DNA of 43,376 bases from Thermoleophilaceae bacterium (GCA_013813135.1 JACCSF010000088.1:1-43376); one strand, 5' to 3'; counted from the stretch's first letter, positions 1 to 43,376 are shown. Made by a program: numbers and translations. The notes: generated by a model not told the origin, from the letters alone.

Positions 1-203
1 CACAGGGTCGGGTGGGTCGTGTCTTAGAGCTAGGGCCCCGAGCGGCTGTGCGAACCGACGCGACGCTTGGAGGAGAAACTCGCGGCGCAGTGCCGCGCGA
101 ACGCCGACCACGAGGCCTGTTGGCGAAACCTCGCGCGACGGTTGAACTTCACCTTCGCGGTCAACTGGCCCGGCACGATAGCCCGACTCGAACCGGCGAC
201 CTG

Positions 204-749
204 CTAGGTGCGATCCGGCAGCGAGGCGTCGCATGCCGGGCGATTCTTGGTGAGGATGCCGTTGCCTGCGACCACGATCAACAGGAACGGAACGACTCCC
301 CTGCTCCGGGTCCGCACCGTCTCCACGACGGCCAGGATCGCGGCCAACCCGACGACCACGGAGGGCTCTCCCAGGTGGGTGATGGCGTTGAAGGCGCCCG
401 TGGAGAACGGGGATGCGTGCCGGTCGCCCCAGTTGGCGACGCTGTTGTCCAACCGGACGAGGTCGGTGTTTCCGCGGACCACGTAGGCGAGCACCCCGAG
501 GAGCACGCCACCCCCCACGATGACCAGCAGCGCGAGCGTCAGCCCCAGGCCGGTCGCGGTCTGCGGATCCAGCCTCGTGGCAATTGCGGTGCCCCGGCCG
601 GGATGGCGCCGAATCGCCGCGCCGGCCTTGCGCGCCGTGCCCATCGTGCGCGGCGCGGTCCGGTCCGCGGCGCTCGGCCAGCGCCAGCTCAGAGCCGCCA
701 CGGTGCCGGTGGTCGCGAGCGCAAGGATGAGTAAAAGCAGCAGCGTCAT
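204..749 (-). pseudogene. PAP2-family phosphatase, N-terminal fragment only
   Basis: From the internal Met (MTLLLLLILALATT...) the ORF has the TM-rich N-terminal layout of PAP2 proteins (LAYVVRGNTDLVRLDNSVANW...ITHLGEPSVVVGLAAIL...VVAGNGILTKN). It stops before any KX6RP / PSGH / SRX5HX3D motif. The tail (RPACDASLPDRT) runs into a tRNA-like fragment. Confidence 0.5.
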
Positions 750-814
750 GGGTACCGGCTGGCTGGAAGTCGTCGATCCGGGTCGTTGTACCCAGCCGAT
801 CATGGGGGAAGCGC

Positions 815-1651
815 ATGGAAGTGCGTACGCGCCTGACGTCGAACGGTCGCGTCCAGCCCGGCCACCGGGGGGCCGTACCGCTACTCGACGCCCGCCCGGG
901 CGGACCCGCCGAGCGCTTCGCCGGCCGGCTGCGGCGACGGCATCCCGCCGCGGTCTTCTTCGCGGCACTGCTGGCGGGCTTCGCGCTCCTGGCCGCGATC
1001 TCGATCGCGCTCGGCCTGCTCGTGACCGACGTGCTGCTGCAGACGGGCGGTCTGGCGCACACCGACGAGAGCACCGTCAAGTCCCTCGTTGCCGACCGCA
1101 CGCCTTTCCTCACGGACGCCTCGGAGGTGGGCTCGACGGTCGGCGGCGCGCCGCTGCTCCCCATCATGGTCGGAGCGCTCGCGCTGGTGTGCGCGTTTCT
1201 GCGTCAGTGGCGGATCGCCGCCTTCGCGGTCTTCGTGTTGGTGGTCGAGTCGGCGACCTACCGGGCAACGTCGCTGGCGGTGCCGCGCGAGCGCCCCCAC
1301 GTCCAGCGGCTCGAGGACCTCCCCGTCGACGCCAGCTATCCGTCCGGTCACACCGCGGCCGCCGTCGCGGTCTACGTCGGCCTGGTGCTGCTGCTCACGT
1401 CCCGGTTCCACAGTCGAGCGCTGCGCGTCGCCGCCTGGGCCGGCGCGCTGCTGATCCCGGTGTTCGTGGCGCTCGCGCGGATGTATCGCGGGATGCACCA
1501 CCCGCTCGACGTCGCCGGAGGGCTGGTCGTGGGGATCGGCGCATTGCTCGTGCTGCTGTTCGCCTGCCGCGCGGCCGGCGTCGCGCATGCGGCGCGGAGC
1601 TCGAAGGCGGCGGCGCTCGCCCCTTCCCGCCACGCCGAGCCGGTCGCATGA
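815..1651 (+). CDS. PAP2 superfamily phosphatase (membrane)
   Basis: Motifs PRERP, YPSGHTAAA and ARMYRGMHHPLDV are present, with multiple TM segments. The stop overlaps the next start (ATGA). Confidence 0.85.
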   Translation: MEVRTRLTSNGRVQPGHRGAVPLLDARPGGPAERFAGRLRRRHPAAVFFAALLAGFALLAAISIALGLLVTDVLLQTGGLAHTDESTVKSLVADRTPFLTDASEVGSTVGGAPLLPIMVGALALVCAFLRQWRIAAFAVFVLVVESATYRATSLAVPRERPHVQRLEDLPVDASYPSGHTAAAVAVYVGLVLLLTSRFHSRALRVAAWAGALLIPVFVALARMYRGMHHPLDVAGGLVVGIGALLVLLFACRAAGVAHAARSSKAAALAPSRHAEPVA

Positions 1652-2574
1652 AGGTCGCGGTCGTCGCACACGCCGACAAGACCCTCGGAGGCGGGCTGCC
1701 CGAGCTGCGGCGCGTGCTCGAAGCCGCAGGGGAGCAGCCCCTCTGGTATGAGGTGCCGAAGGCGAAGAAGGCGCCTGAGCAGGTCGAGAGGGCGCTGGAC
1801 GAGGGTGCCGAGCTGGTGTTCGCCTGGGGCGGTGACGGAACGGTGCGGCGCTGCATCGACGTGCTCTCCGGGACAGAGGCGAGCCTCGCGGTCCTACCCG
1901 CCGGCACGGCCAACCTGTTCGCGACCAACCTGGGAATCCCCAGGGACATCGAGCAGGCGGTCGCCATCGGCCTGCGTGGCGATCGGCGCAAGCTCGACGT
2001 CGGGCGCTTCGGCAAGGAGCGCTTCGCGGTCATGGCGGGGGCAGGCTTCGACGCGGCGATGATTCGCGACGCCGACGACCTCAAGCAGCGGATCGGTCGC
2101 GCCGCGTATCTGTGGAGTGGGGCACGCAACCTGCGGGGCGACGGCTTCGGTGCCGAGAGCGAGGTCGACGGCAGCGATTGGTACGAGGGCAGGGTGACGT
2201 GCATCCTGCTCGGCAACCTCGGAGACGTCTTCGGCGGCGTGGAAATTTTCCCCGACGCCCGCCCGGATGACGGCAGGCTCGAGCTCGGCGTGGTGAGCGC
2301 CGAGGGCCTGTTCGAGTGGACCCGGACGCTGGCCCGCACGGCGGTCGGTGACCCCAACCGGTCCCCGTTCGTGCGGACCACGAAGGCCAAGTCGGTGAAG
2401 GTCGAGCTCGACCGAAAGGTCCGTTACGAGCTCGACGGAGGCGACCGCAGCAAGGTCAGGTCATTCGACGTCAAGGTCGAGGCAGGCGCGCTCAACGTGT
2501 GCGTCCCGCGACGCAACCCGGAGTCGATCAACGACGCCGAGTTGAGGATCTCGTTGGCGCGGCGCAGCTCGTAG
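1648..2574 (+). CDS. Diacylglycerol/lipid kinase catalytic-domain protein (YegS/BmrU-like)
   Basis: MKVAVVAHADK..., FAWGGDGTVRRC, AVLPAGTANLFATNLGIP and the C-terminal ELDGG block. The start ATG overlaps the PAP2 stop. The last ~20 codons (RNPESINDAELRISLARRSS) read antisense into the IS3 remnant, so the native stop appears to have been replaced. Confidence 0.85.
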   Translation: MKVAVVAHADKTLGGGLPELRRVLEAAGEQPLWYEVPKAKKAPEQVERALDEGAELVFAWGGDGTVRRCIDVLSGTEASLAVLPAGTANLFATNLGIPRDIEQAVAIGLRGDRRKLDVGRFGKERFAVMAGAGFDAAMIRDADDLKQRIGRAAYLWSGARNLRGDGFGAESEVDGSDWYEGRVTCILLGNLGDVFGGVEIFPDARPDDGRLELGVVSAEGLFEWTRTLARTAVGDPNRSPFVRTTKAKSVKVELDRKVRYELDGGDRSKVRSFDVKVEAGALNVCVPRRNPESINDAELRISLARRSS

Positions 2575-2870
2575 TTCTCTTTGCGCAACCGCCGGATCTC
2601 CTCAAGCTCCTGCGAGCTCAACAGCTCGGGGCGCTTCCCGCTGTCGGCCTCGGCCTGGCGCACCCGCTTGCGCAGCGTCTCGGAATGAATGCCCAGATCG
2701 GCCGCGATGTGGGCGATCGGGCGGTCGCCCTCCAGCGCCAACCGAATGCCTCGCTGGATCAGCTCATCGGGATACTTCTTGGGACGTCCCATAGCCGCGG
2801 AGCGTCTCCTCTCCCGAGGACAGAATCCTCGAAACGAGGTCTCCGTCGAACCCGGCCTGGCTTACGATTC
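2528..2870 (-). mobile_element. IS3-family insertion sequence remnant (orfA only, no orfB/DDE domain)
   Basis: ORF 2424..2792 begins MGRPKKYPDELIQRGIRLALEGDRPIAHIAADLGIHSETLRKRVRQAEADSGKRPELLSSQELEEIRRLRKENYELRRANEILNSAS. This is the typical IS3 OrfA HTH plus leucine zipper. Homology stops at about 2530, where the sequence becomes antisense to the lipid kinase. No transposase catalytic ORF follows. The outer boundary near 2870 is approximate. Confidence 0.65.
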
Positions 2871-3851
2871 CTAGGGACGCCAGGACGCAAAGCCCGCGTC
2901 TTTGCCTCCGAGCAGCGTCAACTGAGCAGACCCGTCGGGTGCGATCGCACAGACTCCGATCTTGCGGGTGCCGCGAATGTTGCAGTTGGAGACGAGCCAC
3001 TCGCCGGGCGCCCAGTTGGCGGGCACACCCACACCCGAGCGGATCTCGCGCTTGTGAGTTCCGTCAGCGTCCATGACCCACAGCGCCGACGTCTCGCCCT
3101 CGACCCCGTAGGCAATCCGCTTGCTGTCAGGTGACCACATCGGCCATTCGGTGAAGCCCTCGTTGTGCGTTAGCCGCTTGAGTCGTGAGCCGTCCGGCGC
3201 CACGGAGTAGAGCTCGAAGCTCCCGCCGCGCGAAATCTGGAACGCGATCGTCCTGCCGTCTGGCGACCAGATGGGGTACTGCACCTCGCCGAGGCGCTTC
3301 GGGGTGATGCGCCGCTGCTGCCTGCCATCGGTCGACGCGATGTAGATCCCGGCCGGCTTGTCCTTGGGGTCCGGACGACCCCCAGTGGTGGCGGTCCTCG
3401 TGCCGGCGAACGCGATCGACTTCCCGTCAGGAGACCAGCTCGGACTGGTGCCGAAGATCCCGGTCTTGCGGCTCAGGTTGAAGCGACCGCGTCCGTCAGC
3501 GCCGATGATCACGACTTGGTCGCTGCTGTAATCGCATCTCGGCATGAAGCGAAAGGCGATACGCCGGCCGTCGGGCGACCAGATCGGTCGCTGTTTGCAT
3601 CCCGCCCCCCGGTCGAGTTGGCGAGAGCCGGAACCGTCTGGGCGAGCGATGAAGAGATGGTCGTTGCGGCCGTCGGTGCGCCGCACGAAGGCAAGCTCAC
3701 GGTCACGCAGTGAGCTCGGAAGGGTCGCCTTGTCGGCGCCGGAATGCGAACCGCCGGGCTCGCCTTCGGCGCCTCCGCACGCGATGACCAATGCGGCGAA
3801 CCCCGCCGTGGCCGCTACAAGGGCAAATCCAACCGGACTCCTGGGCCCCAT
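2871..3851 (-). CDS. TolB-like PD40 beta-propeller repeat lipoprotein
   Basis: Signal peptide with lipobox (ALVIACGG). Repeated PD40 signatures: IWSPDGRRIAF, SWSPDGKSIAF, IWSPDGRTIAF, MWSPDSKRIAY. Confidence 0.85.
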   Translation of the reverse strand: MGPRSPVGFALVAATAGFAALVIACGGAEGEPGGSHSGADKATLPSSLRDRELAFVRRTDGRNDHLFIARPDGSGSRQLDRGAGCKQRPIWSPDGRRIAFRFMPRCDYSSDQVVIIGADGRGRFNLSRKTGIFGTSPSWSPDGKSIAFAGTRTATTGGRPDPKDKPAGIYIASTDGRQQRRITPKRLGEVQYPIWSPDGRTIAFQISRGGSFELYSVAPDGSRLKRLTHNEGFTEWPMWSPDSKRIAYGVEGETSALWVMDADGTHKREIRSGVGVPANWAPGEWLVSNCNIRGTRKIGVCAIAPDGSAQLTLLGGKDAGFASWRP

Positions 3852-3935
3852 GACGTCAGCGTCCTTTCGAAGTGAGCTATCGGCTGATCAGAGACCGATA
3901 CGCGTCAGAGCATTGAGAGGTTCCCTACATTCCGA

Positions 3936-4296
3936 TCAAGGTGAGGCTGCGGAGCCCAGCGTCATCCCGGGGATCGCCGCCCACGGGTTGCGGTCCGGCG
4001 TCTGCCACACCGCGAAGGCGAGCGTACCGCCGTCGCGCAGCACCCGCCGGGTCTCGCTCAGCGCGGCGGCGGGGTCGGCCATGAGCATGTACCCCCCAGC
4101 GGCACAGCACGCCGTCGACGCTGTCGTCATCGAGGTCCATCCGCTCGGCGTCCAGCACGCGGTACTCCACGCGAAAGGAACAGCGCGGTTGGCGACGCCT
4201 GGCTCCGTTCGCGTGAAGCGTCACAGATCGTGGTTGCGCCCTGCACCGTCCCTTCGGGTGACGGCAGGGCGATCGAAAAGCCTCCCGCGCCGGTGA
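3936..4296 (-). pseudogene. Class I SAM-dependent methyltransferase, N-terminally deleted with two frameshifts
   Basis: Three frames carry consecutive methyltransferase blocks: LTGAGGFSIALPSPEGTVQGATTICDASRER, then RVEYRVLDAERMDLDDDSVDGVLCRWG, then YMLMADPAAALSETRRVLRDGGTLAFAVW. The second shift sits in a G6 run (ctggggggtac). Motif I starts immediately after the sigma-factor stop, so the N-terminus is missing. Confidence 0.6.
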
Positions 4297-4305
4297 GCGG
4301 TGGGG

Positions 4306-4917
4306 TCAGGCGGCAGGCACGGGGGCCGACTCGCACTCCGCTGCGTGGCGCAGCTTGAGCAGCCCCAGGCGTGCCCGGCCCTTGACGGTCCCGAGGGGGA
4401 TGCCGACCCTCGCGGCAATCTCCGTCTGGGTGTAGCCCGCGAGGTACGCGAGGTCGATGACCTCGCGCTGCTCCGGCGGGAGCTCGGCCACGAGGCGGAG
4501 TGCGCGGTCGTATTCCTGGATCGCAAAAACTTGCTCCTCGGTGCGCTCCGGCGCCTCGATCCTCTCGGCGGCGCCCTCGGTGAAATCTTGGTCCAGAGCC
4601 CGGGGCGTGCCCCGCCGCAGCCAATCGATGCTGCGGTAACGCACGAGCGCGAGAAGCCAAGTGGCGAGGCTCGCGCGCTCCGGGTCGAAGCTGGAGGCTC
4701 CGCGCCAGAGCGAGAGGAACGCGTCCTGGGTCGCCTCCTCAGCACCTCCGGCCCGGCCCGTGATGCGCCGGGCCAGCGAGTACGCCCGGCTGTGATAGCG
4801 GTCGTAGACGGCCTCGAAGGCGCGGACGTCGCCCCCGGCGACTCGCCCGATCAGCTCTTCGTCAGTTTCGGTGGCGCAGCGCGCCCGTGCGGCGATCATG
4901 GCAGCACTGTACAGCAT
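4306..4917 (-). CDS. ECF-type RNA polymerase sigma-70 factor (LitS-like position, divergent from the photoreceptor)
   Basis: Region 2 (DVRAFEAVYDRYHSRAYSLARRI...QDAFLSLW) and region 4 (LPPEQREVIDLAYLAGYTQTEIAARVGIPLGTVKGRARLGL). Confidence 0.85.
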   Translation of the reverse strand: MLYSAAMIAARARCATETDEELIGRVAGGDVRAFEAVYDRYHSRAYSLARRITGRAGGAEEATQDAFLSLWRGASSFDPERASLATWLLALVRYRSIDWLRRGTPRALDQDFTEGAAERIEAPERTEEQVFAIQEYDRALRLVAELPPEQREVIDLAYLAGYTQTEIAARVGIPLGTVKGRARLGLLKLRHAAECESAPVPAA

Positions 4918-4950
4918 CTGTATAGGTTACGTATAGATATCGTCTAGATC
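4918..4950. promoter_or_regulatory. Three tandem 11-bp direct repeats matching the CarH operator pattern
   Basis: The repeats are ctgtataggtt / acgtatagata / tcgtctagatc. Their reverse complements are aAccTatACAg, tAtcTatACGt and gAtcTagACGa, compared with the recalled consensus nAnnTnnACAn. They fill the gap between the sigma start (4917) and the photoreceptor start (4966). Confidence 0.6.
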
Positions 4951-4965
4951 AGTAAGCTCCGGGTC

Positions 4966-5820
4966 ATGGCAGAGGGTGGAAGGCTCCGGATCGGCGAGCT
5001 CAGCAGGCGGATTGGGGTGAGCCCCGAGCTGCTGCGCGCCTGGGAGACGCGCTACGGCCTGGTAGATCCCGAGCGCACGCCGGGCGGCCTGCGGCTGTAC
5101 TCCAAGGAGGACGAGCGCCGCGTGCGGGAGATGCGCCGTCAGATCGCCGCCGGGCTCTCGGCGGCGGAGGCGGCCCGGGTCGCGCTTCGGGCCCCGGCCG
5201 CGCCGGTGTCGGTGGAGCGGCTGCGCAGCCATCTCGACCGCGCGCTCACCGCGCTCGACGAGCCCGCTGCCCAGGCGACGCTGGATCGCACGTTCGAATC
5301 GCTCGACCTCGAGGCTGCGCTCGCGCAGGTGATCCTGCCGTTCCTGCACGACCTGGGCGAGCGCTGGGCGGCGGCGGAGCGCAGCGTCGGACAGGAGCAC
5401 TTCGCCAGCAACGTGGTCGGTGGGAGGCTGCGTACCCTCGCCCGCGGCTGGGGCGACGGCGACGGGCAGCGCGCGCTGCTGGCCTGCCCGCCTGGCGAAC
5501 AGCACGAGCTTGGGCTGCTCTGCTTCGGGCTCCTCCTGCGCAAACGCGGATGGAGGATCGCCTACCTCGGGGCGGAGACGCCGACGTCCGATCTCGCGAC
5601 CGCGATCGCGGAGCTGTCGCCCGAGCTCGTGGTGCTCGGCGCGATGGGTGCGCAGCGGTTCCTCGATGCCGCTGACGGCATCCGCGCGCTGAACGTGCAG
5701 GCGCGCCTCGCGATCGGCGGCGCGGGCGCGTCGAAGGCCCTCGCCCGGTCGCTGGGGGCGGAGTTCCTCGCCGACAACCTGGTCGCCGCGGCTCGCGCCG
5801 TGAGCGGCGGCGCGTCATGA
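4966..5820 (+). CDS. MerR-family, cobalamin-binding photoreceptor regulator (CarH/LitR family)
   Basis: N-terminal MerR HTH (RIGELSRRIGVSPELLRAWETRYGL). Wx9EH cap motif (WAAAERSVGQEH). B12 lower-ligand motif ExHxxG (GEQHELG). Rossmann-like tail (VVLGAMG...LAIGGAG). Confidence 0.85.
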   Translation: MAEGGRLRIGELSRRIGVSPELLRAWETRYGLVDPERTPGGLRLYSKEDERRVREMRRQIAAGLSAAEAARVALRAPAAPVSVERLRSHLDRALTALDEPAAQATLDRTFESLDLEAALAQVILPFLHDLGERWAAAERSVGQEHFASNVVGGRLRTLARGWGDGDGQRALLACPPGEQHELGLLCFGLLLRKRGWRIAYLGAETPTSDLATAIAELSPELVVLGAMGAQRFLDAADGIRALNVQARLAIGGAGASKALARSLGAEFLADNLVAAARAVSGGAS

Positions 5821-5829
5821 TGCCCCGCG

Positions 5830-6138
5830 GTGTACGTCTCTGTGTCGCGCCTGCGGGTCCCCGCGAACGCCTCTGAGGAACTGATCGCGGCGTTCCGTCG
5901 CCGCGCCCATCTGGTCGATGACGCCTACGGGTTCGTCGACCTACAAGTCTGGCGCTCCGATCGCGACGCCGGCGATATCCTCATGGTCAGTCGGTGGCAC
6001 GACCGCGAGGCCTTCAAGGCATACATGAGGAGCGCGGAGCACCGCATCTCCCACGAGCGCATCGACCCGCAGCTGCAGGCGCTGATCAAGCTCGAGGCAC
6101 TCGAGCACCTGCATACCTACGACGTGGTGGCCGAGTGA
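5830..6138 (+). CDS. Antibiotic-biosynthesis-monooxygenase (ABM) domain protein, IsdG/HmoB-like fold
   Basis: About 100 aa: YVSVSRLRVPANASEELIAAFRRR...GFVDLQVWRSDRDAGDILMVSRWHDREAFKAYMRSAEH. GTG start. Confidence 0.75.
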   Translation: MYVSVSRLRVPANASEELIAAFRRRAHLVDDAYGFVDLQVWRSDRDAGDILMVSRWHDREAFKAYMRSAEHRISHERIDPQLQALIKLEALEHLHTYDVVAE

Positions 6139-6548
6139 GCCGCGCCGGGCTCCCGCCGCGCGCGCCGAGCGGTGGCGCACCCCCCGAGGTGGCGGAGCTT
6201 CCCGGAGGCGAGCGGCTGGAGCTGGCCGCCCCGGCACGGGAGATCGCGAGCCGTCACCGGGCCGAGTTCCTCGACGAGGAGGAGCGCTACGGCGACCGCG
6301 GCCTCGAGTGGTGCGCATACGACAACCAGTGGATCCTCGCGTGGGCCGCTGCCGACGCTGCCGGGTTCGAGAACCTCGGCCGGCAGATCGAGTGGCTGGC
6401 AGGGATTCTCAACGCGCGCGGCTACCCGGTCGAGCGGCTCGCGCGCGACCTCGAGATCGCCGCCGACGTGGTCGCTCCACTGCGTGCGGTGCTGGAGTCC
6501 GGTGCGGACACGGTTCGCGCCGGCGGCGGACGGACTCCCCAGGATTGA
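6135..6548 (+). CDS. Hypothetical protein (137 aa), no family recognised
   Basis: The GTG start overlaps the ABM stop (GTGA). Strong GC3 bias. Sequence includes EWCAYDNQWILAWAAADAAGFENLGRQIEWLAGILNARGYPVERLARDLEIAADVV. Confidence 0.55.
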   Translation: MSRAGLPPRAPSGGAPPEVAELPGGERLELAAPAREIASRHRAEFLDEEERYGDRGLEWCAYDNQWILAWAAADAAGFENLGRQIEWLAGILNARGYPVERLARDLEIAADVVAPLRAVLESGADTVRAGGGRTPQD

Positions 6549-6919
6549 CCCGCGGCGACGAAGTGGAGCGCCCGCGCTTCGGGCGCCCGGACCGCCCTTC
6601 CTAGCCCGCGGCAAGAAACCAGACGACGCGCAAAGGACCAGTCGCCCGCTCTGGCCGCCGCCCGGTAAGTGTTGAGGCCGACCTCGCGGCCCCGACGTCG
6701 GCGCTGCACGATCCCCGCCGAGCGCAGAACCGCAAGGTGCTGAGAGACGTTGTGCAGGCTCTCCCCGAGGGTTTCCGCCACTGCTCCCACGGACAATTCA
6801 CCCTCGCGTTCGAGTAGATCGATGAGGCGCACCCGGATCGGCTGCCCCAGCACCCGCAGCCGATCGGCTACTGCTTCGGCCGCCCGAGCGCTCACCGGGC
6901 GAGGAAGATCGCCGGTCAT
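6422..6919 (-). CDS. ArsR/SmtB-family transcriptional regulator (C-terminal extent doubtful)
   Basis: RLRVLGQPIRVRLIDLLEREGELSVGAVAETLGESLHNVSQHLAVLRSAGIVQRRRRGREV. The last ~65 aa are Arg/Ala-rich and antisense to the 3' end of 6135..6548 (127-nt overlap). Confidence 0.7.
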   Translation of the reverse strand: MTGDLPRPVSARAAEAVADRLRVLGQPIRVRLIDLLEREGELSVGAVAETLGESLHNVSQHLAVLRSAGIVQRRRRGREVGLNTYRAAARAGDWSFARRLVSCRGLGRAVRAPEARALHFVAAGQSWGVRPPPARTVSAPDSSTARSGATTSAAISRSRASRSTG

Positions 6920-7157
6920 TCAATCGATCCGAGCCAGTAACCGTTCAAGAGCCCGACGAGCGCCCATCGGAGGTTGCGTGACACAGCTCGGCCCCGGTGG
7001 ATGACAGGCAGATCCGGCTTCCAGCCGTCCTCGATGGTTCTCGGTGTCGGGTCCGAGACTGCCAAGATCCCGTCGCCGAAGTCGGGCCATCAGGGCAGGG
7101 ACCACCTCTTCATAGTTAGCGAGATGTCCGGGTGCCTCACGGGAAACAACAGCTGGG

Positions 7158-7772
7158 CTACCCGCGTTCACCGGGCCTTGGCTCCCCGTCCTCAAGCACG
7201 GCCTTCACCGCGCGCGCGAGATCGGTTCGAAGCCCGGCTGGAAGTTTCGTGCCCGCGATCAAGTAACGACGTGCGGCCCCGTAGGGAAGGTCGAAGACGG
7301 CGAGGAGCGTTCGATCCAGTGCCGCTCGCGTTGGTCGCCCGTAGAGTCGGCGAGCGAGCTTGACGACTGCCGTCTCGATCGGGCGGTTGAGTTCTTCAAG
7401 CTCATCGGCAAGCTGCCCGCTTGGCGCTGTGCGTATTAGGTCTTCGCGCCGGAAGGAGACGAGCAAGCGGGCATCTGCGGGCTCCTGTTCGCAAAATTCC
7501 AGAATCGACTGGGCCGCCGCTAGGGCGGCGGCACGGGGGTCCTCATGCTCTAGCGCCGCCAAGAATGATGCCTGGGAGCGGCATACTGCTCGGATCCAGA
7601 GCCGCGTGAGCAGCCCGTCGCGTGAACCGAACCGGTGGTAGATCGAGCCGGTTGGCGCACCGCTCACATCGGCGATCGCCTCGACCGTCGCACTGCCCGA
7701 ACCCCGCTCGAGCAGGAGATCGCGCGCTGCGTCGAGCATGGTGTCCGAGAGATGGAGCCGGGGGCGCGGCAC
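7158..7772 (-). CDS. TetR/AcrR-family transcriptional regulator
   Basis: HTH block ATVEAIADVSGAPTGSIYHRFGSRDGLL. GTG start lies 6 nt downstream of a TAGTAT -10-like hexamer inside palindrome copy a. Confidence 0.85.
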   Translation of the reverse strand: MPRPRLHLSDTMLDAARDLLLERGSGSATVEAIADVSGAPTGSIYHRFGSRDGLLTRLWIRAVCRSQASFLAALEHEDPRAAALAAAQSILEFCEQEPADARLLVSFRREDLIRTAPSGQLADELEELNRPIETAVVKLARRLYGRPTRAALDRTLLAVFDLPYGAARRYLIAGTKLPAGLRTDLARAVKAVLEDGEPRPGERG

Positions 7773-7777
7773 ACCCC

Positions 7778-7803
7778 CATACTAGAGAAGCCGTTCTATT
7801 TTG
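7778..7803. promoter_or_regulatory. Palindrome copy a (TAGA-N8-TCTA family)
   Basis: catacTAGAgaagccgtTCTAttttg; TAGA 7783..7786, TCTA 7795..7798. Immediately upstream of the TetR gene. Confidence 0.7.
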
Positions 7804-7930
7804 TCCCTTGACGGTTCGGTTCCCCCTGCGGGCGGTCGTGGCTTGCAACGACCCCCGTGGTGAGCGAGCTTCGACGTTGGGGGCATGCCGGTGGTAGCTC
7901 TGTGCTCGAGTCTCTGTCGTTACGGGACCC

Positions 7931-8386
7931 TCAAGCGGCCGGCGTTTGAGCCGAACTCCTCGCGCGCGCAAGAAAGCGAAGGATCGCTGCCGTGTCGTAG
8001 TGAAACATCTGTGCCCTTGCGAACTTGTCGTCGCGCACCTCGTAGAGGCCCAGCACCGGCGATTCGAAGCGCTCGCCCTCGGGGCTGAGTGCGCGCTGAG
8101 TGTAGATGACCGTCACCTCGTCACCATCGGTCGCCACGACCCTCGGCTCCATCCGGCACTCGTTCTCAGTCGGCTGCAGCGGCCCCCAGGTGCCGAGCCA
8201 AGTCCGCTCAGGAGCCGACTCGAGCTGTTCGTGTAGCGCCTCCTTGCCGCGCATCACGCCTCCGTAGGGCAGCGAGCTGGCCTCATGGAACTCGACCTCG
8301 TCGTGATAGAGGTCGAAGAGCGCTTCGCGATCACGCTGCTCAACCGCTCGGAAAACCCCCAACACGACTTCGGCACTGCTGCTCAT
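7931..8386 (-). CDS. SnoaL-like / NTF2-fold protein
   Basis: MSSSAEVVLGVFRAVEQRDREALFDLYHDEVEFHE...VRDDKFARAQMFHYDT. Start chosen at the ATG preceded by GGAG; an upstream in-frame ATG at 8416 is also possible. Confidence 0.75.
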   Translation of the reverse strand: MSSSAEVVLGVFRAVEQRDREALFDLYHDEVEFHEASSLPYGGVMRGKEALHEQLESAPERTWLGTWGPLQPTENECRMEPRVVATDGDEVTVIYTQRALSPEGERFESPVLGLYEVRDDKFARAQMFHYDTAAILRFLARARSSAQTPAA

Positions 8387-8440
8387 CTCGATTGCTCCGA
8401 TCTTCGCTGTCGGCACATCCAGCTGCGCCCTGTCTCAGGC

Positions 8441-8466
8441 CATACTAGAGGAGTGATTCTAATATG
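8441..8466. promoter_or_regulatory. Palindrome copy b (TAGA-N8-TCTA family)
   Basis: catacTAGAggagtgatTCTAatatg; TAGA 8446..8449, TCTA 8458..8461. Upstream of the SnoaL-like gene. Confidence 0.7.
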
Positions 8467-8691
8467 CACGAGATGCACTCGCCGGCCCATGGTCAGCTGG
8501 TTTCGCGTGCATTGCAGCTTCGCGAGTTCCATCAGGGAGGGACAAGCCTCTGGCCGCGATCACGAAATCCTCCCCAGAGTTGCCGCCCTGACGCCGTCTC
8601 GCTCGAACTCGAGCGAACATCGTCTTTTTCGCAGGTGCCGTGGTGGCGGGGGTGCGGCATTGGTATTGGCGCACGGTGCCGCTCGTGCGGG

Positions 8692-9513
8692 TTAGCTGAC
8701 TCGTTCGGCCAGGAACTCCTCCCAGGTCCGCCGGCCTACGGCTCGCTCGGGGGCCAGGTTGGCGCCGGCCCGGAACGCGCGTGCGGCCTTGCCTGGGAGC
8801 CGGACCGGCACAATCGGCCGGTGCTTACGACGGGCCCGCAGGTACCCGCGAAGCAGCCCGGCCATCCCGTACACCTGTGGCCCGCCCATGTCGGGCACCA
8901 GCCCGGCCGGCGTGCCGAGCGTCAGTTCCACGAGTCGGGCCGCCACCTCCCCGGTGTCGATCGGCTGGAACTGGAACCCGGCCGGGGCCGGTATCACGGG
9001 CAGCCTCGCCATCTGCTGCGCTGTCATCAAGAACAGGTCATGGAACTGGGTGGCGCGCAGCGTCGTCCATGGCAGGCCGGAGTCGGCCACCACGCGCTCG
9101 GCGGCCAGCTTGGACGCGAAGTAGCCGAACATGGCGCGGTCGGCGCCGCTGACGACTGGGATCCGGTCGGCGCCGACGACCGAGATGTACACCAGGTGCC
9201 GCGTCCTGGTCCGCGACGCTGCCCGGACCAGGTTCAGGGCCTTGTCCTCGTCGCCCTTGCTGGTGCCGGCGCAGTGCACGATGATCTCGGCCCCCTCCAC
9301 CGCGGCTTCGATCCCCTCGCCCGTGGCCAGGTCACCGATCACGAACTCGATGCCCTCCCCGGCCTCGCGGCTGCTCCTGCTGAGCACCCGTACCTTGCGG
9401 CCGGCGTCCCGCAGCCGCGGGACGACGAGGCGCCCGAGTGTGCCCGTGCCGCCGGTGACAAGAATCGGACCGTGTTCGTGATCACGCCCTCCGGTGCCTG
9501 TCGTTGTGCTCAT
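8692..9513 (-). CDS. NAD(P)H-binding NmrA-like / atypical SDR oxidoreductase
   Basis: ILVTGGTGTLGRLVVPRL Rossmann motif. Start set at MSTTTG (AAGGGA upstream); the ORF extends to 9561. Confidence 0.85.
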   Translation of the reverse strand: MSTTTGTGGRDHEHGPILVTGGTGTLGRLVVPRLRDAGRKVRVLSRSSREAGEGIEFVIGDLATGEGIEAAVEGAEIIVHCAGTSKGDEDKALNLVRAASRTRTRHLVYISVVGADRIPVVSGADRAMFGYFASKLAAERVVADSGLPWTTLRATQFHDLFLMTAQQMARLPVIPAPAGFQFQPIDTGEVAARLVELTLGTPAGLVPDMGGPQVYGMAGLLRGYLRARRKHRPIVPVRLPGKAARAFRAGANLAPERAVGRRTWEEFLAERVS

Positions 9514-9608
9514 GATGCTGTCCCTTCTGGCTTTCGTAGTGGTTCGGTCGATCGGCGTCATCTCGCCGGTCTAGTCCTATGACCGATCACGAGATAGGGA
9601 TGTGACCA

Positions 9609-10467
9609 ATGCCCGACACCGACTGGCTGGCGCAGCGCTTCGAGGAGCACCGGACCCGGCTGACGGCGGTCGCCTACCGAATGCTCGGTTCGGCAAGCGA
9701 GGCCGATGACGCGGTCCAGGAGGCCTGGCTTCGACTCAGCCGCTCGGACGCGGATTCGATCGAGAACGTGGGGAGCTGGCTCACCACGGTGCTCTCGCGG
9801 GTGTGCCTGAACGTCCTGCAGGCCCGCCGCTCGCGGCCGGAGGTGCCGCTCGGCCCCGAGGCGTCCGAGCCGGCCGCCGGCCACGCCGCAGGGTCTGACC
9901 CCGAGCGCCGAGTCGATCGGGCTCGCGCTGCTGATCGTGCTCGACACGCTCTCGCCCGCAGAGCGCGTCGCGTTCGTGCTGCACGACGTGTTCGGCGTGC
10001 CATTCGAGGAGATCGCGCCGATCGTGGGACGCAGCGCACCAGCAGCGCGCCAGCTCGCAAGCCGCGCGCGCCGCCGCGTCCGGCGAGAAAACGCAAGCCG
10101 CGAGACGAACAGGCTCCGGCAGGCCAAGCTGGTCGACGCATTCCTCGCCGCCGCCCGCAACGGCGAATTCGACCGGCTGCTCGCCCTCCTCGACGCCGAC
10201 GTGGTCCTCAATGCGGACCAGACAGCGGCGCGGATGGGCGCAGCGCAGGAGATGCACGGGGCAGCTGAGGTCGCCGAATTTTCCCGGCGCGCACGCGGAG
10301 CCAAGCCAGCGCTCCTGAACGGAACAGCCGCAGCGGTATGGATGCCGGGCGGGCAGCTACGGGTCGTTTACGACTTCACGATCAGCGGCGAAAAGATCAC
10401 CGCCATCGACCTGATCGCAGACCCAGCGCGTCTCCGCCAGCTCGACTTGGTGATCCCGAACGACTGA
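9609..10467 (+). pseudogene. ECF41 (SigJ-like) sigma factor with SnoaL-like C-terminal extension; frameshifted near 9900
   Basis: Frame 1 gives MPDTDWLAQRFEEHRTRLTAVAYRMLGSASEADDAVQEAWLRL...SWLTTVLSRVCLNVL...DPE. Frame 2 continues AESIGLALLIVLDTLSPAERVAFVLHDVFGVPFEEIAPIVGRS...ITAIDLIADPARLRQLDL. Confidence 0.75.
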
Positions 10468-10479
10468 CCACCGCCCGAT

Positions 10480-10950
10480 CGATATGAATCGCGCGGGGAT
10501 ACCACAGTCGTGTCGAAGGCCCCCGCTCGGGCGCACAATCGCGGGTTCGACCACGGTCAGCGCCCAGTAGATCGACCGCGTCGCGCCCCCAACGCAAACC
10601 AACCGCGTGGGGCGTGGAATTCTCGCGATCACAACTGGTAGTTCCGATGATCGTTGACACCTCTACGCCGAGGCCGGTCGATTGCGTGTACCCGATCTGT
10701 CTCCGAGGGGAGGAGGACATCGCAGCGTTCCTCTCGTCGGTTGGACGCTCCGGGAACGGGGAAGGGTTCCAGGCCCAGCTCATTCCCAGCTCAGCCGCTA
10801 GCTCGCCTGCGAGGTTCACGCCTTCGTCGGCCCAGACCTCCTGCAGCCCACAGATGTCCGGCTTGGCTTCGAGCAGAACCGAACGTATGGCCGCGGCTCG
10901 ATCCGCCACCGGCCGAAGCGCCACCATAGGTTCCAGGTGACCACGCGAAT
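10480..10950 (-). pseudogene. Endonuclease/exonuclease/phosphatase (EEP) family remnant, frameshifted and internally deleted
   Basis: IRVVTWNLWWRFG in one frame, then AAIRSVLLEAKPDICGLQEVWADEGVNLAGELAAELGMSWAW in another. Only weak C-terminal traces remain. Boundaries are approximate. Confidence 0.5.
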
Positions 10951-10974
10951 GCCCGCGGCCGGCGTGCTCGCACC

Positions 10975-11493
10975 TGCCGCTGCGCTCAACCGCTCGAACT
11001 CGCTGGCGGCCTCAATGCCCGTCATCCCGCCACCGCAGACCGCAGCTACTGAGCCTTCCGGCAGCTCGCTCAGAGCGTCGTTCAGCCGAGCCGCAGACTC
11101 AGGGCTCGCGAGCGAGTGGGCGTGTTCGCTGACGCCAGGAACCGACTCGGCGTCGATCGTGCTGCCCGTCGCGAGGATGACGAAGTCGAAGGGAATGCTC
11201 GCGTGCTCATCGCTTCCGCGAACGCGCACGAGTGATCGGGCGGTGTCGATCTCGTAAGCCTCGCCGCGGACGTTGGTCACCTTACGACCCGTCAACTTGC
11301 TGAGGTTGTAGCTGCGAACCTTCTGCCCCGCAGCAGCCTGATGCAGGCGCAAGCGCTGAACGAGCTCGGCTCTGGGATCGATGAGCGTGACCTCTGCGCC
11401 GCGGCGGGCGCGGCCGGCCACGCGCACGGCGGCCATAGCTCCGGCGTAGCCGCCGCCGACCACAACGACCTTCTGCGGATGCTCGATCTTCAC
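10975..11493 (-). pseudogene. NAD(P)/FAD-dependent oxidoreductase (NDH-2-like), N-terminal half only
   Basis: GTG start with AGGAGG 6 nt upstream. KVVVVGGGYAGAMAA first Rossmann motif. The gene ends just after the second one (AAVCGGGMTGIEAASEF) and is fused in-frame to EEP sequence. Confidence 0.65.
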
Positions 11494-11636
11494 GTTGGCC
11501 CTCCTGTTCGGCACCGTCGTGCACTTAGACGAGACAGGGCCGGCCTGTGACAAATCAGGCGGAGCCTCGAGCTTCAACTCCTGCGATGACCGTCCATCGA
11601 CCGCCATCGAGCCTCATGTGAGGGCCACCGCATCTG

Positions 11637-12299
11637 TTAGCCCGCGCTCGCGACAGCCGCGGGCTCCCGCAGCCAGGTGACGCTTGCAAGCAGGATCCAG
11701 ACAAGCCACATCCCGAGCGGCAACGCTATCCCTCCGATCAGGCCGTTGCCCGAGTTGAGCGGACCGGTCAGTGACAGCACGCCTCCGATCGCCCCCACAT
11801 TCGCCAGCGCCCCAGCCACCGCCAGCCACCCGAGCCAGCGACTGAACGCGCCGGAGAAGCAGAGCGCCGCCAGTGCGGCGAAGAAGGCCACGCCCGCGAA
11901 GGCCGCTGGGGCGGCGAGCAGGAACCCGGCGGTGTGCAACTCGTACGTCGTCTGGGAGCCTGCGGAATCGAACAGCAGCGCAGCCGCTGCATCAAGGCCG
12001 AGTGCCACGTTTAGGGCGGTCATGAACATCACGGCGCTTGCGAAGACGACCCACGGGAGCGGACCCTCGCCGGCTTCCGTCCACAGGCGCTCGAGCAGTC
12101 CACCTAGGAACACGAGCAGCGGAAGGTAGCCCACGCTCACGCACATGATCACCGCCTGCAGCAGATCGGTGTGGGCCCGGTAGAACGGAGCTACTTCGGC
12201 TCGTGATTCAAGGCCGGGCAGGAGCGGGATCACGAAGGCCATCGGCGCCCACAGGATCGCGAGCGCGATGCCGCTAGCCGGAACCCAACGGCGACTCAA
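11637..12299 (-). CDS. Integral membrane protein, family not recognised
   Basis: About 6 hydrophobic segments. TTG start with GGAG 6 nt upstream. Palindrome copy d lies about 45 nt upstream. Confidence 0.6.
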   Translation of the reverse strand: MSRRWVPASGIALAILWAPMAFVIPLLPGLESRAEVAPFYRAHTDLLQAVIMCVSVGYLPLLVFLGGLLERLWTEAGEGPLPWVVFASAVMFMTALNVALGLDAAAALLFDSAGSQTTYELHTAGFLLAAPAAFAGVAFFAALAALCFSGAFSRWLGWLAVAGALANVGAIGGVLSLTGPLNSGNGLIGGIALPLGMWLVWILLASVTWLREPAAVASAG

Positions 12300-12342
12300 G
12301 TCTGGCTCCGTTCGCTCAGTCGCGCCGGGTGCATGCGTGTTC

Positions 12343-12368
12343 CATAATAGAGGATGTGTTCTACTATG
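12343..12368. promoter_or_regulatory. Palindrome copy d (TAGA-N8-TCTA family)
   Basis: cataaTAGAggatgtgtTCTActatg; TAGA 12348..12351, TCTA 12360..12363. Confidence 0.7.
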
Positions 12369-12394
12369 CTGCTGAGGCCACCCTGGACGTAGTG

Positions 12395-12790
12395 CTAATC
12401 GCTCTTCTTGAGTCTCCGAGCGGCCCATTCGGGGGCCAGAATCGACATCACTGCCAGCGATACAAAGGACTTGTGAGCTCCGAGCGCCCCGAAGGCATGG
12501 TCCAAGACAAGCGGGAGGGCTGGCCGCCCCAGGCCCTTGCCCGGCGGGGAGACCACGATCCTGCGCATCTCGATACTGCGGTTCTTGTCCAGGATTCCGG
12601 CAAGGAGGACGAACCCGACCGGGCGATCGTCGTCGGCGACGAGCAGGTGTGCCTGATCGGGGTCGTCAAGCGCGCGCTCATGCTCGTGTCGCGACCTGGG
12701 CAGGATGAAGTCTGCGGCTTCCGGATCGGACTCGGCCGAGAGCACGAAGTCGTGCTCGGCGGTCCCGGTGCCGCGAAGGTGCAGGGCCAT
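12395..12790 (-). CDS. GNAT-family N-acetyltransferase (C-terminus looks atypical)
   Basis: VGFVLLAGILDKNRSIEMRRIVVSPPGKGLGRPAL is the acetyl-CoA motif A region. The tail after GAHK does not look like a normal GNAT C-terminus. Confidence 0.65.
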   Translation of the reverse strand: MALHLRGTGTAEHDFVLSAESDPEAADFILPRSRHEHERALDDPDQAHLLVADDDRPVGFVLLAGILDKNRSIEMRRIVVSPPGKGLGRPALPLVLDHAFGALGAHKSFVSLAVMSILAPEWAARRLKKSD

Positions 12791-13028
12791 CCTTACGAGC
12801 CGGCCTGCAGCCTTCTCGGCTGGATGAGGTCAGACCGGCGCTCAGGATCGCTCTCGGACACGAGGTCGGCAGGCTCGGGACTCACGTCGACCGGCGGCTT
12901 TGGCACGGTCGCTGGATTGGTGGCTCGCCCGTGCGGCGGGCACCGCGGGTCGTAGCTTTCGGAACCTCGTGAACCGGCCGCCGGGACCTGGGAAGCGGCG
13001 CCGCTCTCGCCCCTGGGAATCTTCACGG

Positions 13029-13241
13029 CTAGGGGTCGTCGACGCCGTGGCCACGGTCAAGTCCTCCGTCGGGGACGGCCGGCGGGGCAGGGCGTTCGGT
13101 CGTCTCCGCCGGCGCGGCGGGACGCTCGGCCGGCGGGCGGGAGGGCATGGGGCGCGTGGGTTCGTTGTCGCCACCGCAGCCGGCGATAAGTGCGGGGAGC
13201 ACGAGCGCGGCGGCGATGCGGACGGGCGCGCTGCGCATCAT
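13029..13241 (-). CDS. Small Pro-rich lipoprotein (possibly frameshifted; may continue in ORF 12793..13026)
   Basis: MMRSAPVRIAAALVLPALIAGCGG lipobox. The ATG overlaps the sigma stop (ATGA). A second Pro-rich ORF in another frame runs on to the GNAT start. Confidence 0.45.
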   Translation of the reverse strand: MMRSAPVRIAAALVLPALIAGCGGDNEPTRPMPSRPPAERPAAPAETTERPAPPAVPDGGLDRGHGVDDP

Positions 13242-14225
13242 TCCTGGCCCGGTTCAAGCGCGGAAGAGGCGCCGGAGCCCGCCCTGCGCACCCCGGCGCG
13301 CAGGATCTGCTTGAGGTCCGCTGTCGGCCCTAGGTGCCGCAGCTTGTCCGGGTTGACGATCGAGCGAACCGTCTGCACCACGTGGTCGGCAACATCGAGC
13401 GAGACGACATTGACCAGTTGTCCCTCCGAGTTGAAGAACGCTGCCCCGGGCTGGCCGTTGATCTCGAGCCGACGAAGCTCGAGACCCAGGCGCTGAGCGC
13501 TCGCGACGAGATTCACCAGCACGCCGGCCACGCGCTCACGGCCATAGACGGGTCGGGACAGCGCGGGTGCCTTGCCACCGTCATCGCCGTGGAGCACCAC
13601 GTCGGCCGCGAGGATCTCGGTCAACCCTTCGAGGTCGCCCTCTTCATAGGCAGCGAAGAACCGTCCGGCGAGCTCCTCGCGCCGCTCCCGAGACGCAGCG
13701 AATCGTGGCTTGCGCTCATCCACGCGACGCCGGGCGTGGACCGCAAGCTGCCGGCGGTTGTCCTCGGTCTTGTCCACGATCTCAGCGATCTCGCTGAACG
13801 ACAAGTCGAACACATCGCGCAGCAAAAGCACGCCTCGCTCGACCGGTGACAGGCTCTCGAGCAGCACGAGGAACGCCTGCGAGATGGAGTCGGCGAACTC
13901 GACCGGATCCTCGAATTCGGTCACCAGAGGCTCGGGTAGCCATTCGCCGACGTACTCCTCGCGGCGCACCCGCGCCGAACGCAGGTGGTCGATGCTCAGC
14001 CGCGTGACGACCGTCGACAGCCAGGCCCTCGGAGACGTGACCTCGCTCGGCGCCTGCCTCGCCACCTCGACGCAGAAACGCCTCCTGAGCGATGTCCTCG
14101 GCGTGGCTGACGCTGCCAACCATCCGGTACGCAATCGAGAAGAGAAGCGGTCGCAGCTCCTCATGCCTCGTCTCGGGCTGCTCCCGGGGCGGCTTCGGAG
14201 ATTTGCCCTCATGCGCCTCGCCCAT
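13238..14225 (-). pseudogene. Second ECF41 (SigJ-like) sigma factor; frameshifted near 14070
   Basis: Frame A gives MGEAHEGKSPKPPREQPETRHEELRPLLFSIAYRMVGSVSHAEDIAQEAFLR. Frame B gives VEVARQAPSEVTSPRAWLSTVVTRLSIDHLRSARVRREEYVGEWLPEP...LSPVERGVLLLRDVFDLSFSEIAEIV...VRSIVNPDKLRHLG. Confidence 0.75.
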
Positions 14226-14231
14226 GATGCA

Positions 14232-14257
14232 CATAGTAGAGGACCGCCTCTAGTATG
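14232..14257. promoter_or_regulatory. Palindrome copy c (TAGA-N8-TCTA family)
   Basis: catagTAGAggaccgccTCTAgtatg; TAGA 14237..14240, TCTA 14249..14252. On the minus strand, TACTAT lies 7 nt upstream of the sigma ATG at 14225. Confidence 0.7.
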
Positions 14258-14469
14258 AAGCCGATCGATGACGCTTGACACTGCGGATCGGAATCTCGGT
14301 CTCGGCCGTTTCGCAATCCAAAGGTCTTCCTCTGGGCCAACTGGGCTGGCAAACGCGGGCGCCCAGGAGTGCAGTCGCTCGCGGTCGCCAACGAGACCGA
14401 GGACTTGTCGCCGGCGACATCTTGGTGGTGATGATTGGGTGTCGGATCGCTTTGCGCGCTCTCGTGTCT

Positions 14470-14497
14470 GGTATTAGAATGCAGCATCTATAATACC
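14470..14497. promoter_or_regulatory. Palindrome copy f (TAGA-N8-TCTA family) with an embedded TATAAT
   Basis: ggtatTAGAatgcagcaTCTAtaatacc; TAGA 14475..14478, TCTA 14487..14490, TATAAT 14489..14494. About 80 nt upstream of the hydrolase start. Confidence 0.65.
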
Positions 14498-14577
14498 TTC
14501 CTCGGCAGGCAGCGGCTCCTCGCCACGACGGTCGGCTACCACCGGAGAGAACGTGTACGCAAGCGCATGAGGGAACC

Positions 14578-15418
14578 ATGAACGACGGTAACGAGGAGAT
14601 CCGCGAGCACGGCGTGGAGGTGTCCGGAGGGAAGTTCGCGATCAGCGAGCTCGGTGACCCCGCGGGGCAGCCGGTCGTCTACTGCCACGGCGGCCTGAAC
14701 TCGCGGCGCGACATCCACTTCGCCGCGCGAGTCGCGCGGCGCGCGGGCGTGCGGATACTGGCCATCGACCGCCCGGGGATCGGGGGCTCGACCCCACAGC
14801 GCGAGCGGACCCTCTCGACGTGGGGCGGGGATGTTGAGCGGGTTGCGGACGCGCTGGAGCTAGATCGCTTTACGGTGCTCGGCTGGTCCTTCGGAGGGCC
14901 CTTCGCACTCGCGTGCGCCTCAGTGCTCGGGACTCGCGTTGGAGCCGTGGGGATCGTCGGCGGAATGACACCGCTCGACCGGCCAGGCAAGGCGGACGAA
15001 CTCGGAACCGCAATAGGGCGAAGGCTGCTGCGCTGGGCCCCGAAGAGACCACGGGCAGCGGCGGCGTACCTCGCCAGCAGCAAGCTCGAACCGGCTGGGC
15101 TGCTGTACCGACAAGTCCGATCCGAGCTTCCCGCATCCGACGCGAAGGTACTTGACGGTCTCGGTCGAACAGCCGCGACCGCGCCTTTCCGCGAGGCTAT
15201 CCGCCGCACCCGGGTCGGATCGGGTGCGCTGGTGGCATGGGGATGAAGACACGTTCGTGCCGCTCGCCCACGCCCAGTACCTCGCGGCTCGCTTACCAGG
15301 GTCAAAGCTCACCGTCGTCTCGGGAGCCGGCCACTACGTACTCCACCGCGAGACCGGAGCGATCCTCACCGAGCTCGCCGCGGCATCCGACGTCGCGCCT
15401 GCCGAAGATCGGGCGTAA
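14578..15418 (+). pseudogene. Alpha/beta-fold hydrolase, frameshift/deletion near 15220
   Basis: HGGLNSR, the nucleophile elbow GWSFGG, then a stop after REAIRRTRVGSGALVAWG. The C-terminal block RVRWWHGDEDTFVPLAHAQYLAARLPGSKLTVVSGAGHYV continues in the +1 frame (ORF 15152..15418). Confidence 0.7.
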
Positions 15419-15517
15419 GGCCGTGTCGAGGCGGCAAGCTCCCGCAACCCTGGAGCCCTCCCGTTGCGCCGCCAGCGTCACGAGGTCGGGTCCTTGAGCT
15501 CGCTCAGCGACCGCACC

Positions 15518-15838
15518 ATGACGGAGCCCGTCGCCTGGGGTCCGGGCTGCCTGGCGTGGTCCTTCATGTCTGGGCCTGACCTGACCGTAAAGAGCGAGCG
15601 GATGATGCCGCCAGCCAGCGAGGAACTGCACGTGCACGACCGGGCACGGCAGTTCTTCTTCGTCTTGGCCGGGCATGCGCGCCTGACGTTCGGCGGCCGG
15701 GCGGTCGAGCTGGTCGAGCAGCAGGGGCTCGAGGTGCCCCCCGGCACGCCGCACCGGATCGAGGCCGTTGGCTCAGCGACCCTAGATTTTCTGGTCGTCT
15801 CGGCGCCTGCGGCCGACAACGATCGGCGGTCCGCGTGA
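15518..15838 (+). CDS. Cupin-domain protein
   Basis: EELHVHDRARQFFFVLAGHARLTF...VPPGTPHRIEAVG. Start set at MTEPVAW. Confidence 0.7.
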   Translation: MTEPVAWGPGCLAWSFMSGPDLTVKSERMMPPASEELHVHDRARQFFFVLAGHARLTFGGRAVELVEQQGLEVPPGTPHRIEAVGSATLDFLVVSAPAADNDRRSA

Positions 15839-16722
15839 GCCAGGCGACGACCGTCGGCCTCATCGGTCTCGGCGCGATGGGCTCGCGCCTCGGGATGCGC
15901 CTGTGCGAGGCGGGCCACGAGCTCGTCATTTGGAATCGGACCCCGGGCAAACTCGAGCCACTCCTCGCCGCCGGCGGCCGGGCGGCCGCCACGCCGGGCG
16001 ACGCGGCACGGGCGGCGCAGGTGACGATCACCATGCTCAGCGACGCAAGCGCGTTGGAGGCCGTCATCGAGGGGCCACAGGGCCTGGCGGCCGGCCTGCG
16101 GCCCGACGCGGTGCTGATCGACATGTCGACGATCGGCCCCGCCGCCGCCACGTGGCTTCGGTCGGCTGTGCCGAATGGCGTCGGCGTCCTCGACGCCCCC
16201 GTGCTCGGGAGCGTCGCCGAGGCGCAGGCGGGAACGCTGCGGATCCTCGTCGGCGGTCCCCCAGATCTCGTGGAGGCTTGGCGGCCGCTCCTCGAGGTGC
16301 TCGGTGTGCCGGTGCACCTAGGACCAGCCGGAGCGGGAGCGGCCGCCAAGCTGGTCGTCAACGCCTCGCTCTTCGGGGTGCTCGGCGTGCTCGCCGAGGC
16401 CGTGGCCCTTGCCGACAGCCTCGGCCTGTCTCGTAAGGCGACGTTCGAGAGCCTGTCGCTGACGCCCCTCGCCGAACAGGCGTCACGGCGCCGCCGGGTC
16501 ATCGAGACCGACCCGCCGAAGACGCGGTTCGCGCTGTCGCTCGCCCGCAAGGACGCCGAGCTCGTCGCTCAGGCCGCGGCGGCGGTGGGCTTGGACCTTC
16601 GCCTTGCGCGCGCCGCCGGCACGTGGCTGGCCGACGCCGAGCGCGGCGGTCACGGAGGGGATGACTACACCATGCTGCTGCGCTGGATCATCGCGGCGCA
16701 GAGGAACCCTCCCGCTCAATGA
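15835..16722 (+). CDS. NAD(P)-dependent oxidoreductase, 3-hydroxyisobutyrate/6-phosphogluconate dehydrogenase-like
   Basis: VGLIGLGAMGSRLGMRL, DAPVLGS and GAGAAAKLVVN. The GTG start overlaps the cupin stop (GTGA). Confidence 0.85.
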   Translation: MSQATTVGLIGLGAMGSRLGMRLCEAGHELVIWNRTPGKLEPLLAAGGRAAATPGDAARAAQVTITMLSDASALEAVIEGPQGLAAGLRPDAVLIDMSTIGPAAATWLRSAVPNGVGVLDAPVLGSVAEAQAGTLRILVGGPPDLVEAWRPLLEVLGVPVHLGPAGAGAAAKLVVNASLFGVLGVLAEAVALADSLGLSRKATFESLSLTPLAEQASRRRRVIETDPPKTRFALSLARKDAELVAQAAAAVGLDLRLARAAGTWLADAERGGHGGDDYTMLLRWIIAAQRNPPAQ

Positions 16723-16778
16723 CCTTGTTTGATCACGCACCGTGAGCGACCGTGCTGCACGAGCGCCCCGAAGCCCGC

Positions 16779-17040
16779 ATGAGCGATCGCTACGAGATGA
16801 TTGGCCAGGGCTATGCGGCGACGCGCCGCGAGGACCGACGGATCGCCCACCGGATCTACGAAGCACTCGGCGACGCGAGCAGCGTCGTCAACGTCGGCGC
16901 GGGCACTGGTTCCTACGAGCCAGCCGACCGCTACGTCATCGCCATCGAGCCCAGCGATGTGATGGCCGCGCAGCGCCGGCCCCACCGCGTCCCGGCAATT
17001 CGCGCCGCGGCGGACGACCTGCCTTTGCGCGACCCCATGA
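16779..17040 (+). pseudogene. Class I SAM methyltransferase, N-terminal fragment
   Basis: MSDRYEMIGQGYAATRRED...VVNVGAGTGSYEP...IEPSDVMAAQR...LPLRD. Methyltransferase similarity is then lost; the ORF runs on to 17150 as junk. Confidence 0.5.
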
Positions 17041-17163
17041 CGCCTCCCTGTCGTCTTTGCTCGCCGGTGGCGGCCGGACCTCGAGGTGCCAGACGCCAGG
17101 TGCAGCCACCGCAAGCGGGTAATAGGGGATCTGTGCTAGAACGACCATAGCGCGCAGGTTCTC

Positions 17164-17799
17164 GTGAGCGCGCCGCTAACCAACTCCCCGTGTTCAACAA
17201 CATTTGCCGCGCTCGATCCTGCGGCCGATGTCGTGGAGGTCGCTCGCTCTCGCGTCCCCGGTGGAGACATCCGTGTCGGCTCGGCCGAGGCTCTTCCCTT
17301 CGCCGACGGGGAATTTGATGCCGTCCTGGCCCAGCTCGTCGTCAACCTTGTCGACGATCCGCGGGCGGCGGTCCGGGAGATGGCGCGAGTAGCAAGGTCT
17401 GGAGCCGTGGTCGCTGGCAGCTTCTGGGATGACGAGGAGATGCCACTGCTGCGCTCGTTCTGGAACGCGGCGCGCTTCGCCGCCCCGGCCGAGCTGGCAG
17501 AGGTCAGCCAGCAGGCCCGGGTTGGTCTGGCCGAAGTAGCCGTCCTGTGTCGATGGTGGGAAGGAGCGGGCCTACGCGAGATCGAGCTCGACAAGTTCGA
17601 AGTCCATGCAGACTACGACGGCTTCGATGACCTCTTCTTCTCGTTCGAGGCCGGCATGGGCGAGTCGGGTGCGCTTTATGTGTCCTTGGACGAGAAACAG
17701 AGGGCGGCCCTGCGATCCGAAGCTCATCGGCTCCTCGGCTCACCGGATGGCCCGTTCCGCCTAACCGCCGGCGCCTGGACAGTGCGCGGCGAGCGCTAG
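17164..17799 (+). pseudogene. SAM methyltransferase lacking the N-terminal SAM-binding motif (C-terminal two-thirds)
   Basis: Begins at the post-motif-I region (LDPAADVVEVARSRVPGGDIRVGSAEALPFADGEFDAVLAQLVVNLVDDPRAAVREMARVARSGAVV). No GxGxG motif is present. Confidence 0.55.
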
Positions 17800-17868
17800 C
17801 CAGTCAGTCGCCACCTGGCTCGACCGGCAGCCCGCGGCGCTCCATGCTGAAAGCCGCAACCGCCCAGA

Positions 17869-18159
17869 TCACGAAGCCTCGATGATTCGCAGGTCACGCT
17901 CTGCGCCGTCTCCGAGCGCTCGAAGTGCTCGTTGATACGCGGGGCTCTCGTATGCGGCGACAGCGTCTTCGACACTGTCGAACTCAATTAGGACTGTGCG
18001 CTCCAGAACGCCGGCCTCGAACGCCCTTGCGGGCATCCCCCGTGCCAGGAAATGACCTCCCGACTCACGCATGGCCGGGCCAGCGAGATCGATGTACTCG
18101 GTGAGCTTCTTCGGATCGCGGATTGCACGAAACGTGTTGATCCAGTACGCCTTGGCCAC
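17869..18159 (-). CDS. DUF1330-domain protein
   Basis: VAKAYWINTFRAIRDPKKLTEYIDLAGPAMRESGGHFLARG...LIEFDSVEDAVAAYESPAYQRAL. GTG start with GAAAGGA upstream. Confidence 0.75.
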   Translation of the reverse strand: MAKAYWINTFRAIRDPKKLTEYIDLAGPAMRESGGHFLARGMPARAFEAGVLERTVLIEFDSVEDAVAAYESPAYQRALRALGDGAERDLRIIEAS

Positions 18160-18250
18160 ATCATCCTTTCTAGTCGCTAGCGAGTTAAGCGGGCCATCGC
18201 GCGACAATGGAACCAGACTCCTTGGCAAGCGGCGGCGGTCCACGCGGACA

Positions 18251-18276
18251 AATATTAGATTGAGTACTCTAATTCG
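18251..18276. promoter_or_regulatory. Palindrome copy e (TAGA-N8-TCTA family)
   Basis: aatatTAGAttgagtacTCTAattcg; TAGA 18256..18259, TCTA 18268..18271. Lies in the divergent gap between the DUF1330 and isochorismatase-like genes. Confidence 0.65.
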
Positions 18277-18324
18277 CTGGGCGCGCCGCGCCCGGCGACG
18301 CCTGAACGAGAAAGGAGCCAAAAC

Positions 18325-18819
18325 GTGGGGGTCCGCACTCACGAGGAAACCGAGTGGCAGAGACGAGGCTGGCCACTGATTTTCGTTCGCCATGACTCCG
18401 TGGAAGCCGGCTCTCCGCTTCGGCCGGAGCTGCCCGGAAACGCGTTCAAGCCCGAACTGGACGGTGTCGAGCCCGATCTGCTCGTTGTCAAGCGGACGAA
18501 CTCCTCGTTCTACGGGAAGCCGGACCTGAAGGAGTGGCTCGACAGTCGAGGTCTGCATACGCTCGTGCTCTGCGGGATCAGCACCAATCACTGCGTCGAG
18601 ACGGCGGCACGGATGGGCTCGAACCTGGGCTACGACATACGCTTCGTCCTCGACGCCACCCACGCCTTCGAGCGCACCGGGCCGGACGGGCGGACTCTCA
18701 CTGCCGACGAGCTCGCCCAGGCCACGGCCACCAGCCCGCACGGGGAGTTCGCCCAGATCGTGAGCACGGGTGATCTCCTCGACGCCTCCGGGAGCGGCGC
18801 GGTTTGGCGCGGACGATGA
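18325..18819 (+). CDS. Isochorismatase/cysteine-hydrolase family protein lacking the usual N-terminal segment
   Basis: WPLIFVRHDS...LLVVKRTNSSFYGKPDLKEWLDSRGLHTLVLCGISTNHCVETAARMGSNLGYDIRFVLDAT. GTG start with AAAGGAG 7 nt upstream. No LLVIDxQ-type first strand. Confidence 0.7.
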   Translation: MGVRTHEETEWQRRGWPLIFVRHDSVEAGSPLRPELPGNAFKPELDGVEPDLLVVKRTNSSFYGKPDLKEWLDSRGLHTLVLCGISTNHCVETAARMGSNLGYDIRFVLDATHAFERTGPDGRTLTADELAQATATSPHGEFAQIVSTGDLLDASGSGAVWRGR

Positions 18820-18994
18820 ACGCACGCTGACAATGAGCAAGTGCGCTTCAACGCTCCCATCGCGCGCACTCGCTCATGCATGAGCGCTACCCCGACCAAA
18901 CCCGACCCCCATCCTCCTGAGCATGAGGCCAGCTACGTGACGGCCCGGTCCGAGGGGCCGCGGTGGGTGCGGATCGCGTCGAGCTCGCCCTACA

Positions 18995-19453
18995 ATGAGT
19001 GAGCTGCCGCTGCTGGCGGCTGCTCATCGGATCCTCTACGACGCGAACTGCGGTTTCTGCCGCTGGTCGCTCGGGTGGGTGCTGCGCTGCGATGGTGCAC
19101 GGCGTCTGCGGCCGGTTGCCCTCCAGGAGGCCGAGGCTGAGTGGCTGCTTGCCGGCATGAGCGAGTCGGAGCGGATGGCCGCCTGGCATCTCGTCGACCC
19201 TGGTGGCAGCGTGCACTCCGCCGGGCGTGCCGTGCCGCCGCTGCTCGCCCTACTACTGCCTGGCGCAATGCCTGCGGGCCTGGCTCGCCGGCTGCAGGGG
19301 CCGATCGACCGCGCCTATGGATGGGTAGCCGGAAATCGCGGCGCGCTTGGGCAGCGGCTTCGCCATCAGGCACTCGCTCGCGCCGACGAGCTCATCGCCG
19401 CGCGCCGACTTCAGCGTCCACCGAGAAAACGGGGTCAGCCTCCCATCCGCTAG
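18995..19453 (+). CDS. DCC-family thiol-disulfide oxidoreductase (DUF393)
   Basis: ILYDANCGFCRWSLGWVL, i.e. the YDGxCxxC-type motif. Confidence 0.8.
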   Translation: MSELPLLAAAHRILYDANCGFCRWSLGWVLRCDGARRLRPVALQEAEAEWLLAGMSESERMAAWHLVDPGGSVHSAGRAVPPLLALLLPGAMPAGLARRLQGPIDRAYGWVAGNRGALGQRLRHQALARADELIAARRLQRPPRKRGQPPIR

Positions 19454-19641
19454 ACAGCGCACCACGGGCGCAGCCCCTTGGCCGGCTCTCTATGAGGGTC
19501 CCGAGGATCGTCCGCCGCCGGGGCCATGCGTACGCACCGACAGTCAACTCTCTACCACGAGCCCGCCGCCTACGACAAGGGAGCTGAGGTCCGGCAGGAA
19601 GGCAGCCCTCAGAGTGCCCTCGGTCCGCAAGACCGCGACTC

Positions 19642-20108
19642 CTAACGAGGGTCGAGGATCACAATCGGGATCTTCCGGCCCTTTGCGTTGCGCTGGAAGA
19701 AGAAGTCATATCCGGGATAGAACGCGACGAACTTCGGCCAGAGCCGATCGCGCTCCTCATCGGTTGCGACGCGAGCGCGAACGTCGCGAATCACGGAGCC
19801 GATCTGAAATCGCAGCGTCCGGGTTGGCCTTGACGTTGTGGAACCACGCGGGATGCGTTGGCTGACCACCCTTCGACGCCATCACAGCGACGACGTCGCC
19901 GTTCTCGTGGTACAAGTGCGCTCCTGGCGCCCGTGTGGTCGAGCAGGAGGATCCGCGCCGAGGACCAGCCGGGAAGGTGCCCGCCGAGCTTGCCGCCGGT
20001 GCGCCGGTAAAGAGCCACATGGATCTTCGTCGAGCGCCGGCCGAGGTAAAGGCCGTGCTTGTTGGCGAACTGAGAGCTCGAGGCCGCGATCCGCGCGAGC
20101 AAGGGCAT
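19642..20108 (-). pseudogene. Deazaflavin (F420)-dependent nitroreductase-family protein (DUF385), two frameshifts
   Basis: Three frames carry consecutive blocks. First: MPLLARIAASSSQFANKHGLYLGRRSTKIHVALYRRTGGKLGG...ILLLDHTGARS. Second: HLYHENGDVVAVMASKGGQPTHPAWFHNVKANPDAAI. Third: VRARVATDEERDRLWPKFVAFYPGYDFFFQRNAKGRKIPIVILDPR. Confidence 0.7.
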
Positions 20109-20168
20109 GCCGCTACTCGAATGTCACGCGACGCCGCCACTGATCACAGAGATTCTCTGCACGGAGAG

Positions 20169-20203
20169 GATCATACGTTCCAATTAGATCATACGTTCCA
20201 ATT
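20169..20203. repeat. Tandem direct repeat, 2 x 17 nt with 18-nt period
   Basis: gatcatacgttccaatt (20169..20185), then a, then gatcatacgttccaatt (20187..20203). A/T-rich, in the gap upstream of the nitroreductase pseudogene. Confidence 0.9.
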
Positions 20204-20220
20204 GGGTCTGTCTTGATCGG

Positions 20221-20856
20221 CTAGGGCCGAGAGGATTCGCGGGACTTTTGGAGGGCGACCGAGTTCTGCATTTGCAGGGCTTTCTCATGCGTGGAGCCAA
20301 GAGGCGAGCCGACTGCGACGCCGCCTTGCTTATGCCGTGCTGACGGCGCCAAGGATTGCATCGCCGCGTGGCGCATGCGGGCCGTCTTGCTGTCCGGCTC
20401 GTCAGTGTTCAGCCCGTAGGCCGCAAGCTCGGGCAACGTGACGACTTCGCCGAACCCTGCCCAGTGGCCGTTGGTGATCTGCCGCAGGTGGACCCAGACG
20501 CGGTGGGCCTCGACCATCGTGTTCTCGCTGCCCTCCGCGGCCAGAACCGCCGCGGTGACGCGCTTGACGAGCGTCTCGCGGCCGCGTTCCGCAAGCGGAC
20601 CGAATACTCCCGGCGCGCCTTCGGGGATCGTGACGGTTACGCGGTAGATCGGCTTCGGGTTGATCTGGCCGCCGACGAACACGTCCTGCTCGTTGACGAA
20701 GCACCAGGAAAGCGCCTGCATGTGCGCGACATCCCCGAAGCGGGCGAGGGGCGCGGCCTCGACCTCGAGCGCGATCGTCGACAGCTCGCCGGCGAGTCGC
20801 TGCTTCGTGGCGTCGTCCAACGCCCCTTTTGTGGTTGTGAGTTCGATCATCGGCAC
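20221..20856 (-). CDS. Tautomerase-superfamily protein with a long C-terminal extension
   Basis: A GTG start with GGAGG 7 nt upstream gives M-PMIELTTTKGALDDATKQRLAGELS, with the catalytic Pro right after fMet. The last ~70 aa are low-complexity and not tautomerase-like. Confidence 0.65.
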   Translation of the reverse strand: MPMIELTTTKGALDDATKQRLAGELSTIALEVEAAPLARFGDVAHMQALSWCFVNEQDVFVGGQINPKPIYRVTVTIPEGAPGVFGPLAERGRETLVKRVTAAVLAAEGSENTMVEAHRVWVHLRQITNGHWAGFGEVVTLPELAAYGLNTDEPDSKTARMRHAAMQSLAPSARHKQGGVAVGSPLGSTHEKALQMQNSVALQKSRESSRP

Positions 20857-20931
20857 GACAGGACCTCCGGTGATGGTGTGTTCGTCAATCGTGAGCCACC
20901 GCGGCTCGCTCAGCCGGCCAATAAGATAACA

Positions 20932-20947
20932 TACACGCATGCATGTA
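20932..20947. promoter_or_regulatory. Near-perfect 16-bp palindrome, candidate TetR operator
   Basis: tacacgcatgcatgta (14 of 16 positions symmetric). It overlaps the TetR ATG, in the divergent gap to the tautomerase gene. Confidence 0.45.
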
Positions 20948-21610
20948 GGTACTTCCCATGAGGCAGGAGTTCAGCCGACGACGACCGGATCCGCCGCGCG
21001 CCGCCGCTCAACGCAGGCCGACCGAAGCGCGCGTTCGCGCAGCGCTTTGCTCGAGTCGGCCGCGAGGGGGCTCTCCCGCTATGGCTACGGCAACCTCATC
21101 CTCGAGCGGGTGGCGAGCGAGGCCGGCTACACCCGCGGAGCGCTCTATCACCAGTTCAAGGACAAGGAGGACCTCGCCCTGGCGGTGATCGATTGGGTCG
21201 ACGAGACATGGAGAGAGGAGGTCGGCCCGCTCGTCGACCGAGAGCCCGATCCCGTCGTCGCGCTGATCGCCCTGGCGCGCGGTCACGCCGTCTTCTGCCG
21301 GCGAGACGTCGCCCGCGTGGCGATGGCGCTGAGGCTCGAGTTCAGCGGTCAGGATCACCCTGTCGGGCGTCACCTCAGGCGGGTCTCCGAAAGCCTCGTC
21401 AAGCGCTGCACCCGACTGATCACTGCGGGACGCAGAGCGGGGACGATTCCGGCCGGCCCACCGGCGAGGGTGATCGCGCTCGCGTTCATCGGAGCGATGG
21501 AAGGCGCGGTACTCGAGCTCGCCGGACAGGCGCCGCACGATGAGCTGCTCGCGGCGCGAGCGGCCGCCGGCGCGCTCGGGATCGATCCAGACCAGCCCTC
21601 CATCGCATGA
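20939..21610 (+). CDS. TetR/AcrR-family transcriptional regulator
   Basis: LILERVASEAGYTRGALYHQFKDKEDL HTH block. Confidence 0.85.
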   Translation: MHVGTSHEAGVQPTTTGSAARRRSTQADRSARSRSALLESAARGLSRYGYGNLILERVASEAGYTRGALYHQFKDKEDLALAVIDWVDETWREEVGPLVDREPDPVVALIALARGHAVFCRRDVARVAMALRLEFSGQDHPVGRHLRRVSESLVKRCTRLITAGRRAGTIPAGPPARVIALAFIGAMEGAVLELAGQAPHDELLAARAAAGALGIDPDQPSIA

Positions 21611-21810
21611 GCTCCGAACAGTGCCCACACTTCCCGGCCCTGGCGGATCCACGAGCTCACTTGCGACTTCCGTCTCGAGGACGTGTGGCAACTGCCGGGG
21701 ACCGGCGGCCCGGGCGACTTTCCCAGGCTCGTCCAGGGCTTCGCCTCGGCAAACCCCTCGGAGGGTCCGTTTGGCGCCATGCGCATGCTGTTCGCGATTC
21801 GGTGGCTAAG
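21611..21810 (+). pseudogene. DUF2867-like protein fragment (N-terminal piece, no start codon)
   Basis: Directly after the TetR stop the frame reads APNSAHTSRPWRIHELTCDFRLEDVWQLPGTGGPGDFPRLVQGFASANPSEGPFGAMRMLFAIRW. Similarity ends before the tRNA. Confidence 0.5.
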
Positions 21811-21916
21811 TTCCCGCGGTCTCAGGCGGTATCAAGCAGCACAAGCTAGAGCGCGGAGCGGGCGATCGGTCGACAGCTTATCTCCCTGCAAACGGGCAGA
21901 AATTGCGCTCTTACAG

Positions 21917-22005
21917 CGGAGGGGGAGGGATTCGAACCCTCGGTGCGCCGAAAGACGCACAACGGTTTTCGAGACCGCCCCGTTCAACCGCTCCGGCACC
22001 CCTCC
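21917..22005 (-). tRNA. tRNA-Ser (anticodon CGA), long variable arm, CCA not encoded
   Basis: Minus strand: GGAGGGG acceptor pairs with CCCCTCC. Anticodon loop CTCGAAA. Variable arm GTGCGTCTTTCGGCGCAC. T-arm GAGGGTTCGAATCCCTC. Confidence 0.9.
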
Positions 22006-22038
22006 GAGGCGTTGAATCCTAGAGGCGCGACGGCGAAG

Positions 22039-23657
22039 TCAGCGAGCTGAGCTGACCTCCAGCACCGCGTCCAGCTGCTCGGCCAGTATTGGCCTGGAGA
22101 ACAGGTAGCCCTGGCCGATGTCGCAGCCCAGCTCGCGCAGGGCGTCGGCCTGGTCGGGGGTCTCGATGCCCTCCGCCACCACGCACAGCTTCAGCGCGGG
22201 GCCCATCCCGACGACGGCGGCCACCAGCTCGCGGTCGGTCGTGTTCGCCGCCATGCCGCTCACGAACGAGCGGTCGATCTTCACGATGTCGACCGGCATC
22301 CGCCGCAGCTGCTCCAGCGAGGAGTAGCCGGTGCCGAAGTCGTCGATGGCAACGCGGATGCCCTCGCTGCTCAGATCGCGCAGCGCGCGGAACCCGGTGT
22401 CGCCGTCGGCCATGGCGGTGCTCTCCGTCACCTCGATCGTGAGCGAGTGGGGGTCGATGCACGACTCTCGCACACAGCCCAGCACCGTCGAGACCACATC
22501 CGGGTGCGTCAGCTCGCGGGCGCTCAGGTTCAGGGACAGGTGCAGCTGGGCGGTCTCCGGCCGCGCCTGCCATTCGGCCAGCTGCCGGCAGGTCTCGCCC
22601 ACCACCCAGGCCCCCAGCGGGACGATCAGGCCGGTCTCCTCGGCTACGTGCAGGAACCGCTCGGGCGAGATCAGACCGCGCTTCGGATGCTCCCAGCGCA
22701 CGAGCGCCTCCGCCCCCACCATCTGCCCGGTGGCGAGGTCCACGGCGGGCTGGTAGTGAAGCCGCAGCTCGCCCTGCTCCAGCGCGCGCTGCAGCTCCTG
22801 CTCGATCCGCATGGCCCGCACCGCGTCGTCGCGCATCGCGCTGTCGAACAGCTCGGTGCGCGCACCGCCGCGCTCCTTGGCCCGATACATCGCCGCGTCG
22901 GCGTCCTCGATCAGGTGTTGGCCATCGCCGCTGTCGCTGGCCTCGACCAGTGCCACGCCCACGCTCTCGCAGAGGATCGTGAACTCGTCGCCGCCGAAGC
23001 GCGCGACCGTGTCCTCTGGCCGCACCTCACCGCTCAGCCGCTCCGCAACCTCGAGCAGCACCTCGTCGCCGGCCGAGTGGCCGAGCGAGTCGTTGATGCG
23101 CTTGAAGCGGTCGAGATCGAGGAAGTACACGGCGGTCGCGCATTGCCGTTCGCGGCGGGCAAGCACCTGACGCAGGCGGTCGGCGAACAGGGCGCGGTTG
23201 GCCAGCCCGGTCAACGGGTCTACAGCGCGAGCCGCTCGAGCTTGGTCTCCATGCGCTTGCGGTCCGAGACGTCGAGGAAGACCCCGTAGAAGAGCGGGTC
23301 CACCCCCGTCTGGCGGTCGAACACGACCGTCATCTCGTCGCGGATCCAGACGTCGCGCCCATCGGCGGCGCACAGGCGGTACTCCTGGACGAGCTTCTCG
23401 CCCGACCGGGCGCACTCGGCCTCGTTCGAGACCACGCGCTCCTCGTCGTCGGGATGCAGCAGGCGGTCCCACAGCCCGCGCTCCTCCAGCCACTGGCGGC
23501 GCGGGTAGCCGAGCACGTCCTCGACGGACGGGCTGATGTAGAGGCAGCGCCCCTCGATGCCCGGCTCGAAGATGTACGCAACCGACGGGACCCCTTCGGG
23601 AAGGGGCCCGTAGCGGTTCTCGAGCGCGCGCAGCACCTGCTCGGAATATGGCCGCAC
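22039..23657 (-). pseudogene. PAS-GGDEF-EAL c-di-GMP protein interrupted by a 1-nt deletion at the PAS/GGDEF junction
   Basis: The PAS ORF ends ...KLERLAL-TAG at 23220. The GGDEF-EAL ORF continues in the next frame as VDPLTGLANRALF...ARFGGDEFTIL...EALVRW...DDFGTGYSSL. The observed ctgtagacccg matches LAL-Y/H-DPLTG with one base missing. Confidence 0.8.
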
Positions 23658-23671
23658 GGGGCTCTTATCGG

Positions 23672-24133
23672 CTACTTACGGCGCAAACCGAAGAAATGTC
23701 GCAGCAGCTCCGCGCTCTCGTCGGCGAGCAGGCCGCCCGCGACGTCCGGCCTGTGGTTGAGGCGCTGCTCGCCGAGCACGTCCAGCACGCTCCCCGCCGC
23801 GCCCGCCTTGGGGTCCGCCGCGGCGTAGACGACGCGCGGAACGCGCCCCAGAACGACGGCCCCCGCGCACATCGCGCACGGCTCCAGGGTCACGTACAGC
23901 ACCGTGTCGAGCAGCCGCCAGCCGCCGAGGTGCCCCGACGCCTCGCGCAGGGCGAGGATCTCCGCGTGAGCGGTCGGGTCGCCGCGCAGCTCGCGCTCGT
24001 TGCGGGCCGCCGCGATCACCTCTCCCCCGTAAGCGATCACGCACCCGATCGGCACGTCGTCGTGCTCGAGCGCCCGCTCGGCCTCGCGCAGCGCCAGCCG
24101 CATGTAGTACTCGTCGCGCGGGAAGAAATTCAC
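23672..24133 (-). CDS. tadA: tRNA adenosine(34) deaminase
   Basis: HAEILALREA and TLEPCAMCAGAV zinc motifs; about 150 aa. Confidence 0.9.
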   Translation of the reverse strand: MNFFPRDEYYMRLALREAERALEHDDVPIGCVIAYGGEVIAAARNERELRGDPTAHAEILALREASGHLGGWRLLDTVLYVTLEPCAMCAGAVVLGRVPRVVYAAADPKAGAAGSVLDVLGEQRLNHRPDVAGGLLADESAELLRHFFGLRRK

Positions 24134-25239
24134 GGCCGCGCCACGAGCTTGCGGCCCACGTAGCGCTCCGCGAGCTCCAGACCGCCGAGCAGGCCGGCCC
24201 GGCCCGCCAGCCGCACCCCCGCCGCCGCCAGCGACAACGCGGACGGCTTCCCAACGCTCAGCCCGCCGCCGTCGAGCAGCTCGCGGTACCAGTCGATCGT
24301 GTCCCTGAGGGTGCGGTCCAGCGGCCGGGCGCGGTAGCCCAGCTCGCGCCGCGCCTTGGCCGAGGAGTAGCGCCAGTTCTGCGCCATGAGGACAATGCCC
24401 TCCGCCGCCACCAGGGTCGGCAGCCCGAGCGATTCCGCCGCGCGCGCGGCGGCGCCCGCCTCGGGCGGCAGCACGACCAGCGGGTGGTGCACGCAGGACA
24501 GCTCGCCCACCCGCTCGAGCAGCTCGACCCAGCGGGCGTCGTGTCCACCCAGGACGTAGCGCTCGCCGGAACGCCCGCGCTCGGCCGCGAGCAGGTGCCC
24601 CTTGGCGACGTCGCGCACGTCGACCACGTTGGTCTGCCCGTCCACCACCGCCGGCAGCCGCCCGCGCAGGTAGTTGCCGATCATCCGGGTGGACGTCTCG
24701 CCCGGCTGCGAGCGGTCCACGGGAGCGCCGAACACGTACGAGGGGTTCACGACCACCACCTCCACCCCCAGTCGCGCGCCCGCCGCCAGCGCCTCCGACT
24801 CGCCCTCGTGCTTGGCGTCCGGGTACGTCATCCCGAGGCCCCAGCCGCGGTAGACGTCCTCCTCGGTCCCCGGCCGGTCGGCGGGCGCCGGCCCGATGCC
24901 GGCCACACTCGACGTCACGACGACGCGTCGGATCCCCTCTGCCGCGGCCGCCTCCACCGCGATCCGCGGGGCCAGGGCGTTGACCTGCCAGACCCGCTCG
25001 GGCGGCCGCGATCCCACCAGGCCGGCGGCATGGAAGACCGTCTCACAGCCGCGGAACGCTCGCCGCAGCGCGGCGCGGTCGAGCACGTCCGCCCTGACCG
25101 CCTCCACCTCCAGCCCCCCGAGCCGTGCGAGCCGCGCCTCGTCCCGGTAGGTCACGCGGGGGGCGCCATGGGCCTCGGCCGCAAGCTTCGCCAGATGCGC
25201 GCCGATGAATCCCGTGGAGCCCGTGATGCAGACCGTCAC
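24130..25239 (-). CDS. NAD-dependent epimerase/dehydratase-family SDR
   Basis: VCITGSTGFIGAHL and YPDAKHEGE (YxxxK). GTG start chosen at 25239; the ORF extends to 25299. Confidence 0.85.
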   Translation of the reverse strand: MTVCITGSTGFIGAHLAKLAAEAHGAPRVTYRDEARLARLGGLEVEAVRADVLDRAALRRAFRGCETVFHAAGLVGSRPPERVWQVNALAPRIAVEAAAAEGIRRVVVTSSVAGIGPAPADRPGTEEDVYRGWGLGMTYPDAKHEGESEALAAGARLGVEVVVVNPSYVFGAPVDRSQPGETSTRMIGNYLRGRLPAVVDGQTNVVDVRDVAKGHLLAAERGRSGERYVLGGHDARWVELLERVGELSCVHHPLVVLPPEAGAAARAAESLGLPTLVAAEGIVLMAQNWRYSSAKARRELGYRARPLDRTLRDTIDWYRELLDGGGLSVGKPSALSLAAAGVRLAGRAGLLGGLELAERYVGRKLVARP

Positions 25240-25298
25240 AACTTCACTGGACTGGCGTTGTTCGAGCGTTCGTACACTGCGCAGCCCACCGTAACCCA

Positions 25299-26570
25299 AT
25301 GCCGACTCGCTTCATTCTCCTTCTGGCCGCACTCCTCGGCCTGCTCGCGCTCGCCCCCACGGCCGGGGCCGCGAAGTACGTGCCCGGCGAGGTGGTCGTG
25401 GGCTACAAGAACGGCTCCGTCACCACGGTCGCGACCGAGGACGGGCGGTCCGTACACGAGACCGCCACCACCCTGCGCCGCCATCCGGAAGTGGCCTACG
25501 CCGTGCCCAACTACGTGGCGCACGCGGCGCAGTTCACGCCCAACGACCCGTTGCTCCGGCGCCAGTGGAACTTCACCGGGACGTTCGGCATCGGCATGCC
25601 CGAGGCATGGGCGCTGGCCAGCGCCGCCGGAGCGCCGGGCGGTCGCGGCGCCGTGGTGGCCGTGCTCGACAGCGGCGTCGCGTTCGAGCGCTACGGCGGC
25701 TTTCGGCGCGCGCCGGACCTGTACCGCTCCACGTTCGTGCGCCCCTGGGACTTCGTCGACCACGACCGCCACCCCAACGACAGGTACGGCCACGGCACGC
25801 ACGTGACGGGCACCATCGCCCAGGCCACCAACAACGGCGTGGGCGTTGCCGGGGCGGCCTATGGGGTGAAGGTCATGCCCCTCAAGGTGCTCGACGACTG
25901 GGGCCAGGGCGACTCCGTGGCGATCGCCAAGGCGATCCGGTACGCGGCCAGGCACGGGGCCGACGTGATCAACCTCTCGCTCGAGTTCGAGCGCAGCGTC
26001 GTCGCGGCCGAGATCCCCGAGATCCTGGCGGCGATCCGCTACGCCCGCGGGCGCGGCGCGGTGATCGTCGCCGCAGCCGGCAACACGGGTCATAAGTTCC
26101 TGCGCCGCGTGGCCTACCCCGCACGCGCGAGCGAGGTGATCGCGGTGGGCGCCACCACCCGCCACGGGTGCCGCTCGGAGTACTCGAGCTATGGCGCCGA
26201 CCTCGACGTCGTCGCGCCGGGCGGCGGGGTGGACGCCGACCCGGCGGCGACGGAAGAGGACGCCGTCTGCCAACCCGAGACCTCCGGCGACTGGATCTTC
26301 CAGGAGACGTTCACCGGGAGCAGCGTGCGCCGGTTCGGTCTCCCGCGCGGCTACGAGGGGACCTCTATGGCAAGCCCGCACGTGGCCGCCATCGCGGCGC
26401 TGATCATCGCGTCCAAACGACTCGGCGGCCATCCCGCCCCGAGCATGGTCCAGGCGCACATCCAGGCGACGGCACGCGACCTGGGCCGGCCTGGCCTCGA
26501 CTCGCGCTACGGCTGGGGTCTGGTGGACGCGGCGCGCGCGCTGCGCTGCCCGCCGCTCACTCCCTGCTGA
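25299..26570 (+). CDS. Secreted S8-family (subtilisin-like) serine peptidase
   Basis: Signal peptide. Catalytic triad contexts AVLDSGV, HGTHVTGTIA and GTSMASPHVAA. Confidence 0.9.
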   Translation: MPTRFILLLAALLGLLALAPTAGAAKYVPGEVVVGYKNGSVTTVATEDGRSVHETATTLRRHPEVAYAVPNYVAHAAQFTPNDPLLRRQWNFTGTFGIGMPEAWALASAAGAPGGRGAVVAVLDSGVAFERYGGFRRAPDLYRSTFVRPWDFVDHDRHPNDRYGHGTHVTGTIAQATNNGVGVAGAAYGVKVMPLKVLDDWGQGDSVAIAKAIRYAARHGADVINLSLEFERSVVAAEIPEILAAIRYARGRGAVIVAAAGNTGHKFLRRVAYPARASEVIAVGATTRHGCRSEYSSYGADLDVVAPGGGVDADPAATEEDAVCQPETSGDWIFQETFTGSSVRRFGLPRGYEGTSMASPHVAAIAALIIASKRLGGHPAPSMVQAHIQATARDLGRPGLDSRYGWGLVDAARALRCPPLTPC

Positions 26571-26574
26571 GCGA

Positions 26575-27030
26575 CTAGGTGGTCCGGATGATCATCACGC
26601 TGCACGGCGCGTGATGAGAGACCTTGTTAGGCACGCTGCCGAGCAGGAAGCGCTTGGCTCCCGTCATGCCCTTGTTGCCGACCACGATCAGGTCGGCCCC
26701 CTGCTCCTCGGCAACGTCGAGGATGGCGTCGGCGGGGTCGCCCTCGCGCGCGTGCGTCTCCACCCGCACGCCCTGCTCCTCCAGGGCCTTGGCCGCCTCC
26801 TTCAGCGTGGCGCTGACGTCCTCGCGCGGGTTGACCATCCACTGCAGGTCGTCCGGCACCTGCTGGCGCTCCTCGCGCAGTCTCCCCTCGGGCACCGGCT
26901 CGTACGCGCTTACCAGGTGGATCTTCGCGTCGAGGCGCTTGGCCAGGTCGCTCGCCTGCCTTACCGCCTCCTGCGCGGTCTCAGACCCGTCCGTGCCGAC
27001 GATCATGGAGTTGAACATCGCGCGCATCAT
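26575..27030 (-). CDS. Universal stress protein (UspA family)
   Basis: MIVGTDGSETAQEA...DLIVVGNKGMTGAKRFLLGSVPNKVSHHAPCSVMIIR. The start is uncertain (27018 or 27030). Confidence 0.85.
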   Translation of the reverse strand: MMRAMFNSMIVGTDGSETAQEAVRQASDLAKRLDAKIHLVSAYEPVPEGRLREERQQVPDDLQWMVNPREDVSATLKEAAKALEEQGVRVETHAREGDPADAILDVAEEQGADLIVVGNKGMTGAKRFLLGSVPNKVSHHAPCSVMIIRTT

Positions 27031-27045
27031 ACGGTTAGGCTGCTT

Positions 27046-27675
27046 GTGGTGACGGCGACGACGAAGTGCCTGGCCGTGGATGACCATCCCGCGGTGCGGC
27101 AGGGGCTCGGGCTCATGTTCGGGGACACCCCCGACCTCGAGCTGGTCGGCCACGTTGACAGCGGCGAGGATGTCGTCGAAGCCGTCGAGCGCCTGCAGCC
27201 CGAGGTCGTGATCATGGACGTGCGGCTCCCCGGGATCGACGGGATCTCCGCCATCAAGCGGATCGCGGAGGCCAGCCCCGGGGTGAAGACCGTCATGTTC
27301 TCCGCATACGGGGACAAACGCCTGCTCTCCGATGCGATCGCCGCCGGCGCGCGCGGCTACGTGATGAAGGGCTCGCCGCCCGAGGACCTGCTGCGCGCCA
27401 TCCGCACGGTGGTCGGGGGCAAGCCGTTTGTCGATCCCTCGCTGTCGCCCGCGCTGCTGATGTCACAGGTCGGGCCCGACGCGCCGCTGTCGGAACGCGA
27501 GCGCGAGATCCTCCAGCTGCTCGCCGAGGGCCTTCACACGGAGGAGGTCGCGCGGCGCATCGGGCTCTCCACCGAGACCGTCAAGTCGGACACCAAGCGC
27601 GCGATCCTCAAGCTCGAGGCCGACTCACGCGTGCACGCGGTCGCGATCGCCCTGCGTCAAGCCATCATCGAGTAG
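27046..27675 (+). CDS. NarL/FixJ-type response regulator (LuxR HTH output), no cognate kinase in the window
   Basis: Receiver domain (CLAVDDHPAV...VIMDVRLPGIDG...SAYGD) plus LuxR HTH (LSEREREILQLLAEGLHTEEVARRIGLSTETVKSD). Confidence 0.85.
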   Translation: MVTATTKCLAVDDHPAVRQGLGLMFGDTPDLELVGHVDSGEDVVEAVERLQPEVVIMDVRLPGIDGISAIKRIAEASPGVKTVMFSAYGDKRLLSDAIAAGARGYVMKGSPPEDLLRAIRTVVGGKPFVDPSLSPALLMSQVGPDAPLSEREREILQLLAEGLHTEEVARRIGLSTETVKSDTKRAILKLEADSRVHAVAIALRQAIIE

Positions 27676-28843
27676 GGGCGCCGCGGTGGAGCTGCCCCGC
27701 TTCTGGATCGTCATCCAGGTCCTGATCGTGATCTTCGTCCTGATCGGGGCGGTCATCGCGATCACGAAGCTGGCCTGACTCGGGCAGCTCGATCTGGCTG
27801 AGTCTTCGCCGGCGATCGCTTTCCTCGATCGGCTTGACCCAGAACTCCTCGGTCACGATCACGATCAGCGCGAGGATCGGCACGGCCACGAACAGGCCCA
27901 CGAAGCCGAACAGCTGCCCGATCACCACGACCCCGATCGCGATCATGGCCGGGTGTATGCGCGTCCGCTGCGACATCACGATCGGGATCGTCACGTTGCT
28001 CTCGATCTGCTGCACGAGCACATAGACGGCAAGCGTCAATAGGGCCTTGCCGGGCGAGTCCGTCAGGGCGAACAGCACGGGCGGGATGGCGCCGGCGATG
28101 GCCCCGAAGTAGGGCACCACCACGAACAGCGCCGAGAGCACCGCGAAGAAGATCGCGAAGTCGAGCCCGATCAAGGTCAGCCCGATGAACGTGAGGACGA
28201 ACGTGGCGAGCATGTCGACCGCCACCCCCTCCATCCACCCGATCCAGGCGCGCCGGACGCGTCCCAGGACGTGGCGCACGTGCTCGCGGCGCGGTGGCGG
28301 GAACAGGCTGACGAGCCCATTGACCAGCGGCCCTGGACGGATCGCCATGTAGTAGGCGGTGATCAGGATCAGCACCAGCGCGCCGAGGATGCCGGCCACG
28401 TTGAGGCCGATCGAGGTGATCGGGCCGATCAGGCGCTCGGGGTCGTTGGTCCACTTCTCGACGAACTCCTGGACGCGGTCGCCGACCTGGCCGGGGTCCT
28501 CGCCGGTCACGTCGGCGTAGGTCGTTTCCAGGTCGTCGACGATGCCCGGGACGGCGTTGACGAACTCGTCCGTCTGGTCGACGAAGGGCGGGATCAACAG
28601 CGTGATCAACAGGGCCACGACCGCGATCCCGCCCAGCAAGCCGATGAGCGCCCCGATCGGCCGCGGCAGCCCGCGCCGCTCGCAGCGGGTCGCCGCGGCG
28701 GCCAGCGGGATCGCGAAGACGATCGTGATCAGGATCGCCAGCAGCAGCGTCACGAGCTGGCGGAACAGCAGCCCGAACAGCAGCAGCCCTGCCGCGAGCA
28801 GGACAGCGCGGTATGCGACGGGAGGACTGCCTTCCTCGCTCAC
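27665..28843 (-). CDS. AI-2E family transporter (PerM/UPF0118)
   Basis: Eight or so TM segments with the typical family layout (LLAILITIVFAIPL...VVPYFGAIAGAIPPVLFAL...). Confidence 0.85.
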   Translation of the reverse strand: MSEEGSPPVAYRAVLLAAGLLLFGLLFRQLVTLLLAILITIVFAIPLAAAATRCERRGLPRPIGALIGLLGGIAVVALLITLLIPPFVDQTDEFVNAVPGIVDDLETTYADVTGEDPGQVGDRVQEFVEKWTNDPERLIGPITSIGLNVAGILGALVLILITAYYMAIRPGPLVNGLVSLFPPPRREHVRHVLGRVRRAWIGWMEGVAVDMLATFVLTFIGLTLIGLDFAIFFAVLSALFVVVPYFGAIAGAIPPVLFALTDSPGKALLTLAVYVLVQQIESNVTIPIVMSQRTRIHPAMIAIGVVVIGQLFGFVGLFVAVPILALIVIVTEEFWVKPIEESDRRRRLSQIELPESGQLRDRDDRPDQDEDHDQDLDDDPEAGQLHRGAPTR

Positions 28844-28942
28844 TACCCCATCAACGGTACCCGCGCACGCAGCGGGAGCCCAGAACGACGACGCGCGCCG
28901 AGCGGCGCGCGTCCTCGAGTTCCATTGATTGCGGCGACTGGC

Positions 28943-29131
28943 TCAGGTGCGGCGGTCGAGGTCGGCCACATCCTGCGCCTTCTCCTCGACTCGGTCCTGC
29001 GCATCGGCGAGCTTGTCCTTCTCCTCGCCCTTGCGCTCCTCGCGGCGGCCCTGGGACCGCAGCGAGCCGTCGCCGGTGATGTCGCCCGCGGCCTTCTTGG
29101 CCCGTCCGGTGATCTTGTCCAGAATGCTCAT
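28943..29131 (-). CDS. CsbD-family stress protein
   Basis: MSILDKITGRAKKAAGDITGDGSLRSQGRREERKGEEKDKLADAQDRVEE. Confidence 0.8.
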   Translation of the reverse strand: MSILDKITGRAKKAAGDITGDGSLRSQGRREERKGEEKDKLADAQDRVEEKAQDVADLDRRT

Positions 29132-29183
29132 GTGACCATGGTACCCGCCCGGAACGCCCGGAAACAGCTGTAGCTTCCGGCAG

Positions 29184-29951
29184 GTGACCAACGAGCAGGC
29201 GCACCGCCTCGCGCGCGAGAAGGGCGTGTCGCGGCCGCTGTACGCGTTCGTCCGAGCACTGGTGACGCCCTTCCTGCGGATCTGGTTCCGCATGCACGTG
29301 TCGGCGGCGGAGCACATCCCGGAGAAGGGTGCGGCCATCGTCGCCCCCAACCACAAGAGCTTCTGGGACTCGTTCTTCATCGCCGTCTGCACGCGGAGGC
29401 ACGTGCGCTACATGGCCAAGACGGAGTTGATCGAGGCGCGCTACGGCCGCCTGCTGGTGCGTCTGGGCGCCTTTCCCGTGCGCCGCGGCAGCTCCGATGC
29501 CGACGCGCTCGAGACGGCCCGGGTGATCCTCGAGCAGGGCGGGCTGCTCGCCCTGTTCCCAGAGGGCACCCGGGTGCGCGACCCCGAGGAGCTCGGTAAC
29601 CCCAAGCGCGGCGCCGGCCGGCTGGCCCTCGAGTGCGGCGCGCCGCTGATACCCACGGCGATCACCGGCACCGAGGAGCTTTTCCTGGGCCCGTTCCCAA
29701 AGCCGCGCCGCGTGCAGGTGGCGTTCGCCGAGCCGATCGCGGCGTCGGAACTGGCCTCGACGCCGGAGGCGGCGGGCGAGCCGGTGGACGAGCTGCTGTG
29801 GCCCGAGGTCGAAGGCGAGTACCGGCGGCTGAGGGCCCGACCGGGAGCGATCGCAGCGGCGCTGGCCGCTCTGGGGATCGGCAGCGGCCTGCTCGTCCAG
29901 CGCCGCCGCGCGGCGGCCGCGAAGCGCTCGCGGTTACAATGGCGTCGCTGA
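29184..29951 (+). CDS. 1-acyl-sn-glycerol-3-phosphate (lysophospholipid) acyltransferase
   Basis: HX4D motif (APNHKSFWD) and FPEGTR motif. Confidence 0.85.
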   Translation: MTNEQAHRLAREKGVSRPLYAFVRALVTPFLRIWFRMHVSAAEHIPEKGAAIVAPNHKSFWDSFFIAVCTRRHVRYMAKTELIEARYGRLLVRLGAFPVRRGSSDADALETARVILEQGGLLALFPEGTRVRDPEELGNPKRGAGRLALECGAPLIPTAITGTEELFLGPFPKPRRVQVAFAEPIAASELASTPEAAGEPVDELLWPEVEGEYRRLRARPGAIAAALAALGIGSGLLVQRRRAAAAKRSRLQWRR

Positions 29952-29967
29952 ACGGCGTTCGGGCCGA

Positions 29968-30906
29968 CTACGTGGGCAGCTTCCCCTCGCGCCGGGCCCG
30001 CCGCACCCCCTGTTTCGCCTGCAGCCCGTTGAAGAACAGCAGCAACGTCTCGTTGGGCGGTGCCACGAAGCCGGTCTCCGAGTGGGGCGCGTACAGGGCG
30101 CGGTCGTCGCCGGCCTCCAGCCAGCCCGTGTACTGGCGGGCGGTCAGGCCGATCAGCTTCGGCCGGTAGGCGTGGCCGAGCAGGCCGGCGCGGCGCGCGC
30201 CCGGGGGGATCACTCCGCGGGCGGCCGTCAGCTCGAGGCCGCTGGCGTCGGAGCCGTGCAGCTCGACCGGGCCGATCGTCGGGTAGCCGTCGGCACCGGC
30301 GTGGCCGAGCAGCACGTGGGGCGTGTTGGCAAGTCGCTTGGCCGCTCGCTTCATGCCCACACGCGGACCGGTGCCCTTGCCCGGCGGTGGCTGCGGGTCG
30401 GGTGGTGAGACCGGCTCGGGCAGGCCGTAGAGCTCTGGCTGCCCGGCGCAGCGCAGGTCGGGCCACACGGTCAGCCGCTCCACGTGCACCCACACCGGGA
30501 TGCGCACCATGTAGTACTCGCGCAGCCAGCGATCCCAGAACGCTCCGCTGCGACCCGCCCCGAGGAAGTCCTCAGCGTGGCGGCGCACCAGCGCCCGGTC
30601 CTCGGCGGTGGGACCGGTCACGGGCTCCGCCCGGCCCTGCACGAGCACGTACTCCGAGCGCTCGGACCGCCCGTGCTCGCGCGCGTGGTACGCGAGCGCC
30701 ACCCGCGGCTCGCGCCGGATGCGGTCGAGCTTCTTTGCGAAGCCGAGCGAGGTGGTGAATCCGACCGCGCCGCGCTCGCGGTCGCGCAGCCCCACCGGGG
30801 CGACCGCCATGACCACCGTTCCCCGTGCGGGGGTCGCGTAGGCGAGCGCCGCCGTCATGTCCCCGCCGAAGATCTCATCGGTATGGTGGGGCCAGCTGAG
30901 GGGCAC
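29968..30906 (-). CDS. Hypothetical protein, possibly a PNPOx-like split-barrel flavin/deazaflavin-binding protein
   Basis: Long ORF with good GC3 bias. The family guess rests only on general resemblance (GTVVMAVAPVGLRDRERGAVGFTTSLGFAKKLDRIRREPRVALAYH). Confidence 0.5.
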   Translation of the reverse strand: MPLSWPHHTDEIFGGDMTAALAYATPARGTVVMAVAPVGLRDRERGAVGFTTSLGFAKKLDRIRREPRVALAYHAREHGRSERSEYVLVQGRAEPVTGPTAEDRALVRRHAEDFLGAGRSGAFWDRWLREYYMVRIPVWVHVERLTVWPDLRCAGQPELYGLPEPVSPPDPQPPPGKGTGPRVGMKRAAKRLANTPHVLLGHAGADGYPTIGPVELHGSDASGLELTAARGVIPPGARRAGLLGHAYRPKLIGLTARQYTGWLEAGDDRALYAPHSETGFVAPPNETLLLFFNGLQAKQGVRRARREGKLPT

Positions 30907-30931
30907 CCGCCAACGCTATCCGACCCCGGGG

Positions 30932-31036
30932 CTATGGTGGCCGCCGCGCGCTTGATCGTCGCCCTCTGCGAGGTTCGCTACACCGGTCGCCCTGACCGCC
31001 GGCTCCGCGAGGCCCTGCGTCTGCCGATGCTGAAGT
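30932..31036 (+). pseudogene. Diverged duplicate of the first ~34 codons of nucS
   Basis: MVAAARLIVALCEVRYTGRPDRRLREALRLPMLK-stop, compared with the intact NucS N-terminus [33 protein letters not shown]. A 17-nt identical core, gcgcttgatcgtcgccc, is shared. Confidence 0.7.
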
Positions 31037-31123
31037 GACCCGCCGTCCAGCGCTCCCCAGGCGGGGTGGACGGTCGAGCGAGCCGGAGGAGCGGACCCCG
31101 CCCTGGCCTATCATCCGAGAGCC

Positions 31124-31918
31124 GTGCCACCCGACCTGCAACCCAGGGCAGCGGTCGAGCTCGTGGACGTCGTCAAGGAATTCGGTTCTGAGCGCGTCCT
31201 TGACGGGGTTGATCTTGCTGTGCCGGCTGGCGCCATCACGGTGCTGCTCGGTCCCTCGGGGGCCGGAAAGACCGTCACGATCCAGCACATTCTCGGCCTG
31301 CTCAAGCCCTCGGCCGGGGTCGTAAAGGTGGACGGCGAGGACCTCGCCGCCATATCGGAGGAGGAGCTCTACGAGGTCCGGCGCGGGATGAGCGTCGTGC
31401 TCCAGGGCTCCCTGCCGTTCACCTGCGGCCTCTTCTACTCGCTCAACGTGTACGAGAATGTGGCCTACGGTCTACGCGAGCGGACCCGCTGGTCAGACGA
31501 AAGGATCGACCGGGTGACTAAGGAGGCCCTCCGCACAGTGGGTCTCCAAGACCACGCCGACAGGATGCCAGGCGAGCTCTCCGGTGGGATGGCCAAGCGG
31601 ACGGCGCTCGCGAGGGCGCTCGCCCTCAAGTCGAGCATCGTCATCATCGACGACCTCGACGCCGGGCTCGACAGCGTTCGCCTGAGCTTGCTTTGCGCGG
31701 TGATCCGCGACGCGCAGGAGGACACGGATGCCACGGTCCTCGTCACGACCCACGACATGAAGGTGGCCCGTGACCTGGCCGACTTTGTCGCCCTGATCCA
31801 CGAGGGCCGCATCATCGCTAACGGAGAGGCGGACGCCGTGCTCGGCTCCGATGAGCCGTTCGTCCGCCAGTTCGTCAGTGGCGCGCGCTCCGGTCCCCTC
31901 CAGCTGCGCGACACATAG
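31124..31918 (+). CDS. ABC transporter ATP-binding protein, MlaF/Mkl-like, with an atypical Walker B
   Basis: Walker A GPSGAGKT, signature LSGGMAKR, H-loop VTTHDM. Walker B reads IVIIDDLDAGLD where this family normally has DEP. No permease or substrate-binding gene is adjacent. Confidence 0.8.
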   Translation: MPPDLQPRAAVELVDVVKEFGSERVLDGVDLAVPAGAITVLLGPSGAGKTVTIQHILGLLKPSAGVVKVDGEDLAAISEEELYEVRRGMSVVLQGSLPFTCGLFYSLNVYENVAYGLRERTRWSDERIDRVTKEALRTVGLQDHADRMPGELSGGMAKRTALARALALKSSIVIIDDLDAGLDSVRLSLLCAVIRDAQEDTDATVLVTTHDMKVARDLADFVALIHEGRIIANGEADAVLGSDEPFVRQFVSGARSGPLQLRDT

Positions 31919-32138
31919 CGGCGTCGTGGCTGCAGCTCTCGCACTCCCGGCGACGACGGACGCCGTGGGCCGTCGTTCCCGAGTCGATCACCGTCGCGGC
32001 CAGATCACCCGGCGGCCTTGTCACGCGGCCCGCTTTCCCGCGACTTCCCGGCCGCGGCCCTCGAGCGGTCCGTGTCCCAGCTGATGGGGTAGCCTCAAAC
32101 ATGGGAGTGACCTCCTCCGGGCATCGACCGCCCGGTAA

Positions 32139-32279
32139 TCGTGGGAATCGAGGGCCGCTTCCGGCCGGAAGCTCGGCGTCAATCGCAACCTGCGCGGCCG
32201 CAAGGTGCAATGCAGAGTGACGGCGTACAACGCCGCCGGGGCGACCACCGCGCTCAGCCGGCCGTTGCGCATCCGCTGA
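32139..32279 (+). pseudogene. C-terminal scrap of an Ig-like-repeat surface protein
   Basis: No start codon. Reads ...GRKVQCRVTAYNAAGATTALSRPLRIR-stop. The xCxVTAxNxAG motif is typical of tandem Ig-like repeats in actinobacterial surface proteins. Confidence 0.35.
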
Positions 32280-32378
32280 ATCTCACGTTCGTCAACCACG
32301 CCCACGACTGCACGGTCTTGGAGCAGCCCGGGGGGGCCTTACGGGGCCACCCTCGGGGTGGTCGTTCACCCCAAAGCT

Positions 32379-32702
32379 TCACGCCGCCGCCTGCCCGAGC
32401 TGGCGCCGATGTCTCCGCTGCTCCCGGCACTGATCGGAACACATCCGCCCGTCACGACGGCCAGGGACGAACGGCCGGCCGCACTCGATGCACGGCCGCG
32501 GCTCGAACTCAACCCGACGCGCCGCGTTGTACCTCTCGCGATAACGCTCGCGCGAGCGGCGTGTCGCCTCGTAATGACACACCACACACCACGACGACAA
32601 ACCGTCGCGCATCTTCGAATTCGCCGGGAAGTCGCCCGTCGGCTTCGCCTCAGCGCAATGCCGACACGTCTTCAACGGATCCTCACGGGGTTTTTCACCC
32701 AC
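32379..32702 (-). CDS. Zinc-ribbon protein of the kind common in actinobacterial phages and integrative elements
   Basis: KTCRHCAEAKPTGDFPANSKMRDGLSSWCVVCHYEATRR plus a second ribbon CIECGRPFVPGRRDGRMCSDQC. A GC-rich hairpin (ccaccc-tcg-gggtgg) lies just 3' of the stop. Confidence 0.6.
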   Translation of the reverse strand: MGEKPREDPLKTCRHCAEAKPTGDFPANSKMRDGLSSWCVVCHYEATRRSRERYRERYNAARRVEFEPRPCIECGRPFVPGRRDGRMCSDQCREQRRHRRQLGQAAA

Positions 32703-33119
32703 AGCATGAAATTAGTTTCGCGATGGGGTACAGCGGGGTGATCGGGTCGGGGTTGCTGGAGCCAAGAATCCCCCGGGCGGGTGTAGGTGCCTGGGCCCGC
32801 CGCCAGCGGGAGCAGCATCCGTGACGGCGGGCGCGGGCTACGACGCTCGGGTTGGAGCGAAGCCTTGTCTCGTTTCACTTCCCGCCGCGCTTGTTTTGCG
32901 GCAGATTTCCGGTCGATTGGCCTGCCTTTGACGGTCTGGCTGATTCGCTGGCGTCCGCGAGGTACTGCGTCAGCTTCGCCGACACACCTCCGCCGGGGAT
33001 CGTCGCGACCCTCGGCTTGGCACCATCGGAGGCGGGGTTTGTCTTGCCCGCCCGTGTCTTCGGTGCAGTGAGCGACGGTCCCGCCGTGCGCTTCGACGTG
33101 GGCTTGGCGTACGGCCAGG

Positions 33120-33904
33120 TTAGGCCACCTCCTGCTGTTCGCGTTCGCGGCGCAGCGTGGTTACCTGTGCCTGCTCGGTGCGTGCGTGGTCGCGCCTCGT
33201 CATGTGCGGCGTGGGGCTGGTGATCTCCTGGCCCAAGACACGCCGGAGGTCGCGGACCACGGTCGACAGCTCATGGCCACCGGGCGCGTTGTCGGCAGGG
33301 CTGGTGTGCATCGCGATCAGGTAGCTGCTCACCTTGGACTGCAGCTGGCCCCAGCGCTGGTGGTCTGCAAGCAGCGCCTCGGCATGGGCGCGCATGTCCT
33401 TCACCACCTTGTCGCACTCCGGTCGTAGCTCGGTCAGTAGTCGGTCGCCGTTCTGCTCGATGAAAGTGCTTGGCCTTGTCGAGGCGAGCGGTCGCACGCT
33501 TGGGGTCCGCGCCGAGGTCGTGGGCCTCGCGGACGTCGTCGCGGGCGGTCTCGATCGCGGTCTCGGCCACCAAGGTTCTGCTCGGCGTCGTGTTCGGCTC
33601 GGCGGGCGTCCGCGATCCGCTGCTCGAGCTGGTCGAGCTCGGCGTGGGCTGTGCTTGTGCTCTTTCGCGGCATCGCCCATCCAGGGGCTAAGGCTTCGGT
33701 TGAGCGCGTCGCGGTAGTTCTCCGCGAACTGTTGCTCGGCCTCGGCCGGGGTGGCCGGCGGGCGCGGCTCGGGCGCGGCCGGCTTGTCGCCCTGCTCGAG
33801 CGCGTCCGCCAGGTCGTCCCTTCCACTCTTGCGCAGCCGGCCGGCAAGTTCGCGGCGCTCAAGTCGTGGCCCGCCTCGCGCAACGCCGCGGCAAGGTCGC
33901 TCAT
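33120..33904 (-). pseudogene. Coiled-coil hypothetical gene broken by at least four frameshifts
   Basis: Sensible peptide blocks alternate between the three minus frames. In order: MSDLAAALREAGHDLSAA; ELAGRLRKSGRDDLADALEQGDK...AEQQFAENYRDALNRSLSPWMGDAAKEH; AHAELDQLEQRIADARRAEHDAEQ; VAETAIETARDDVREAHDLGADPKRATARLDKAKHF; IEQNGDRLLTELRPECDKVVKDMRAHAEALLADHQRWGQLQSKV... Confidence 0.45.
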
Positions 33905-34099
33905 GCTGATACCTCCTCGGGATCTGACAGCGTGCGCAGCCATGAGGCCACGGCGGACTCGAGCTCGTCCGGGGCGTGGCGCTCGTACGTGGTGAACCGC
34001 CCGCCGCAGCGTTCACATTCGCGCCGTCGCCGCCCCTTGGGGTGAGGGCCGGCTATCGACCACGCGCGTGTTGATCGCGTTGCACGCTGGGCACCTCAT
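33901..34099 (-). pseudogene. NrdR-like zinc-ribbon-only protein, frameshifted
   Basis: MRCPACNAINTRVVDSRPSP in one frame, then KGRRRRECERCGGRFTTYERHAPDEL... in the next. No ATP-cone. Its stop overlaps the next ATG (ATGA). Confidence 0.55.
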
Positions 34100-34194
34100 A
34101 CGGCGAGTATCCCAGATATGCCCGGTCGACCCGCTGTTTATGCGCCGCTGACTACTAGATGTAGTGGTTCGCTGCAACCGGAGCGGCGGGGGCG

Positions 34195-34524
34195 TCAGGC
34201 GGAGGTGGCACAGAACGTGCCCGTGCCCGTGACCCCGTCGGGGCGGATGAAGCCCTGGACACCGAAGAACGCCCCGTACACGTGCTCGCACAGCCTCCGC
34301 TGGACAGCGAGCTGTGCTGGCCTGAAGGCCGTGAAGAGCCCGCCCTCCTTGTCGCAGTAGAGGTCGAGCAGGTCAATAGACACGAGGAAGGTGCCGCCTT
34401 GCGCCTCGCAGACCGCCTGAAACGGGCGCGACTTGGTCACCGGAAGCGTGGCGCTGGCCGAGCTGGCAAGCGCGAGCGTGACGAGCACGGACGCCAGCAT
34501 CGCGGCGAAGACCCTGAACCTCAC
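34195..34524 (-). CDS. Small secreted cysteine-containing protein, no family recognised
   Basis: GTG start giving VRFRVFAAMLASVLVTLALASSASA-TLPV (signal peptide with an AxA site). The mature part of ~85 aa has 4 Cys. Confidence 0.5.
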   Translation of the reverse strand: MRFRVFAAMLASVLVTLALASSASATLPVTKSRPFQAVCEAQGGTFLVSIDLLDLYCDKEGGLFTAFRPAQLAVQRRLCEHVYGAFFGVQGFIRPDGVTGTGTFCATSA

Positions 34525-35312
34525 GCACGCGACCCTCTCACGTCGACCGCGGAACCGCAAGGCTGCACCCCTCCACGCAGGCCTTGCCTCGGTTGGTCGT
34601 TCAGCCCCCATCCGGTGGGTTCGAGGACAACGGCTGGCTCGAGGCGCACTGCTGCCCCGTCAAGGCGGACAGCAGTGGCCAAAATCCAGCGGGACTAAGG
34701 AATCCGTTTGGTCTCAGCGAAGGGTCTCAAGCGTGTACCCCCCGCTCGCGTGAGCGTTGGGGGCTCTGGGAATTCACCGGGACCTTTTGGTGAGCGGCTG
34801 TCGAACCGCTGCTACGGCTATGGCACGTGTGCTGAACTGGCGCGGGCCGCCGTCGGTGCCGAGACGACCCTCACACGTGGTGAAGGAGCCCGCCGGACCT
34901 CGATGCCCAGCCAAGCGCGCCGACCGCGCGGGCTCAGAGTGGTTCTCAGTCAGCGGCGGCTCCCGTGTCGACGGGGCGGCGGATCTCGCGGCCGCGTAGG
35001 CAGCCGCAGCGGTATGTCTCAACGGCGTACCGGACTCCGGCGATGGTGCGGTCGCGTACCGCCTCGCGGCGCCCGGCGAGCGAGCTCCCGCAGCGCCGGC
35101 ACTCGAGCGGGTCGTGTGGCCGTCGCCAGGGCCGAGAGCTTGTCCGACCTTCGAACGGGGTAGCGTCTAGCGCGATCCTTTGCAGGGGGTCGGTCCTTTC
35201 TCCGGGCGTGGAACACCCGGGTTGTTTGCGGAACGGTTGGCGCGGGGCGCTCGAGAGGGCGGCCTTCGTCGTTCAGGGGGAGGCGTCCGCGGAGGCGATT
35301 ACCGTCGCCACG

Positions 35313-35981
35313 ATGCGCTTGATCGTCGCCCGCTGCGAGGTCGTCTACTCGGGTCGCCTGAGCACTCGGCTGCCCGAGGCGCTGCGCCTTCTGATGGTCA
35401 AGTCGGACGGCACGTTCATGGTCTGGTCCGACAGTGGCGGCTCTAAAGTCAAGCCGCAGAACTGGATGACCCCGCCGGCCGTGATCGAGGAGGAGCCGGG
35501 CCGGATGATGGTGCGCAAGAAGGCGGGCGCGACCGAGGACCGGCTCGAGATCCGCATCGCCGAGGTGATCTCGGACGTGACCCACGACATGGGCGAGGCG
35601 GCCGCGCTCGAGAAGGAGGGCGTCGAGCGCGAGCTGCAGGAGCTGCTGGCGGACGCTCCCCCCGAGGGCCTGCGCCTGGTGCGGCGTGAGTGGCCGACGG
35701 ACATCGGCCCGGTCGACCTGATGTGCCGCGACGATGACGACGGCTTCGTCGCCGTCGAGATCAAGCGCGTCGGCACGATCGAGGCCGTGGAGCAGCTCAC
35801 GCGCTACCTCGAGCGCATCTGCGAAGAGCCTGGGCTGGCCCGCTGCCGTGGCGTGCTCGCCGCCGAGGCGATCAAGCCGCAGGCGCGCGTGCTGGCCGAG
35901 GCGCGCGGAATCGCCTGCGTAGAGGTCGACCCGGCCGTGCTGCGCGGCGAGCGCGAGCCGGATCTGACGCTGTTCGCCTAG
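35313..35981 (+). CDS. nucS: Endonuclease NucS (EndoMS), mismatch-specific
   Basis: Full-length match to the NucS layout: MRLIVARCEVVYSGRL...KPQNWMTPP...GPVDLMCRDDDDGFVAVEIKRVGTIEAVEQLTRYLE...IKPQARVLAEARGI. Confidence 0.9.
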   Translation: MRLIVARCEVVYSGRLSTRLPEALRLLMVKSDGTFMVWSDSGGSKVKPQNWMTPPAVIEEEPGRMMVRKKAGATEDRLEIRIAEVISDVTHDMGEAAALEKEGVERELQELLADAPPEGLRLVRREWPTDIGPVDLMCRDDDDGFVAVEIKRVGTIEAVEQLTRYLERICEEPGLARCRGVLAAEAIKPQARVLAEARGIACVEVDPAVLRGEREPDLTLFA

Positions 35982-36316
35982 GCGGGCCGCCCGTAGCGGG
36001 CGACCACCCGGTCGTAGTTCAGTCGCAGCAGCTCGATCACATCGCGGACGTCAGCGTCACTTTCGATGCTGCGCGCGCCGAACCCTGGCTTGCCCGGGAA
36101 CACGGGGTGGTAGTCGACACGGCCCTGCTCGAAGAGCTCCTGCCAGACCTGCTTCGGGAAGCCGAAGTGTGCGACGCGGTCACCGTGGAGATGGCCGATC
36201 TCCCGCCCGCCCACCGTAAAGGCGAACTCACCCCGGCGCCCAGGGCCCGCACCGACGCCGGGCCAGGAGGTGACCTCTTCCGTGATCTGCTTGCTCGCCG
36301 TCTGTGTGATACTCAT
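35978..36316 (-). CDS. DUF5519 / luciferase-domain-like small protein
   Basis: SWPGVGAGPGRRGEFAFTVGGREIGHLHGDRVAHFGFPKQVWQEL...DVIELLRLNY. The ATG lies 6 nt after the -10 of the SoxR-type promoter, so the transcript is likely leaderless. Confidence 0.6.
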   Translation of the reverse strand: MSITQTASKQITEEVTSWPGVGAGPGRRGEFAFTVGGREIGHLHGDRVAHFGFPKQVWQELFEQGRVDYHPVFPGKPGFGARSIESDADVRDVIELLRLNYDRVVARYGRPA

Positions 36317-36322
36317 ACAAGC

Positions 36323-36353
36323 AAGGTACAAGTTCAAGTGAACTTGAAGTCAA
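36323..36353 (-). promoter_or_regulatory. SoxR-type (MerR-class) promoter with 19-bp spacer containing the SoxR box
   Basis: The minus strand reads TTGACT - tcaagttcacttgaacttg (19 nt) - TACCTT - gcttgt - ATG. The palindrome TTCAAGTgaACTTGAA (36333..36348) has the core CAAGTGAACTTG, versus CAAGTTAACTTG in E. coli soxS. Confidence 0.65.
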
Positions 36354-36793
36354 ATGAGCTGCTCACGATCAGCGAGGTCGCCCGGCGCAGCGGGGTGGCG
36401 TCCTCGGCATTGCGCTTCTACGAGGAGCGCGGATTGATCGCCTCGGAGCGGGCGGGGTCGGGCCACCGGCGCTACCAGCGGCCGGTGCTCCGCCGGATCG
36501 CCTTCATCGTCTTCGCCCAGCGGATCGGGCTGACGCTCGAGGAGATCGGCGCCGAGCTGGACAAGCTCCCTCCCGACCGCGCGCCGACCCGCCGCGACTG
36601 GTCGCGCCTCTCGAGCAAGTGGACGACACGAATCGATCAGCGTATCGCCGAGCTGGAGCGCCTGAAGGCCGGCCTCACCGAGTGCATCGGGTGCGGCTGC
36701 CTGTCGCTGGAGCGCTGCCGGCTCGCCAATCCGCACGACCGTGCGGCTGAGCTCGGCCCCGGCCCGCGCTACTGGATCGCCGACCGCCCCTAG
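36338..36793 (+). CDS. soxR: Redox-sensitive transcriptional activator SoxR
   Basis: MerR HTH (LLTISEVARRSGVASSALRFYEERGLI) and the [2Fe-2S] motif CIGCGCLSLERCRLANPHD. The start is GTG 36338 or TTG 36344. Confidence 0.85.
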   Translation: MNLKSNELLTISEVARRSGVASSALRFYEERGLIASERAGSGHRRYQRPVLRRIAFIVFAQRIGLTLEEIGAELDKLPPDRAPTRRDWSRLSSKWTTRIDQRIAELERLKAGLTECIGCGCLSLERCRLANPHDRAAELGPGPRYWIADRP

Positions 36794-37554
36794 TAGCCGA
36801 GCGCGGGCGGCTCGATGCTCTGCGCGCGCATCCCCTGCTCCACGCACTCGATCACCGTCTCGACCACTTTCACGCGCGCGTACTTCTTGTCCTCGGCCTC
36901 GACCGGGTGCCAGGGCGCCGCATCGTGATCCGTCCGTTCGAGCATTTCCTCGACCGCCTCCAGGTACTGCGGTCGCTTGCGCCGGTTCTCCCAGTCGTCG
37001 GGCGTCAGCTTCCACGACTTCAGCGGGTTGTCGCGCCGCTCCTCGAAGCGCCTCAGCTGCTCCGCTTCTGACAGGTGCATGAACAACTTGATCAGGACCA
37101 TGCCCTCCGCGTGAAGCGTGCGCTCGAGCTCCACGAGCTCGCCGTAGGCGCGCTGCCACTGCTCGGGTGTCGCGAAGCTCTCGACACGCTCGACCAGCAC
37201 GCGCCCGTACCACGAGCGGTCGAACACGGACATACCGCCCCACCCCGGCAACCGCGGCCAGAAGCGCCACAGATAGTGATGGCGCTGCTCGTCCGGTGTC
37301 GGGGCCGCGAACTGCGCCACGCGCACGTGCCGCATGTCCAGCGGAGCCGCCAACCGCTTGATCGCCCCGCCCTTGCCGGAGGCGTCCCAGCCCTCGAACA
37401 GGACGAGCACCGGTGGCCCCAGGCCGTACCCGGGAAGCTTTCCGCCGAGCGCCAGCCGTAGCGCCTCGAGCCGCTTCCAACCGGCCTTGAGCCGATCGGC
37501 CTCCTCCTCCCTCGACAGCTTCAGAGACAGGTCGAGCTGCTCCAGGCGCCCCAT
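36790..37554 (-). CDS. Polyphosphate kinase 2 family protein
   Basis: VLVLFEGWDASGKGGAIKRL (Walker A), YLWRFWPRLP, VFDRSWY, KLFMHLSEAEQLRRF. Confidence 0.9.
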   Translation of the reverse strand: MGRLEQLDLSLKLSREEEADRLKAGWKRLEALRLALGGKLPGYGLGPPVLVLFEGWDASGKGGAIKRLAAPLDMRHVRVAQFAAPTPDEQRHHYLWRFWPRLPGWGGMSVFDRSWYGRVLVERVESFATPEQWQRAYGELVELERTLHAEGMVLIKLFMHLSEAEQLRRFEERRDNPLKSWKLTPDDWENRRKRPQYLEAVEEMLERTDHDAAPWHPVEAEDKKYARVKVVETVIECVEQGMRAQSIEPPALGY

Positions 37555-38376
37555 CAGCGCAGCGCCGCGTACTCGTCCAGCGACTGCTCGACCTCACCCG
37601 GCGAGACGTCCGGCGACACGTAGTAGATGGCGCGGTCGACGCCCGCCCAGGCCAGCCGTTCCACCGCCCGCCGCTCCGGCTTGACGCCGAAAAAGGAGAC
37701 GGGCACGGGGCCGGGCGGCCCGTTCGCGCAGCTCGTCGATGCGCTCCTTGAGCGACTCCACGCTCTCCATGCGGTTGGGGTACCACTCGTCGCCGTAGCG
37801 AAGCACCCGGTCCAGGACCTTCGGGCCGTTGCCGCCCACCACGACCGGCGGATGTGGCTGCTGCACCGGTTTGGGCCAGCACCAGATCGGGTCGAAGTCG
37901 ACGAACTCACCGTGGTACTCGGCCTCGTCCTGCGTCCAGATCTCCTTGATCGCCTCCACGCGCTCGCGCATGAGCCTGAAGCGGCGGGTAGGGTCGGTGC
38001 CGTGGTTGCGCATCTCCTCGAGGTTCCAGCCCGCGCCGACTCCGAACTGGAAGCGGCCGCCCGAGAGCCGGTCCAGCGAGGCGGTCACCTTGGCCAGCAC
38101 GATCGGGGCGTGCTCGGTCACGAGGCAGACCCCCGTGCCGACCTTAATCCGCTCCGTGGCCGCGGCGGCGAATGAGAGTGCAACGAAGGTGTCGTAGCTG
38201 TGGCTGTACTCGCGCGGGAGCTCGCCGCCGCCGGGGTACGGCGTATCCCGGCTCACCGGGATGTGCGTGTGCTCTGTGAACCAGACCGACTCGAAGTCGC
38301 GCTCCTCGGCCAGCCGGGCGATCTCGGCCGGCTGGATCGAGTAGTCCGTAGGGAAGAGCGCTACGCCGTGGTCCAC
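37554..38376 (-). pseudogene. LLM-class (luciferase-like) F420-dependent oxidoreductase, frameshift near 37725
   Basis: DHGVALFPTDYSIQPAEIARLAEERDFESVWFTEHTHIP...GRFQFGVGAGWNLEE...PHPPVVVGGNGPKVLDRV...IDELRERA. The C-terminus GPVPVSFFGVKPERRAVERLAWAGVDRAIYYV continues in another frame (ORF 37554..37910). The shift lies in a G/C-run (gccgcccggccccgtg). Confidence 0.75.
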
Positions 38377-39583
38377 CGGATCGGCAGGCTATCGAGGCCA
38401 TAGATCCCGTGGACGGAGCCGAGCTCGGGCTCGCCGTCGAACGCCAGCCCCGGCATGCGCGCCGGCAGGAAGGTGAGAGCCTCCTGCAGCTCCGCCCGCG
38501 CCAGGTTGGCGCCCAGGCAGTAGTGGATCCCGGCGCCGAAGGTGAGTGGCTTGGCGGCGCCGCGATCGGCCGTGATGTCGAAGGCGCCGGCGTCGCCGTC
38601 CACGCCGTCGCGGTTGCCCGTGAAAGCGCAGACCATCACGATGGTGCCCTCCGGGAAGGTCACGTCGCGGTACTCGACCTCCTCGTGCAGCAGGCGGGCT
38701 GTGAACGGCGTGATCGGCTCGAAGCGCACCAGCTCCTCGACCGCGGCGTGTGCAAGCTCCGGCGTCTCGGCGAGCAGGCGCCACTGCTCCGGGTTCGCGG
38801 CGAACAGCCGCAGCGCGTGAGCGAGCTGCGACTGTGTCGTGTCGACGCCGCCGACGAGCACGTTCAGCACCAGGTTCATGCACTCGACGTCGGAGAGCCG
38901 GTCGGGTGGGTGGGCTGGATTCACTGCGGCGATCAGGGTCGAGATCAGGTCGTCGCTCGGGTCGTGCTTGCGCCGCTCGATCAGGGCACCGGCCCACTCG
39001 TAGAACTCCTCGCAGGCGCGCTCGATCGCGTCGCGCTCGTGCAGCAGGCTGGGACCGTCGAACTGGCGCTGGATCAGGTTCGACCACTCGTGCAGCTTTG
39101 GCGCGTCCTCGAGCGGAGCGCCCATCACCGTGGCGATCGTCAGGGACGGGTAGGGCTTGGCGAACGCGTCGACGAACTCGCAGCGCTCCGATTGCGCGAG
39201 CGGCTCCCAGAGACGCGCGAGGAAGTCGCGCATCGCCGGACGCCAGCGGTCAGCGGCCCGCGGTGTAAACGCCGGGTTGACCAAATTGCGCAGGCGCCGG
39301 TGATCGTCGCCGTTGATGTGCAGGATGTTGCGGCGCATCTGCTCGAGCAGCGGGCCCTCCGGCACCTCGAACATCCCGGCGATCTTCATCCCCGGGAAGG
39401 TGGCCGCGCGCGTGCGCAGGAAGAACGCCGCCGACTCCGATCGAGCACGAAGTAGCCAATCGGCGAGGCGGCGAGCCAGCCCGCCCGGCTCAGCTCGTCC
39501 ATGGCGGCGTGGAAGCGGTCGCCCTTGAGCCCGACGTCGAAGAAGTCGAGCTCGGGCAGCTCCAGCTCGCTGACCTGAGCCAT
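38361..39583 (-). pseudogene. Cytochrome P450, frameshift near 39440
   Basis: The N-terminus MAQVSELELPELDFFDVGLKGDRFHAAMDELSRAGWLAASPIGYFVLDRS is in one frame. ESAAFFLRTRAATFPG...GGVDTTQS...EELVRFEP...FGAGIHYCLG (heme Cys loop) is in the next. Confidence 0.8.
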
Positions 39584-39634
39584 GGTGCGAACCGTAACCG
39601 CTTGGGGATTGTCGCCGAGCGCTAGTCTCGAGGT

Positions 39635-40288
<654 letters not shown>

Positions 40289-40343
40289 TGGATGGCATCC
40301 GGGGGCTCGCGCCCCCGGGCCCCCGTGGGGCGTCGGCCAGCGG

Positions 40344-41000
40344 CTAGCGCCCGACCGTCAGCAGCCGGCCCATCAGGCGCAGCCGGTCGTCGGCTTCTTC
40401 GGGCCACTCGTCCACGGCGGCGGGCCACCAGCCCCAGTCGTCGTGCTCGTGGTCCGGGACCGGGGCGGCCGCGTCGGGAACCGTGGCCAGGCCGACCAGC
40501 ATCGCGATCCCGTTGGGCAACCCGAGCAGCGCTTCGACGCTGAGGTGCTCGGGCTCGAGCTGCCACTCCTCATGCAGCTCGCGCGACAGTGTTTGGGCCG
40601 GGCTCTCGCCGAGGTCCACCGCCCCACCCGCCCCGAGCGCCCAGCGGTTGGCCCAGGTAGAGACCCAGCTCGCCCGTCGCCCCGCGAGCCAGCGGCCGTC
40701 GGCGGTCCGCACCACGCAGAGGGCGGTCAGGCTGTCGCAGGCGTCGCCCTCCACCAGGCGCAGCGCCCATCTGACCGGCTGGAGGTCCAGCACCAGGCGG
40801 TCGTCGTCCTCGCGCCAGCCGGCGAGGCGCGTGGCCATCCCGTCGTGCGCGGGCGAGCCGCGCTCGCGCAGGCCTTCGACGGCGGCGTCGGCCTGACGCT
40901 CTACCTCGGCTGGAGGCTCGAAGGTCTCCGACAACCAGCGCGCCTCGACCTGCTCCGACTGCCAGGGCCCGCGGGCGAGGATGCCTCGACCGGTGCTCAC
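40344..41000 (-). CDS. Nudix hydrolase (canonical Nudix box, ~90-aa N-terminal extension)
   Basis: GAGGAVDLGESPAQTLSRELHEEWQL fits GX5EX7REUXEEXGU. The GTG start overlaps the upstream stop (GTGA). Confidence 0.8.
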   Translation of the reverse strand: MSTGRGILARGPWQSEQVEARWLSETFEPPAEVERQADAAVEGLRERGSPAHDGMATRLAGWREDDDRLVLDLQPVRWALRLVEGDACDSLTALCVVRTADGRWLAGRRASWVSTWANRWALGAGGAVDLGESPAQTLSRELHEEWQLEPEHLSVEALLGLPNGIAMLVGLATVPDAAAPVPDHEHDDWGWWPAAVDEWPEEADDRLRLMGRLLTVGR

Positions 41001-41416
41001 CAAGAAGAGCCTAGGGCGCGCAGCAGCACGCGGGCGCACACGAAGCCCGCCCTCGCGGCGGGCATGAGCTCCGTCGGGTCGCCCCAGTGCCACTCCACGT
41101 ACTGCGTTCCCTCGCCGCCTTGAGGAACCACAGGCTCGCCTGCCGTGATGCGGGCCGTCCAGTCGCGCATCACGAGCCGGTGATCTGTCCGCTCCGCCTC
41201 GTCGTCGCCGATCGGCCAAAGCGGCTCGACCTCCACCCCAAGCTTCTCCCACCCGACTCGCAGCAGCGCCTCCCGCTCGGCCTCGCCCTGCCGCAGCGAG
41301 GCGGCCGGCAGGCCCCACAGCCCGGGCAAGCTTTCGTCGTCGTCCGGCCTGCGCACCAGCAGCACGCCCAAGGTGTCCTCGATGATCAACGAGACGGAGC
41401 GCTTGAGCGGCTTCAA
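40997..41416 (-). CDS. Nudix-fold protein with a partly degenerate Nudix box
   Basis: LWGLPAASLRQGEAEREALLRVGWEKLGV, where REx2EE is replaced by RVx2EK. The TTG start overlaps the GGDEF/HD-GYP stop (TTGA). Confidence 0.65.
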   Translation of the reverse strand: MKPLKRSVSLIIEDTLGVLLVRRPDDDESLPGLWGLPAASLRQGEAEREALLRVGWEKLGVEVEPLWPIGDDEAERTDHRLVMRDWTARITAGEPVVPQGGEGTQYVEWHWGDPTELMPAARAGFVCARVLLRALGSSW

Positions 41417-43101
41417 GAACGCGGGCTTGCCAGCTCGGCGTCCGGCGCGCGGTCGAGCGCGTCCAGGACTGCCATGAACGCCGCGATCACGCGCGGGTCG
41501 AACTGGCTGCCGGCGCAACGCAGCAGCTCGACGCGGGCGGCCTTCGTCCCGATACCGAGGCGGTAGACGCGGTCCGCGGTCATCGCCTCGAATGCGTCCG
41601 CTACGGCGATGATCTTCGCCTCGAGCGGGATGTCGGCGTCGGTGAGGCCGGCGGGGTAGCCCTTGCCGTCCGGGCGCTCGTGGTGGGCCATCACCCAGCT
41701 GCGCAGGTCCTCGAGGCCGCGCCCGGCCAGCACCTCGCCGCCGATCTCGGGGTGGGTGCGAACCTGCGCCATCTCGCCGGCGCCGAGCGGACCCGGCTTC
41801 TGCAAGACGGCGTTGGGCACGCCGATCTTGCCGATGTCGTGGAGCCTGCCGGCCATCTCGATCCGTTCCACGCGCTCGGCCGGCAGTACGAGCTGCTCGG
41901 CGATCAGGCCGCAGTAGCGCCCGACGGTGCGCGAGTGGTTGGCCGTGCCCGCGTCGCGGATGTCCAGCGCCTCCGTGAGCGAGAGCAGCGTCGGGAGATG
42001 CGAGAAATCGAGTCCGCGCCCGCCGCCCTCGGGAGCGAAGATCGCGGAGATTTCGCGATTGAAGATGATCGAGCGGTTGCGCCCGAGCGCTTTGGCCGCG
42101 TACAGGGCCTGGTCGGCCGACTCGATCACGGCGTCCGCCGACCCGCCGTGGTCGGGGAACGTCGCGACCCCGAAGCTGAACGTGAGTGGGACCGGGTCGG
42201 AAGCGAACTCGCTCGCGACGGCGGCCCGCATGCGCTCTGCGGCCAGGTGGGCATCATGCTCGGATGTGTTCGGGAGCACCAGCGTGAATTCCTCCCCTCC
42301 GGTGCGGGCCGCGGTGTCCCCGACGCGCCGGTGGGTGGCCAGGATGCGCGCCACGCGGACGAGCGCCCGGTCGCCGGCGCGGTGACCGAGCTGGTCGTTC
42401 ACCCACTTGAAGTGGTCCAGGTCTCCGACCACGACACTCACCTGACGCGCGCCCATGCGTGCCTGTGCCAGTTGCGCGTCGATCTCCTGATCCAGCGCCA
42501 AGCGGTTCTTCAGCTGGGTCAGCGCGTCCGTTCGCGCCGCCTCGGCAAGGCCTCGCACGAGCTGGGTCACCCCGCCTCGGACCACGCGCAGGACCACGGC
42601 CACGGGGACGATGACGCCCACCAGCGTTACCCAGTTTGGAAGCACGTCCTGCGCCGGGACGGTGTCGAGCAGCACGGCGAGATAGACCGCGCCCATCAAC
42701 ACCAGCTGGAACACGGCCTGCCGGATGGGGAAGAAGTAGGCGGCGTACAGGGCGAGCCAGGCGTACAGCAGCGCACCGGAGGGCACCGAGTGCTCGCCGG
42801 AGAGCAGCAGGTTCGCGGAGATCAGCAGGGTGCCGAGCGTCGCCGCGGCGTAGAGCGTCGAGGGGCGGAGCTGGTCCGCGTTGATGTGCAGCGCCAGCGC
42901 GATCAGCGCGCAGGCCGCGGGCATACCCAACCGCGCGAGCGTGGGCGCGTCCGTGCCCGGGAGCAGGGCGAGCACGACGAGCAGCAGCGCCAGACCGGCG
43001 AAGATGCCGCCGCCGACACGCGCCGCGTAGCGCGTGCTGGGCTCGACTGGAGGAACTCCAGGTGCCTGCGGAGCCTCCTGCTGGGCCACCGGAGGCAGCA
43101 T
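41413..43101 (-). CDS. Membrane-anchored diguanylate cyclase (GGDEF) fused to an HD-GYP phosphodiesterase domain
   Basis: About 5 N-terminal TM segments. GGEEF active-site motif (ARTGGEEFTLV). HD-GYP motifs (RLHDIGKIGVP, HHERPDGKGYP). Confidence 0.85.
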   Translation of the reverse strand: MLPPVAQQEAPQAPGVPPVEPSTRYAARVGGGIFAGLALLLVVLALLPGTDAPTLARLGMPAACALIALALHINADQLRPSTLYAAATLGTLLISANLLLSGEHSVPSGALLYAWLALYAAYFFPIRQAVFQLVLMGAVYLAVLLDTVPAQDVLPNWVTLVGVIVPVAVVLRVVRGGVTQLVRGLAEAARTDALTQLKNRLALDQEIDAQLAQARMGARQVSVVVGDLDHFKWVNDQLGHRAGDRALVRVARILATHRRVGDTAARTGGEEFTLVLPNTSEHDAHLAAERMRAAVASEFASDPVPLTFSFGVATFPDHGGSADAVIESADQALYAAKALGRNRSIIFNREISAIFAPEGGGRGLDFSHLPTLLSLTEALDIRDAGTANHSRTVGRYCGLIAEQLVLPAERVERIEMAGRLHDIGKIGVPNAVLQKPGPLGAGEMAQVRTHPEIGGEVLAGRGLEDLRSWVMAHHERPDGKGYPAGLTDADIPLEAKIIAVADAFEAMTADRVYRLGIGTKAARVELLRCAGSQFDPRVIAAFMAVLDALDRAPDAELASPRS

Positions 43102-43190
43102 CTGGCGAGTGTCGGCGATCCGCCGCCCATCTGTGAGGGCGCTACACGGATGGTGGCCGAATCGCCGAGGCCGGCCGAACGCTGCCGCTA

Positions 43191-43376
43191 CTAGGCGCCG
43201 AGCTCGTCGCGCAGCACGCGCAGCTGCTCGCGCAGGACCGCCACTTCGCTCTCGAGGCGCTCGACGCGGGCGGCGAGCCCGTCGGAGGCGAAATCCGGCG
43301 GCCGGGCGGCGAAATCCGGCGGGGGGCGCGTGGCAGCGGCGGGCTCGGCGGCGGCGGGCGTTGCGCCCGCGTACTC
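43191..43376 (-). CDS. Partial CDS (3' end): hypothetical protein with a C-terminal coiled coil
   Basis: Open to the window edge. Reads ...TRPPPDFAARPPDFASDGLAARVERLESEVAVLREQLRVLRDELGA-stop. Confidence 0.35.
   Translation of the reverse strand, partial: EYAGATPAAAEPAAATRPPPDFAARPPDFASDGLAARVERLESEVAVLREQLRVLRDELGA

Follow-up and report, generated by a model that had tools for sequence, protein, structure and literature searches.

Six palindromes in promoter gaps of a Thermoleophilaceae bacterium are the probable operators of a neighboring TetR-family repressor

The window analyzed in this study is the complete 43,376-nucleotide stretch of Thermoleophilaceae DNA. A TetR-family regulator is encoded on its minus strand (7158..7772), beside a minus-strand gene for a SnoaL_2/NTF2-like protein (7931..8416; Pfam SnoaL_2, E=3e-12) whose start is more probably at 8386 than at 8416, which gives a leader of about 50 nt. 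Also on the minus strand are a gene for a strongly hydrophobic, multi-pass membrane protein that matches no Pfam family (11637..12299) and an operon (12395..14225) encoding an ECF41-like sigma factor with a SnoaL_2 extension (13238-14225), a small lipoprotein (13029-13241) and a GNAT protein (12395-12790). A gene call in L001 supports the membrane-protein start at 12299, as does a homologue of 88% identity whose alignment begins at residue 1. The sigma factor, whose N-terminus read from 14225 is MGEAHEG...ELRPLLFSIAYRMVGS, begins where the sequence-only reading had placed it, but its frame is broken near position 14075. An alpha/beta-hydrolase gene on the plus strand (14578..15246) is followed on the same strand by genes for a cupin and a 6PGDH-like dehydrogenase. 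Finally, a DUF1330 gene (17869..18207, minus) diverges from an isochorismatase-family gene (18325..18819, plus), and a DCC1-like gene follows the latter.

The gaps at the 5' ends of these genes carry copies of the palindrome TAGA-N8-TCTA. A search of the window with the pattern TAGANNNNNNNNTCTA returns exactly six copies, starting at 7783, 8446, 12348, 14237, 14475 and 18256, whereas dinucleotide-preserving shuffles yield a mean of 0.02 and never more than one. All six lie outside supported coding sequence, and the remaining 33 kb of the window, despite its many gene starts, contains none. The 24-bp pattern ATANTAGA-N8-TCTANTAT matches these six places and nothing else in the whole window, even when three mismatches are allowed. 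The sequence-only reading had claimed six perfect copies, no others, all intergenic, with well under one expected by chance and with flanks too unrelated for a MITE or a duplication, and all of these claims hold. Its 26-bp consensus, said to fit four copies, fits three exactly; site 1 deviates, reading TTTG where the consensus has TATG.

We also scored the window with a weight matrix whose training sites all came from other loci. The six sites score between 28.6 and 34.2 bits, and shuffled windows have a mean maximum of 8.8 bits and an overall maximum of 18.4. Conservation reaches past the 16-bp core to the ATAn and nTAT flanks, which carry an information content of 1.2-1.3 bits per position, such that the extended form (c)ATAnTAGAG-N6-CTCTAnTAT(g) is conserved over about 24 bp in total. 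Position 5 of the half-site is G in 80 and A in 57 of 156 half-sites (137 together).

Site 1 (7778..7803, core 7783-7798, 30.6 bits) occupies the promoter of the TetR gene itself, where the minus-strand -10 hexamer TAGTAT (7784-7779) is followed after 6 nt by the GTG start codon at 7772. Site 2 (8441..8466, 32.5 bits) is upstream of the minus-strand SnoaL_2 gene and includes the -10 hexamer TAGTAT (8447-8442). Site 3 (12343..12368, 34.2 bits) lies after the GNAT stop codon and ahead of the membrane-protein start at 12299, with the minus-strand hexamer TATTAT (12349-12344). Site 4 (14232..14257, 29.5 bits) presents the minus-strand hexamer TACTAT 7 nt upstream of the sigma factor ATG at 14225; this spacing and that at site 1 had both been given correctly before. 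Site 5 (14470..14497, 28.6 bits), upstream of the alpha/beta-hydrolase gene, carries TATAAT (14489-14494), which leaves a leader of about 77 nt with the Shine-Dalgarno sequence GAGGGA before the ATG at 14578. Site 6 (18251..18276, 30.1 bits) separates the two divergent genes, with the minus-strand hexamer TAATAT directed toward DUF1330 and a weak plus-strand hexamer, TAATTC, directed toward the isochorismatase-like gene, which has the Shine-Dalgarno sequence GAAAGGAG before its GTG at 18325.

The next-best positions in the window are 20185 (18.2 bits, inside the shuffle range) and 17123 (17.2 bits, borderline). The first, TAGA-N8-TCCA at 20185..20200, is a possible weak seventh site. An 18-bp tandem duplication creates it at its junction, and an F420H2 quinone reductase gene, itself frameshifted, starts 45 bp downstream, at 20140. 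Its single mismatch is equivalent to that of the TGGA-N8-TCTA variant, which many orthologous TetR promoters carry. The second, TAGG-N8-GCTA at 17123..17138, is a possible degenerate site located 40 bp before a methyltransferase ORF at 17164, whose homologues in other loci stand directly behind a perfect site.

The protein encoded at 7158-7772 begins MPRPRLHLSD and matches Pfam TetR_N (PF00440, E=6.5e-11) over residues 13-57; its recognition helix is GAPTGSIYHRF. An AlphaFold model (pLDDT 84.1) has ten helices in the all-helical, two-domain fold of TetR proteins, and TetR-family structures make up all of its best 50 Foldseek matches (TM-score 0.44-0.75), at 23% identity or less to any solved TetR protein. 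Its C-terminal domain matched no Pfam TetR_C family, and searches of PDB and NCBIfam gave no named close relative and no matching NCBIfam model. An exact look-up of the 204-aa protein gave no match because public gene callers use the start ATG 7739. The subfamily comprises about 490 clusters at 50% identity.

Two comparison sets connect this subfamily to the palindrome. The first consists of 80 soil metagenome loci (462 kb) chosen because they carry a relative of the TetR protein. In these loci the motif occurs 87 times at a spacing of N8 and zero to five times at each other spacing from 0 to 20, as predicted for the site of a dimeric protein. Sites are densest close to the TetR gene, at 1.72 per kb in the first 100 bp, and thin out to 0.03-0.06 per kb at distances above 5 kb. 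Footprinting of orthologous promoters, as the sequence-only reading had proposed, reveals that most orthologues of at least 56% identity keep a copy with at most one mismatch, placed 22-39 bp upstream of the TetR start codon. In the commonest layout, the hexamer ends 6 nt before ATG or GTG followed by CCN, which encodes the conserved N-terminus MP. The helix GAP(T/S)GS(I/M/V/L)YHRF and the N-terminus MPRP persist together with the motif down to 32% overall identity. A recognizable site has been lost from several orthologous promoters (L007/L009/L012, L017, L027, L030/L031, L038-L040, L043). In a sister clade (46-50% identity), whose helix reads GAPPGSIYYRF, the ATG is abutted only by a degenerate TAGA-N8-AYTA, which is suggestive of co-variation between helix and operator, although not clean enough to serve as evidence.

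The second set was selected by the motif only, by scanning about 185,000 genomes with ATANTAGAG-N6-CTCTANTAT; the matches are a sample rather than a census. At least 30 matches fall in loci of more than 55% GC, where chance matches are negligible. Among the matches listed, a full-length TetR homologue (31-88% identity) is present in 21 of the 30 high-GC loci, and in 14 of the 30 the site abuts the TetR gene, 2-46 nt before its start codon. One of the remaining nine high-GC loci, L136, has only a weak partial TetR match. For comparison, just 1 of 89 low-GC chance loci listed has a TetR homologue. The listed high-GC carriers include members of Mycolicibacterium, Mycobacterium, Streptomyces, Embleya, Rhodococcus, Paenarthrobacter, Acidimicrobiia and Thermoleophilia. 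The genome-wide search that had been suggested recovers the same TetR subfamily beside the motif across Actinomycetota among the matches listed.

The genes controlled are less constant than the regulator. A SnoaL homologue is present in 42 of the 80 TetR-selected loci, and in other loci 26 SnoaL homologues lie directly behind a site. The genes that follow sites belong to the families SnoaL_2, ECH_1, Abhydrolase, Exo_endo_phos, DUF2867, CMD and methyltransferase. Relatives do not share the site that precedes the ECF41 gene, with the exception of one doubtful case (L082). The comparison supports the undescribed local regulon proposed earlier, with the qualification that only its TetR and SnoaL targets are conserved and its remaining members are particular to the studied genome.

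Given these observations, we judge it roughly 85% probable that the TetR-family repressor encoded at 7158-7772 has the palindrome as its operator. This protein had already been proposed as the binder, and orthologous promoters, the N8 spacing, the density near the TetR gene and the genome scan all argue for it at the level of sequence. Specifically, a TetR dimer would set its two recognition helices on the TAGAG half-sites, whose centers are about 11 bp apart. The bound repressor would cover the -10 element and part of the spacer, and in this way would keep RNA polymerase from the promoter. Besides its own gene, which is leaderless, and the SnoaL_2 gene next to it, the repressor would silence four more transcription units within 10.5 kb: the membrane protein gene, the ECF41-lipoprotein-GNAT operon, the alpha/beta-hydrolase gene and those after it, and the divergent genes for DUF1330 and the isochorismatase-like protein. 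By analogy with other TetR proteins, a small ligand in the C-terminal domain presumably releases the repressor. Binding, ligand induction, and repression as opposed to activation are all three inferred.

Some features of the locus count against an operator. The sites extend as far as 10.5 kb from the regulator gene, and six or seven are many for a TetR protein. In addition, several supposed targets in the studied genome are disrupted genes.

The proposed occlusion of -10 elements agrees with the way in which the palindrome is constructed. Reading outward, a TAnnnT hexamer is formed by the outer four bases of the half-site together with the TA of the core. Since one stretch serves as both outer half-site and -10 hexamer, RNA polymerase would be blocked wherever a dimer is bound. 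An outward TAnnnT is found in 58 of 81 half-sites that face a recurrent gene family versus 27 of 83 other half-sites, a bias that points to promoter function laid over an operator. No sigma-70-type -35/-10 pair or terminator between 7000 and 19000 passed a consensus scan, and the -10 hexamers are consequently the sole basis of the promoter assignment.

An arrangement in which the TetR protein acts as an activator at some sites, or binds as a pair of dimers on the 24-26-bp palindrome, seems unlikely. About 24 conserved base pairs are long for one dimer, and two QacR dimers do occupy a 28-bp site that contains TATAGA...TCTATA. However, the -10 overlap at every site is the geometry of a repressor, promoter function explains part of the flank conservation, and McbR uses the same 16-bp frame. 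Contacts to the flanks could alternatively be explained by the conserved basic N-terminal arm (MPRPR).

Somewhat less probable still is a different binder, either the ArsR protein (6422-6919), the second TetR protein (20939-21610) or a global factor encoded elsewhere, with the first TetR gene merely a target. Such a protein might account for sites located up to 10 kb from the TetR gene, and for the 9 of 30 listed high-GC matches that have no TetR homologue within a fixed 8-kb block, some of these blocks being cut at the edge. A global factor, however, would not explain why 70% of the sites, sampled at random, stand next to a single TetR subfamily in several classes of actinobacteria. We rejected ArsR as the binder, as it never co-occurs with the motif in the loci compared; homologues are found in 0 of 80 TetR-selected and 0 of 119 motif-selected loci among the matches listed. 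The second TetR was rejected as a member of another subfamily (TetR_C_13), and a tblastn search with the first TetR misses it.

It is highly improbable that no dedicated protein is involved and that the palindrome is a lineage-typical promoter architecture of two back-to-back -10 hexamers for divergent transcription. The outer half-sites do supply good hexamers (TATAAT, TACTAT, TAGAAT, TAATAT), two of them 6-7 nt before start codons. Yet TAGA and TCTA are invariant at a strict N8 when only two of the four bases belong to the hexamer, and half-sites that face no gene keep TAGA while often losing the final T of the hexamer. The absence of copies from the other 33 kb and the association of the motif with one TetR subfamily likewise speak against mere promoters. 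Remnants of a MITE or REP-like element, suggested by a short inverted repeat in several gaps, and chance matches can be dismissed, since 60-bp flanks on each side are only 10-42% identical between sites (the background for this composition), spacers are unrelated, target-site duplications are absent, 0.02 copies are expected and orthologous promoters in different classes retain the motif.

A more speculative extension of the operator interpretation, which we consider possible but doubtful, is that the 26-bp palindrome constitutes a self-contained, portable promoter-plus-operator cassette in which each half-site has its own outward -10 element. If true, a gene that acquires this one short stretch would gain a promoter, frequently leaderless, along with TetR control. 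This would explain the fast turnover of regulons around a constant TetR-SnoaL_2 core across Actinomycetota, the six or seven copies within about 10 kb in both the studied genome and L023, and the presence of an ECF41-type sigma factor under the repressor here, which would form a two-tier cascade.

As a repressor operator, the six palindromes are very probably the sites where the neighboring TetR protein represses its own gene together with five or more transcription units nearby. This would be a switch of the ordinary bacterial kind, and the palindrome/TetR pair does not reveal a new kind of mechanism; the TetR subfamily and its site appear to be undescribed. The assignment gives a DNA site and a conserved partner gene (SnoaL_2/NTF2-like) to a previously uncharacterized TetR subfamily that is spread in soil Actinomycetota, including culturable Mycolicibacterium, Mycobacterium, Streptomyces, Embleya, Rhodococcus and Paenarthrobacter, where the predicted regulon can be tested at once. 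It also illustrates cleanly how half of an operator can serve at the same time as a -10 hexamer.

In the TetR paradigm, an autoregulated repressor binds a palindromic operator over its promoter and is released by a ligand. The system described here shares the TetR_N helix-turn-helix, the all-helical fold, the palindrome in its own promoter and the neighboring regulated gene. Unlike tetO, which is present in one or two copies with half-sites in the opposite orientation (TCTATCA..TGATAGA), there are six or seven operators, and the partner is a SnoaL_2 protein rather than an efflux pump. QacR IR1 (CTTATAGACCGATCGATCGGTCTATAAG) is a long palindrome whose TATAGA...TCTATA resembles the extended half-site ATAnTAGA, but its TAGA-TCTA spacing is 12 rather than 8, and it serves two dimers and an efflux pump in Firmicutes.

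The KstR motif is TnnAACnnGTTnnA, and the AmtR box, CTAT-N6-ATAG, has the same letters as the palindrome in inverse arrangement. KstR and KstR2 are actinobacterial TetR repressors with a short palindrome before many genes (PMC1995591; PMC3068626), as is the case for the TetR-family repressor AmtR (PMC2723105). Their motifs differ from ours and their regulons are known metabolic pathways, whereas membership here turns over quickly.

A search of the text of the literature for TAGAG-N6-CTCTA and TAGA-N8-TCTA returned only the McbR box. The earlier reading could match the motif to no operator it knew, but a precedent exists, as its frame is that of the McbR box. McbR, a TetR-family protein of Corynebacterium glutamicum, recognizes TAGAC-N6-GTCTA and governs a multi-operon regulon (PMC2723105; PMC9210681). 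Both systems thus involve a TetR-family repressor in an actinobacterium, an identical 16-bp frame, and several unlinked or neighboring units. In this comparison of sites, the McbR box has C at position 5, found here in only 8 of 156 half-sites, and the ATAn flanks that double as -10 hexamers are conserved at the sites studied here. The targets differ as well, with McbR controlling sulphur, methionine and cysteine genes, and SnoaL_2 proteins, hydrolases, crotonases and methyltransferases standing behind the sites described in this report.

Across its 43,376 bp, the window contains precisely six copies of the palindrome TAGA-N8-TCTA (at 7783, 8446, 12348, 14237, 14475 and 18256), whereas dinucleotide-preserving shuffles yield a mean of 0.02 and a maximum of 1. 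This pattern search confirms the six copies that had been found by eye. Moreover, the longer pattern ATANTAGA-N8-TCTANTAT recovers the identical six sites and no extras in the window with up to 3 mismatches allowed. When a weight matrix is built solely from the sites of other loci, with none from the window, the six score 28.6-34.2 bits, and the next-ranking window positions (18.2 bits at 20185 and 17.2 bits at 17123) both fall inside the range of shuffled sequence. The copies are not a repeated element, as had been argued from their unrelated flanks, because their 60-bp flanks are only 10-42% identical from site to site, the background level at about 68% GC.

Our gene map combines GC3-filtered ORFs, Pfam matches and public gene calls on a MAG contig (GCA_020063725.1) that is 99.97% identical to the window. 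All six sites reside in gaps at the 5′ ends of genes, in agreement with the sequence-only reading. On the minus strand, site 1 faces the TetR-family regulator gene (7158-7772), whose start codon is confirmed by an N-terminus, MP(R)P, that is conserved among relatives. Also on the minus strand, site 2 faces a SnoaL_2 protein (7931-8416), site 3 a membrane protein (11637-12299) and site 4 a series encoding an ECF41-like sigma factor, a lipoprotein and a GNAT protein (12395-14225). Site 5 faces an alpha/beta hydrolase on the plus strand (14578-15246), and site 6 lies between the divergent genes for a DUF1330 protein (17869-18207, minus) and an isochorismatase-like protein (18325-18819, plus). ECF41 sigma factors are typically paired with oxidoreductase or epimerase genes, and the divergent NmrA/epimerase-like gene (8692-9561, minus) and second ECF41 paralogue (9609-10467, plus) resemble such a pairing; TAGA-N8-TCTA is absent between these two genes.

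A comparison of 80 soil-metagenome loci (462 kb), chosen for TetR relatives of 39-92% identity, supports the prediction that the palindrome is a protein-binding site. The N8 spacing occurs 87 times in these loci and each other spacing from 0 to 20 occurs 0-5 times, a strictness that we read as the prediction for a dimeric DNA-binding protein. The symmetrised half-site is c-R-T-W-n-T-A-G-A-R.

Several observations point to the TetR as the binder, as originally proposed. The motif reaches a density of 1.72 sites per kb in the 100 bp closest to the TetR gene, declining to 0.03-0.06 per kb at distances above 5 kb. Among orthologues with 56% identity or more, most have the palindrome, either intact or with one mismatch, 22-39 bp ahead of the TetR start codon, such that the footprinting suggested as a check finds it retained. 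TGGA-N8-TCTA is a frequent one-mismatch form, and the commonest layout has the hexamer described below 6 nt before the start. Because these loci were picked via the TetR gene, we also ran the reverse, unbiased test by scanning about 185,000 species-representative genomes for the motif alone (ATANTAGAG-N6-CTCTANTAT). Among the 119 matches listed, 89 are in low-GC genomes, where an A/T-rich pattern is expected by chance, and 30 are in genomes above 55% GC, in which chance matches contribute negligibly. A full-length TetR homologue (31-88% identity) is present in 21 of these 30 high-GC loci, with the site 2-46 nt before its start codon in 14 of the 21, whereas the 89 low-GC loci listed include a single one with such a homologue. 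Carrier genomes were covered as pieces of 8-20 kb. Among the carriers are Mycolicibacterium tusciae, Mycobacterium deserti, Streptomyces sp., Embleya sp., Rhodococcus sp., Paenarthrobacter sp., Nesterenkonia, Acidimicrobiia, Thermoleophilaceae and Solirubrobacterales. The recognition helix GAP(T/S)GS(I/M/V/L)YHRF and the N-terminal MPRP are constant down to 32% overall identity. Together, these comparative data support the interpretation of the palindrome as the operator of this TetR.

Two other local regulators could be imagined as binders. The second TetR-family protein (20939-21610; TetR_N plus a weak TetR_C_13 match) is rejected since it belongs to a different subfamily. The palindrome is missing at its gene, which is divergent from an unannotated 239-aa ORF (20221-20940) and presumably has an operator of its own. 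The ArsR neighbour is likewise rejected, its homologue being absent from all 80 TetR-selected and all 119 listed motif-selected loci. Separately, a sister clade of the TetR (L055-L064, 46-50% identity) has the recognition helix GAPPGSIYYRF and a conserved upstream sequence, TTTTAGTCA-N4-GTTTTAGAATGA-N3-GATTATT-ATG, that contains only a degenerate TAGA-N8-AYTA abutting the start codon. Judging from these sequences, operator specificity may have shifted in this clade.

The TetR carries a TetR_N domain (Pfam), and structure prediction gives it a TetR fold with good confidence (pLDDT 84). The protein is at most 23% identical to any solved structure, and searches of Pfam TetR_C families, NCBIfam models and PDB sequences gave no match or no close match. 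Its binding, repression and induction are what we infer. The TA of each TAGA/TCTA core together with the four outer bases forms an outward hexamer, which is a proper TAnnnT in 58 of 81 half-sites facing a recurrent gene family versus 27 of 83 other half-sites, most commonly TATAAT, TACTAT, TAGAAT or TAATAT in the former. Thus, operator and -10 element appear superimposed, which favors the occlusion mechanism suggested earlier. The remainder of the palindrome would fall in the promoter spacer and, with the operator on top of the -10 element, a TetR dimer predicted to bind there would keep RNA polymerase out, which is the classical geometry of a TetR repressor. At the TetR and ECF41 genes, only 6-7 nt separate the end of the hexamer from the start codon, and the spacings first reported (TAGTAT-6 nt-GTG at 7772 and TACTAT-7 nt-ATG at 14225) are both correct. 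In Actinobacteria, such a distance implies leaderless transcripts, as in mycobacterial TSS maps, and we presume that both transcripts are leaderless.

Clustering the genes behind sites over all loci places the TetR itself first (45 loci, 46 genes), followed by three groups of SnoaL_2/NTF2-like proteins (26, 11 and 7 loci) and enoyl-CoA hydratase (9 loci). Alpha/beta hydrolase, Exo_endo_phos, DUF2867, CMD, an SRPBCC-like protein and methyltransferase occur in smaller numbers of loci. From these counts, the predicted regulon core is TetR plus SnoaL_2. The two stay together despite rearrangement, being tandem in the window, convergent in L011 and divergent in mycobacteria. Non-core members vary between genomes, and relatives do not retain the palindrome in front of the ECF41 gene. 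Six perfect sites are likewise found within 11 kb (2164-13128) of a related soil contig (L023) whose TetR is 71% identical, indicating that multi-site local regulons recur in the subfamily; the genes behind these sites include the TetR, an amine-oxidase-like gene and a divergent SnoaL_2/crotonase pair. In M. tusciae (L117, 3274-3299), a divergent SnoaL_2 ORF is readable from the CAT at the palindrome edge (CATAATAGAG...), and thus the conserved CAT/ATG that ends the 26-bp consensus may in some cases serve as a genuine start codon. A GTG lying six codons downstream is an alternative start for this ORF.

Several genes between 9609 and 20140 are disrupted. The ECF41-like sigma gene (13238-14225) and its paralogue (9609-10467) have frameshifts near 14075 and 9900, respectively, the methyltransferase gene is split (16752-17150 and 17164-17799), as is the F420H2 quinone reductase gene (19642-19869 and 19757-20140), and a Pyr_redox_2 gene (10816-11607) is truncated. 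Two independent public assemblies are identical to the window where they cover it (L001, 5835-19710; L002, 15514-19710), including both ECF41 frameshifts and the methyltransferase split, and therefore these three genes are probably real pseudogenes. The MAG contig, although 99.97% identical elsewhere, lacks the 934 bp at 19711-20644, and a Logan contig stops exactly at 19710; the disrupted quinone reductase gene contains either an indel or an assembly break here. A perfect 18-bp tandem duplication at 20169-20203 (GATCATACGTTCCAATTA x1.9) creates at its junction the TAGA-N8-TCCA noted earlier within this repeat, at 20185, with 45 bp between it and the start of the quinone reductase gene. The same one-mismatch variant is tolerated in many orthologous TetR promoters, and the site may be either a weak operator of recent origin or a target for another regulator.

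A literature search for TAGAG-N6-CTCTA or TAGA-N8-TCTA found no paper. The sequence-only reading had recognised no matching operator, but there is a precedent. McbR (Cg3253), a TetR-family repressor with a multi-operon regulon in Corynebacterium glutamicum, recognizes TAGAC-N6-GTCTA (PMC2723105, PMC9210681), and its box shares the 16-bp frame of the palindrome. Compared by operators and targets, the two differ in that the fifth half-site position is occupied here by G or A, and by C in just 8 of 156 cases, in that the flanks are conserved here, and in that the targets here are unrelated to sulphur metabolism. The TetR subfamily (about 486 clusters at 50% identity, E<=1e-10) is uncharacterised. 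Its comparative evidence is unusually clean and yields predictions that can be tested in culturable actinomycetes, carriers of this kind being M. tusciae DSM 44338, M. deserti and Embleya sp. AB8. The type of system to which it belongs is thoroughly familiar, and its mechanism holds nothing surprising.
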